Source: Diadema antillarum
Lineage: Eukaryota
Assembly: GCF_040938485.1 (NCBI RefSeq)
Contig: NW_027270981.1
Span: 992,001 to 1,056,000, forward strand
Direction: 5' to 3'
DNA: 64,000 bases
The translations under genes and the position numbers were made by a program. Numbering within the stretch: position 1 is the stretch's first letter; every line of letters begins with the position of its first letter. Below the pieces are notes generated by a model. It saw nothing but the letters and a program-made list of their open reading frames with translations, was not told the origin of the DNA and made no database searches. Of the stretch, positions 1 to 64,000 are shown one piece after another.

Positions 1-48
1 CTGCGTGTCACAAACATGAGCGACGGCACGTGTGTCACTACTAGCCAG
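1..48 (+). CDS. WDR49: WD40-repeat protein (WDR49/CFAP337-like), partial exon cut by window start
   Basis: Frame 1 reads LRVTNMSDGTCVTTSQ followed by donor GTGAGC at 49; joins in phase 0 to the 443 exon, giving TTSQ-DGTIAFW. Confidence 0.7.
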
Positions 49-442
49 GTGAGCTGATTGTTTGACTTGCACGGCAAGGCAATCAGCATACAGAGGTGTT
101 TGATTGGTTATGATTCCTTTTGAATAGGTTATTTGATATTCCATGATTTGTAAGTCTTAAGATGCCCCATTTATGTAATATAGATGCAGTCCCTGTCATT
201 GCACATCTTTGATTTATTCTGTTTCATCACTCGTTGTGGTCCAACTATCCAGTCATACCTGTGGCATACCATTATTAGTAGCATCCAAGGAATCCTAGAC
301 GAGGAATTCTCTTACTGTGTATTTGTCTGTTTTCTGTCCCATTTTGTAATTTTATGATAATGATATCTTGTATATCGCTAATTCTTTTTTATATCGTATG
401 TATATTTTGTTGCTTTATTGTTCCATCAAATCATTTCTGCAG

Positions 443-502
443 GATGGCACAATAGCCTTCTGGAGTGGCAACATGGAACTGAAAAGATGGAAGTCTGTCA
501 TG
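443..502 (+). CDS. WDR49: WDR49-like exon
   Basis: Acceptor ttctgcag, 60 nt DGTIAFWSGNMELKRWKSVM, donor GTAAGA. Confidence 0.8.
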
Positions 503-848
503 GTAAGAAACCAAATGTCATTATGACTGATGAGATATTACACCTGTGCGTATCACATGCTTTTGCATGACAGAAGGTTCCTCCTGAAAGCAGATAAAAT
601 CAAATCTGTCATTGCAGCCAGTTGAGTAACATGACCATTAATATAACAGCCTCAAAAACTCACTCACTAGTTCTCATTGGATGCATGGGGACATGTGTCT
701 GGTAAAGACAGTGGCCATTTGATTGTAATACCGTGATAATGATATGACCAGGATAAGTGCTGCTACAGTTCGTGCAATGAATGAACATATTCACAAATGC
801 ACTCAGACTGATGAAAGCAATCCTCCTATTCTTACTTTCTAATGAATA

Positions 849-1124
849 CTGTAAAAGCAGAAAATTTCAGGCAGTTAATTTTTTACCTCTCAGCCAGGTA
901 AGATGGATTTTGCATGCTTATGATTTTTTGGGCAGTCACAACAAATGAGTAATCGCTTCAAACAGATCATGGCTGCCACAGTGGTTTAGAGCTTTGGCAG
1001 CATGTAATTTGGTAAAAGGTAACTGGTGTACATTATAAATTTACTTGTCCTCATTTTTGCACTGGTTTCATGTCGTGCAGAATGCTCTTGAACTCCCATG
1101 ATGGGAAAATGTCCACTTTTACAG
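849..1124. mobile_element. Degenerate Tc1/mariner-type MITE
   Basis: TA|CTGTAAAAG...CTTTTACAG|TG; same terminal family as 52107-52317. Confidence 0.4.
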
Positions 1125-1417
1125 TGTCTGCATGTACATGGAATCCAATTTTGTGCAATTTACACAAACATACATCCATGTTTAATGTACCAGGTAGTTT
1201 GAATAGCCAATGCAATATGTTTTGTAATTCTAAAAATGTTATCCTGATAAGTTTAGTGGTGCAGACATATAACACTGACATATGAATGTCTACAGTTGTT
1301 TTTGTTTGTTTGGTTTTGTTTGTTGTCATTTTTTTTTTTAACAGTAGCTGCAGTTACGAATGTCAGTAAACCATTTCATCTGTCTTTGATTTTTCTTGGA
1401 ATCATCATGTAATCTAG

Positions 1418-1506
1418 GTTGATCAAAACACAACAAGGCAGAAACCAAAGTGGGTGACAGATTTTGTGATGATGACTCAATTCAACAAAATCATTTTAGG
1501 CACCGG
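1418..1506 (+). CDS. WDR49: WDR49-like exon
   Basis: Acceptor tctag, VDQNTTRQKPKWVTDFVMMTQFNKIILGT+GG, donor GTGAGT; its phase 2 matches the next exon. Confidence 0.85.
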
Positions 1507-2227
1507 GTGAGTAAAACTGCTTCATTTGAGTGTCATTTGTTCTGCTCTCTTGACTCTCGTAATATGTGTTTTATTCAGTCTGATGAGTAGAAACCAATTA
1601 TTCAGCATGTTTTTAGGTACATTGTTCTCTTTTTTTTTCATCCCTTGATTCGAATGTAAGGAAAGGCGACACAACATTTGCTCCTGTGACAATTGCTCCA
1701 GTCTTATTTTCTTCAAGGACTTAGGGTTATGGTTAGGGTTGTAATAGGGTTTTAGGTTTACTTTAATATGAGGACTAGGATCAGGGTTAGGGTTATGTTT
1801 GTGGGTAGAATTTATGTTTGGCGTAGCATGCAGATATTTCATAGGAGCAATTGTTGCAAGAGCAAATGCCATGGAACCGCAAGGAAATTATCAAATCACT
1901 CAGAAAGTGTCATTAAAAGGTGCATTGTCTTTTTGACCAAGGTTTTATTTAATAAACACTTTTATTTTCAGACAAATTTGAAATATTTAAAAGGTGTAGT
2001 CTTTCCAGGTCTACCTGAAGGCATTCTCATTCAGTCTTGCTTTTGCATAGATTCAAACTCTTGTCAATGCCTCTGGTATGATTTTATATGAACTGTGTTT
2101 ATGGGTATATAGTTTATCACTGTGCCTCCAGCATTACATAAGTTTGTGCATCACATAATTTTTTCCATTGTTCCTTTCATCATAACCAAAAGCTGTTTGT
2201 GTTGTGCATAATTCTCTTGCCATGCAG

Positions 2228-2320
2228 AGACCGGGAAATTCAATTCTATGAATTATCAACATTCGAGCCCTACTGCCAAGTGACTGGTCTGGAGACTACA
2301 CCCTTGAAACTGACTTACTG
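2228..2320 (+). CDS. WDR49: WDR49-like exon
   Basis: Acceptor catgcag, A+DREIQFYELSTFEPYCQVTGLETTPLKLTY+TG, donor GTGAGG. Confidence 0.85.
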
Positions 2321-3239
2321 GTGAGGTTTCGTACAAATTACTTTGCCTGATATTGCAGATTTGCTAAATATGTTTGATTTTGTAGGAGACGAAAATGTAA
2401 AAAAAAAGTCTTCCTGTTTCAGGACTCGGTATTGTCTGTTCAAATACATGTATCACAATAGTATCACCCTGACAGCTCTTTGGGACCTCTCTGATTATGA
2501 CATGTAAATGTTGTCATTTCATCAATTTCATCCAATGTTTTGTCAGATATTTTTTTCTAACTTTTTTAAGCTACTGATATCCTTGCATCTGATTGGTCAA
2601 GAGCAAATTTGTCAATGATTCACACGTTTGATTTCTTTTGATCTGATTTGGTCAGTTGTGTCTTAAAGTAGTAAGAAAGTTATTTTGAAGATGTGGTGAA
2701 AAGCATAATGAAGCTGACAATCTGATAATCAGTTTTTATACTTGAATGATCTCACCAGCTGCTTGTCTTTTGAAATCTTCATGTTTTATATTCTTTAGCT
2801 CAAAAGTTATTTGCATTTATTTCAGTACTCATCAAATGGCAAGTTGCTTTATCTTAGAGTGCTGCAAAGGATAAAATAATTTAAGTGACTCGTTCTCTGC
2901 TTCCATTAAGTATCTTATATAGAATATTTTCACCCAATTTAAGGGACATAGACCATGTGAGTGACTCCTTTTCCCAGTAAATTTAGTTTTGCAACAAGTT
3001 ATTTTCTCATTCTTGTATAATGGTCATTTTGTCACACTGGTATTTTTGCACATTTTGTTAATATTTAATGTTACAATAGACTACTCTGTCACATCATTCT
3101 GACCATTATAGAATGAAGGAGCAATTGTATAGAGTGTGAGTTTTTAGGTATGTTTTATTCATGGTATAAAGTAAATCATTTGATTGTGCCAACTACAAAT
3201 ATGTTTTCCCCTATACACTGTGTTGCATTCATTTGGCAG

Positions 3240-3332
3240 TGCTACTGGTTTTGATGAGTGCTTTCTGATGTATGGTGATAGTGATGGCTGTATCAACATT
3301 ATCATCATCAATGGAGTTGGAGAAACCCTAAG
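3240..3332 (+). CDS. WDR49: WDR49-like exon
   Basis: Acceptor ttggcag, T+ATGFDECFLMYGDSDGCINIIIINGVGETL+AG, donor GTATGG. Confidence 0.85.
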
Positions 3333-3949
3333 GTATGGTTGTAGTATGGTGATATTGTCACATGCAGAAAGTGGGGAGGGGGTAGGTGAAGTTCATAAAG
3401 TTGTATGTTCAAAGAATCTGAAGTAGAGATAGGGAGTGCCACATGATTACATTTTTATTCATATACAAGAGCTGCGGTTGGCAGGGATTTCCTGTTTCTA
3501 TTATAACTACATTTGTTCAGTGTATTGTAAAGATGCACGTGTTATGTAGGGTACAATAAGTTTATGTTTCTGCAAAGTATGTTGTACTGCAAACCAGAAC
3601 TACAGACAGGGGTACTACACATACACATGCAGGAGTGGACATGCACACGCACACACCTGCAAACACTTAAAACACATAGATGATATTACTGATGTGCACG
3701 TCATACTGATGGAGACATTTCTTTACTATCAGACAGAAGAGCACCATCTTTACAATGCAAAGAACATGATTTTTATGAGAATGGCATTCTCTTTGCCCTC
3801 TTGCTTGTATTCCAACTGTATAAATTGACTTTACTTTTCAGAATGAAATTATCACATAATGGCTCATAATTTTTTAATGCTAAAGGGGTTGATTGATATA
3901 GCTGGGCCATGCTGTTCATGTTGTGTTTCCCCTATCTCTTGTGTATCAG

Positions 3950-4137
3950 AACCTGGAAGAAAATGCCCAAGACTGATGGCATCGCCAGCGTCACCCTGGA
4001 GAAGGTCGCCCACTCGCCCCTGACCCAGTTTGTGCGCTGGAAGGTCCACGAAGACTGGGTCGGTGATCTCAAGTACTATGATGACATCCGCTCCATCATC
4101 TCGTGTTCCAACCATGAGAGCACTGCGCTAGTCATCG
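3950..4137 (+). CDS. WDR49: WDR49-like exon
   Basis: Acceptor gtatcag, A+TWKKMPKTDGIASVTLEKVAHSPLTQFVRWKVHEDWVGDLKYYDDIRSIISCSNHESTALVI+G, donor GTGGGT; GC-rich coding-like composition. Confidence 0.85.
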
Positions 4138-4155
4138 GTGGGTGTTACTGACCTC

Positions 4156-4158
<3 letters not shown>

Positions 4159-4188
<30 letters not shown>

Positions 4189-4200
4189 TTGTGTGTGTGC
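4159..4200. repeat. (GT)n microsatellite
   Basis: Seen directly. Confidence 0.9.
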
Positions 4201-4369
4201 TTGCTGATGCAAAGTGTATTTTGACACAATGATGAGTCTGAAGGTGGATCATGGTCAACATTGGACATTTGTGTACCCATGGTAGCATAGGCGTACCCAG
4301 GATTTTTTAGAGGGGGGTGTTCAGTGGCGTACCGTGGGTCAAGACATGGGGGGGGGCACCTCATGGAAG

Positions 4370-4484
4370 CAACGTCAGAATTGCATAACTGTACAATTAA
4401 ATGCGAGCGAGCGGAGAGAGTGAGCTTGAAAATTTTGACATTTTACAGTCCCCAAACTGCCGTTTGTAGCTATACATAATAACA

Positions 4485-4540
<56 letters not shown>

Positions 4541-5400
4541 CTTTGGAAATTAAGGGGGTTGCACTGGGTGCAACTGCTGGCAGTTGCTGGCAGTAACATC
4601 AGGAGTATGGCATAACGATTAAATGCGAGCGAGCGAAGCGAGCGAGCTTGAAAATTTTGACATTTTGCAGTCCCCTAACTGCCGTTTGTAGCTATATTTT
4701 TTCGCTTTAGTAATTAAGGGGAGGGGGCGCACCGGGCGCAACTGCTGGCAATTAATGACAGCAACATCAGGAGAATCGCATAACGATTAAATGCTAGCGA
4801 GCGAAGCGAGCGAGCTTGAAAATTTTGACATTTTACAGTCCCAAAACTGCCGTTTGTAGCTATATTTTTTCACTTTGGAAATCAAGGAAAGGGGGCGCAC
4901 CGGACGCAACTGCTGGCAATTACTGACAGCAACATCAGGAGAATTGCATAACGATTAAATGCGAGCGAGCGAAGCGAGCGAGCTTGAAAATTTTGACATT
5001 TTACAGTCCCAAAACTGCCGTTTGTAGCTATATTTTTTCACTTTGGAAATCAAGGAAAGGGGGCGCACCGGACGCAACTGCTGGCAATTACTGACAGCAA
5101 CATCAGGAGAATTGCATAACGATTAAATGCGAGCGAGCGAAGCGAGCGAGCTTGAAAATTTTGACATTTTACAGTCCCAAAACTGCCGTTTTGTAGCTAT
5201 ATTTTTTCGCTTTGGAAATTCGGGAGGGGGGGGGTGGCGCATCGGGCGCAACTGCTGCTGGCAATTACTGGCAGTAACATCAGGAGAATGGCATAACGAT
5301 TAAATGCGAGCGAGCGAAGCTAGCGAGCTTGAAAATTTTGACATTTTACCGTCCAAAAACTGTCGTTTGTAGCTACATGTATATATTTCTTTTTCGCATT
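4370..5400. repeat. ~168-bp tandem array, 6 units, with (TA)n in unit 1
   Basis: CATAAC anchor at 4384, 4611, 4779, 4947, 5115, 5292; each unit has a GCGAGCGAGCG core. Confidence 0.92.
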
Positions 5401-6074
5401 GGAGGGAGGGGGCGCCCGGTGCGCCCCCTGGATCCGCCACTGGTAGTCAAGGGTGTCGGTTTATGTTCATGATTGGGGGAGGTATGACCAGCGAGGGGGC
5501 GTCGAAGTGACCAAGCGGGAGAAGGATGTCCAAAACCTGCACTTTATATAGATCATCCCCTAATTTGTTTGTGTTTGTGAGTGTGTGTGTTTCAAATAGA
5601 TGGAAAAGTTAGGATATAGCCAAGGTCAAGTCTTACTATTGGCAATGCAAGGCATTTTAATATAGACTAGTATGTAAAGCAACACTGCAAAATCAATGAT
5701 CAAGCTTTGATAGCAAATGTGTACAACCTATCAAACATCACATTGCGCAACATTGCAGCGACTCTTTTTGCTATTCCGATATTCTGAGTACACTGCGCTC
5801 ATCCTGCATGCTTTTATTCAAAATGCCAACCAGGAATCACGCTGAATCACAATCTTTTGTCGTCTCCGGGCTTTTTGAACAATGTTATACCCCTCTTTAA
5901 TTATATGGTTAAAAGAAATCTTAGAAAAATATCTTTTTTTCTTGATCATCCTTTCATGTCGATTTCAAAAGCAGTTTACTAACCCTTGAATTACCATTTT
6001 CGTAGTTTTTGTTTTCTTTTTGTTTTCTTTTTTTTTTTACCAGCGGATGTGGGGGCACGTGCCCCCCACACTGT

Positions 6075-7334
6075 CAGTGGCGTATCTAGGGAAAACGGCG
6101 CCCGGGGCAAGCACGAAAATTGCGTCCCTAATTTCTGAAAAAGTGTTCAACCCCAACCCCATCCCGGTAGGCACTTTAAAGAAGTCCTCATGATATGCTT
6201 TTTGAAGCACTTAAGAGGGGTCTTTTGAGGGTGATTTAAATGTAATAGGCAACCCTTAATTTTGATATATTTTGGCGAGCGAGCGCAGCGAGCGAGCCGA
6301 AAATTTTTATATTTCAGCTTTATACATAACATGGAATTCTTGTCATTTTTGGTTATTAAATCTTCGAATTACAATTCTAATCAATATATAGTGACGGCCT
6401 TATAGATAACGATTTATACCAACAGTGTCCAACCCCATCCCGGTAGGGAATTTAAAAAAGTCCACATGATATGCTTTTTCAAGCACTTAGAAGGGGTCTT
6501 TTGAGGGTGATTTAATGTAATACATATTGAAGAAATTTGGCGAGCGAGTGCAGCGAGCGAGCCGAAAATTTTTGTATTTCAGCTTACAAAACATGGAATT
6601 CTTGTCATTTTTGGTTATTAAATCTTCGAATGACAATTCTAATCAAGATATAGTGACGGTCTTATAGATAACGATTTATACCAACAGTGTTCAACCCCAA
6701 TCCCATCCTGGTAGGGACTTAAAAAAAGTCCACTTGATATGCTTTTTCGAGCACTTAAAAGGGTTTTTTTTGAGGGTGATATAAAATCTGATTAATTTTG
6801 ATAAATTTTGGCGAGCGAGCGTAGCGAGCGAGCCGACAATTTTTGTATTTCACCTTAAGAAACATGGAATTCTTGTCATTTTTTGGTTATTAAATCTTAC
6901 AATTCTAATCAAGATATAGTGACGGCTTCATAGATAACGATTTATGCCAACAAACTAAGGACTTGGAAAAATACTCTAAATTACTACGAGTGAGTGAGCC
7001 GAAATTTTTATATTTCCACGTCATCATTACGTTTGGTTCTTCTTCTTATTTTTTTTTGTTGATAAATCTTGGCGAGCGGGCGCAGCGAGCGAGCCGAAAA
7101 TTTTTATATTTCAGTGTTACAAAACATGGAATTCATGTTTTGTTTTTATCTTGTTTGAGTTGGTTTCTGCTCCCCCCCCCCATTCTCCTTCCCCCGTCCG
7201 GGCGAGGTTTTTTTTTTTTCTTCTTCTTTTTCTTCTTTTTCTTCGTCGGTTTTTGTTTTTCTTCTTCTTCTTCTTTTTCTCGTTTTTTTTTTTTCACATG
7301 CCCCTCTTGCCCCCACCCCCCAGATATGCCACTG
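6075..7334. mobile_element. Nested hAT-like element containing a ~270-280-bp tandem array
   Basis: TIRs CAGTGGCGTATCTA / CAGATATGCCACTG; units start near 6147, 6428, 6690, plus partial copies; no TSD seen. Confidence 0.65.
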
Positions 7335-7668
7335 TTGGTAGTTGATACTACTAACTTAGCATGCAATGTGCCTATAATAGGCTGCAGCGCAGCATGCAAT
7401 GTACACACATAATATTATGCATCATACACAATTTACGGTATACCGCGTACGGTATAATACCGGTAAACGGTGAACATTATGCGCAATGTATCTTCGCGAT
7501 TCGGTCAGAAAGCAAAGCAGGGATCGGGAATGTCTACTGTTTGCGCGTCAGCTTCGCGCGCGGTGCAGTGTATTAACACGTACTGTACACGAGTTCTTTA
7601 GTGCGTATAATGTTATGTAACTCCATAATGTATCATCATCCACACAAACATTAAGATAAAACAAGGAA

Positions 7669-7672
<4 letters not shown>

Positions 7673-7713
<41 letters not shown>
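7673..7713. repeat. (GA)n microsatellite
   Basis: Seen directly. Confidence 0.95.
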
Positions 7714-7717
<4 letters not shown>

Positions 7718-8794
7718 TGAATGCAAAAGAAAGGAAAGGCGGAATTCAAAACGGAAATAAAAGCGGTAAAGACAGCTTTTGTTTCAATTGTCAACATCTA
7801 AACATTGCTGAAGAGGGGTGTTGAATAGCTCAAACACCTCCCTTTTGCCCAAGGGAGGTGTTTGAACACCTCAAACACCCCCATTTTGGCAAAGGGGGGT
7901 GTTTGAACACCCAAAACACCCCCCCTCGGTACGCCCTTGCATGGTAGTTGCAGTTAGGTTAACTGGTTTTTGGTATGTTGATCATGTGGCGAACTGTGAG
8001 GCATCTAGATATACACTCCAACCTCATTGCATGATACTCTTCCCTCTGCTGTTATCTATTCAGTTATCAAGGATATACCATCTTTTGTAATTCAAATGTT
8101 TTTAGTATATCCCCCCACCATTCCAAAGTTTAATTCTGATGTTGTATCTGTTAAAGTGGCTGTACTCAGTTATGCCAGTACACACATCAGCATGTATACA
8201 AACACTCATACTGATTCAGCATGCATACATGAGCAAATACATGTGGCGTAGCTTATATGGCTTTACATGAAAAGGATTATGATATTGCTGAGATTTTTGT
8301 AGAGCATATACATGTAAATTGTTTAATCAGAAGGATTATTATCTTTCCATTCCTTTACTTCTTGATGGATCTTTAGACCTGTGCCAGACTGAATAATCTC
8401 AAACCACATCCATTAGATGAACTCATGTGAAATATATCTCTGAAGCACCATAATTGATAAAAGAATCTCCGAACACTTATCACTCTCACAAAACATATGA
8501 ATTACAAGAAACATTCGGAGAGCAAGCTGTGTAGGTAAGAGATTTGTTTACTATTTATTTGCATACTTGATAGTTAATAGTATTTGCTTATTGAACAATC
8601 ACCTCATAGTAGGCACATAAAATGAAATTCTCTTAGCTACATTCAGTGTGCAATACTTTGATTCAGCAAGCATATGTCATAGGAAGATACATCAGACAGT
8701 TATCATTACATAACTGATATACAAATAATTTTTGCAAATTTTACATGTGTGCGAAGCATGGAGAAGAAAAACCTATCCAAAAATGACAATATAC

Positions 8795-8826
8795 AAACAA
8801 ACAAACAAACAAACAAACAAACAAAC
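8795..8826. repeat. (CAAA)n microsatellite
   Basis: Seen directly. Confidence 0.9.
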
Positions 8827-8898
8827 ATATGTATGTGCATTGTCGCATGTCAATGCTGGTTATAGTTCATAACATAGTGTTCCTCCCTCATGTGCAAG

Positions 8899-9154
8899 GT
8901 TGTACCATTGGAAGCACCCACGTGGAGTCTCAGCTGTGTGGAAAGGAGCATGCGCCACGCCCCACCACGGCCGACCGGCGTGCCAAGCTCAGTCAGATGC
9001 ACTACAGCCATGCCCGGAAACGGCTCGAAAATGACGAGACTGTCTTCAAGATCCACAAGGGGGTCAAGACGTTTGACTTCTGCAAGGAGAAGAATCTCAT
9101 AGCCACAGGAGGGATGGACAGAATATTGCGACTGTACAACCCCTACGTTCCGAG
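8899..9154 (+). CDS. WDR49: WDR49-like exon (last one visible in window)
   Basis: Acceptor gtgcaag, phase 1 matches the previous exon; ...DETVFKIHKGVKTFDFCKEKNLIATGGMDRILRLYNPYVP+AG is a WD40 repeat; donor GTATAG at 9155, no stop. Family assignment is from recalled motifs and needs BLAST confirmation. Confidence 0.85.
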
Positions 9155-10079
9155 GTATAGTATAAATACAGTATACAGTATAAATTTATAGAACATATCA
9201 TATATAATCATTCCTTTGCCTCATGCTTTCCATTAGTGGACTAATAAAAAGGTGTCTAACTGGTCTTATTTAGTCCTCCAATGGCTGTAGACCATGCTAA
9301 GGCACTGAATTTACAATATTGTACTTCTAATCAATTACAGTAAAAGAGAGAAGGTGTTGTCTGTAAGACTGCCACTTTTAACTACTCCCTATATTATGTA
9401 CATACATGTCAATCCATCACAATAAAACAAATTTCCCTGCCTGTGGGATGTTTTTTTGGTCAACCCAAAATTGGTTGTGAAAGATTCATACCATCAAATG
9501 AACCAATTGTTATGGCGAGAAGAAGAGAGAAGCAGTTATATAGACTCTACATCAAAAGAGTGATACGAGGAAGCTAATGTATAGAAGACATGTATAGAAG
9601 ACTGTGTGCTTTCTATTAAAATATCTTGTGTTGCATCTTATCAAATTAGTGAATAATGCTGCAATCAGTGGCTTATTTGGGCAATCTAAAGGACACCTTT
9701 TACATGCCAGTCATAAGGATACTTGGTAAGCCTACATGTATCTCGGCAATAACTTAGATATAGGATTATATTGTAAGACTGTCATTTGATCAAAATCTGT
9801 GAAATCAAATTTTAGAGCCATGCATAGGGCAAGTGACATGAAACAGCATGGAGATACATTGTACTATGCACATCAAAACAAATTTCAGATCTTGACAAAA
9901 TCTAGCCTGTTGGTCTGTCGTCTACCAATGGTATGAAGGAACTCCAAACAGCCGATAATCAATTTTAACAACACAGTCATTATGTGGAATAACTAAATAA
10001 AAATGACAGGCATACTTAGAGGCAGATGATACACAAAACAAAGTATGACCCTCTGTGACAGACTTTCTGACACATACAT

Positions 10080-10390
10080 GAAGAGGGCGCTATTGACATT
10101 TTAGTTGCTCTCCATGTATATAAAAAGGAAAATTGTGCCAGAGCCACCTAAGGGAAAGATGCTTGATGTTCAAAGGTCAGAGACAAGAGTTTATTAAAGT
10201 GTTTTGTTGATGGATCTCACACAGTGAAGAAAAGGAAGTAACTGCTGTCAATCTATAAGTGATGAGGAAGTAGGAAGTAAAGTAACTGGTTGTCAGCAGA
10301 CCTTCATTTTGTAAAGACACAGTAGTGTTGGGCCAGTAGCATACATATATTTTGTACCTCAATTCACACAATAGGTGTGTCATTGTTTCT
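10080..10390. promoter_or_regulatory. Conserved non-coding ETS block (copy 1)
   Basis: Homologous to 19060-19380, 29590-29890, 53980-54290; AGGAAGT at 10233, 10265, 10272; CTCACAC at 10216. Function is inferred. Confidence 0.45.
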
Positions 10391-10844
10391 TATTTTGATT
10401 TTTTGCTAAGGGTAGTCAAAAATAATTCGAATTTCTATGGAATTGAAAAATGGCATAAAGCTTGTACATTCTTCAATGGAGCAAGTGATTATTCAGTTAG
10501 TACCTCCTACAATGATTCTCTGAGAACTGACAATGCCCCAAAGTTAGGTTTTTTTTGTTTTTTTTTTGCCACAGTACATGCAGTCAAGCAGAACATACGT
10601 GTATATCCCCTTTCCAAAGTCAATATAGCATATGCCATCAAACAATGCAAACAATCAGTTGGACATGAGATGTGAATAGAGTATGCAATGGACTGTATTA
10701 TCATGCATTATAAGGTGACTCGAATGTGGTCAGCAAAAGCCAACATCTAGTGAGCTAAGCATTGGTTACTACATACGTCTTTATACAAGTTTAACAAAAA
10801 AGAAGCGCACTTTTACATTGGAAAAGGTAAATTAGACAAAATTA

Positions 10845-11047
10845 CTGTATAAGCTGTAATTTTTGCGTACAGATATTTTTGCGAATGGGGAGGTCGCGAA
10901 CATTTTCGTGAGTTGTTGTTTTTGTGAATGGACACAGAGGCTATGGAAAGTGTACTGTTAACTAGTGCATGGTGATATTTTTGTATGGTGTCAAATTCGT
11001 GGTCCAACAGTGACTCACAAAATTTGCGAACATAACAACTTATACAG
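10845..11047. mobile_element. Tc1/mariner-type MITE
   Basis: TA|CTGTATAAG...CTTATACAG|TA with TA TSD. Confidence 0.7.
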
Positions 11048-11144
11048 TACACACAAATTGCCCTGCATCGATGGAAATAAGCACTGAATTGACCAGTGTT
11101 TTTAGTAGTAACCACAACAAAAGAAGTCCTGGGCATGCATACTC

Positions 11145-11210
11145 GGGCAGGATTCGAAACTATGACCTTCTGATCTCAATACAGGCATCTTATCCACTAG
11201 ACTACCGAGC
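11145..11210 (-). mobile_element. tRNA-derived repeat head (SINE-like)
   Basis: Minus strand GCTCGGTAGTCTAGTGG (A box)...GTTTCGAATCC (B box); acceptor-like pairing GCTCGG/CCGAGT, but the anticodon arm does not pair. Confidence 0.6.
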
Positions 11211-11438
11211 TTCCCCCGATAGCCAGTGCTAGTTCTAATCCTTGTATTTTGAAGCAGGTACTGCGTAATTATTCAAATTCATGAAATTCTTCCATCGAGT
11301 TCTTTTCATTGCAACTGATTCTGATTAAGAAATTGCCCTCGACTTACATACTCGGGCATTATTTCTTTTGTCATAGGTTTTCATGTCATATCAACACCAG
11401 AGTTGCTATGCAAATGTCAGTTAAAGGAAGTATATTCC

Positions 11439-14198
11439 TTAAACTGGAATGGCATTATTTATTACCCTGTTTGATCTGAAGTTCTTCTCAAGCTTGGCCC
11501 AAAACAAATCCTGTCCGTATTCGTCTTCTTCCCATTTCAAGTACGGTCTGTTAGTGCTCAGGAAGAGCCGTACAAGATAAGGAAGTTGGTTTTCTTCCAC
11601 ATCCTCCTTGAAAATCAGGACAACTTTGTCCAATTTAGTTTCATTAATGTGTTCTAAGGCCATGCGCAGCTTGGTCATAAACCATGGCTCCTCCACCGAC
11701 TGGTTGCTGATCACAAGAACAGTCTTGTAGCTATTTTCCAGGGCATTGTGGATAGCGTCTACTAAGTACATAGCAATGTGGAGATAGTCGTCACCCCAGA
11801 GAATGCTTTCAAACTGGGGAAATTTTTCTTCCATGGCTGGTCTCATGACATTGTTGACCCAGTCGTCATCCCCATCAGAGAACATGATGTTAAGCTGGTG
11901 CTTATAGTCCTCTATTTGTTGATTGTCCTCCACTTCCTCATAGCCCAAGATGGCTAGCTTCAGGAGATAGAGCCGGTAGCGAAACCACCAGCGCTTATAG
12001 TATACAACTATAACCACATATCCCACCATGATAAGGACCAAGGAAACTGATACTATGAGTGTCACATTTAAGCTACAGAATTCTTCAGGATCAAAGAGTA
12101 GAAAAGGATGATTGACTAAAGTTTCGAAAGAGGATCTTGAGCAAATCGTCTTATTTGGTTGCATAAGGACAACACTGCTGAGCTCAACCCAGTTTCTGAA
12201 CCAAGCTAAATCGCACGTACATGAGAGTGGGTTGTGTGATAAGTCTAGATGCATAGGTGTAGGAAATATTGTACTGAGAGCTATGGTGGTGAGTTGATTC
12301 TCTGACAGAAATAAGTTGAAGAGATAAGGTGTGTCATTGAACAGTGTGAGTGGCAGAGACCTAACTGAGCTCTTTTCGAAGAAAAGAGATCCAAGACTGT
12401 GGAGACCATACAGAGCATGCACAGATGGTTCTTGAATTTGGTTTCCACTGAGATACAATGTTGTCAGGGAGGACAAATTTTGAAACAGTCCTGGTTTCAG
12501 TACATTAATCTTTGAGTCAGAGATATCCAAGGTTTTCAGTTTTTTTAGTGAACTGAAGGTTCCAATTTCCATGCTGTTCAAGGAATTTCCTTTCAGGTAA
12601 AGCCTTTCAAGCATTGCTTGACCAGCAAACAAAGAATGGTTAGTTTTGTTATCAAACAAACCTTCGCTTTCTAAATTGTTGAAACGCAAACGGAGCTTTC
12701 GCAGTGATGTAGCTCCTGTGAACTGGTACGTGGAATTCATATTAAGTTTCGTGTATGACAGATCCAGTATTTGTAGATCAGTCATCTCTCGGAAAACTTC
12801 AGCAAGGTAAGAGTAGCCTTCTGAATTCAGATACAACTCTTGAAGATGTGGTGTTTGTGCAAATGCAACAGGAGAATATACTGTAATCCCATTATGGGAC
12901 ACATCTAGAACTTTGATATTTGGGACTCCCCCTAACACATTGTGAGAAAGTTTACCTAAGTTGTTGAAAGCGAGGTCTAGAGTAAGCAGAGTTTTAATAG
13001 CCCAGGGTCTGTCTTTACAGGAAAGATTGAAGTGTTGTATCATAGAAAGCTGTAGGAAGGAGTCGGGATGTAATGTGACAATTTTATTGTGGGAAATGTT
13101 CAAATGGAGGAGGTTTTCATTGCAGGAAAATGCACCCAGTGACAGAGCGGAAATGTGATTTTCAGATATGTCCAGGATCTGCAATGAATGAAGTCCACAA
13201 AAAGATGCATTTGCAATATTTGTGATCTTGTTCAGCTGTATTGAAAGACTTAATGTGTGATAGAAACCACAAAATGCATTTTGAGGGATATCAGAAATCC
13301 AGTTGCTGCCCAGATCAATGTTCAGTATGTGAGGAATGGGAACTCTTTCACATGTAGACTTGTTTAATGGAATTATTTCCTGGAGTAAAGTGCCATAGAA
13401 TGACAGTTTCTTAATCTTCAAGTTACTCATGAATGCCAACACTTCAAATTTGTTAATTTGATTCCCGTCAAGGGTAATCAAGTCAACACTTGTAAGGTCA
13501 GAGAATACCTCAGGTAATACTTCAGTGATTTTGTTATGAGTGAAGTCTAAAGATAGCATGGAATTGTTTTGTAGGGGGAAAAATGCATGATGAGGAATGG
13601 ATATAATATTGTTCAATGACAAATCTATATTAGTTATTTTCTTCCAATGTGAAGCAGATTGAAAATCAAGTGATTGTATAAAATTTTTCATCAAAATTAG
13701 TGTCTCTAACCTTGCTAAGTCATTCATTGCAGTTATAGGCACAGCTTTCAACAAATTATTGCCTAAATTTACTCGAGTGAGATTCCTGTTAGAATTTAGC
13801 AGCCCAGGATGAATTTTTGTCAACCTATTTTTTGAAAGACATAATATTTCAAGATGAATGAGAGGTGCAAATGCAGCATTTTCTATGTAATTGATGACAT
13901 TCTTCTGCAAATTTAAGGTGATTAAATTCCAGAGGTGTACAAAAGAGTTATTTTGAAGTTGTGATATAAGGTTGTGTGATAAATCTAAAGCAATGGTCGT
14001 GTTCGGGAGGTCTTGGGGAACTGACTTCAGATGGCGTTTATTGCAGTAGACCTTGATGCCTCGGCTAGTATTCACCTCGTTACAGTTGTGTTGGGGAGGC
14101 GCCATTTGGTCTGTTGAGAAGTCAGCTGACACTGACAGCAGAAATGCCACCCACAGCACTGGTATAATGCTGCTTAGAGCACACATTAAGGAATGCAT
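11439..14198 (-). CDS. Toll-like receptor TLR-A (single cysteine cluster type), 919 aa
   Basis: Signal peptide, tandem LxxLxLxxN repeats, LRR-CT NPLSCTCDLAWF...C...C, TM LIVSVSLVLIMVGYVVIVVYY, echinoid-type TIR ending NNAIPV; uninterrupted ORF. Confidence 0.97.
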   Translation of the reverse strand: MHSLMCALSSIIPVLWVAFLLSVSADFSTDQMAPPQHNCNEVNTSRGIKVYCNKRHLKSVPQDLPNTTIALDLSHNLISQLQNNSFVHLWNLITLNLQKNVINYIENAAFAPLIHLEILCLSKNRLTKIHPGLLNSNRNLTRVNLGNNLLKAVPITAMNDLARLETLILMKNFIQSLDFQSASHWKKITNIDLSLNNIISIPHHAFFPLQNNSMLSLDFTHNKITEVLPEVFSDLTSVDLITLDGNQINKFEVLAFMSNLKIKKLSFYGTLLQEIIPLNKSTCERVPIPHILNIDLGSNWISDIPQNAFCGFYHTLSLSIQLNKITNIANASFCGLHSLQILDISENHISALSLGAFSCNENLLHLNISHNKIVTLHPDSFLQLSMIQHFNLSCKDRPWAIKTLLTLDLAFNNLGKLSHNVLGGVPNIKVLDVSHNGITVYSPVAFAQTPHLQELYLNSEGYSYLAEVFREMTDLQILDLSYTKLNMNSTYQFTGATSLRKLRLRFNNLESEGLFDNKTNHSLFAGQAMLERLYLKGNSLNSMEIGTFSSLKKLKTLDISDSKINVLKPGLFQNLSSLTTLYLSGNQIQEPSVHALYGLHSLGSLFFEKSSVRSLPLTLFNDTPYLFNLFLSENQLTTIALSTIFPTPMHLDLSHNPLSCTCDLAWFRNWVELSSVVLMQPNKTICSRSSFETLVNHPFLLFDPEEFCSLNVTLIVSVSLVLIMVGYVVIVVYYKRWWFRYRLYLLKLAILGYEEVEDNQQIEDYKHQLNIMFSDGDDDWVNNVMRPAMEEKFPQFESILWGDDYLHIAMYLVDAIHNALENSYKTVLVISNQSVEEPWFMTKLRMALEHINETKLDKVVLIFKEDVEENQLPYLVRLFLSTNRPYLKWEEDEYGQDLFWAKLEKNFRSNRVINNAIPV

Positions 14199-14864
14199 AG
14201 TGAATGCAGGCTTGAGATCCTCAAAATGCTGTTACCTCCACTTCCTTTGAAAATCTGACAACAGTATTAAGGTCTTTTGGGCAAGCAAGCTGTTGACAGT
14301 ATGCAGTCTACGTATATCATCAGATTTCTGTGAGTGCAACGATAGTCCAGGGAACTATGTCTCCCATGTAGCTACTTCCAGTTGAATTAAGACTACAAAT
14401 TTCAACTGTCAGTAAGAGTTAAGCACCAAGTTTAAGAGCAACATGTTTCCACCTTTCACAGTTGTTGGAACAACTCTACCTCAGTCAGGAAGGATTACAT
14501 CAGAGCAGTGAAACAGCTAGGGTATTTATGTTAGATGTTCAGGTGGATGGCTATGACTTATCAAAATTGCTTTCTAGAGCTTCTGGCACTCACAGTTTCA
14601 AGTTGTTCACAGTATTGCTCATGCATTCCAACAATGACATGTAAGGGTTAAAATGTCCATAAGGTGTCTCAAAGTCCAGAAAGAATAACTGGATATTCGT
14701 AGAAAATCAGCTACAGTTGGTCAGATATTGCATCAAAGTGCCGTGATGATTCACTCCTAAGACACTGTAATGGCAAGGAGGTGGCTTTATTTCAAAGGTC
14801 AGTTTGACTTGCAATCGAGATTGAGGCTTGAAGTTGAGGTCCTGCTAATCTTTGTAGGTGGGAT

Positions 14865-15060
14865 GAGCAGTGTTACCCGTCTAAAAATCCTGTCCTTTGG
14901 ACCAGATAGAATGGAAGTCTGATGAACCACATGTGAAAAAAGTCTTGACACATGCACATAAAAGGTCCTACCATACTTCTCTTTGCAAGGAGCAGGGTGC
15001 ACATTTGAAGCAGTCACTCCCACTCATGGGCGATCCATGCTGTGGACCCTTTGTAGTTCA
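14865..15060 (+). mobile_element. Old SINE-core remnant upstream of TLR-A
   Basis: ATGGAAGTC...CATGCACATAAAAGGTCC...GCAAGGAGCAGGGTG aligns to the SINE at 51238-51565. Confidence 0.6.
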
Positions 15061-16028
15061 CCTCATCCCAGGTGATCAGCAGTGCCATATAGAAATGAAT
15101 GCATGAAAGCATGTTTGTCTTAAGGTCTCCATGTGACAGCTACCAGATCATAGAATGCTAAACTCTGCTGTAAAGGCACAGTGCTAGAGGCTTATAGGTA
15201 GGGCATCAAGAAGTTGCAGTGACCTTGCACAGGAAATTCACAGTGGCCATGTTGTTGCAGTTAGGTCCATGACTGATGGTCAGCTGATGCACTGCATGTC
15301 TCAGGTATAGCTACTAATTGACAAAAGGCATAGATTCTCTATTGGCATGAGAGCCGTCAGTATGAATTAAATGTAAGTGTAATTCATTGTGCTCTCTTAT
15401 ACACGAATTGTGTTGGAAATCTCACATTGCATTTTGTTAATATGCTACTTTGGAAAACCAATCAATCAAAAGTGTGCGTCCAATTAATCATGCATACAAA
15501 TTGTACTTGAAATAAGTGCAGTCTCATTTGTAATAAATCATCAATACAAGTTTCAGTTTGGTTGAAGCATGGCTTAAGACTGCAGCTTCTTAATATCCAA
15601 TGTGGATTTCCTGATGTACATGTATCGTTGCTTTATTGGTGGAGCCTTCAGAAGGAAAGACTGTGCAATTTGTTACATATAATTTCAAGAAGGGATGTGA
15701 AGATCACCTGACATTATCAAGTGGAGATACTGAACTTTAGAACCAAATTTAGAATTGATGAGCATTGCAGTGCTGGATTTCATATTGTGAAGTTTCTCAA
15801 GTCTGAACAGTTAAGGAGTGATCTGGTTACCAGAGAATACAACTTCAATGCAGGACCAAATTGTGTGGTATCATTGCATGTAATCAAATTGGTTCCACGG
15901 CAAATGCATTTTTTGTCATATTACATCAAGTAACTATTTTCATTCATATATTGTAGGCTGGGCTCAAACCAATTTGCTTAATCTATTTCACTCAAGGGTT
16001 CAGAGAAGGAACACACCAAACAACCATA

Positions 16029-16790
16029 TGTGACCCGCTACAACAAAATGGTCCTAAAGTCGCGCACGGTCGAAGCCGTGAAAATCGAGTTTGAAGTTAG
16101 AGCATCAAAATTGGTCAAAACTTACGATTTTCTGAATTTGACATATTATTAGAGTCTGACATGTCTTCTATCATCTGTCGAAATTTTGAAGCAAAATGAT
16201 GAAAGGAAAGACCAAAAAATAGCGTTTTTCTGGGCCATGTTTTTTTGGCGTTTCAACGAAGCAGAAACTGGTTCGAACATTTGGATTGAGCGCCACACAT
16301 AGGCTCCGCCCCTAACAACGACCAGAGTGATCTCATTGGTCAGTTTGCTGCTTGCCGCTAACCGAAGCGTGAAGCTCGCACACTGCCCAGTCGACTGGTG
16401 CGTGCGGGCGGGTTGCGCTATGCCTAGCCGCTTCTCCTGACATCCTGCTCACTGATTGGTCGGTGAGGAGACCGCCGACGCTGTGTTTGAATGAGCAGTT
16501 CGGAGGTTGCTAGGGCTTAACTTCTATTGTCCGGAGGTGAATACGGACTTGCGTGTCTCTTGTTTGTGATTGCGTCGCAAGGAGAACTTTTAGGGCGCTT
16601 TTCTCGAAACAGTGATTTCCCAGACGTCTTGACATGCTCTCTTTTAAACATCGATATCTCCGCAACCGATTATTTTTGTAAGACGTGTTATATATCAATT
16701 TAAAGCAGAAAGATTAGGGAATGGTGTCATGCAATTTTCAAATAATCGACCTCGCCCGACTTTAGGATCATTTTGTTGTAGCGGGTCACA
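16029..16790. mobile_element. MITE with ~35-bp TIRs
   Basis: TGTGACCCGCTACAACAAAATGGTCCTAAAGTCG / CGACTTTAGGATCATTTTGTTGTAGCGGGTCACA; TA (or ATAT) TSD; absent at the paralogous site near 51840. Confidence 0.85.
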
Positions 16791-16898
16791 TATGTTAGCT
16801 TTTGCACTATTCCCTGTTTTCAGTACGTGTCAATGCCCCACAAAATGAACAATTCTGATATAATGAAGTAGAACCCAATAAAATATATTCATTCTTAA

Positions 16899-17442
16899 AG
16901 GACAAGTTCACATAGGGATTGAGAAAATGTAGCAATATTTAGAATACATCATTGAAAGTTTGAGGAAAATCGGACAATCTGTTTAAAAGTTATGAATTTT
17001 TGAAGTTTTTGTGCAGTAACCGCTGGATAAGAAGACTACTGCAGTGTACGATGTCACATGCATACAACAATATAAGGAAAGTATAAAGAGAATTTCACAA
17101 AATTTCATCTTTCGAAAAAAGTACACATTCCCTTGACTCATTACCGACATGTCATGGGTGATATTATTCCCCCTACATTTAGAAAGAGGCAAGTCAAATG
17201 CTCTTTTATTATGCCAAAACAATGAAAATATGTTGAATTTTCTTTAAATTTTCTTTATACAGTTGTACTTATATGACATCACAAGCTGTAGTAGTCTCCT
17301 CATCCAGCAGTTCCAACACAAAAAATTTGAAAATTCATAACTTTTGCATCGATTGCCCAATTTTCCCCAACTTTCACTGATGTGTTCTACTAATATTGCT
17401 GCATTTTCTCAATCCTTATGTTTATGAAGGTGAACTTGTCAT
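16899..17442. mobile_element. TTAA-target MITE (Kolobok-like)
   Basis: TTAA|AGGACAAGTTCAC...GTGAACTTGTCAT|TTAA; a paralogous partial copy lies at 27670-28032. Confidence 0.75.
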
Positions 17443-19059
17443 TTAAGATTATCGTATCTAAACAAATCTTAATATCTACTCAGAGATCAAATGCATTGGA
17501 ACAGCTCAATACTGACAATTATGAATATACATTGTATATAAAGATTAAAAAAGATGAAATTCTATCCATATGTATCCATACAAATTTGGAAAACCCTTTC
17601 ACAGTTGTATGTGGCAGATTTGATTAATAGTGTGCTCATGTACTGTTCTCTTGGAATTATATGTGGAGACTTTTGCCATACTGAATGATACTGTCTATGC
17701 CAATATGTTCTTTGCTAACAGTGCATCAGTTCAAATGTGAGACAGTTCAAGGTATCTGTGGCAATATGTAGAGCTTGTCACATTTAACTTTTCTCATGGA
17801 TACATTGATGGTCCCCTAAATAAGATATCGAGCCTACATTTCGATTCAAACCTTTTTTTTTTTTTGTATGGCAAGTATGCTTTTAAGTTAATGGAGGGCA
17901 GAAAAAAATAGTAAAAACTCCCTTAAATGTCAGTAAAACTATTCCAGGCAAGATTTACCATGATAAAAGCGTGTGCAACATTTTATTTCATTGTGTGAGG
18001 ACTCGCAGTACATTGAAGTGAATATTGATATGTGACATTTCATGTTCATTCATTTTTATATAGCATATAATCACCTATTACATCTACAATAATTGCAGAA
18101 TATGTGGCATGTATTTCTTGGCCTCTTCCTTTATGGACCTTCATTCTTTTTAGTTTTTCAAAGATTTAATCAAGTTCTTACATGGTAACACATATTGCAA
18201 AATTAAAATGTTGAATCATTCATTGATGATATAAATTAAATTATGCAAATACACAACAGCTTTGTGTAGCTACAGAGGTTAATTTTCAGAAACCAGAAAG
18301 AGACATCTAGATTTGTGTCAGGGTTTGTTACAGACAAAACCACGCTATACACCAATTATATTGTGGTGGTGTACCAATATTAGTGCGCAATACAGTATAT
18401 GCAGAGAATATGTAGTCATGGCTTATGTATGCTATCATTCACTTTGCATATTAATGGTGATATAAATGGAGAGCCGTAGACATAGTGTTTACTCTAACTA
18501 TCACAGTTCCTTTTTTATCATATTTCCTAGCTAAATTCTGACATTGTGATTTCACAGAGTTTATGCTTTTTTTTTTTTCAATTTACATCTTTCCTTTTGG
18601 AAGCACAAATGCAGGTCAATTTCAGAAGAACAAGAGAACTTCTACACGACACAAAAATAGACAATGAAATAAACAACTGCCTGAACAAACAACAAACCAA
18701 GCTGTTGTTTTGCACAGTTTATGCTGCACATAATATTGTCAGTCAAGCATATCTTACATTCAAATAGGACATTTCTCTCTATCGCACAATGTGGGCACAT
18801 TCAGTCCAAAACAGTCACTTATTAATACATGGGTACCCTGTCAACTAACAGTGGGGGAAAAAACAAAACAAACAAAACAACCCGCTATCAATTCTAAAAA
18901 AACAACAACAACATCACAACAACAACAGCCATCTTGTGGGATACAAATGTACCTAATGACCAAATGACTGTATACATAGAGGCAGATGACACACACACAC
19001 TGTATGTGTAACCTCCCCCCACACCCCCCCCCCCAACTTTAAGATCTTGCCACATTTGT

Positions 19060-19380
19060 GGAGAGGGCGCTCTCTACATTTTAGTTCCTCTTCATGCAAA
19101 AACAAAAGTAGTGTCAATGCCACTGAGGGAAAGTAGCCTACTGTTCAAACATCTGAATAATGAGCTCATTAAATTTGCTAGTGAATTCTCACACAGTAAA
19201 AAGAAGGAATTATGTGCTATCAATCTATCACTTATGAGGAAGTAAAGTAAATAGCTGTCAGCAGATATTCATACTGTAAGAGAGATGAGTGTTGATCCAG
19301 TAGCATACCCATATTTTGCACATCAGTTCTCACATTTGGTCTGCTAAGTTTCTTAGGGTAGTGAGAAATATTAAGAATCA
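19060..19380. promoter_or_regulatory. Conserved non-coding ETS block (copy 2)
   Basis: CTCACAC at 19188, GAGGAAGT at 19236; homologous to copies 1, 3, 6. Confidence 0.45.
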
Positions 19381-19639
19381 TTAAAGAAAATGAAAAATGC
19401 AGTAAAACATGTAGAGTTTTCAGTTGGAGACAGTGATTATCTGAAAAGAAAAATGTCATGTTTAGATGTGTCTGCCAAACAGTAATTACAAACAAATGGG
19501 CTGGTTATTTAAAAAAAAATAGGGAGAAAAAAAAAAGTTTATAATATACTCATGTACCACGTACAAGTACGAACAGGAAAGTACCTTTCAATATCAATCT
19601 AGGATCTAATTGTACATGACACATCCTACCTAATTAGAA

Positions 19640-21360
19640 ACTAGAAAAGCATTCGGAGGGTGCAGACCTCCATCAAGCAGCTAATTTCCACCCATACACA
19701 GATGCTGCATGGAAATCTCCCAATTTCCCAATATAAGAGAAGCCTTTTGTTTATGTCATGAGCTTGCAATTGTGTGGCACCTTGCCTGATCAGGGAATGC
19801 TCTAAAGTGCATGTGTGCAGATCTCAAATATAAACACCTTGAACTCCCAAGTTCATTGACCACATCTGCCAAAAGTAAAAAAAAAATCCTTCAAAAATTC
19901 ATAAAAATTTCTTGATCACTGCCAAAATTCAGTCATCTGTTCTGTGTGTCACTACTTTCCTGCAAGCTTCATCCGAATCCATTCACAGTTTTTTGTCCCC
20001 GCCGAACGAGTTCGAGCAGGGGACTATGAAACGGGCTCCGTACGTGTGTGTGTCCGTGTGTCCGTCCGTCCGTCCGTCCGTGTGTCCGTCCGTCCGTCCG
20101 TCCGTGTGTCCGTGTGTGCGTCCGTGTGTGATCAAAATCTTCAATTTGCTACTTCTCTGTCATTTATGAGCCAATTTTGATTCTGTTTGCTTTATATGAT
20201 AGCACTACATGGGAGCTTTGAAACTTCTACACAGAATTTCAGTCGTGACCTTTGACCTTGACCTTTGACCTATATTGTACATTTTGCTACAAAATGCTAC
20301 TCCTTCGCCATTTCTAACCCGATTTCGATTCCGTTTGCTTTATATGATGGCACTAGGTGAGGGCTTCAAAACTTCTACACAGAATTTTGACCTTTGACTT
20401 CTTTGACCTTTGACCTTGATTTTTGACCTATATTGTACATTTTGCTACAAAATGCTACTCCTTCGCCATTTCTAACCCGATTTCGATTCCGTTTGCTTTA
20501 TGTGATGGCACTAGGTGAGGGCATCAAAACTTCTACACAGAATTTTGACCTTTGCCTTCTTTGACCTTTGACCTTGATTTTTGACCTATATTGTACATTT
20601 TGCTACAAAATGCTACTCCTTCGCCATTTCTAACCCGATTTCGATTCCGTTTGCTTTATGTGATGGCACTAGGTGAGGGCTTCAAAACTTCTACACAGAA
20701 TTTTGACCTTTGCCTTCTTTGACCTTTGACCTTGATTTTTGACCTATATTGTACATTTTGCTACAAAATGCTACTCCTTCGCCATTTCTAACCCGATTTC
20801 GATTCCGTTTGCTTTATGTGATGGCACTAGGTGAGGGCTTCAAAACTTCTACACAGAATTTTGACCTTTGCCTTCTTTGACCTTTGACCTTGATTTTTGA
20901 CCTGTATTGTACATTGGCTACAAAATGCTACTCCTTCGCCATTTCTAACCCGATTTCGATTCCGTTTGCTTTATGTGATGGCACTAGGTGAGGGCTTCAA
21001 AACTTTACACAGAATTTTGACCTTTGACTTCTTTGACCTTTGACCTTGATTTTTGACCTGTATTGTACATTGGCTATAAAATGCTACTCCTTCGCCATTT
21101 CTAACCCGATTTCGATTCCGTTTGCTTTATGTGATGGCACTAGGTGAGGGCCTCAAAACTTTTACACAGAATTTAGACCTTTGACTTCTTTGACCTTTGA
21201 CCTTGATTTTTTACCTATATTGCACATTTTGCTACAAAATGCTACTTTCGGCGGGGACATATATTACGCACCGCGTAATTTCTACTTTTCCTTGTTTATA
21301 GTTATTTTGCACACAAACAAACAAATGTCAACAAAAACATAACCTTGGCAGAGGTAATAA
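19640..21360 (-). mobile_element. Helentron-type non-autonomous element (HINE), interrupted by a second HINE
   Basis: Minus strand starts TTATTACCTCTGCCAAGG-(TTTG)n and ends ...GAATGCTTTTCTAGT; an uninterrupted paralog lies at 32436-32845. Confidence 0.6.
19989..21286 (+). mobile_element. Helentron/DINE-1-like HINE with a 158-bp internal tandem array
   Basis: Sub-TIRs TGTCCCCGCCGAA (19994) and TTCGGCGGGGACA (21247); (GTCC)n at 20041-20130; 3' hairpin ATTACGC-ACC-GCGTAAT (21263-21279); T-rich insertion site; array anchor at 20288, 20446, 20604, 20762, 20919, 21075, 21233. Confidence 0.85.
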
Positions 21361-22317
21361 TGAAATAGTTGGTAATATACAGGTAGAAAGATAGTACAGG
21401 AATTGGCCAAAGCGTAGAACATATAACAAAGAGATCCGACAGAACAAACAAAATAAGTGCAAAGTGGAGATGCAGGAAATTGCATGTATAATCATATGCA
21501 TATATGCGTGAATCAATGACTGCAGTGTACATATCTTTTCAACCAGAAAGGTTGTAATTCTTGGATTCTGCCTATAGTTTAATCGCATTATCATCCCATC
21601 TATTTGGTAGTGTATTTTGTTCATTATTATGTTACCCAACACAACATTACAGTTCAGGACCATTCTGGTGAGATGCAATGACATGCATTTCAAGCACATA
21701 TAACAGTGATCATGATTTGATCTGGAACGGCCAAGCTTCTAAACAACAGCAGGTTGACAAGTTTTTATGGGCATTGACTTTGCCCATCATTTTACCGCTA
21801 TCTTCGGCTTTCCTTCAATGGAGTTTGAGTTCTTGTACCTATCACTGACAAACCCTTGTGTTCAGTTGAGAGTCTGAAGCATTAGTTCAGTCAATATCTG
21901 AATGAAGTCAATATGGTGGTTTCACCATAAAGTAACACTGGTGGCGTCACACAGTGGAATCGATCAATCCATGCAACACAGGAGAACAACAGTATGAAGT
22001 CTTGATTTGTGGCTCAATAACTGTACTGGCACCTAACTGCCTTCCCTCTCATTTTGTGCATGTTGTGTCAGATACTAATAGTGCCTTTGAGCCCAACAAT
22101 GGGGGCAGAAAGATTTCATGAATAGCACTCCAGGATCATGCAGTCAATACTATGTCATTAGGAAGAGTTGTTCAATAAAACAAAATCTGCCCACATGATT
22201 TCAACTACAATGGGATAATTCCCCAAAAAACGTTGTCACAGAGATTTGTACATAATCCAAATTATTTATCATAACCATCAGAGATGTTTGCAAATGTCAG
22301 TTAAAGGGGTGTATTCT

Positions 22318-25116
22318 CTATACTGGAATGGCATCATTTATTACCTTGTTTGATCTAAAGTTCTTCTCAAGCTTTGCCCAGAACAAGTCCTGTCCATATT
22401 CATCCTCTTCCCATTTTAAGTATGGTCTGTTAGCACTCAGGAAGAGCCGCACAAGATAAGGAAGTTGGTTTTCTTCCAAATCCTCCTTGAAAATCAAAAC
22501 AATTTTGTCCAAATTGGTTTCGTTAATGTGTTCTAATGCCATGCGCAGCTTGGTCATAAACCATGGCTCCTCCACCGACTGGTTGCTGATCACAAGAACA
22601 GTCTTGTAGCTGTTTTCCAGGGCATGTTGGATGGCATCTACTAAGTACATACCAATGTGAAGATAGTCGTCACCCCAGAGAATGCTTTCAAACTGGGGAA
22701 ATTTTTCTTCCATGGCTGGTCTCATGACATTGTTGACCCAGTCTTCATCCCCATCAGAGAACATGATGTTAAGCTGGTGCCTATAGTCCTGTATTTGTTG
22801 ATTGTCCTCCACTTCCTCATAGCCCAAGATGGCTAGCTTCAGAAGATAGAGCCGGTAGCGAAACCACCAGCGCTTATAGTATACGACTATGGCCACAAGT
22901 CCCACCATGATAAGGACCAAGGAAACTGATACTATTAGAGTCACATTTAAGCTGCAGAATTCTTCAGGATTGAAGATTAGAAAAGGATGATCGACTAAAG
23001 ATTCAAATGATGATCTTGAGCAAACTGTCTTATTTGGTTGCCCAAAGACAACATTGCTTAGCTCGACCCACTTTCTAAACCAGGCTAAATTGCATGTGCA
23101 TGAGAGCGGGTTTTGTGATAAGTCTAGAACGCGCATTGTTGTGGGAAATATTGTATTAGGAAGTATGGTTGTGATGCGATTCTCAAATAGAAATAATTTG
23201 AGAAGATGAGGTGTGTCATTGAATAGAGTGAGCGGCAAAAACCTAACTGAACTCTTTTCAAAGAAAAGATTTCTGAGACTGTGGAGACCATACAGGGCAT
23301 GTACGGATGGCTCTTGAATTTGGTTTCCCCTGAGATACAATGTTGTCAAGGAAGTCAAATTTTGAAACAGTCCTGGTTTCAGTGTGTAAATATCAGAGTC
23401 AGAGATATCCAAGGATTTCAAGTTTGTCAGTGAACTAAAGGTTCCAGTTTCCATGTTGTTCAAGGAATTTCCCTGCAGGTAAAGCCTCTCAAGCACTGCT
23501 TGATCAGCAAACAGGGAGTTGTTTGTTTTGTTGTCAAACAAACTTTCACTTACTAAATTGTTATAACGTAAACCAAGTTCTTGTAGTGATACAGCTCCTG
23601 TGAATTGATATGTGGAATTCATTCTAAGTTTCGTATGGGACAATTCCAGTATTTGTAGTTTACTCAAATTACGAAAAACTTCACATAGGTAAGAGTAGAC
23701 TTCTGAGGTCAGATACAGTTCTTGCAGATGTGGTGTTTGTGCAAATACAAAAGGAGAATATTGTGTGATCTTATTGTGGGACACCTTCAGAACTTTGAGA
23801 TTTGGGACTCCTGCAAACAAGCTTCGAGGAAGTTTATCTAAACTGTTAAAAGAGATGTCTAGAGTGAGCAGAGTTTTCATGGGCCAGGGTCTGTTTTTGA
23901 AGGTGTGAAGCATGTTATTGGAGAGATTAAGGTGTTGTATCTTGGACAGCTGTGCGAAGGAGTCGGGATGGAATATCAAAATTTCATTATGGGAAATCTT
24001 TAAATGGAGAAGGTTTTTATTGCAGTGAAATGCATCCAATGGCAGAAAGGAAATGCGATTTCCAGATATGTCCAGGCTCTGCAATGAATGAAGTCCACAA
24101 AAAGATGTGTTTGCAAGACCTGTGATCCTGTTCTGCTCCATTTTAAGACTTACTGTGTGATGGAAACCCCAAAATGCATAATGAGGGATATCAGAAATTC
24201 TATTACCACTCAACTCAATGTTCAGTATGTGAGGAATGGGAAGTCTATTGCGTGTAGACTTGTTCAGTGGAATTACTTCCTTGAGCATAGTACCATATAG
24301 TGACAGTTTCTCAATCTGTAAGTTACCCATGAATGCCAGCACTTCAAATTTGTTAATATTATTACTATCAACGATAACCCTATTAACAGTTGTAAGGTCA
24401 GAGAATATTCCAGGTATTATTTCAGTGATTTTGTTACTACTGAGGTTTAAAATATGCATGGAGTTATTTTGTAGGGGGAAAAAAGCATGTTTAGGAATGA
24501 TGCTAATATCATTCCCTGCCAAGTATATGTCAGTTACTCTCTTCCAGCAAGAGACAGACTGAAAATCAAATGATTGTATTGAATTTTTTGACAGATAAAG
24601 TGTCTCTAACTTTGATAAGTCTTTCATTGCTGTTATAGGCACAGAAGTAAACAAATTATTTCGTAAATCTAAGCTAGTGAGATTCTCATTAGAATCAAAT
24701 AGCCCATAATGAATTTCAGTCAACTTATTTCCTGAAAGAGATAATGTTTCAAGATTGATAAGAGGTGTGAGAGCAGCAATTTCTATATGAATGATGACAT
24801 TCTCCCTCAAACTTAAGGTCATTAGATTCCAGAGGTGTGTAAAGGAGCTGTTTTGAAGTTGTGATATAAGGTTGTTTGATAAATCTAAAGTGATGGTCCT
24901 GTTTGGGAGGTCTTGGGGAACTGACGTCAGATGGCAGTGGTTGCAGTAGGCCTTGATACTTTGGCTGGTCTCCTTGAAGTGGCAACAATTGTGTTGGAGA
25001 GGCATCATCTGGCCCATTGGGGAGTCAGCCGACACTGACAGCAGGTGTGCTATCCACAGCACCAGTAGAATGAAATTCAGAGCACACATTGAGGAATGCA
25101 TTCTGAATGCAAGCAT
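22318..25116 (-). CDS. Toll-like receptor TLR-B, 932 aa
   Basis: Same architecture as TLR-A; intact ORF; acceptor ttttcacag 31 nt before the ATG. Confidence 0.97.
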   Translation of the reverse strand: MLAFRMHSSMCALNFILLVLWIAHLLSVSADSPMGQMMPLQHNCCHFKETSQSIKAYCNHCHLTSVPQDLPNRTITLDLSNNLISQLQNSSFTHLWNLMTLSLRENVIIHIEIAALTPLINLETLSLSGNKLTEIHYGLFDSNENLTSLDLRNNLFTSVPITAMKDLSKLETLYLSKNSIQSFDFQSVSCWKRVTDIYLAGNDISIIPKHAFFPLQNNSMHILNLSSNKITEIIPGIFSDLTTVNRVIVDSNNINKFEVLAFMGNLQIEKLSLYGTMLKEVIPLNKSTRNRLPIPHILNIELSGNRISDIPHYAFWGFHHTVSLKMEQNRITGLANTSFCGLHSLQSLDISGNRISFLPLDAFHCNKNLLHLKISHNEILIFHPDSFAQLSKIQHLNLSNNMLHTFKNRPWPMKTLLTLDISFNSLDKLPRSLFAGVPNLKVLKVSHNKITQYSPFVFAQTPHLQELYLTSEVYSYLCEVFRNLSKLQILELSHTKLRMNSTYQFTGAVSLQELGLRYNNLVSESLFDNKTNNSLFADQAVLERLYLQGNSLNNMETGTFSSLTNLKSLDISDSDIYTLKPGLFQNLTSLTTLYLRGNQIQEPSVHALYGLHSLRNLFFEKSSVRFLPLTLFNDTPHLLKLFLFENRITTILPNTIFPTTMRVLDLSQNPLSCTCNLAWFRKWVELSNVVFGQPNKTVCSRSSFESLVDHPFLIFNPEEFCSLNVTLIVSVSLVLIMVGLVAIVVYYKRWWFRYRLYLLKLAILGYEEVEDNQQIQDYRHQLNIMFSDGDEDWVNNVMRPAMEEKFPQFESILWGDDYLHIGMYLVDAIQHALENSYKTVLVISNQSVEEPWFMTKLRMALEHINETNLDKIVLIFKEDLEENQLPYLVRLFLSANRPYLKWEEDEYGQDLFWAKLEKNFRSNKVINDAIPV

Positions 25117-25649
25117 GGTACCTTCAAAATGGTGTTACTTCCGCTTCCTGTGAAAAGTTGATAGCAGATTCACACTGCAGCCACGTCCAGTTCAGGAGTG
25201 CATATTTCAACAGCCAGTAAGTGTATTGTCCAAAGTTGAGCAGCAATGTATGTTGCAATCACCTCTTGTAGTCGTTGGAATGTCTGTATGTCAGTTAGGA
25301 AAGATGATGTTCGAGGAGTGCAATAATGTTACACTGTATACGGCTGTATCAGATGCTCAGATTGCTGTCTGTACAATATTCAAACCACATGGAACAATTT
25401 CAAGTTGTGATGCTCATTTCGTAGTCGCCATATTACCCCGCCATACTGACAACCTCACGCCAAGGTTGAAGTGTCCTTGTCTCAGTCTGGAAAGAAGTAT
25501 TTTGAGTTGGTCAGATTGTACCAGCTGCAGAGTGCTCAGATGATGTATGAGGGCGGTGATGAGGTGGCTTTATAATAGTTCCCATTCCAGTCAGTCTTGC
25601 ATGTAGTCAGGGTTGAGGATTGAAATTTAGGTCCTGTGAGTCCAGCTGG

Positions 25650-25900
25650 GATGAGCTAGCAGTGTTACCTGGTATTGTGCTACGAGCCAGCATTAGCAGT
25701 ATTGCCCGGTATTGTGCTATACGATCCAGTAGGAGGCAAAAACAGTGCCAGTTTTAAGATATGAATGGGGGTCCGATATATGCGAAAATCTTAACTCATG
25801 AGCATGAAATATCCTACCACATTCCTCTTTGGAAGGAGCAGACTGCACCCTCGAAATGGTCCATCCCAACACAGGTGATTGATGCTATGGATCCCTTGTA
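25650..25900 (+). mobile_element. Old SINE-core remnant upstream of TLR-B
   Basis: GAGGCAAAAACAGTGCC...GGGGTCC...AACTCATG...GGAAGGAGCAG aligns to the other copies. Confidence 0.55.
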
Positions 25901-26374
25901 GTTCACCGCACATCAGGTTATTGGCAATAGCCTGCAAACAGTATCAATTCTTCACAATATGACTTGTGAATGAATGCATAGAACCATGTTCATGTGTAGG
26001 TCAAGCTGTAACAGATACCTGATGCAAAATGGAAAGCTCTGCTAGCTGTTCTTGCATGAACAATTTCAGAGTACTATAAAAACCATTATTTTTTGCAAGG
26101 TCTATATGATTGACAGTCACTTGAAAGAAATACACTGCATATGTACAGTGTTGTGTCTGTCCTGGAACCTTATTGAGTGTATGAAATGATAGAAAGTGTA
26201 ATTCTGGAAGCATGTTCTCTAGTTACACAGAAATATGATCTAAAATTAGTGCAGACTCATCCATGTGTCTTTAAAGTAATACATGACTGTCAGATTCAGT
26301 TGAGACAGTAATTGAAACTGCAGCTTGATTTCTGATATGTATCCAATGAAGATTTACTTTGTAATTGGTGTTGT

Positions 26375-26434
26375 ATTAAGGAATGTGTCCTGAATGCTGG
26401 CATGAGACCCTCAAAATGCTGTTTCTTCCACTTC
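26375..26434 (-). pseudogene. TLR 5' relic (splice acceptor plus first 9 codons MPAFRTHSL); rest of gene deleted
   Basis: 26375-26540 aligns to TLR-A 14185-14350; ATG at 26403, acceptor ttttcaaag at 26435-26443; homology to TLR coding sequence stops abruptly at ~26375. Confidence 0.85.
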
Positions 26435-27049
26435 CTTTGAAAATTTGACAACAGCATGAAGATCTTTTGGGCAAACAAGCTATTGACAGTATGCAGTCTA
26501 CAAATATCAGATTTCTGTGAGTGCAACGGTAGTCCAGGGAACTGTGTATCCCATGTAGCTGCTTCCAGTTAATTAAGATTACGAATTTCAGCTCTCAATA
26601 AGAGTTTAATACCAAGTTGAAGAGCAATGTGTTTCCACCTTTTGCAGTTGTTGGAACAACTCAACCTCGGTCAGGAAGGATTATATCAGAGCAGTGAAAC
26701 ATGTTTACAGCTGGGGTATTTATATAAAATGCTCAGGTTGATGGCTGTGAGTTATCAAAATTGCTTTCTATATAGTGCTTCTGATACTCACAGTTTCAAG
26801 TTGTTCACAGTATTGCTCATCCATTCCTACAACGACATGCAAGGGTTAAAATGTCCATTAAGCGTCTCAAAGTCCAGAAAGAATTACTGGATATTCATAG
26901 AAAATCAGTACAGTTGGTCAGATGTTGCATCAAAGTGCCTTGATGATTCACTCCTAAGACACTGTAATGGCAAGGAGATGGCTGTAGTTCAAAGGTCAGT
27001 TGGACTTGCCATTAAGATTGAGGCTTGAAGTTGAGGTCCTGCTAGTCTT

Positions 27050-27196
27050 AGGTGGGATGAGCAAGTGTTGCCCATCTAAAATTGCTGTCCTTTAGACCAG
27101 ATTTAAAATGGAAGCCTGATGTACTTGTGAGAAAGTCTTGACTCATCCACATAAATGGTCTTACCATACTTCTCTTTGCAAGGAGCAGGAAGGGTG
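27050..27196 (+). mobile_element. Old SINE-core remnant upstream of the TLR relic (truncated)
   Basis: Paralog of 14865-14998; TGACTCA at 27139. Confidence 0.6.
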
Positions 27197-27213
27197 CAGG
27201 GATGTATCCAGGA

Positions 27214-27245
<32 letters not shown>

Positions 27246-27669
27246 TTTGTAATCACAATTTTCTGACCTTCACCATTGCGAGGGAGCGGAGTAACCGAGC
27301 GAGGGGAGGGTTTTGGAGGGGGCTGTCCCCCCTCCCACGGTAGGGACTTTTTGAATTTTATATCTTAAAATGGGGCCATTTGGTGCAATGAAAAGTGGCT
27401 TTTTGAGGAAAATTGATAAACATAGCAGTAGGGCTTAGAAATAAGGTATGGCAGATTAGTAAAACTAAGTTACAAAATTTACTTGGTTTTTTGACTAATT
27501 GCTGGAACACCACCTGGTCACTTTTTTTTCCTGTTGTATATAGGGTAAAAATCCCTCAAAAAACAAAATTGTCTTTTACAATAAGTGGACCTTTCAATTT
27601 TTTTTTTTTTTTTTTTTTGGGGGGGGGGGGGGGGGGTCGTACGACCCTCCCGACCCCCCTTGCATACAC
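27197..27669. mobile_element. hAT-like element fragment at a deletion junction
   Basis: Starts CAGGGATGTATCCAGGATTTTT followed by poly-G and ends CCCCTTGCATACAC; flanks correspond to 14998 and ~17085 of the paralog; no TSD. Confidence 0.55.
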
Positions 27670-29589
27670 ATTTTGTGAGAGTTTCACAAAATTTCATCTT
27701 TTGAAAAAAATACACATTCCCTTGACATGTTACTGATGTATGTCATGGGTAATATTATTCCCCCTACATTTAGAAAGAGGCAAGTCAAATGCTCTTTTAT
27801 TATGCGAAAAAAATCAGAATATGTTGAATTTTCTTTACATTTTCTTTATACTGTCGTACTCATATGACATCACAAGCTATAGTAGTCTCCTCGCCAGCAG
27901 TTCCAACACAAAAGATTTAAAAATTCATAACTTTGCATCGATTGTCCAATTTTCCTCAAACTTTCACTGATGTGTTCTACTAATATTGCTGCATTTTCTC
28001 AATCCTTATGTTTATGAAGGTGAACTTGTCCTGTAAGATTATCGTATCTAAACAAATCTTAATATCTACTCAGAAATCAAATGCTCTGTAACAGCTCAAT
28101 ACTGACAATTGTGAATAAACATTGTATGTAAAGACTAAAAAAGAATGTTATTCTATCAATATGTATCCATACAAATTTGGAAAACCCTCACACAGTTGTA
28201 TGTAGCAGATGTGATCAATAGTGTGCTCATGTACTGCTCTCTTGGAATTACATTTGGAGACTTTTGCCATACTGTCTATGCCATTATGCTCTTTGCCAAC
28301 AGTGTATCAGTTCAAATGTGAGACAGTTCAAGGTATCTGTGGCAATATGTAGAGCTTGTCACATTTAACTTTTCTCATGGATACATGGTTCCCTAAATAA
28401 GATATCGAGCCTACATTTCCATTCAAACTTTTTTCTTTTTCTGTGTATGGCAAGCATAATTTTAAGTTAATGGAGGGCAGAAAAAAAAATAGGAAAAACT
28501 CCCTTAAATGTCAGTAAAACTATTCCAGGCAAGATATATGATAAAAGCGTGGGCAACATTTTATTTCATTGTGTGAGGACTCGCAGTACATTGAAGTGAA
28601 TATTGGTATGTGACATTTCATGTTCATTCATTTTTATATAGCATACAATCACCTATTACATCTACAATAATTGCAGAATATCTGGCATGTATTTCTTGGC
28701 CTCTTCCTTTATGGACCTTCATTCTTTTTAATTTTTCAAAGATTTAACCAAGTTCTTACATGGTAACACATATTGCAAAATTGAAATGTTGAATTATTCA
28801 TTGATGATATAAATTAGAGTCATGCAAATAGACAACAGCTTTATGTAGCTACAGAGGTTAATTTTCAAAAACCAGAAAGAGACATCTAGATTTGTGTCAG
28901 GGTTTGTTACAGACAAAACCACTCTATACACCAATTATATTGTGGTGGTGTACCAATATTAGTGTGCAATACAGTATAGGCAGAGAATATGTAGGCATGG
29001 CTTTACATATGTCATCATTCACTTTGCATATCAATGGTGATATAAATGGAAAGCCATAGTGTTTATCCTAACTGTAACGATTCCTTTCTCATCATAATTT
29101 CCTTACTAAATTCTGACGTTGTGATTTCACAGAGTCTATGCTTTTTTTTTTTTCAATTTACATCATTCCTTTTGGAAGCACAAATGTACGTCAATTACGC
29201 AAGGACAAGAGAACTTCTACACAACACAAAAAGAGAGAGTGAAACAAACAACTAACTAAACAAACAACGAACCAAGCTGTTGTTTTGCACAGTTTATACT
29301 TCACATAATGTCATCAGTCAAGCATATCTTACATTCAAATAGGGCATTTCTCTCTATTGCACAATGTGGGCACACTCAGTCTAAAACAATCACTTATAAA
29401 TACACAGGGTACCCTGTCAACTAACAGTGGGGGAAAAAACCAAAACAAACAAAACAACCTGCTATCAATTCTTTAAAAACAACAACACAACAACAACAGC
29501 CATCCTGTGTGATACCTGTGGTAAAAAACGACTGCATACATAGAGACAGATAACACACACACACTGTACGCGTACCACCCCCCCCCCCC

Positions 29590-29890
29590 CTCTTCATGCA
29601 AAAACAAACTTAAAGTAGTGTCAATGCCACTGAGGGAAACTAGCCTACTGTTCAAACATCTGAATAATGAGCTCATTAAATTGCTTTGTTGGTGAATTCT
29701 CACACAGTGAAGAGAAGGAATCATCTATCAGTTTATCACTGATGAAGGAAGTAAAATACCGGACTGTAAATGGCTCTCATCAGATATTCATACTTTAAAG
29801 AGAGATGAGTATTGATCCAGTAGCATACCCATGTTTTGAACCTCAGTTCTCACAGTGAGTCTGCTATTGTTTCTGAGGGTAGTGAGAAAT
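29590..29890. promoter_or_regulatory. Conserved non-coding ETS block (copy 3)
   Basis: CTCACAC at 29699, AAGGAAGT at 29745. Confidence 0.45.
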
Positions 29891-30104
29891 ATTAACCCCT
29901 TGAAGAAGGTCCCGAGAATACTCGGGAAGGTGCTTATGGGAAAGGCATGTTATAGCAAAATCAGTCCATCCTCAGCAGTTTTAGGATCATTTATGGAAAG
30001 AAAAATGCTGTAAAACCTGTATATTCTTCAATAGAAATAGTTATTGTCTAAGAAAAATGTAGCATGAGCAGTGCCTGTCAACTATAGGTTATAGGTGCTT
30101 CCTG

Positions 30105-31353
30105 TTTTTATGCCTCCGCCACGAAGTGGTGCCGGAGGCATTATGTTTTCGGGTTGTCCGTCCGTCCGTACGTACGTCCGTACGTCCGTCCGCTTTCGTT
30201 TACGCGATAACTTGAGTAATATTTACTGGAATTTTACCAAACTTGGTCCAAGTATGAAGTATGATGGGGCAATTATTTGATTAGAATTTGGGTGAGATCG
30301 AATTTCACCAAACTTTGTTGGAGGATGATGTATGATGGGACAATTACTTGATTAGTTTTTCAGTGAAATCGGACAGAGGTCAAAGGTCAAAGATCAAGGT
30401 CAAATCCTAAAATTTATCTTTTTATGTGATAACTCAAAACTGGATGAAGCAGCTTTCACCAAACTTGGTCCAAGGATGATGTATGATGGGACAATTAGTT
30501 GATATGATTTTAGTGACATTGGCAAGAGGTCAAAGGTCAAAAGGTCAAGGTCAAATGCTATAAATGTTGCAGTTTCCCCCATATCTATGCAATGCCCAAA
30601 AGTATTTTCTTGAAACTTGGTGTGGACATGAACTACTGCGTAAAGATTCTCCAGAGAGAGTTTCATGTCATAAGGTCAAAGGTCAAAAGGTCGAAGGTTA
30701 GGTGAAAATGTTGCAATATCACTTTTCTCGCAAATGGTTCAATGTATCCTAGTTGTGGAACTTGGTACATGCGCATGTACTGACTGGCAGGGATTATCTA
30801 GGGAATTTAGGGGTCATGGGTCAATAGTCAGGGGTCAAAGGTCAAGGTCAACTCCTCAAAATTTTACTATTTCCCTCATATACTAGTATATCTATGCAAT
30901 GCTTGCATTATTAGTTTCAAAACATATTACATGCATTACCTAATGGAGATTCTCTTGGAAATTTCCAGCTGGAAGGTCAAAGGTCAAAGGTTAAGGGTCA
31001 AAGGCCAGGTTTCAATGCCCCCTCCCCCCCCCAAAAAAAAAAAAAAAATCCATTTTGTACCGTCATTACACTCTTTCTTCATACCTTGGAAATTACTCAA
31101 TGCATAAACTTATAAAAAGGTTTGTCAGAATTCAAGTAAAAATTCTCAATTCCCCAAATATATTTACCTGCACTCTTAGAAAATTAAAGCAAACCCAGTT
31201 CAAGACATTTCTGACAAACCTGTCATTTCAATATTTTGCCAGTTATGTGAAACTGTCATGGATCACACATTGTGAAGACATTGTACTATACGCCTATTGG
31301 GAGAATCATGCATTATGGCGGAGGCATCAGTCGCCATAGCGACATTTCTAGTT
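30105..31353 (+). mobile_element. Helentron/DINE-1-like HINE
   Basis: Sub-TIRs ATGCCTCCGCCA (30110) and TGGCGGAGGCAT (31316); partial IR at 30131; (GTCC/GTAC)n; hairpin GTCGC-CATA-GCGAC (31330-31343); CTAG end. Confidence 0.85.
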
Positions 31354-32014
31354 ATGTTGAGTTTTTGTTTTTTATTCCCAGGGACAAACAAATTTTCAAC
31401 ATGCAAAACAGTGGTACAATATACTTACAAACGAATGGACTGGTTATTAAAGATAAATGGATAAATCTAAAAAGACACAGTTGATATCATTATTAATGGT
31501 ATCTTTATTCAACAAATTGTTCGCAGCCAGAGACTGAATTACAAATGATTTTACAAAAGTGAAAAATGTATATACACAGTATTACATAATTATACTAAGG
31601 TAAAATTACAAAATCAGAATAACACACAGGCTCATACAAAACAAGAACAATTAAAAAAAAAAAAAAAAGAGAGAAACCCTCAGACACTGCATACATAAGA
31701 AAACAGTGAAAGTTTGAATTGACGTGGACCTCAGACCCTAAAGTTTCCAAACAATTACTACCAATCAGTACATGAATATTCACAAAGTTCGATGAATGTA
31801 CATTGTACCTTGAGCCATTTCCGAGATATGAGGAAAAAATAAAATTGGAATTTTACCATTGTCACTTGATATTTGACCTTTAACCCTAAAATTTCCAAAA
31901 CAATCTCTGCCAATCAATACATACATATTCAATAAGTTCCTTGAATGTACCTTGAAACATTTCCGGGGTAATAATAAAAAAGAATAACATTTTCACCTAA
32001 CATTTAACCTTTAA

Positions 32015-32099
32015 CCCGTTGAGGACCGTTTGATTTTGCTACAACACGCAATTCCCATAGACACCTGCCTGAGTATGCTCAGGACTTGTCCTCAACGGG
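32015..32099. mobile_element. 85-bp piggyBac-type MITE
   Basis: TTAA|CCCGTTGAGGAC...GTCCTCAACGGG|TTAA; a degenerate inverted copy lies at ~29896-29980. Confidence 0.85.
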
Positions 32100-32353
32100 T
32101 TAACCTCATTGAATTAAATATTCTCTCTCTTAAGAGAAGACATGGGAGAAACAGTGGAATATTGAGCAATTGACCTTGACCCTTGACTCTAAAATTCCCA
32201 AAACAATAATTGCAAATTAGTACATTATGCATATTCATGAAGTTCCATGAATGTACCTTGAACCATTTGTGAGATATTGAAAAAAAAATGGGATTTTAAC
32301 ATTTTAACATATTTTATATTATGCATTCAAAAGTATGAACAGAGAAGTACCTT

Positions 32354-32396
32354 TCAATATCAATATCAATATCAATATCAATATCAATATCAATAT
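32354..32396. repeat. (ATATCA)n hexamer repeat
   Basis: About 7 units; the paralogous site near 19588 has ~1.5 units. Confidence 0.9.
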
Positions 32397-32435
32397 ATGA
32401 TCTGATTGTACATGACACATCCTACCTGATTAGAG

Positions 32436-32845
32436 ACTAGAAAAGCATTCGGAGAGTGCAGACCTCTGCCAAGCAGCTCATTTCCACCCATACACAGATG
32501 CTGGAAATCGCCCATTTTCCCCCTATAGAAGCCCTTTGTTTGTGTCACCTAACTTACAGCTGTGTAGCACCTTGCCTGAGAAGAGAACGTGCTTTAGTGC
32601 ATATACACACACAAACCTCAAATCTTGAACTCACAAGTTCACTGACCCCATCTGGCAAAAAAGTGGGAAAAAAAAATCCCTCAAAAATTCATGAAAGTTC
32701 CTGGATTGCTACCAAAATTTAATCTGTTCCTTGTGTCATTATCAATTTTTCCTTTAGGTTTCATCCAAATGCGTTCTTTGAGTTATTTTGCATACAGACA
32801 AACAAACAAATGCCAACAAAAAAGTAACCTCCTTGGCAGAGGTAT
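32436..32845 (-). mobile_element. HINE-type element, uninterrupted paralog of 19640-21360
   Basis: ACTAGAAAAGCATTCGGAGAGTGCAGACCTCTGCC...AACCTCCTTGGCAGAGGTA. Confidence 0.6.
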
Positions 32846-33344
32846 TCTTGCACTTTACCTTAGGTTTAATCACATTATCATCCTACCTATTGGTAGGGAA
32901 TTCGTTCATATGTTTCCCAACAAAACATTTCAAATCAGGACCATTCTTGTGAGTTATGCATTAATATGCATTTCATGCACTTACATATTGTATAACAGTG
33001 ATCATAATTCTTTAACAACCAAGCTTCAATAAGAACAATAGGTCAACACAAGCTTTTCTTGGTATTGATTTTGCCCATCATTTTACTGCTGTCTGTGACT
33101 TCCCTTCAATGGAGTTTGAGTTCTTGTACCTATCACTCACAAATCCTTGTGTTCAGTTGAAAGTCTGAAGCATAGGTTCAGTCAGTATCTGAATGAAGTC
33201 GATATGGTGGTTTCACCATAAAGTAATTACACTGGTGGCATCACACAGTGAAATTGATCAAATCATGCAACATGGGAGAGCATTAGTATGAAGTCTTGAT
33301 TTGTGGCTCACTAAATATACTGGCACCTATCTGCCTTCCCTCTC

Positions 33345-33535
33345 GTTTCGTTTTATACGCATTATGTATTTAACAAAAATGTAAGCGCATCTACTTTTCA
33401 TTTTCATAATTATCTTATGTACCTTTTCAAATTTTGTTCTGTATCACAAATATCTCGTGTATACGCAATGTACATAATTTTTTTGTTCATTTTGATGGAG
33501 GTGAAAAAAATAAAGTTGAGTTGAGTTGAGTTGAG
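33345..33535 (+). mobile_element. 5'-truncated non-LTR retrotransposon tail
   Basis: Insertion relative to the TLR-B paralog (22050), ending AATAAA(GTTGA)4. Confidence 0.55.
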
Positions 33536-33791
33536 TGCCTGTTGTGTCAGGTTTAGCGCCTTCAAGTCCAGCAATGGGGGCAGAAAGATTTAATGAATAG
33601 CGCTCGAGGATCATGCAGTCAATACTATGTCATTACGAAGAGTTTATCAATAAAACAAAGTCTCCCAGTAGGACTTCAACTACAAGAGGATAATTCTCCT
33701 CAAAGCGTTGTCACAGAGATTTGTACATAATCCAAATTGTGTATTATGAGATACTGTGAGATGCTATGCGAATGTCAAGGGGGTGTATTCT

Positions 33792-36629
33792 CTATACTGG
33801 AATGGCATTATTTATTACCTTGTTTGATCTAAAGTTTTTCTCAAGCTTTGCCCAGAACAAGTCCTGTCCGTATTCATCCTCTTCCCATTCTAAGTATGGT
33901 CTGTTAGCACTCAGGAAGAGCCGCACAAGATAAGGAAGTTGGTTTTCTTCCACATCCTCCTTGAAAATCAGGACAACTTTGTCCAATTTGGTTTCGTTAA
34001 TGTGTTCTAAGGCCATACGCAGCTTAGTCATAAACCATATCTCCTCTACTGACTGGTTGCTGATCACAAGAACAGTCTTGTAGCTATTTTCCAGGGCATG
34101 ATGGATAGCGTCTACTAAGTACATTCCAATGTGGAAATAGTCATCACCCCAGAGAATGCTTTCAAACTGGGGAAATCTTTCTTCCATTGCTGGTTTCATG
34201 ACATCGTCGACCCAGTCTTCATCCCCATCAGAGAACATTACATTAATCTGGTACCTATAGTCCTCTATTTGTTGATTGTCCTCCACTTCCTCGTATCCCA
34301 AGATGGCTAGCTTCAGGAGATAGAGCCGGTAACGAAACCACCAGCGCTTATAGTATACAACTATAGCCACATATCCCACCATAATAAGGACCAGGGAAAC
34401 TGATACTACGAGTGTCACATTTATGCTGCAGAATTCTTCAGGATCAAATGGTAGAAAAGGATGATTGACTAAAGTTGGAAAGGATGATCTTGAGCAAACA
34501 GTCTTGTTCGGTTGCATAAGAACAACATTGCTCAGCTCAACCCAGTTTCTGAACCACGCTAAATTGCATTTGCATGAGAGTGGGTTGTGGGATAAGTCTA
34601 GAAAGCGCATTGTATCAGGAAATATAGTATTGGGATATATGGTCGTGAGGTGATTCTCAAGCAGAAATAATTTGAAAAGATGAGGTGTGTCATTGAACAG
34701 TGTAAGTGGCAAAGACCTAACCATATTTCTTTCGAAAAAAAGATTTCTGAGACTCTGGAGACCATACAGGGCATGCGCAGATGGCTCTTGAATTTGGTTA
34801 CCCCTGAGATACAATGTTGTCAAGGAAGTCAAATTCTTAAATAGTCCCTCTTTCAGTACTTTGATCTCAGAGTCAGAGATATCCAATGATTTCAGGCTTT
34901 CCAGTGAACTAAAGGTTCCAGTTTCCATGTTGTCCAAGGAATTTCCCTGCAGGTAAAGCCCCTCGAGTACTGCTTGACCAGCAAACAAGGAATGGTTTGT
35001 TTTGGAATCAAACAAATTTTTGCTTTGTAAATTGTTGAAACGTAGATAAAGTTTTTGCAGTGATGCAGTTCCTGAAAACTGGTGTGTGGAATTCATTGAA
35101 AGTTTTGTATTTGACAGATCCAGTATTTGTAGATCAGTCATCTCTCGGAAAACTTCAACAAGGTAAGAGTAGCCTTCTGAATTCAGATACAACTTTTGAA
35201 GATGTGGTGTTTGTGCAAATGCAACTGGAGAATATCCACTAATCTGATTGTAAGAGGCATGTAGAACTTTGAGATTAGTGAGTCCCCATAGCATGCTGTC
35301 AGGAAGTTTATCTAAATTATTGAAAGAGATGTTCAGAGTGAGCAGAGTTTTAACGATCCAGCGTCTGTATTTGCAGGATCGAACCAGGTTGTTGGAGAGA
35401 TCAAGATGTTGCATCATAGACAGCTGTATGAAGGAGCCAGGATCCAATGTGACAATTTCATTGTGGGAAATGTTCAACTGGAGGAGGTTTTCATTGCAGT
35501 GAAATGAACCCAATGGCAGAGAGGAAATGTGATTTCCAGATATGTCCAGAATCTCTAATGAATGAAGTCCACAAAAAGATGTGTTTGCAATATTTGTTAT
35601 CCTGTTCTGTCGTATTTTTAGACTTAAAGTGTGATTTAAACCTGCAAATGCGTAGTGAGGGATGTCAAATATTCCATTGTTACTCAACTCTATGTTCAAT
35701 ATGTGGGGAATGTCAACTCTTTCACACGTAGATTTGTTCAGTGGAATTATTTCCTTGAGCGAAGTGCCAATAAGTGACAGTTTCGTAATCTTCAAGTTGC
35801 CCATGAATGCCAGCACTTCAAATTTGTCGATATTATTCGCATCAAGGTAAATAAAATTAACAATTGTAAGGTCCGAGAATACTCCAGATGTTACTTCAGT
35901 GATTTTGTTATTGCTCAGGTCTAAAGCATGCATGGAGTTGTTTTGTAGGGGGAAAAAAGCATGTTTTGGAATGGATGTGATATCATTCCTTGACAAGTTT
36001 ATTTCAGATATTCTCTTCCACTGTGAGACTGACTGAAAGTCAAACTTTTTTATTGAATTTTTCATCAAAATTAGTTTCTGTAAGTTTGATAAATTTTTTA
36101 TTGCAGCTAGAGGCACAGAAGGAATCAAATTATATCCTAAATCTACAACAGTGAGATTCTTACTAGAATTTAGTAGTCCTGGCTGAATTTGTGTCAACTC
36201 ATTTCCCGAAAGACATAATACTTTGAGATGAATTAGCGGTGTAAGAGCAGCATTTTCTATATGAACAATGACATTGCTCTTCAAATTTAAGTTGATTAGA
36301 TTCCAGAGATGTCCAAAGGAGTTGTTTTGAAGTTGTGATATAAGGTTGTGTGATAAATCTAAAGCAATGGTCCTGTTTGGTAGGTCTTGTGGAACTGACT
36401 TCAGATGGCAGTGGTTGCAGTAGGCCTTGTACATGCCTTGGGTTGCATTTTCGATGTGACAGCAGTTGTGTTGGGGAGGCACCATCTGGTCTGTTGGGAA
36501 GTCAGCTGACACTGGCAGCAAGCACACCACCCACAGCACCAGAAGAATGCAGCATGTAGCATACAATAAGGAATGCATCCTGAAGGCAGCCATGGTGCCC
36601 TCGAAATGGTCACGTGTTATACCGTACAT
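33792..36629 (-). CDS. Toll-like receptor TLR-C, 945 aa (933 aa if the conserved ATG at 36593 is used)
   Basis: LRR-TM-TIR, intact ORF; the extra upstream ATG lies 7 nt inside the predicted exon. Confidence 0.97.
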   Translation of the reverse strand: MYGITRDHFEGTMAAFRMHSLLYATCCILLVLWVVCLLPVSADFPTDQMVPPQHNCCHIENATQGMYKAYCNHCHLKSVPQDLPNRTIALDLSHNLISQLQNNSFGHLWNLINLNLKSNVIVHIENAALTPLIHLKVLCLSGNELTQIQPGLLNSSKNLTVVDLGYNLIPSVPLAAIKNLSNLQKLILMKNSIKKFDFQSVSQWKRISEINLSRNDITSIPKHAFFPLQNNSMHALDLSNNKITEVTSGVFSDLTIVNFIYLDANNIDKFEVLAFMGNLKITKLSLIGTSLKEIIPLNKSTCERVDIPHILNIELSNNGIFDIPHYAFAGLNHTLSLKIRQNRITNIANTSFCGLHSLEILDISGNHISSLPLGSFHCNENLLQLNISHNEIVTLDPGSFIQLSMMQHLDLSNNLVRSCKYRRWIVKTLLTLNISFNNLDKLPDSMLWGLTNLKVLHASYNQISGYSPVAFAQTPHLQKLYLNSEGYSYLVEVFREMTDLQILDLSNTKLSMNSTHQFSGTASLQKLYLRFNNLQSKNLFDSKTNHSLFAGQAVLEGLYLQGNSLDNMETGTFSSLESLKSLDISDSEIKVLKEGLFKNLTSLTTLYLRGNQIQEPSAHALYGLQSLRNLFFERNMVRSLPLTLFNDTPHLFKLFLLENHLTTIYPNTIFPDTMRFLDLSHNPLSCKCNLAWFRNWVELSNVVLMQPNKTVCSRSSFPTLVNHPFLPFDPEEFCSINVTLVVSVSLVLIMVGYVAIVVYYKRWWFRYRLYLLKLAILGYEEVEDNQQIEDYRYQINVMFSDGDEDWVDDVMKPAMEERFPQFESILWGDDYFHIGMYLVDAIHHALENSYKTVLVISNQSVEEIWFMTKLRMALEHINETKLDKVVLIFKEDVEENQLPYLVRLFLSANRPYLEWEEDEYGQDLFWAKLEKNFRSNKVINNAIPV

Positions 36630-37254
36630 CCACTTCCTGTGAAAATTTTACAAGAAGTATCAAGCTCAGTCATGGAAAGCAAGCTCATGACAGCTAGAAT
36701 GCAGTTTAGGAATATCATCAGATTTCTAGGAGTGTGCATGTTAATGTCCAGGAAACTGTAGATAACCCCATGCAGCAACTTCCACTTCAATTAGACTGCG
36801 TATTTTAACTGTCAATCTTGTAATGTACTGTATATAGTACCAGTACCAAATTAGGCAGCAACATGTTTTGTGATTACCTGTTTGAAGTTCCTGGAACAGG
36901 TCCATCTCAGTCAGGAAAGATTACTTTAAAGAAGTTGATATGTTTACAATGTCAGAGATAGTTTAAATAAAGATGCTTGTCTAGTGCTTATCATGACAGG
37001 TTCATTGCTTAGCTGCTAGTTTTACTCAATCGTTCCAATGACCACATACAGGTGTTAAAATGTGCTCACCTCGAAATCCGGAAAAATGGATAATCATCAG
37101 AAAGTCAGCTTCATGTGGACAGTAGAGTATATCAGAGTGCCAAGATAGTTCACTCCTATGACACTGTGATAGATGAGGTGGCGTTATCATTAGTTCATGT
37201 GTCAGTCTTGCAGTCAAGATTGGGGCTTGAAGTTAAGGCCCTGTTGGTCTAGGT

Positions 37255-37480
37255 GGGATGAACAGAGTTGCCTGACACTATGATTTCCTCCACAGCAAGA
37301 GGCAAAAACACTGTCCTTTGAACCAGATGAATGCAGGTCCAGTGTTTGAGAAAGTCTTGACTCATGCACAGTAATATAAAGATCCCACCTCACTTCTCTT
37401 TGCAAAGAGCAGGGTGTACACACTCAAAGTAGTCCAACCCACACACAGATGATTGCTGCTGTGAGGCCCATCGTAGTTCA
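37255..37480 (+). mobile_element. Old SINE-core remnant upstream of TLR-C
   Basis: GCAAGAGGCAAAAACACTGTCC...AGGTCCAGTGTTTGAGAAAG...ACTCATGCAC...AAAGATCCC...GCAAAGAGCAGGGTGT; TGACTCA at 37358. Confidence 0.7.
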
Positions 37481-38288
37481 CCCCCATCCCGGGTGAACAG
37501 CAATACCACAGAAATTTATGCATGTATAGGAGATCCATGCATGCTTGTCTTTAGGTCTTCAGGGTTTGACAGTTATCAGATGAAGAATGATTTATAAGCT
37601 CTGCCGTAAATGAATGGTTCTAGAGGCTTTTAGAAGATTTAGTGACCTAGCTAACACAGGATATTCACAGTGGCCTTTGTTTTTGCAATAAAGGGCCATG
37701 ATTGATGGTCAACTGACACTGGATGCACTGCCTCACGTGTGGCATTGAAACCATTTTATGAAATGATTGAAGGCGTAATTCAGGGTGTGAAATTACCTTA
37801 AAATGGAATGTGAAATCTGGCCGTGCATTTCATCATATGCCATAATTAGTATAAAGCAGTCAACGAAAAGTGATGTCCAATTAATCATTCAATCAAACTG
37901 TATTTAAATGTCAGTGCAGTCTCATTTGTCATAAATCATTCATACAAGTTTCAATTTTGATTAAAGGCAGGGCTTTAGCTTTTCTGAAATGTATCCAGTG
38001 GTGTGGATTTACTTTTTAATTGATTTATTGATGGATATTTCATTTTATTAGTACCATCAAGAGGAAAGGCTGTGCAGTTTGCTGTACATAATTTCAAGAA
38101 GGGATGTGCAGATTCCTTGACATAACCAAGTGGGGTTTCTCAAACTTTAAACCCAAACTTGACATTAATAAGCATTGCAGTGGTGGATTTTGTATCTTGA
38201 AATTTCTCATGGGTGAACGGTAAATAAGGAGTGATCTGGTGACTCTAGAGAGTACAGCAGCTTCATTGCGTGACAAGATTGCATAGTA

Positions 38289-39132
38289 CAGTACTCTCCG
38301 GATAATCGGGTATGCTCGGGCAGAGCGTTTCTTACCCGATTACGCGGAGTACGCGATTAACAGAAGAACACGTCTCATTCACAATTGACACACACAATGT
38401 GTATGTACATGCATTGTACACCGCACCAAACACCTACACTGTATAATTATCACGGCTTGCACGGCACATTATACGTACCTTACACTTGCTCAGTCACGAG
38501 CAATGATTTAAACTCTTTTAATGGACAAATTATGTCTTCAGAAAATTTGTCGTTTGACTATAGACTCCTCGCTAACACGAAGGTGTTTTCCAAAATTAAC
38601 ATGTCTCTTTGCGTGCACTAGTCACATAGAACGTTGGGTTACTTTTCGAGAAGTGACTGGGGGAAAGCAAATTTCCGGAGCTGGTGCATGGCCTGATTTT
38701 CGTTGTAAACTTCTCATATTGTGAACGTTGTTGTGGAGCAAGGGAGGAGCGCAAGTGTGTTCAACTCTTGTCTGTCTATGCAATTGTGAGTGCCAGCTAC
38801 ATACAGTGTCCTGTTTGTTTACATGTGGCAAGTCAGTACTGGTACATGTGTTTTCATGTTTAATCACTCCCCAATTTAATGATCGGTCTTCTTTGTAAAT
38901 TAAGCAGAAAGTGCGATTAACCGTGACAAATTTGACATTCATTTCTTAAAGTGTTATATCTGCGATAAGATGTATGTAGAAATTAGATTATAAGAAAATT
39001 ATTTACCCATATATGCGGAGAGGCAACCCGATTATCAGGTAGATTTAATGTGCATTGAAACTGATTTTGACATTACTACCCAATTAAATGGAGTACCCGT
39101 TGAAACCATACCCGATTACGCGGAGAGTACTG
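38289..39132. mobile_element. Tc1/mariner-type non-autonomous element
   Basis: TA|CAGTACTCTCC..TAATCGGGTAT...ATACCCGATTA..GGAGAGTACTG; absent from the TLR-A paralog (15860-15880). Confidence 0.8.
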
Positions 39133-39359
39133 TGTCAGTGAATGTAATCAAATTGGTCCCATGGAAAATACATTTTTGTTATAAAGATCACATAAAGTGA
39201 ATATTTTCTTTCATGTATTGATGGGGGGTTAAACCAATTTGCGTAATCTCTGTCACTCAAGGGTTCCTGTAGAAAATTACAGATATTGTACATAGAAGCA
39301 GGTGAGACACACACACGTTGTATGTGCACTTCTCCCTCCTTCTCTGCCACATATGTTCG

Positions 39360-39450
39360 AGAGGGCATTTTCTACAATTGGGTTCCTCTTCATGCAAAAA
39401 CAAAAGTAGTGCCATCGCCATTGAGGGAAAGTAGCCTTTTGTTCAGATGT
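39360..39450. other. Truncated ETS block (copy 4; lacks the ETS/CTCACAC part)
   Basis: GAGGGC...GTTCCTCTTCATGCAAAAACAAAAGTAGT...GAGGGAAAGTAGCC matches 19060-19145, then diverges. Confidence 0.6.
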
Positions 39451-39910
39451 TAACAAAACTGTGGTATACATGCATGGTTAATGACAGGGTCTTTACAAAC
39501 CGAAAAAAAGTATATGTACATGTAACTCTTGCGATTTCTTGCATAATTTCTAACAATACGATTCAAAGAAAATATCACACATTAGAGTAGATAAGAATTT
39601 AAGTCTGACATATTATAGAAATAACTGGAAATGCCAGACATTAAAGGGTAGCTGTCATGATTGAAAAATGGGTGAACTTCAAACATGATTATCTCGAAAC
39701 ATCATCCTTACGGAAATACTGCATATACGACGGTTCGGATGACTGCAGACGATATGTTGCCCAACAAAACATTCCAATTCAGGAATATTCTTTTGAGATG
39801 CATCTTTGTGTATTTCATACACTTATAACAGTGATGACCAAGCTTTTGATTAATAACAACAGTAGGTCAATGCAGGCTTTACTTGGCATTGACTTTGCCC
39901 ATCAGACATG

Positions 39911-40072
39911 CATGGGTAGGGGCCAAGTTTTAGTGCCACTAGTCAAAGTACAGGTTATGTTAATGACTTGATAAAATTTCTGTCTGATTAACATGGGTAG
40001 GGGCCAAGTTTTAGTGCCACTAGTCAAAGTACAGGTGTATGTTAATGACTTGATAAAATTTCTGTCTGATTA
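39911..40072. repeat. 81-bp tandem duplication in the TLR-D 3' flank (also 46687-46848 in TLR-E)
   Basis: CATGGGTAGGGGCC at 39911 and 39992; 46687 and 46768. Confidence 0.9.
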
Positions 40073-40194
40073 ACAAAGATTATGTCCCTTCAGTTCTGTG
40101 TGTAGTTTATTTTCTAGATATTACACTCACTGTGCATAATCTTATTTGAGTATCAGAAATGTTAGAGCTGCCGTGATTAGTGGAGATGTATTTT

Positions 40195-43029
40195 CTATAC
40201 AGGAATGACATTATTTATTACCTTGTTTGACCTGAAATTCTTCTCAAGCTTGGCCCAGAACAAATTCTGTCCATATTCATCTTCTTCCCATTTCAAGTAC
40301 GGTCTGTTAGCACTCAGGAAGAGCCGCACAAGATACGGAAGATGGTTTTCTTCTACATTCTCCTTGAAGATCAGGACAACTTTGTCCAATTTGGTGTCAT
40401 TAATATGTTCTAATGCCATGCGCAGCTTGGTCATAAACCATGTCTCCTCCACTGACTGGTTGCTGATCACAAGAACAGTCTTGAAGCTGTTTTCCAGGGC
40501 ATGATGGATAGCGTCTACTAAGTAGAGGCCAATTTCGAGATAGTCGTCACCCCAGAGAATGCTTTCAAACTGAGGAAATTTTTCTTCCATTGCTGGTCTC
40601 ATGACATTGTTGACCCAGTCTTCATCCCCATCAGAGAACATGACATTTAGCTGATCCCTATAGTCCTCTATATGCTGCTTGCCTTCCAAATCTTTGTATC
40701 CAAAGATGGCCAGCTTCAAGAGATAGAGGTGGTAGCGAACCCACCAGCGCCTATAGTATACAACTATGGCCACATATCCCACCATGATAAGGGCCAAGGA
40801 AACTGATACTATAAGAGTCACATTTATGCTACACAATTCATCAGGATTAAAGAGCAGAAAGGGATGATCGACCACAGTTTCAAAGGATGATCTTGAGCAA
40901 ACAGTTTTATTCGATTGCATAAGGACCACATTACTGAGCTCAACCCACTTTCTGAACCACGCTAAATCGCATGTGCATGAGAGTGGGTTTTGTGATAAAT
41001 CTAAGTGTATAGTGGTAGGAAATAATGTACCAGGAAATATGGTGCTGAGGTGATTCTCAGATAGAAATAGTTTAAAAAGATGAGGTGTGTCATTGAACAG
41101 TGTGATTGGCAAAGACCTAACTGAACTCTTTTCAAAGAAAAGATTTCTGAGACTGTGGAGACCATACAGGGCATGTGCAGATGGCTCTTGAATTTGGTTA
41201 CCCCTTAGATACAATGTTGTCAAGGAAGTCAAATTTTGAAACAGTCCTGGTTTCAGTACTTTGATCTCTGAGTGAGAGATATCCAATGATTTCAGGCTTT
41301 CCAGTGAACTGAAGATTCCAGTTTCCATGTTGTTCAAGGAATTTCCCTGCAGGTAAAGCCCCTTGAGTACTGCTTGACCAGCAAACAAGGACTGGTTTGT
41401 TTTGGTGTCAAACAAATTTTTGCTTTGTAAATTGTTGAAACGTAGATAAAGCTCTTGCAGTGATGCAGTACCTGAAAACTGGTGTGTGGAATTCATTGAA
41501 AGTTTTGTATTTGACAGATCCAGTATTTGTAGATCAGTCATCTCTTGGAAAACTTCAGCAAGGTAGGAGTAGCCTTCTGAATTCAGGTACAACTCTTGAA
41601 GATGTGGTGTTTTTGTAAATGCAACTGGAGAATATCCACTAATCTGATTGTAAGAGGCATGTAGAACTGTGAGATTAGTGAGTCCCCATAACATGCTGTC
41701 AGGAAGTTTATCTAAATTATTGAAAGAGATGTCCAGAGTGAGCAGAGTTTTAATGGTCCAGCGTCTGTATTTGCAGGATCGAACCAGGTTATTGGAGAGA
41801 TCAAGATGCTGCATCATAGACAGCTGTATGAAGGAGCCAGGATGCAATATGATAATTTTGTTGTGGGAAATGTTCAACTGGAGGAGGTTTTCATTGCAGT
41901 GAAATGCACCCAATGGCAGAGAGGAAATGTGATTTCCAGATATGTCCAGAATCTCTAATGAATGAAGTCCACAAAAAGATGTGTTTGCAATATTTGTTAT
42001 CCTGTTCTGTCGTATTTTTAGACTTAAAGTGTGATTTAAACCTGCAAATGCGTAGTGAGGGATGTCAAATATTCCATTGTTACTCAACTCTATGTGCAAT
42101 ATGTGGGGAATGTCAACTTGTTCACACGTAGATTTGTTCAGTGGAATTATTTCCTTGAGCGAAGTGCCAATAAGTGACAGTTTCGTAATCTTCAAGTTGC
42201 CCATGAATGCCAGCACTTCAAATTTGTCGATATTATTCGCATCAAGGTAAATAAAATTAACAATTGTAAGGTCCGAGAATACTCCAGATGTTACTTCAGT
42301 GATTTTGTTATTGCTCAGGTCTAAAGCATGCATGGAGTTGTTTTGTAGGGGGAAAAAAGCATGTTTTGGAATGGATGTGATATCATTCCTTGACAAGTTT
42401 ATTTCAGATATTCTCTTCCACTGTGAGACTGACTGAAAGTCAAACTTTTTTATTGAATTTTTCATCAAAATTAGTTTCTGTAAGTTTGATAATTTTTTTA
42501 TTGCAGCTAGAGGCACAGAAGGAATCAAATTATATCCTAAATCTACAACAGTGAGATTCTTACTAGAATTTAGTAGTCCTGGCTGAATTTGTGCCAACTC
42601 ATTTCCCGAAAGACATAATACTTTGAGATGAATTAGCGGTGTAAGAGCAGCATTTTCTATATGAACAATGACATTGCTCTTCAAATTTAAGTTGATTAGA
42701 TTCCAGAGATGTCCAAAGGAGTTGTTTTGAAGTTGTGATATAAGGTTGTGTGATAAATCTAAAGCAATGGTCCTGTTTGGTAGGTCTTGTGGAACTGACT
42801 TCAGATGGCAGTGGTTGCAGTAGGCCTTGTACATGCCTTGGGTTGCATTTTCGATGTGACAGCAGTTGTGTTGGGGAGGCACCATCTGGTCTGTTGGGAA
42901 GTCAGCTGACACTGGCAGCAAGCACACCACCCACAGCACCAGAAGAATGCAGCATGTAGCATACAATAAGGAATGCATCCTGAAGGCAGCCATGGTGCCC
43001 TCGAAATGGTCACGTGTTATACCGTACAT
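40195..43029 (-). CDS. Toll-like receptor TLR-D, 944 aa, chimera (N-terminal part TLR-C-like, C-terminal part TLR-E-like)
   Basis: Intact ORF; 41900-43029 nearly identical to TLR-C; 40195-41402 nearly identical to TLR-E. Confidence 0.95.
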   Translation of the reverse strand: MYGITRDHFEGTMAAFRMHSLLYATCCILLVLWVVCLLPVSADFPTDQMVPPQHNCCHIENATQGMYKAYCNHCHLKSVPQDLPNRTIALDLSHNLISQLQNNSFGHLWNLINLNLKSNVIVHIENAALTPLIHLKVLCLSGNELAQIQPGLLNSSKNLTVVDLGYNLIPSVPLAAIKKLSNLQKLILMKNSIKKFDFQSVSQWKRISEINLSRNDITSIPKHAFFPLQNNSMHALDLSNNKITEVTSGVFSDLTIVNFIYLDANNIDKFEVLAFMGNLKITKLSLIGTSLKEIIPLNKSTCEQVDIPHILHIELSNNGIFDIPHYAFAGLNHTLSLKIRQNRITNIANTSFCGLHSLEILDISGNHISSLPLGAFHCNENLLQLNISHNKIIILHPGSFIQLSMMQHLDLSNNLVRSCKYRRWTIKTLLTLDISFNNLDKLPDSMLWGLTNLTVLHASYNQISGYSPVAFTKTPHLQELYLNSEGYSYLAEVFQEMTDLQILDLSNTKLSMNSTHQFSGTASLQELYLRFNNLQSKNLFDTKTNQSLFAGQAVLKGLYLQGNSLNNMETGIFSSLESLKSLDISHSEIKVLKPGLFQNLTSLTTLYLRGNQIQEPSAHALYGLHSLRNLFFEKSSVRSLPITLFNDTPHLFKLFLSENHLSTIFPGTLFPTTIHLDLSQNPLSCTCDLAWFRKWVELSNVVLMQSNKTVCSRSSFETVVDHPFLLFNPDELCSINVTLIVSVSLALIMVGYVAIVVYYRRWWVRYHLYLLKLAIFGYKDLEGKQHIEDYRDQLNVMFSDGDEDWVNNVMRPAMEEKFPQFESILWGDDYLEIGLYLVDAIHHALENSFKTVLVISNQSVEETWFMTKLRMALEHINDTKLDKVVLIFKENVEENHLPYLVRLFLSANRPYLKWEEDEYGQNLFWAKLEKNFRSNKVINNVIPV

Positions 43030-43654
43030 CCACTTCCTGTGAAAATTTTACAAGAAGTATCAAGCTCAGTCATGGAAAGCAAGCTCATGACAGCTAGAAT
43101 GCAGTTTAGGAATATCATCAGATTTCTAGGAGTGTGCATGTTAATGTCCAGGAAACTGTAGATAACCCCATGCAGCAACTTCCACTTCAATTAGACTGCG
43201 TATTTTAACTGTCAATCTTGTAATGTACTGTATATAGTACCAGTACCAAATTAGGCAGCAACATGTTTTGTGATTACCTGTTTGAAGTTCCTGGAACAGG
43301 TCCATCTCAGTCAGGAAAGATTACTTTAAAGAAGTTGATATGTTTACAATGTCAGAGATAGTTTAAATAAAGATGCTTGTCTAGTGCTTATAATGACAGG
43401 TTCATTGCTTAGCTGCTAGTTTTACTCAATCGTTCCAATGACCACATACAGGTGTTAAAATGTGCTCACCTCGAAATCCGGAAAAATGGATAATCATCAG
43501 AAAGTTAGCTTCATGTGGACAGTAGAGTATATCAGAGTGCCAAGATAGTTCACTCCTATGACACAGTGATAGATGAGGTGGCGTTATCATTAGTTCATGT
43601 GTCAGTCTTGCAGTCAAGATTGGGGCTTGAAGTTAAGGCCCTGTTGGTCTAGGT

Positions 43655-43880
43655 GGGATGAACAGAGTTGCCTGACACTATGATTTCCTCCACAGCAAGA
43701 GGCAAAAACACTGTCCTTTGAACCAGATGAATGCAGGTCCAGTGTTTGAGAAAGTCTTGACTCATGCACAGTAATATAAAGATCCCACCTCACTTCTCTT
43801 TGCAAAGAGCAGGGTGTACACACTCAAAGTAGTCCAACCCACACACAGATGATTGCTGCTGTGAGGCCCATCGTAGTTCA
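43655..43880 (+). mobile_element. Old SINE-core remnant upstream of TLR-D
   Basis: Matches the TLR-C copy at offset 6400; TGACTCA at 43758. Confidence 0.7.
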
Positions 43881-44041
43881 CCCCCATCCCGGGTGAACAG
43901 CAATACCACAGAAATTTATGCATGTATAGGAGATCCATGCATGCTTGTCTTTAGGTCTTCAGGGTTTGACAGTTATCAGATGAAGAATGATTTATAAGCT
44001 CTGCCGTAAATGAATGGTACTAGAGGCTTTTAGAAGATTTA

Positions 44042-44394
44042 CCCCGCGTTCACATTGTCCCCCGTGCTGCGGGGACAGCCTCAAGAGATCTTATCTTTTT
44101 TACGACTGACCGTTCACATTGGTATCTCATCTGTCCCCGAGCTGTGGGGGCAATTGGGGCTTGGGGCGAGCTCTGCCAGGCATGGCGCATGCGCACATTT
44201 GATGACCACAGCTGGACGCTATCAATTTCGCCCCAAGGTCACTCTCCCCTCCAAATCCTGTCCCCGTACCCGACTTGATTCGCGGGGATGAGGGGACAAG
44301 TCCCAGCGAGCGTTCACATTATGGTTTTGGAGGAGAAAGTCCCACAGCTCGGGACTTTCCCCGCGGCGCGGGGGACAATGTGAACGCAGTGACA
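44042..44394. mobile_element. 353-bp MITE insertion (possibly PIF/Harbinger-like)
   Basis: Perfect 19-bp TIR GCGTTCACATTGTCCCCCG (44046) / CGGGGGACAATGTGAACGC (44369-44387); absent from the duplicate site at 37641. Confidence 0.85.
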
Positions 44395-45041
44395 GTGACC
44401 TAGCTAACACAGGATATTCACAGTGGCCTTTGTTTTTGCAATAAAGGGCCATGATTGATGGTCAACTGACACTGGATGCACTGCCTCACGTGTGGCATTG
44501 AAACCATTTTATGAAATGATTGAAGGCGTAATTCAGGGTGTGAAATTACCTTAAAATGGAATGTGAAATCTGGCCGTGCATTTCATCATATGCCATAATT
44601 AGTATAAAGCAGTCAACGAAAAGTGATGTCCAATTAATCATTCATACAAACTGTATTTAAATGTCAGTGCAGTCTCATTTGTCATAAATCATTCATACAA
44701 GTTTCAATTTTGATTAAAGGCAGGGCTTTAGCTTTTCTGAAATGTATCCAGTGGTGTGGATTTACTTTTTAATTGATTTATTGATGGATATTTCATTTTA
44801 TTAGTACCATCAAGAGGAAAGGCTGTGCAGTTTGCTGTACATAATTTCAAGAAGGGATGTGCAGATTCCTTGACATAACCAAGTGGGGTTTCTCAAACTT
44901 TAAACCCAAACTTGACATTAATAAGCATTGCAGTGGTGGATTTTGTATCTTGAAATTTCTCATGGGTGAACGGTAAATAAGGAGTGATCTGGTGACTCTA
45001 GAGAGTACAGCAGCTTCATTGCGTGACAAGATTGCATAGTA

Positions 45042-45880
45042 CAGTACTCTCCGGATAATCGGGTATGCTCGGGCAGAGCGTTTCTTACCCGATTACGCGG
45101 AGTACGCGATTAACAGAAGAACACGTCTCATTCACAATTGACACACACAATGTGTATGTACATGCATTGTACACCGCACCAAACACCTACACTGTATAAT
45201 TATCACGGCTTGCACGGCACATTATACGTACCTTACACTTGCTCAGTCACGAGCAATGATTTAAACTCTTTTAATGGACAAATTATGTCTTCAGAAAATT
45301 TGTCGTTTGACTATAGACTCCTCGCTAACACGAAGGTGTTTTCCAAAATTAACATGTCTCTTTGCGTGCACTAGTCACATAGAACGTTGGGTTACTTTTC
45401 GAGAAGTGACTGGGGGAAAGCAAATTTCCGGAGCTGGTGCATGGCCTGATTTTCGTTGTAAACTTCTCATATTGTGAACGTTGTTGTGGAGCAAGGGAGG
45501 AGCGCAAGTGTGTTCAACTCTTGTCTGTCTATGCAATTGTGAGTGCCAGCTACATACAGTGTCCTGTTTGTTTACATGTGGCAAGTCAGTACTGGTACAT
45601 GTGTTTTCATGTTTAATCACTCCCCAATTTAATGATCGGTCTTCTTAAGCAGAGAGTGTGATTAACCATGACAAATTTGACATTCATGATTTCTTAAAGT
45701 GTTATATCTGCGATAAGATGTGTGTAGAAATTAGATTAGAAGAAAATTATTTACCCATATATGCGGAGAGGCAACCCGATTATCAGGTAGATTTAATGTG
45801 CATTGAAACTGATTTTGACATTACTACCCAATTAAACGGAGTACCCGTTGAAGCCATACCTGATTACGCAGAGAGTACTG
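45042..45880. mobile_element. Tc1/mariner-type element, duplicate of 38289-39132
   Basis: TA TSD intact on both sides (45040-41, 45881-82). Confidence 0.8.
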
Positions 45881-46112
45881 TATCAGTGAATGTAATCAAA
45901 TTGGTCCCTTGGAAAATACATTTTTGTTATAAAGATCACTTAAAGTGAATATTTTCTTTCATGTACCGGTATTGATGGGGGGTTAAACCAATTTGCGTAA
46001 TCTCTGTCACTCAAGGGTTCCTGTAGAAAATTACAGATAATGCTATTGTACATAGAAGCAGGTAAGACACACACACGTTGTATGTGCACTCCTCCCTCCT
46101 TTTCTACCACAT

Positions 46113-46210
46113 ATGTTAGAGAGGGCATTTTCTACAATTCGGTTCCTCTTCATGCAAAAACAAAAGTAGTGCCATCGCCATTGAGGGAAAGTAGCCTTTT
46201 GTTCAGATGT
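46113..46210. other. Truncated ETS block (copy 5)
   Basis: Duplicate of 39360-39450. Confidence 0.6.
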
Positions 46211-46970
46211 TAACAAAACTGTGGTATACATGCATGGTTAATGACAGGGTCTGTACAAACTGAAAAAAAAAGCATATGTACATGTAACTTTTGCGATTTC
46301 TTGCATAATTTCTAACAATACGATTCAAAGAAAATATCACACATTAGAGTAGATAAGAATTTAAGTTTGACATATTATAGAAATAACTGGAAATGCCAGA
46401 CATTAAAGGGTAGCTGTCATGATTGAAAAATGGGTTAACTTCAAACATGATTATCTCGAAACATCATCCTTACGGAAATACTGCATATACGACGGTTCGG
46501 ATGACTGCAGACGATATGTTGCCCAACAAAACATTCCAATTCAGGAATATTCTTTTGAGATGCATCTTTGTGTATTTCATACACTTATAACAGTGATCAT
46601 AACTTTGTGATGACCAAGCTTTTGATTAATAACAACAGTAGGTCAATGCAGGCTTTACTTGGCATTGACTTTGCCCATCAGACATGCATGGGTAGGGGCC
46701 AAGTTTTAGTGCCACTAGTCAAAGTACAGGTTATGTTAATGACTTGATAAAATTTCTGTCTGATTAACATGGGTAGGGGCCAAGTTTTAGTGCCACTAGT
46801 CGAAGTACAGGTGTATGTTAATGACTTGATAAAATTTCTGTCTGATTAACAAAGATTATGTCCCTTCAGTTCTGTGTGTAGTTTATTTTCTAGGTATTAC
46901 ACTCACTGTGCATAATCTTATTTGAGTATCAGAAATGTTAGAGCTGCCGTGATTAGTGGAGATGTATTTT

Positions 46971-49769
46971 CTATACAGGAATGGCATTATTTATTACCTT
47001 GTTTGACCTGAAATTCTTCTCAAGCTTGGCCCAGAACAAATTCTGTCCATATTCATCTTCTTCCCATTTCAAGTACGGTCTGTTAGCACTCAGGAAGAGC
47101 CGCACAAGATACGGAAGATGGTTTTCTTCTACATTCTCCTTGAAGATCAGGACAACTTTGTCCAATTTGGTGTCATTAATATGTTCTAATGCCATGCGCA
47201 GCTTGGTCATAAACCATGTCTCCTCCACTGACTGGTTGCTGATCACAAGAACAGTCTTGAAGCTGTTTTCCAGGGCATGATGGATAGCGTCTACTAAGTA
47301 GAGGCCAATTTCGAGATAGTCGTCACCCCAGAGAATGCTTTCAAACTGAGGAAATTTTTCTTCCATTGCTGGTCTCATGACATTGTTGACCCAGTCTTCA
47401 TCCCCATCAGAGAACATGACATTTAGCTGATCCCTATAGTCCTCTATATGCTGCTTGCCTTCCAAATCTTTGTATCCAAAGATGGCCAGCTTCAAGAGAT
47501 AGAGGTGGTAGCGAACCCACCAGCGCCTATAGTATACAACTATGGCCACATATCCCACCATGATAAGGGCCAAGGAAACTGATACTATAAGAGTCACATT
47601 TATGCTACACAATTCATCAGGATTAAAGAGCAGAAAGGGATGATCGACCACAGTTTCAAAGGATGATCTTGAGCAAACAGTTTTATTCGATTGCATAAGG
47701 ACCACATTGCTGAGCTCAACCCACTTTCTGAACCACGCTAAATCGCATGTGCATGAGAGTGGGTTTTGTGATAAATCTAAGTGTATAGTGGTAGGAAATA
47801 ATGTACCAGGAAATATGGTGCTGAGGTGATTCTCAGATAGAAATAGTTTAAAAAGATGAGGTGTGTCATTGAACAGTGTGATTGGCAAAGACCTAACTGA
47901 ACTCTTTTCAAAGAAAAGATTTCTGAGACTGTGGAGACCATACAGGGCATGTGCAGATGGCTCTTGAATTGAGTTACCCCTTAGATACAATGTTGTCAAG
48001 GAAGTCAAATTTTGAAACAGTCCTGGTTTCAGTACTTTGATCTCTGAGTGAGAGATATCCAATGATTTCAGGCTTTCCAGTGAACTAAAGGTTCCAGTTT
48101 CCATGTTGTTCAAGGAATTTCCCTGCAGGTGAAGCCCCTTGAGTACTGCTTGACCAGCAAACAAGGACTGGTTTGTTTCATTATCAAACAAACTTTTCCT
48201 TCCTAAATTGTTATATTGCAGATAAAGCTCTCCCAGTGAGACAGCTCTGGAAAACTGATTTGTGGAATTCATTGTGAGTTTTGTGTGAGACAGATTCAGA
48301 ATTTTTAGATTAGACATATCACGGAAAACTTCAGCAAGGTATGAGGCTGCTTCTGAGGTTAGGTACAACTCTTGGAGATGTTGTGTTTGTGCAAATAAAA
48401 AAGGAGAATAGCCTCTTATCTTATTGTGAGACGCATGAAGTATTTTGAGATTTTGGAGTCCCCATAGCATGTGGTTGGGAAATTTATTGAAATTGTTGAA
48501 AGAAATGTTCAGAGTGAGCAAACTTTTAATGGTCCACCTTAAGTATTTCCAGGAAGAAAGCATGTTATAAGATAGATCAAGCTGTTGTATCTTCGACAGC
48601 TGTACGAAGGAGCCAGGATGCAATCTGAGAATTTGATTGTGGGAAATGTTCAACTGGAGGAGGTTTTCATTGCAATGAAATGCAGCCAGTGGCAGAGAGG
48701 AAATTTGATTTCCAGATATGTCCAGAATCTCTAATGAATGAAGTCCACAAAAAGATGTGTTTGAAATCATTGTTAATCTGTTCTGTCGTATTTTTAAACT
48801 TAAAGTATGATTGAAACCTGCAAATGCATATTGAGGGATGTCAAATATTCCATTGTTACTCAACTCTATATTCAATATGTGGGGAATGTCAACTCCATCA
48901 CATGTAGATTTGTTCAGTGGAATTATTTCCTTGAGCGAAGTGCCGATTAGTGACAGTTTCTTAATCTTCAAGTTACCCATGAATGCCAGCACTTCAAATT
49001 TGTTAATATTATTTGCATCAAGGTAAATAAAATGAACAATTGTAAGGTCCGAGAATACTCCAGGTGTTACTTCAGTGATTTTGTTATTGCGCAGGTCTAA
49101 AGCATGCATGGAGTTGTTTTGTAGGGGGGAAAAAGCATGTTTAGAAATGGATGTGATATCATTCCTTGACAAGTTTACATCAGATATTCTCCTCCACTTT
49201 GAGACTGACTGAAAGTCAAACGATTTTATTGAATTTTTCATCAAAATTAGTTTCTGTAAGTTTGATAAATCTTTTATTGCAGCTAGAGGCACAGAAGGAA
49301 TTAAATTATATCCTAAATCTACAACAGTGAGATTCTTACTAGAATTTAATAGTCCTGGCTGAATTTGTGTCAACTTATTTCCTGAAAGACACAATACTTT
49401 GAGATGAAGAAGAGGTGTGAAAGCAGCATTTTCTATGTGGACAATGGCATTGCTCTTCAAATTTAAGTTGATTAGATTCCAGAGATGTCCAAAGGAGTTG
49501 CTTTGAAGTTGTGATATGAAGTTGTGTGATAAATCTAAAGCAATGGTCCTGTTTGGTAGGTCTTGTGGAACTGACTTCAGATGGCAGTGGTTGCAGTAGG
49601 CCTTGTACATGCCTTGGGTGGTATTCTCAATGTGACAGCAGTTGTGTCGGGGAGGCATCATCTGGTCTAGTGTTGAGACAGCTGATACTGACAGTAGGCT
49701 CACCACCCACAGCACCAGGAGAATGCAGCTCAGAAAACACATTGAAGAATGCATCCTGGATGCGGTCAT
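46971..49769 (-). CDS. Toll-like receptor TLR-E, 932 aa
   Basis: LRR-TM-TIR, intact ORF; divergent juxtamembrane region and TIR (YRRWWVRYHL, LEIGLY) shared with TLR-D. Confidence 0.97.
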   Translation of the reverse strand: MTASRMHSSMCFLSCILLVLWVVSLLSVSAVSTLDQMMPPRHNCCHIENTTQGMYKAYCNHCHLKSVPQDLPNRTIALDLSHNFISQLQSNSFGHLWNLINLNLKSNAIVHIENAAFTPLLHLKVLCLSGNKLTQIQPGLLNSSKNLTVVDLGYNLIPSVPLAAIKDLSNLQKLILMKNSIKSFDFQSVSKWRRISDVNLSRNDITSISKHAFSPLQNNSMHALDLRNNKITEVTPGVFSDLTIVHFIYLDANNINKFEVLAFMGNLKIKKLSLIGTSLKEIIPLNKSTCDGVDIPHILNIELSNNGIFDIPQYAFAGFNHTLSLKIRQNRLTMISNTSFCGLHSLEILDISGNQISSLPLAAFHCNENLLQLNISHNQILRLHPGSFVQLSKIQQLDLSYNMLSSWKYLRWTIKSLLTLNISFNNFNKFPNHMLWGLQNLKILHASHNKIRGYSPFLFAQTQHLQELYLTSEAASYLAEVFRDMSNLKILNLSHTKLTMNSTNQFSRAVSLGELYLQYNNLGRKSLFDNETNQSLFAGQAVLKGLHLQGNSLNNMETGTFSSLESLKSLDISHSEIKVLKPGLFQNLTSLTTLYLRGNSIQEPSAHALYGLHSLRNLFFEKSSVRSLPITLFNDTPHLFKLFLSENHLSTIFPGTLFPTTIHLDLSQNPLSCTCDLAWFRKWVELSNVVLMQSNKTVCSRSSFETVVDHPFLLFNPDELCSINVTLIVSVSLALIMVGYVAIVVYYRRWWVRYHLYLLKLAIFGYKDLEGKQHIEDYRDQLNVMFSDGDEDWVNNVMRPAMEEKFPQFESILWGDDYLEIGLYLVDAIHHALENSFKTVLVISNQSVEETWFMTKLRMALEHINDTKLDKVVLIFKENVEENHLPYLVRLFLSANRPYLKWEEDEYGQNLFWAKLEKNFRSNKVINNAIPV

Positions 49770-50379
49770 GGTACCTTCAAAATGGTGTTATATCCACTTC
49801 CTGTGAAAATTTGACAACAGTATTAAGGTCTTTTGGGGAAAGCAAGATTATGGGGGGGGGGGGGGAAGGTTGGTATAGCCCCAACTAGCTGCTTCCACTT
49901 CAAGAATGCATATAATTTCGACTGTCAATAAGTGTAAAGTTAAGTAGTAGCACATTTTGCGATGACCCCTTGAAGCTGTTGTAACATCTCAGTCAGGATA
50001 TCATTTTTTTGATACTTCAGAGGAGTGAAATATACCTCCAGTCACAGAGAAGTTGGTTAAGATGCTCAATTTGCTGGCTGTGAGATACATAAATAAAAAA
50101 TGGTGTCTGGTGTTCTGGAATAGTTTCAAGTTAAGTATTACCCCTCGCCAATTTAACAATGTACCACACAATAGGGTTACAATGTCCGTCTGTTTCAGTC
50201 TGGAAAGGTATGCATAGAAAGTCAGCTTGAATGGGTCAGATTGCATCAAAATGTCCAATAAGTCACTCCTATGACTACATGTGCAGTTGTATGACGAAAT
50301 TGGCGTGACTCTGTGGTTAGTTCACATGTCAATCTTGTAAGCAAGACTGTGTGGCTTGGGGTCAGGCTCTCTGAGTCCA

Positions 50380-50540
50380 GCTGAGATGAAATGGAGGTCT
50401 AACGTTTGAAAGAGTCTTTAGTCCTGCACATTAAAGGTCCCGCCACACTTCTTGTTGCAAATAGTAGGGTGCACACTTGAAGTGCGGTAGACCATCCCAC
50501 ACACAGGCAACTGATGCTGTGGACCCCTTGCAGTTAAAGC
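50380..50540 (+). mobile_element. Old SINE-core remnant upstream of TLR-E
   Basis: AAATGGAGGTCT...TGCACATTAAAGGTCCC...GCAAATAGTAGGGTGC...GGACCCC. Confidence 0.6.
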
Positions 50541-51237
50541 CCAGGTGATCATGCAGCGATGGCCAGCAAGTGATATCATTTCTTCAAAATGAGCCATAAA
50601 AATGAAAACATGGAACCATGTTTGTAAGTAGGTCTTAAAGCTGTAGCAGTTACCAGATGTAGAATGATGTAGAAGCGCTGCTTTACAGGTACCATTGTAG
50701 AGCCCTGGAGGTTATAGTTGTCCACAAGTTGTCTGTGACCTACTAGCACAGGGAGTATTCAGTTTCTCATTGTTTCCAGGTCCTTGATTGATGGTCAGTT
50801 TACATAATGCACTCCATAGCAGTTTCACTAGCACATCATAAGTGTAATTCACAGTGTTCTCTGACACACAAATAGGATTGGAAATATGACTATGCATTTT
50901 ATCACATCCAATGCCAATTTGCATAAAGCAATAATCGAAAGTGCATAGCTGGTTAATCATCTATACAAATGGCTGCCTCAAATGTCAGTGCATGAGTCTT
51001 GTCTACCAGAAATGATTTATCGCAGTTTCAGTTCTGGTGAAGGCAGGACTTAAAAAACTGTAGCTCTGATGGCTGGAATGTATCGTGACTAATGGAGATC
51101 TCTTTTTTTGTTACTACACTTTGTAGTTGCAATGTTTATATTAATGGGGAAGAATTCATTTCAATAATACCATCAGGAGGAAAGTTTGTTGTGTTTGTCC
51201 TACATTTTTGCAAGGATGGATGTACAGAACACTTGAC

Positions 51238-51565
51238 TCTTGCCTCACGATCACGCGGCCCAGGTTCAAACCCAAGTCTGGACTGAGCAATGTTGTGTGT
51301 AGGCATACCGTCCCCTCTAGCAAGAGGCAAAACAATCTGTCCCTCAGATAGAACATTAAATGGAGGTCCCGTGTATGAGAGAGTAGCAACTCATGCACGT
51401 AAATGATCCTGCTTCATTCATTCATCGCAAAGAGCAGGGTGTTTAACCTGGTGAAGTGGTCCCCCACCTCACATCCAACTGGACCCCATGGAAGACCAGC
51501 TTAACATAGCTGAATGTGGGCTATCCAGCCATCTTCTCAGATGGAAAAGGAACAAACAAACAAAC
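51238..51565 (+). mobile_element. tRNA-derived SINE (Deu-domain-like core), 5'-truncated
   Basis: B box GGTTCAAACCC (51263); core TAAATGGAGGTCCCGTG...ATGCACGTAAATGATCC...GCAAAGAGCAGGGTGTTTAACC; (CAAA)n tail; inserted relative to paralogous flanks at 15710 and 60235. The DeuSINE family call is from memory. Confidence 0.75.
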
Positions 51566-52106
51566 TGACAAACTCTGACAAGTAGAGTTTATATATCAAT
51601 TCTGCACTTGAGGGCCAAACAAAAAGTTAGCGTTGCGTGCCTTTTTATGTGTAAATTTCAGGAATTGATTTCATATCGTGAGATTTCCTTGTATGGCTGA
51701 ACAGTTAAAAAGAAGAGATCTGATGACTGGACAGTAGAACAACTTCAATGCGTGGCCAAATTGGATTTAATCAAATTAGTTCTGTGACATATTTACATTT
51801 TATTGCATCACACAAGGCTTCAAAAAGGAAACACAAAACAAACATTTTAGTTTTTACTACTTTTCCCAATACTTAATCACTACATCAATGCCAGAAAGAA
51901 AATTTGTGATAACAGAAAGGACCCAATATAATGTGTTTGTTTTATACGAGACTGTGGTATTGATACATTTTTAAGTCAATTAAGAATCAAACACATCTTA
52001 ATAGCTTTTGTTGTCACAGTTACGAATATCTAGAATTGGAAAAAGAGACAATTATAACATTCTACAATATACAATTTGTCCGTGCAAAATTTAAATCAAA
52101 CGTATA

Positions 52107-52317
52107 CTGTAAAAGTGAAAATTTTTGTGGTGTTCAAATTTTTGCCCATTTCGCGCAACGAGAAACTAGTGCAAAAACAAAAACACACAAAAATTTTTCC
52201 TTGCCATATGTTCCAGTAGTTGTCTTGATTCTGCAGAATTAAAAATATGCTACAATCTTCTTACACGGCAGAGCATGAAAAATTAGTTTGGCAAAAATAT
52301 CCATTCCACTTTTACAG
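52107..52317. mobile_element. Tc1/mariner-type MITE
   Basis: TA|CTGTAAAAGTG...CACTTTTACAG. Confidence 0.6.
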
Positions 52318-53979
52318 AACATGACCAATTGTCTGTAGAAGACGATATAATTAACAGTGTACTGCTCCCTTCAATTAATGTTTGAAGACTTTAGCCTTCT
52401 TGCCAACGTCAACATATCCTCTTTGCTAACAGTGTGTAATGAGTTCACAGTCAAGTAATTCATGCATATTTTGTGGATATGCATGATGTCAGTTCAAATG
52501 TGTAACATTTCAAGGTAGTAATTATAATTAGTTTGTTAAATTTAACTCCTTATTTGAATACATAATTTTGGTACTCACAAATTATAGAAACTGCTGTGAC
52601 ACAATTCAGATAACTTTTTTGATGCCGAACGCCATAATGATATCATAGGTTGCAGGAAAAAGAAAACCAGGGAATAAAAACCTCCTATTCCAAGAAGACC
52701 TATTCCTGACAAGATTTCTCATTATATATAGAGAGTGCCCCATATGACTCCATTGTGTGAGGACTGCTAATTCACTCTGTAAGACTCGGCTGAAATTGAT
52801 TTTGTATTTTCAAGAAACAAAATGTCTTGAATGATGATAAGAATGAAGATGAGGAGGATTCATCATGAACATGTAATACATTGTATATTAGCATATCAAA
52901 TGTTACTGTCCGAAGTGTTTCAAAGCCATTAAAATTCAAACAGTGTATTGAAGCAAATATTTACATATGACATACAATCAAATATATAGCATAATGCTTA
53001 CCTTACAAATCTACACATTTAAAATGATTGCAGATTACAGACATTCACATGTTTCTCTGGTACATATTGCTTGATGTGTCCTTATTTCTGTATTCTTTTA
53101 ATTTATGAACTTCACTCAGTGTTCACATAGTAGCATATGTTGCAAAAAAAAACAAAACAACAACAACAAAACAAAATTGAGGAATTATTTGTTACAGAGG
53201 CTAATTTTCAGCAATCCGAAGAGACATCTAGATATGTGTTTTACATAACTATAATCATGATATGGGGAACCACTGTGTTGTCCTCTCTGTGGGAATGTCT
53301 TTTGCATCATATTTCCTTTCTGCATTCTAATGTCCAGATTTCACAGAGTCTGTGCTATTTTTCAATTTGCATCTGTTCTTATGAAAGCACAAATACAGGT
53401 AAATTTCATAATTTAACAAAAGCACAAATACAGGTAAATTTTGTAATTTAACGTAAAGCAGAAACCCCCAATACACCAGAGAAATAGACAACTTAACAAC
53501 CAACCACCAACCAACAAACCAAGCTGTCTTACTAGTTTGCACAGTATACATTTTATACCGTATCATCAGTCATGCATTTCTTACATTCAAACAGTTAAAA
53601 AGGCATTTCTCTCTGTTGATAAATATGAGTGTACCCATGTCTAAAACAGTCATTAATGTAGTTATGATCACTTAAGATGTCATTTGTCAACATAATTAGA
53701 TACCAATAGAAAGGGAAAGAGTTCCTCTTTCCTCACAATCAACATTGCGCTTTCTACAGTTGACGATTATGAAATAGTAATCCTCCAAAGTTGGATTACC
53801 TTTTTTGTTGATACACACTGAATAAGGAGCAGTTATCAAAGATTTCTTTTTCTGTTGTAATAGGATACATGTTCAGCGCCCCAAAAATAGAGAAATAGCA
53901 AAGAGAGAGGAGAGAAAAAAAAAATCTCTGCAGAAAAAAAAAAAAAACCCGTTGACAGACTTTTTGCCACATATGTAGA

Positions 53980-54290
53980 TGTAGCTAGGGCGCTATTCAC
54001 ATGGCAGTTGCCCTATGTGTAAAAAAAAGAAAGTAGTGCCATCTGTATCCACTGAGAGAAAGTGCCAGGTAATTTAATTTTCTAAGGTTTCAGTCAAGAG
54101 CTCATTAGATTTGTTTTTATAGTGGATTCTCACGCAACGAAGAAAAGGAAGTAACTGCTATAAATTCATCTTTGATGAGGATGTAACATACATTGTTAAT
54201 GGCTGACAGCAGATCTTTGCATAGTGAAGACAGAGGAGTGTTGATCCAGTAGCATACGCATATTTTGTACATAAACTCTCACAATAGGTC
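53980..54290. promoter_or_regulatory. Conserved non-coding ETS block (copy 6)
   Basis: CTCACGC at 54129, AGGAAGT at 54146, then TGTTGATCCAGTAGCATAC as in the other copies. Confidence 0.45.
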
Positions 54291-55920
54291 TGTTATTCTT
54301 TTTAAAGTTGATTTCACAATTAGGGTAGGATAGAACAGAGTGCCAAGAGGAGATACAGGAAATATATCTCGCAATCATTGTTTAAGGTTAACTTTATTAC
54401 CAAGGGCTGTTCACACAAATGCAAAAATAACAGTTTTACAAAATTAATTTTTGCAAGTGATGTGAAAACCGATGATAATTCTTAATCGCGTGTGGACACA
54501 AAATCACAGGCCACATGGTTATCGTGATCCCTGGTGTTGTTCCAAAATCAGTACATCTTCATACTCATTTTCAGACCTTCACAATAACTTCCCAGAAAAG
54601 TAAAACAAAGGACAAAAAAGGACAAGTATATTATGTATATTTTTAGCAAGGGGGGAAAAAGGAATTTTCTGGTTCATGATTCATCAGACCTATTCAGGTT
54701 ATTCACACCTTTCCTTTTCATCCCAAAATTGTGGTGATGATAGAACTAGATAAAGAAATTGTCCACTGGTCATATCCTTAAATTATATTGTGCTGTGAAT
54801 CAGTGACAGAAGTGCACAAATCTGTTCAACAAGAGAGGTTTTAATCTTGGATTTTTTTTTATATCTTTAATTCCCATTATCATCTTACCTATTAGGTAGG
54901 AAATTTGATTTATATGCACGGTGATACATTCTTCCAACTCACTGGAAGATTCTTGTGAGATTCATCAATGTCTGGCATTTAACAGAGGTCAGAATATAGT
55001 AGGGTTAACCAAGCCTCAGCATCAACTGCATTTCAACATAAGGGTTATTGATATTAGCTGTGCACATCATTTTACCACTGTCTTTGGCTTCCTTTCAATG
55101 GAGAGTGAGACCTTGTACCTACTACAAACTATGTGGGGGTTCAGTTGAGCCTGAAGCGGGTGTAGAGTTGGTATTTGACTGAAGTCAATACGGCGGTTTC
55201 ACCTTCAAGTAATGCAGGGTGTACACAGTGGAATCGTGCAATCTATGCGTCGTGGGAGAGCGGTGGTATGAAGTCTTGATTTGTGGCTTGATACATTATG
55301 GCACCTAACTGCCTTCCCTTTCCTTTGGTGTCTATTGTGTCAGGTGAAGCGCCTTCGAACCCAACAATGGGGGCAGAAAGATTTTATGAATAGCTCTCGA
55401 GGATCATGAAATCAATACTAAGTCATTGGGAAAGGTTCATCAATATTACCAAGTCTGCAAGTGGGTTTTCAACTGCAAGGCGATACCCCCCCCCCCCCCC
55501 TCCCAACACTCCCTAGTGTTGTTACAGAGATTTGGGGAAGGTTGACTGAGGTAAGACAAAGTCTTATTTTGAACCTTTTTGTTGAATATATAGAGTAATT
55601 TTGGACAATTAAGTGTGGACTTCCAGGGTGTTGCCAAGTTTGACTTGGTTTGTCACTTCATTGACTTTGTGCATTCTCTAGATCTCTTCATGTAATCTAC
55701 TCAGTTTATTCAATGTAGCAAAAGACATGCTGTATTCATGCATGTATATAGTTTGCAATTTTAATTACAATAGTTAGAGTAAGTCAATGAACTTTCTGTG
55801 TGTTGAAGATTATGTCCCTTCAATTTAATGGGAATTTTCCAGGTTTTTCACCTATTGTACATAACCCTATTTGTCAATTTCTAACACCAGAGATACTGCA
55901 AATTAATGGAGCTGTATTCT

Positions 55921-58716
55921 CTATACAGGAATTGCATTATTTATCACCTTGTTTGATCTGAAGTTCTTCTCAAGCTTGGCCCAAAACAAATCCTGTCTGT
56001 ATTCATCTTCTTCCCATTCCAAGTACGGTCTGTTAGCGCTCAGGAAGAGCCGTACAAGATAGGGAAGTTGGTCATCTTCAACATCCTCCTTGAAGATCAG
56101 AATCACTTTGTCCAATTTGGTTTCATTGATATGTTCTAAGGCCAAGCGAATCTTGGTCATAAACCATTGCTCCTCCACCGACTCATTGCTTATCACAAGA
56201 GCTGTCTTGAAGCTGTTTTCTAGGGCATGATGGATAGCGTCTACTAAGTACATACCAATGTGAAGATAGTCGTCACCCCAGAGAATGCTATCAAACTGAG
56301 GAAATCTTTCTTCCACGGCTGGTCTCATGACATTGTTGACCCAGTCTTCATCCCCATCAGAGAACATGATATTAAGCTGGTGCCTATAGTCCTCTGGTTG
56401 TTGATTGTCTTCCACTTCCTCATATCCCAAGATGGCTAGCTTCAGGAGATAGAGCCGGTAGCGAAACCACCAGCGCTTATAGTATACGACTATAGCCATA
56501 TAACCCACAATGACAAGGACCAGGGAAACTGATACTATAAGAGTCACATTTAAGCTACAGAATTCTTGAGGATCAAAGAGTAGAAAAGGATGATTGACTA
56601 AAGTTTCAAAAGAGGATCTTGAGCAAACAGTCTTATTTGATTGCATAAGGACAACATTGCTTAGCTCAACCCACTTTCTGAACCATGCTAAATCGCATGT
56701 GCATGAGAGTGGGTTTTGTGATAAATCTAAGTGTATAGTGGTAGGAAATAATGTACCAGGAAATATGGTGCTGAGGTGATTCTCAGATAGAAATAGTTTA
56801 AAAAGATGAGGTGTGTCATTGAACAGTGTGATTGGCAAAGACCTAACTGAACTCTTTTCAAAGAAAAGAGTTCTGAGACTGTGGAGACCATACAGGGTAT
56901 TTGCAGATGGCTCTTTAATTGGGTTACCCCTTAGATACAATGTTGTCAAGGAAGTCAAATTGTTAAATAGTCCTGGTTTCAGTACTTTGATCTCAGAGTC
57001 AGAGATATCCAAGGATTTCAGGCTTGTCAGTGAACTGAAGGTTCCAGGTTCCATGTTGTTCAAGGAATTTCCCTGCAGGTACAGCCCCTGGAGTACTGCT
57101 TGACCAGCAAACAAGGAATGGTTTGTTTGGGTATCAAACAAACTTTCACTTCCTAAATTGTTGAAACGCAAATGAAGTTTTTGCAGTGACTCGGCTCCAG
57201 TAAACTGATGTGTGGAATTCAATGCAAGTTTTGTATATGACAGATCCAGTATTTGTAAGTAAGTCATGTCACGGAAATTTTCACACAGGTAAGACGCTTC
57301 TTCTGAGATCAGATACAACTCTTGCAAATTTGGTGTGTGTGCAAATAAAAAAGGAGAATATCCTCTAATCTTGTTGTGAGACACAGTTAGAACTTTGAGA
57401 TTTGTGAGTCCCCTTAACATGCTGTGAGGAATTTTATCTAAACTATTGAAAGAGATGTCTAAAGTGAGCAGAGTTTTAGTGGTCCAAAGTCTGTAATTGC
57501 AGGAGAAAATCATGTTATTAGATAGATCAAGGTGTTGTATCATAGACAGCTGTATGAAGGAGCCAGGATGCAATATGAGAATTTTATTATGGGAAATGTT
57601 CAACTGGAGGAGGTTTTCATTGCAGTGAAATGCACCCAGTGGCAGAGAAGAAATATGATTTTCAGATATGTCCAGGATTTGCAATGAATGAAGTCCACAA
57701 AAAGATGTGTTTGCAATATTTGTGATCCTGTTCTTCTGTATCAAAAGACTTACAGTGTGATAAAAACCACAAAATGCATAGTGAGGGATTTCAACTATTT
57801 CATTGCCAGTCAACTCAATTTTCATTATGTGAGGTATGGGAACTGTATCACATGTAGACTTGTTCAGTGGAATTATCTCCTTTAGCAAAGTGCCAATTAG
57901 GGTCAGTTTCTTAATCTTTAAGCTGCCCATGAATGCTAGCACTTCAAATTTGTTAATATGATTAACATCAAGTAAAAGTGAATTAACGGTTGTGAGGTCC
58001 GAGAATACCCCAGGTGTCACTTCATTTATTTTGTTATACTTGAGGTCTAAAATGCGCAGGGAGTTATTTTGTAATGGCAGAAAAGCATGATGAGGAATGG
58101 ATATAATATTATTCAATGACAAGTTTATTTCAGATATTTTCTTCCACCGTGAAACTGACTGAAAATCAAAGGATTGTATTGAATTTTTCATTAGAATCAA
58201 TGTCTCTAAGTTTGATAAGTTTTTTATTGCAGTTACAGGTACAAAAGTAAACAAGTTATTTCCTAAATCTAAGAGACCGAGATTCTTATTAGAACATAGT
58301 AACCCAGGCTGAATTTGTGTCAACTTATTTCCTGAAAGAGATAATATTTTGAGATGAATGAGAGGTGTGAAAGCAGCATTTTCAATATGAAAGATTGCAT
58401 TTTTCTTCAAATTTAAGGTGACTAGATTCCAGATGGGTGCAAAGGAGTAATTTTGTAATTGCGTTATAAGGTTGTATGATAAATCTAAAGTGATCGTCCT
58501 GTTTGGGAGGTCTTGGGGAACTGACTTCAGATGGCAATGATTGCAGTAGACCTTGATGACTCGGCTGGTCTCTTCATAGGAGCAGCAGTTGCGTTGGAGA
58601 GACATCATCTGGTTTGGTGGGGAGGCAGCTGACATCGACAGTAGGAACACCACCCACAGCATCAGTAGAATGCAGCACAGAGCACATATTGAGGAGTGCA
58701 TCCTTATGGCAGTCAT
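55921..58716 (-). CDS. Toll-like receptor TLR-F, 931 aa
   Basis: LRR-TM-TIR, intact ORF; acceptor tttttgcag 31 nt before the ATG. Confidence 0.97.
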   Translation of the reverse strand: MTAIRMHSSICALCCILLMLWVVFLLSMSAASPPNQMMSLQRNCCSYEETSRVIKVYCNHCHLKSVPQDLPNRTITLDLSYNLITQLQNYSFAPIWNLVTLNLKKNAIFHIENAAFTPLIHLKILSLSGNKLTQIQPGLLCSNKNLGLLDLGNNLFTFVPVTAIKNLSNLETLILMKNSIQSFDFQSVSRWKKISEINLSLNNIISIPHHAFLPLQNNSLRILDLKYNKINEVTPGVFSDLTTVNSLLLDVNHINKFEVLAFMGSLKIKKLTLIGTLLKEIIPLNKSTCDTVPIPHIMKIELTGNEIVEIPHYAFCGFYHTVSLLIQKNRITNIANTSFCGLHSLQILDISENHISSLPLGAFHCNENLLQLNISHNKILILHPGSFIQLSMIQHLDLSNNMIFSCNYRLWTTKTLLTLDISFNSLDKIPHSMLRGLTNLKVLTVSHNKIRGYSPFLFAHTPNLQELYLISEEASYLCENFRDMTYLQILDLSYTKLALNSTHQFTGAESLQKLHLRFNNLGSESLFDTQTNHSLFAGQAVLQGLYLQGNSLNNMEPGTFSSLTSLKSLDISDSEIKVLKPGLFNNLTSLTTLYLRGNPIKEPSANTLYGLHSLRTLFFEKSSVRSLPITLFNDTPHLFKLFLSENHLSTIFPGTLFPTTIHLDLSQNPLSCTCDLAWFRKWVELSNVVLMQSNKTVCSRSSFETLVNHPFLLFDPQEFCSLNVTLIVSVSLVLVIVGYMAIVVYYKRWWFRYRLYLLKLAILGYEEVEDNQQPEDYRHQLNIMFSDGDEDWVNNVMRPAVEERFPQFDSILWGDDYLHIGMYLVDAIHHALENSFKTALVISNESVEEQWFMTKIRLALEHINETKLDKVILIFKEDVEDDQLPYLVRLFLSANRPYLEWEEDEYRQDLFWAKLEKNFRSNKVINNAIPV

Positions 58717-59394
58717 GGTGCCCTCAAAATGGTATTACTTTAGCTTCCTGCAAAAATATGACAGCACTAGCAAACTCCGCAGGGTATTAAAGCAAGCTGT
58801 TGAATGTTCGCAGTCTACAGGAATATCATCAGATTGCTGCGTCAGGAATTCACAGAACTCCAAATAGCACTATGTAGCTGCTTCCAGTTCTAGAGTGCAT
58901 ATATATTTCAAATGTCAATGAGTATATAGTCCCAGCAGCATATTTTGCAATGACCTCTTGCAGTTATTGGCACACCTGCATATTCATTAGTGAGGAAAGA
59001 TTGCTCTGATAGAAGACTGGAATATGTTTGCAGAGAGTATCTAGGCCTATGTAATATGCTCAGATTGCTGGTTGTGAGGTACAAAAATGTCATCTAGTTC
59101 TTGAACAGTATCATGTTGTGATATATTCATATCTTAACTGTCAGTATCCAGTATTACTAAGCTAGTCCAACAATCACATGCTGACCCAATGGTTGAAATG
59201 TCCTTATCTCAGTCTTGAAAGAATAAGTGTACAAGTGTTGTACTCACAGAAAGTTCGCTTAAGTCGATCAGATTGCACTCTTGTGACACCATGCATAAGG
59301 GCAATATGAGGTGGCTTTCTCGTTCACTGTATCCCAGTCTGTCTTGCACTAAAGATTGAAGCTTTAGGTTTTTGCGCTATGTGAGTCGAACTGG

Positions 59395-59620
59395 TATGAG
59401 CAGTTTTGTCTGCCATCACGCTGCACCCTTCCGTCTAGCGAGAGGCAAAAACACTGTCCTTAAATTGGACCAGATGTGAAATGGAGGTCTGATTCAAGAA
59501 GAAGTCTTGACTCATGTATGCAGAAGATCCCACCACATTCCTCTTCGCAAGGAGTAGGATGCACACTCAAAATGGTCCCTCCCTACACACAGACGACTGA
59601 TGTTCCAGACCCCTTGTAAT
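59395..59620 (+). mobile_element. Old SINE-core remnant upstream of TLR-F
   Basis: TCTAGCGAGAGGCAAAAACACTGTCC...AAATGGAGGTCT...TGACTCATG (59508)...AAGATCCC...CGCAAGGAGTAGG. Confidence 0.7.
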
Positions 59621-60774
59621 TCATCACACCCGCAGGTGATCAGCAAGGGCCAGCAAATGGTATAAATTCTTCACACAATGTGCCACAGGAATGAGTGCAT
59701 AGGACCATGTTTGTTTTTATGTCTTTAAGCTTGTTCCAGTTACCAGATGCAAAATGGAAAGCTCTAAAGTTAAGTAGCTGTGCGTGCAGGAACAGGTATT
59801 AAGCCAGGAGTTGCAATGACCTCGCACAGGAATTGACAGTGACAATAATATTTTTGTAAGGTCCGAGATTGATGGTCCGTTGTCATGACTACAAGTTGCA
59901 CTGCATGTCTCACTATTGTGTCTCCTGTGGGGAGGTAGTCAGTGTATGAAATAATTATAGGTGTAATTCTAGAATGTGTTCTCTAACACAGAAATGTTAT
60001 TGCGCAGTCAGAGCAGATTCATTCGCCAAATAAATCATTTATGAGACTTTCAGTTTTTGGTAGAGGCAGGGCTGTAAACTGTTGCTTTGATATCTAATAC
60101 CCGGTATGTGTATTCAATAAAGATTACTTTGCGAATCCTGTGCTTTATTGATGGAGATTTAATTTCATGAATACCATCAGGAGGAAAGTCTCATAGTTCT
60201 ACATGATTTAAAGAAGGGATGTGCAGATCACTTGACTCCACCAAGTGCATTTTCAGGCTCAAAATTCATATTTTAAACTTTGAATATGCTTGCAAAAATT
60301 TCTACCTAGTACCTACCAAGAAAGCTGTGATAGATTGCCAAGATAATCAATCATTTTGATCGTTTTGAAATCAAAAGTGTGGAATAATTTCAATCATAGC
60401 ACATGACTTTATTACTGAAGTGCCTGTCCAGTTCAATAGTGGCTAGGTATCAACTGTTACTAGTACATAATGATTGAATCATGCCCTAGCAGTAGTACAT
60501 CTACAATGTATTGCATTGCCTGCAGCAAACAGGCAGCATGCAATACCCTCTCGCATGATGGATTATGCTGTGGCCATTTACTAATCAATGCTAATGATTT
60601 TTATAAATCACATAGCAACCATCATTGTGTATCATCCAAGATTGCAATACTTCAGACATACCTTTTATGGTAATATTTGCATTTTTGTCATTACCCAACT
60701 GAAATCCAGGGCGGTGAGTTGGCTCAGTTTATAGCATGTCTGCCACCACAGCCAAATGTTTGATTGCTTAGTCT

Positions 60775-60930
60775 TACCGAGCAGTGTTTTGTGTATTGAG
60801 AATAAGAGACAAAACACTCTGTCCCTCGGATAAGACATACAATAAACTGGAGATCCCATGTGTAAGAGAGTCACTACTCATGCAGGTAAAAGATCTCACT
60901 TCATTCATCACACAGAGCAGGGTGCATAGC
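60775..60930 (+). mobile_element. SINE fragment, same family as 51238-51565
   Basis: CTGTCCCTCGGATAAGAC...ACTCATGCAGGTAAAAGATC...TTCATTCATC...GAGCAGGGTG. Confidence 0.7.
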
Positions 60931-60950
60931 CCAATATCAATTTCACTAAT

Positions 60951-61914
60951 CAGGGATGCCAGTTTTCCGGCAATAGCCGGAATTCCGGCTTTTTCATATT
61001 TTGGTGTCCAATTTCCGGCTTCATGATATTATTTCCGTCTGTGTGGGAAAGCCGGAAAACACGAGAAAGAAACAAAGAAAGAAAGAAAGAAAAACGAAAA
61101 AATATGATCATCTAAACTTACGGGACATTCACTTTCACGATTTCCGTAGTATGTTTCGCATATACTTGGGCATGAGAATATCACAAAACGACTGTCATGC
61201 AAAACTAGCGCGATGTTGCTGCTGCTAGCTGGGCCATGGGACATGCAACACGTGCGATGATAGCGATCGAACAGTGTGTGGTGTTTCTATGCGATGTACT
61301 ACTAGTATGTGCGGTCGCGGTGCAGGAATCATACTGCGCTCTCGCTATAGCAACAGCGCTGAGACGGTGTGGTGAGTCGATTGAGTCGGCTGAACGAAGC
61401 AAAACTACGGATTTTACGGCACTAGGACTTCTTTATTTTTGCTACAAATTTTTTTTTTTCTAGAATACGACCACATTATTGTCTAGAAAGCGTTATACCA
61501 GCACGTGCAATCGCGATCGAACAACATGTGGTGTTTCTAATTCTAGGCGATGTATACTGCGGTGCATGGATCATGCTGCGCTCTCGCTGTAGCTACAGCG
61601 CTGAGAGAGTATGGTGAGTCGATCGAGTCAGCTGAACGAAGCAAAACTACAGAGTTTACGGCACTAGGACTTCTTTATTTTTGCTACAAATTCATTTCTC
61701 TGGATTAGATTTGAGGAAAGAAGAGCCCTCAGAAATGCTCAGATTGCACCAGAGAGCATCTAAGAACCCCAGAGCTTCCAGGGCCCTTGAGCGGGCCCTG
61801 GACCCCAGCCAAAGGGACTTCGCGCTTCGCGCTCGTGATGTGCGCTTCGCGCACATCAGTTTCGTTCACAAAAAAAATTTCCGGCCCAAGAGCAATTTGC
61901 CACTGGCATCCTTG
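60951..61914. mobile_element. hAT-like non-autonomous element with apparent 6-bp TSD
   Basis: TIR CAGGGATGCCAGT / ACTGGCATCCTTG; ACTAAT flanks both ends (60945-50, 61915-20); internal 242-bp tandem duplication at ~61250-61695. Confidence 0.7.
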
Positions 61915-63431
61915 ACTAATATGACATTGATGTAATATGCAACCCAAGAAGGTACATAACTTGAGACATTTTCAAGTGGAGCTGACACTTTGTACAGAGT
62001 GAAAATGCACATGAAAGTTCTTGTCTACACTTTACATATTGAATGTTAGAGGCAGCTCATGAATATTTAGTGCCGCGAAGAAGGCTTCAATTTGCGAAAA
62101 TTTCGTGCCGTGAAAATATCATGCTTTACAGTAGTGCATTATCAAAAATGAAATAAACCTTTGCATACAGTGTGGTAGATGCTTCAGGAACAATAGGTTG
62201 TTAGCCATGCAGCTATAGGAAGAGCAGAATACTTTTGCATAATTACTAATTTCATATGCACCTAAATTGCATAAATGACCCCGCGAAAAAACAAAACAAA
62301 CAAAACAACAAAACAGCACGTCTTATAAGTCCTGTTTACCTCTGGGAACAGTGATTTCAAAAATGTTCATGATTTCACATTTGATGCATATGTGCAGGTC
62401 TGTTGTATCACATAACATTCTACCATATAAAATTTTTACAATAAGGCCTAAAATATGAGGAGATCTGGAAACATTTTTGTTAAATCTATTTTTCACATTT
62501 TGTGTACTTAACAATACTTAACATCGATTATACGAATTCATTTTTTTTTTTTTTTTACAGTAGTTTCTGTTTCTAACTCACATTTTAGAACTATCTAAAG
62601 CACTAATGCTGGATTTGTGTGTCATCTATGATACAAATGGTAAATTATGCCTTAAAGCTTTTGATTTAAATCTAATTTCAGGGGTCATAAGCCATGCTTT
62701 GCTGTAATCTTTAAAACGCATGAGCATTGCCAACCATGCACATGGTATTAAAAAAAATGACGTAATTCAAGAATGTCTTCAGCGGTCTCTTCAAAAAAGT
62801 GGTCTTCTGTGGTCTTTCCACAGTCTTTCTGCAATCTCTCAATGAGCACTCAAGGGTTTTGCTAGTCGTATATTTATCTTCTGTTAGTCTTGCAAGAAGC
62901 CACATTTTTGGAGGTCACTAAATATTATTGAGAGATCATTGAGGAACCATTGAAAGACTAATCTCTCAGAGATCTTGAATAAATCATAATCTCTAGAAGA
63001 TCTCAGGGAGTATGCCAGATGATCTTTCAGTGATCTCTCACAGTAGTCTTAGTGGTCTCTCAGTGAACTTTCAGCAATTTTCAAGGTCCCACGTAGATCT
63101 CTGAAAAATTTGCTAGCAAATTAATTTTTGATTCTTCAATAATCTTTTGAGGGTTCTTAGAACCATTCCACATAGACACTTTTTTTATCTGGTCTCGGAA
63201 ACAGGTTGAGGGATCTTGCCACTTTGGGTCTCTCACATCCCATTTATACAGGGCATCAAGAGCCCTCCAGGGGCACTCCTGATCCCCTCTGAGCTCTGTA
63301 CGAACTGTCAGTCACGACCTGGGGTGCTCTAAAATTATGACCCCCTCCCCTCTCCAGCCTTTAGGCTCAAGAGTGCTCCTGATGTGCCCTAACCTCTTGA
63401 TAAATGGTCACCAACATTTAGAGCACTTGAT

Positions 63432-63605
63432 CAGGGGGGGCATTTCATGAAGGAACATGTCAGATAAAATATCTGACAAGTCAATTATATCCGACAAGTT
63501 TTGAGAAATTCTTTAGTCAGATTGGCTGGTTTCTCTGAACTTGTCGGATATGACTGACTTGTCGGACATTTTATCCGACAAGTTCCTTCATGAAATGCCC
63601 CCCTG
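63432..63605. mobile_element. Palindromic MITE
   Basis: CAGGGGGGGCATTTCATGAAGGAAC...GTTCCTTCATGAAATGCCCCCCTG with internal TCCGACAAG/CTTGTCGGA repeats. Confidence 0.8.
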
Positions 63606-64000
63606 GAAGTGGTATTTGGTGCACCGGAAGTGTGCCCCTCTCAGCCGATTTGCATGTGGTCTGAGCAAGTGGTGATTCTCCGTCTATGAACAGATTTAGA
63701 GGGGCCTATTAAAGTCAAAGCGTTTCAGGAGCACTCCTCGGCCCAGCTTTGTGTATAAATGGGGTATAAGTGGCCTCTCAAGGGTTTGCTTTATGCAGAA
63801 TAGGGTCCCTCATTTATGTCACACAAGGGCTAAATAGAGGAAATACATAAAGTGACCATATTTTTGTCTTTCACGCTATTCCCAAAACTCAGCACATTGA
63901 TGCCAAAAAGAACATTTCTGGTAACAAGTAGGAACCAGTAAAATAAATTTATTCTTTAAACTGATATTGACACAGTTCAAGTTTAATGAACAAAACCAAT

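Follow-up and report, generated by a model that had tools for sequence, protein, structure and literature searches.

Hybrid genes generated by unequal crossing-over are familiar from plant LRR resistance-gene clusters, primate KIR genes and the red/green opsins. The classical example is the haemoglobin anti-Lepore duplication, which arose by an unequal crossover between the delta- and beta-globin genes, and the mechanism has long been textbook knowledge. Among the immune genes of the sea urchin S. purpuratus, the SpTransformer (Sp185/333) cluster is reportedly shaped by segmental duplications and deletions, with different numbers of genes on different haplotypes. S. purpuratus also has an expanded family of intronless TLR genes, which are arranged in same-orientation tandem arrays and turn over rapidly (Buckley and Rast, 2012; PMC3367398). 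However, the words gene conversion, unequal, recombination and chimera are absent from that paper.

The locus described here lies in a 64-kb window of Diadema antillarum contig JBFRCO010000093.1 (assembly GCA_040938485.1), which contains no N. Six intact, intronless TLR ORFs are present, all on the minus strand: TLR-A (11439-14198), TLR-B (22318-25116), TLR-C (33792-36629, 945 aa), TLR-D (40195-43029, 944 aa), TLR-E (46971-49769, 932 aa) and TLR-F (55921-58716), abbreviated below to their letters. All six have multiple Pfam LRR_8 matches and a TIR match. The most probable explanation of D, which we hold with reasonable though not full confidence, is that it is a hybrid left behind when the genes at the C and E positions recently underwent unequal crossing-over, a non-allelic homologous exchange. 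C would represent the 5' and E the 3' parental lineage, and C-spacer-E would have become C-spacer-D-spacer-E, although the parents were probably not simply the C and E that flank D today.

This closely resembles the anti-Lepore duplication. In both, the hybrid lies between its two parents, takes its 5' part and promoter from one and its 3' part from the other, belongs to a repeat unit as long as the parental spacing, and is polymorphic beside a normal two-gene chromosome. The differences are that the D cluster consists of intronless LRR immune receptors, that the tract at the junction matches neither neighbour, and that a chromosome with a single fused gene of the Lepore type was not seen at the TLR locus. 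As in the plant LRR, KIR and opsin arrays, recognition and signalling halves have been recombined inside repeat homology, copy number varies by haplotype, and there is a mosaic pattern from conversion. However, D belongs to another phylum and another receptor class (a TLR with a TIR domain), and its function as a receptor is predicted from sequence. The SpTransformer genes are a different family, and the driver proposed there is said to be short tandem repeats around the genes, whereas the exchange that produced D would have occurred inside coding homology. The intronless, same-orientation tandem arrays and fast turnover of the S. purpuratus TLR family are shared with the Diadema cluster, and the closest S. 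purpuratus protein has 41% identity. What differs is that a single exchange product can here be seen together with an ancestral haplotype, in a diadematoid.

The predicted D protein has the features of a TLR. Its LRR ectodomain matches Pfam LRR_8 with E=7.9e-89 in 13 stretches and contains 20 LxxLxLxxN motifs between residues 111 and 651, spaced by about 24 residues. A TIR domain at residues 803-917 scores 24.1 bits, a little above the cut-off of 21.3. Kyte-Doolittle maxima at residues 20-40 and 739-757 indicate an N-terminal signal sequence and a putative transmembrane helix, and a cysteine-rich LRR-CT motif directly precedes the latter. Residues 1-303, with the signal peptide and N-terminal LRRs, are of C type. 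According to the domain map, the E-lineage part consists of residues 543-944. The first-pass annotation had assigned the LRR-CT, transmembrane segment and TIR domain to E. That is correct as far as it goes, but the last 5-6 LRRs are E-derived too. The D product would then combine about 19 N-terminal LRRs and a promoter region from the C lineage with those last LRRs, the LRR-CT, the transmembrane helix and the TIR domain from the E lineage.

The two ancestries are evident from self-BLAST, in which 33784-37641 aligns with 40187-44041 at an offset of about 6400, and 37641-43089 aligns with 44394-49852 at an offset of 6753 (6776 within the gene). From 40152 to 41392, D agrees with E and not C at essentially all informative sites, the exceptions being 41195/6 and 41355, whereas from 41403 to 44037 it agrees with C and not E. 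C and E themselves are 78-92% identical near this junction. Segment trees place the 5' part of D with C (C clade support 100/100) and the 3' part in the E clade (100/100). These results bear out the offsets of 6400 and 6776 given in the first-pass annotation and its estimate of about seven differences from E in 40195-41402, where 7/1208 mismatches were counted (block IV). The C - spacer - chimera - spacer - E layout that it proposed holds as well. D is C-type upstream and E-type downstream, the spacers are copies of each other, and a two-gene arrangement is found both on another haplotype and in D. setosum.

The C-type part of D is not uniform. Block I (42121-43029) has 2/909 mismatches to C (99.8% identity) and no synonymous differences, and the region upstream of D (43030-44040) differs from its counterpart upstream of C (36630-37640) at 4/1011 positions. 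Over the repeat unit as a whole, the copies 35003-41402 and 41403-48178 show 19/4907 differences (0.39%) in five blocks. However, the 717 nt immediately 5' of the junction (41403-42120) are 3.6-4.8% from C (95-96% identity), compared with only 0.2-0.4% for the next 909 coding nucleotides and 1 kb of upstream DNA (Fisher p <= 1.6e-6). In other words, there are 28 differences in the 717 nt adjoining the junction and 6 in the following 1920 nt. Could positive selection have produced this? Block II (41571-42120) has a dN/dS of 0.75, but synonymous divergence from C goes up as well, from 0/200 sites in block I to 0.046-0.116 in blocks II and III (0.046 in block II itself), and selection was therefore rejected as the source of the block II divergence.

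Within the divergent tract two ancestries can be distinguished. Block III (41403-41570) is C-like, with 8/168 mismatches to C and only 79% identity to E, but it groups with set927, the gene at the E position in D. setosum (support 88/88). D and set927 do not differ at the variable sites between 41403 and 41565, and at four sites (41406, 41407, 41470 and 41546) D shares with set927 a base that none of the three C-lineage genes has. Block II belongs to the C lineage (20/550 mismatches to C) and forms a polytomy with C and set945. Its distance from the neighbouring C matches that of the D. setosum orthologue, and D, C and the C gene of the other haplotype (Calt) all differ from one another there. 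The whole tract contains 8 D-private sites (for example at 41613, 41669, 41809 and 42096-42120) and 6 that are private to C.

The spacers tell a similar story. Spacer 1 (37641-40194), between C and D, is the first copy of the spacer downstream of E. It has kept its ancestral length, and the spacer of D. setosum aligns with it collinearly (3565 vs 3577 bp). It has a private 14-bp deletion near 39830. Spacer 2 (44394-46970), the second copy, lies between D and E and is 0.3-0.4% from spacer 1, save for a middle block with 22/767 differences. In this block spacer 1 (38918-39684) resembles D. setosum and differs by 2.9% from spacer 2, whose own block (45663-46446) carries alleles of the type found on the other haplotype, sharing 23 derived substitutions and 3 indels with it. 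The two spacers here and the one on the other haplotype all differ from one another. Beside spacer 2, and private to it, is a MITE-like insertion of 353 bp (44041-44393) with 33-bp terminal inverted repeats. It is absent from spacer 1, from the other haplotype and from D. setosum. Its words have high depth in the read sets, and the contigs of two public runs (X1 and X3) skip it. A MAFFT alignment had paired it with the start of a 3-kb insertion on the other haplotype, as if the two shared an origin, but this was rejected (204/347 mismatches, and BLAST found nothing). The two are unrelated terminal-inverted-repeat elements 263 bp apart.

The state of the locus before D existed can be observed directly. 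Both haplotypes of a single male are kept in the D. antillarum assembly (PMC13511894, section 2.5), and a second contig of the same assembly, JBFRCO010001322.1 (512 kb), carries the genes Falt, Ealt and Calt in the same host gene model. Between Ealt and Calt on that contig there is one spacer, no D and no TLR remnant, and the E CDS is identical on the two haplotypes. At the D. setosum locus, too, there are only two genes; they lie 6361 bp from each other and their spacer is collinear. Since D is missing both from this species and from the other haplotype, the two-gene layout is ancestral, and D is derived and heterozygous in the sequenced animal. The repeat units of 6400 and 6776 bp correspond to the D. 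setosum spacing, with 353 bp of the difference between them being the later insertion. These are the hallmarks of non-allelic homologous recombination: a unit equal to the parental spacing, an unduplicated chromosome, and a hybrid that lies between its parents, shares their orientation and has the flank of the corresponding parent on each side. The exchange would have duplicated one 6.4-kb unit made up of the 5' part of C, the C upstream region, the spacer and the 3' part of E. Judging from the sequences, the duplication probably postdates both the split of the male's two haplotypes and the divergence from D. setosum.

Where did the crossover take place? With C and E as parents, the best break by maximum chi-square lies between 41392 and 41403 (chi-square 269.5, 0/2000 permutations), exactly where the first-pass annotation had seen diagnostic bases switch from E to C type. 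Its further claim of one crossover with a mappable junction survives only in part. D is a chimera between the parental lineages, but a single clean crossover at 41393-41402 does not account for the 717-nt tract, whose 3.6-4.8% divergence from C compares with a baseline of 0.39% and leaves three candidate intervals. If set927 is used as the 3' parent, the break shifts to 41558/41571. A breakpoint scan of all triplets also picks out E, which it treats as a "recombinant" between Falt and D with the same boundary, so triplets alone cannot name the derived gene and flanks and outgroups are needed. The exact crossover point is not fixable from the present sequences. Two readings are left: a C-side parent that was another C allele, or a crossover further 5', at 41547-41570 or about 42100. 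The former, in which the crossover lay at 41393-41402 and the C allele differed from the neighbouring C, is our leading placement, although we would give it slightly less than an even chance. A more 5' position (41547-41570 or about 42096-42121), within an E-position allele resembling the D. setosum gene, is a somewhat less probable but serious candidate. In any case, the tract resembles neither neighbour, and to explain it an unsampled parental allele or an additional conversion is required. Blocks II and III and the divergent spacer block have another, older allelic ancestry, which suggests that two different haplotypes took part in the exchange or that allelic conversion followed it.

The simplest alternative is a strict single crossover between the present C and E at exactly 41393-41402, with nothing further. 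This interval is the best single break for those parents and borders a conserved island fit for pairing. In addition, every contig of run X1 has the D-type letter at 41470, and thus C alleles with a D-type block III may exist. However, the excess of differences beside the junction includes synonymous ones, all four of the distinctive D sites in block III match set927, and C itself has six private changes in the same tract. This makes the strict version distinctly unlikely. Perhaps, then, D is old, at least as old as the D. setosum split, and over most of its length was recently homogenized by gene conversion with C and E, the two-gene states having arisen by deletion? Blocks II and III indeed show the same distance from C as the D. 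setosum orthologue, set927 resembles the 5' part of E joined to a D-type 3' part, as an E/D deletion would yield, and conversion is frequent in the cluster (Falt, and a tract identical in F and E). Against this, two independent deletions would be required (on the other haplotype and in D. setosum), as would conversion over several kb of intergenic DNA on both sides, given the 0.3-0.4% divergence over about 4.9 kb. Also, the divergent spacer block has alleles that are still segregating and are not specific to one unit. We regard an old D as unlikely. A related idea, that nothing was duplicated and a pre-existing third gene between C and E was overwritten from both sides, can appeal to the commonness of conversion tracts in the TLR family. 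It is scarcely credible, since the similarity extends on each side over all of the 2.5-kb spacer and also over 1 kb upstream, and neither the other haplotype nor D. setosum has a gene or remnant at that position.

An exchange between C-position and E-position lineages also has to be set against an assembly artefact, in which haplotype mis-joining, patching or polishing created a false copy of the unit or put it in the wrong place. D is known here from one assembly alone. That assembly is uncollapsed, was patched with Nanopore reads from two other animals and was polished with short reads by Racon, steps that could distort near-identical copies. Its mean HiFi read length of 6.8 kb is about one repeat unit. 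Furthermore, the D-private letters at 42493 and 42594 were not seen in the contigs of three public runs (X1, X2 and X3), each of which shows one state only of the 14-bp spacer indel near 39830. These runs were examined as short Logan contigs (<=1073 bp here), in which depth is not copy number. All of their contigs have G at position 40591, so they do not derive from the assembled animal and provide no test of the assembly. They are too short to bridge identical stretches. None of the listed contigs spans 41393-41402, no single molecule running across C, D and E was seen among these data, and the k-mer shares of public runs (<=0.64) cannot show the presence of D because two thirds of the query is common to C or E. 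However, run X2 contains a 206-bp contig 100% identical to D at 41516-41721, which places these D-type alleles in an independent run. The 14-bp deletion of spacer 1 recurs in X2 as well, and both X2 matches fit an allelic origin of the divergent blocks. The false joining of two haplotypes, which the first-pass annotation had named as a real risk, does not fit, because both haplotypes are assembled on separate contigs and D and its spacer are a third distinct version of the C-type LRR block as well as of the spacer downstream of E. D has private substitutions, the spacers have a private pattern of MITE and 14-bp indel, the 78-92% identity of C and E around the junction is too low for a hifiasm overlap, and the ORF is intact over 2.8 kb. 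An artefact is very improbable.

If D did arise by exchange between these lineages, the birth of a gene in an echinoderm TLR array can be seen beside its ancestral state, with the hybrid on one haplotype and not on the other or in the sister species. It would be a concrete, testable case of an urchin immune repertoire gaining a receptor that joins the ligand-binding repeats and promoter of one paralogue to the signalling half of another. It also means that haplotypes of a species struck by mass die-offs differ in their number of TLR genes. At the same time the locus is a warning that junctions placed from neighbouring paralogues alone may be wrong when alleles are mosaic.

E has a divergent tract from 48179 to about 48680 that is 76-80% identical to every other gene, and a donor more than 77% identical was not found among all the Diadema TLR proteins recovered. 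The island beside the D junction (41300-41402, minus strand), identified by alignment and a conservation profile, is about 100 bp long and conserved in all paralogues. The most variable LRR stretch lies immediately 5' of it, and the junction at 41393-41402 is the 5' edge of the island. Falt switches from E type to F type within it, at 41357-41363, and the same boundary is seen in set927. Around the island the modules are combined in four ways, namely C-C, C-E (in D), E-E and E-F (in Falt). Perhaps the island is a recurrent boundary at which recognition and signalling modules are shuffled as units across paralogues and haplotypes. Together with haplotype lineages older than the species split, this might suggest balancing selection on a modular TLR repertoire, a tentative idea that we consider possible rather than probable. 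The haplotype in the window resembles D. setosum more than it resembles the other haplotype of D. antillarum.

The minus strand of the window carries six intact intronless TLR open reading frames of 919-945 aa in head-to-tail order: A (11439-14198), B (22318-25116), C (33792-36629), D (40195-43029), E (46971-49769) and F (55921-58716). The window contains no N letters. Pfam finds about 13 LRR_8 stretches and an above-cut-off TIR in each of C, D and E, and D has the structure tested for in a TLR, with a hydrophobic N-terminus, ~24 LRRs, an LRR-CT, a TM helix (739-757) and a TIR (803-917). The annotations of both Diadema species place the whole TLR cluster within an opposite-strand 1117-aa WD40/EF-hand gene model; either the cluster sits in an intron of this gene or the model is over-extended. 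Self-BLAST also finds tandem arrays at 4529-5378 (unit ~166 bp) and 20139-21246 (unit ~155 bp), with 86-94% identity between copies.

It is clear that D is a C/E mosaic, far beyond chance. Self-BLAST matches 33784-37641 to 40187-44041 and 37641-43089 to 44394-49852. In a three-way alignment of C, D and E, the identity of D to E is 98-100% between the downstream spacer and ~41300, and that of D to C is 95-100% between ~41330 and 44041. Site by site, D is E-type over 40152-41392, the only C-type exceptions being 41195/6 and 41355, and C-type over 41403-44037. With C and E as parents the breakpoint falls at 41392/41403 (maximum chi-square 269.5, reached in 0/2000 permutations). Maximum likelihood trees put D beside C over 43029-42121 (C clade 100/100) and within the E clade over 41392-40195 (100/100). 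The first-pass annotation had called D a chimera of these two types, which is borne out, and its count of about 7 differences from E in ~1200 nt is recovered as 7 mismatches over the 3' 1208 nt. Over ~150 nt of the LRR-CT region (D 40983-41129) there is 100% identity among F, E and D, with F at 80-87% on either side, and this looks like a short conversion involving the F and E lineages.

Is D a product of the assembly? The exact D protein is encoded at one locus in the public collection, contig JBFRCO010000093.1 of Diadema antillarum GCA_040938485.1, which aligns to the window at 100% identity. A second contig of that assembly, the 512-kb JBFRCO010001322.1 (L002), also codes for a protein identical to E. 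This is a default hifiasm assembly of HiFi reads from the sperm of one male, and it spans 1.75 Gb against an estimated haploid ~0.70 Gb, with 84% of BUSCOs duplicated (PMC13511894). Size and duplication indicate that both haplotypes were kept, which makes L002 the other haplotype. Within the same 1117-aa host gene model it carries genes at the F, E and C positions (Falt, Ealt and Calt). The Ealt coding sequence is identical to that of E and Calt is a C-type gene of 945 aa; the interval between them is a single spacer in which neither D nor a TLR remnant was found. The D. setosum locus (GCA_964275005.2; L004) has only two genes, set927 in the E position and set945 in the C position, lying 6361 bp apart with a collinear spacer of 3577 bp; no other TLR lies within 10 kb. 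Two genes are therefore the ancestral condition, and D is a derived gene for which the sequenced animal is heterozygous.

These observations bear on a false join of two haplotypes, the outcome that the first-pass annotation named as fatal to its reading. That scenario fails because the second haplotype was assembled separately and D with its spacers is a third version. Over block II of D (41571-42120) no two of D, C and Calt are the same, with 8 sites private to D and 6 to C. A 14-bp deletion near 39830 is private to the C-D spacer (spacer 1), and a MITE-like insertion of 353 bp (44041-44393) with 33-bp terminal inverted repeats is private to the D-E spacer (spacer 2). Moreover, C and E share only 78-92% identity around the junction, too low for HiFi overlap. 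Nevertheless, some caution is in order: Nanopore reads of two other animals were used to patch the assembly, Racon was used to polish it, and the mean HiFi read of 6.8 kb is about one unit long (PMC13511894).

Beyond the coding homology the repeat unit also covers 1 kb upstream and all of the 2.5-kb spacer, which argues for duplication by unequal exchange rather than conversion alone. Between copy 1 (35003-41402) and copy 2 (41403-48178) there are 19 differences in 4907 positions (0.39%) in five blocks. With this repeat through the flanks and an ancestral two-gene chromosome, the proposed layout and mechanism of unequal crossing-over are supported, and a recent origin of D by unequal exchange is probable. 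D has three of the testable marks of an unequal-crossover hybrid; what it lacks is a single clean switch flanked on each side by sequence at baseline identity. The anti-Lepore product is a classical outcome of unequal crossing-over, and D has the same layout. D also resembles hybrid genes of plant LRR resistance clusters, KIR and opsin arrays. D is a real birth of a hybrid TLR via tandem duplication, visible as a haplotype difference, by an ordinary mechanism. Tandem arrays and fast turnover are known for urchin TLRs, in a paper that does not discuss exchange mechanisms (PMC3367398).

Do other animals carry D? Logan contigs of four public read runs (X1, X2, X3 and X6) were aligned to 38600-44500 (5901 letters). 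X1, X2 and X3 come from animals other than the assembled one, all their contigs having G at 40591, and each has one state at the 14-bp spacer indel. A 206-bp contig of X2 matches D 41516-41721 at 100%, including the D-private sites 41613 and 41669; X2 also has the D-type letter at 40208 and the 14-bp-deletion allele of spacer 1. In X6 a 388-bp contig covers 41334-41721 with 8 differences, and a second contig departs from the stretch at 41402 and continues as E for 30/30 letters. The D-private letters 42493 and 42594 were not found in X1-X3 contigs, which cannot prove absence. D alleles thus occur in nature, while the D gene itself is known from the assembly alone, unconfirmed in other animals.

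One aspect that is less clear is where the crossover lay. The first-pass annotation mapped it to 41393-41402 with the present C and E as parents, but divergent blocks adjoin this junction. Divergence between the unit copies is uneven, and three blocks exceed the 0.39% baseline (Fisher p <= 1.6e-6): 41403-41570 (block III; D vs C, 8/168), 41571-42120 (block II; D vs C, 20/550) and the spacer block 45663-46446 vs 38918-39684 (22/767). Synonymous divergence between D and C is 0/200 sites in block I (42121-43029), 0.046 in block II and 0.116 in block III. In blocks II and III this equals or exceeds that between C and set945 (0.025-0.11), which points to different ancestry and not fast adaptive change. 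Neither a precisely mapped junction nor direct parentage by the present C and E is supported. In the spacer block, spacer 2 and the other haplotype have 23 substitutions and three indels in common and spacer 1 retains D. setosum states. On this evidence the divergent blocks are segregating allelic lineages. At 41406, 41407, 41470 and 41546 D differs from all three C-lineage genes and equals set927 (4/4). D in fact matches set927 at every variable site of 41403-41565, the pair has 88/88 tree support over 41403-41570, and taking set927 as 3' parent shifts the best break to 41558/41571. E lies on a long branch (0.27) in 41403-41570 and is identical on both haplotypes; no donor for its divergent stretch was found among known Diadema TLRs. 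As an aside, set927 (L004:10001-12784) is itself a mosaic: in D coordinates, E-like in its 5' part (dS to E 0.14), F-like over 41580-41930 (92-94%), C-like over 41403-41570 and E-like in its 3' part.

Three intervals therefore remain. The crossover may have fallen at 41393-41402, in which case the parent C allele would have been unlike the neighbouring C over 41403-42120. This has a little under an even chance. Every X1 contig that covers 41470 has the D-type letter there, so C-gene alleles of D type probably exist, which weakly favours this placing. Weak support also comes from marker association, D-type block III going with spacer-2-type in X1 and C-type with spacer-1-type in X2. What if the E-position parent was the unusual one? 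A crossover at 41547-41570 would require an E-position allele resembling set927 in block III, and one at ~42096-42121 an E-position allele holding blocks II-IV of D entire. The contiguity of blocks III and IV (40195-41402), as in set927, favours these two, which taken together are a serious but lesser possibility.

Other exchange boundaries lie close to that of D. Positions 41300-41402 form an island conserved in all paralogues (~90-95% identity), with the most variable LRR stretch immediately on its 5' side. Falt (L002:423-3221) is also chimeric: over 1.6 kb from its 5' end it is identical to E (309/312 informative sites E-type) and the rest is F-like. The switch lies at 41357-41363 in D coordinates, Falt being E-identical from the gene start as far as 41364 and F-like from 41356 onward, which makes it a second case of module swapping, at 40 bp from the junction first mapped for D. 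A triplet scan, too, reads E as a join of the Falt 5' part and the D 3' part, breaking at 41356-41403. Exchange boundaries cluster where homology first turns good, as homology-dependent exchange predicts, and for that reason the D-forming event cannot be taken as the sole source of the boundary.

Several further observations concern the spacers and haplotypes. The 353-bp element has word depths in the thousands in read sets, marking a high-copy family, and in three read sets 38600-39190 of spacer 1 reaches depths from the thousands to the tens of thousands, marking a dispersed repeat. The spacer of the other haplotype has a private 3-kb insertion (L002:15145-18149) with 15-bp inverted ends (GGACGTTCCTCAGTT) and without a long ORF, probably a non-autonomous DNA transposon. 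The two haplotypes show zero differences over 3 kb including the whole E coding sequence (window 46700-49700 vs L002 ~10000-13000); the flanks of the E region differ by 0.7-12% between the contigs, and genome-wide heterozygosity is reported as 2.5%. Upstream of C (36630-37640 and 37642-38918, against L002 and L004), the window haplotype is 1.2-3.7% from D. setosum vs 4.7-7.3% from the other D. antillarum haplotype. This nearness to D. setosum suggests allelic lineages predating the species split, or introgression.
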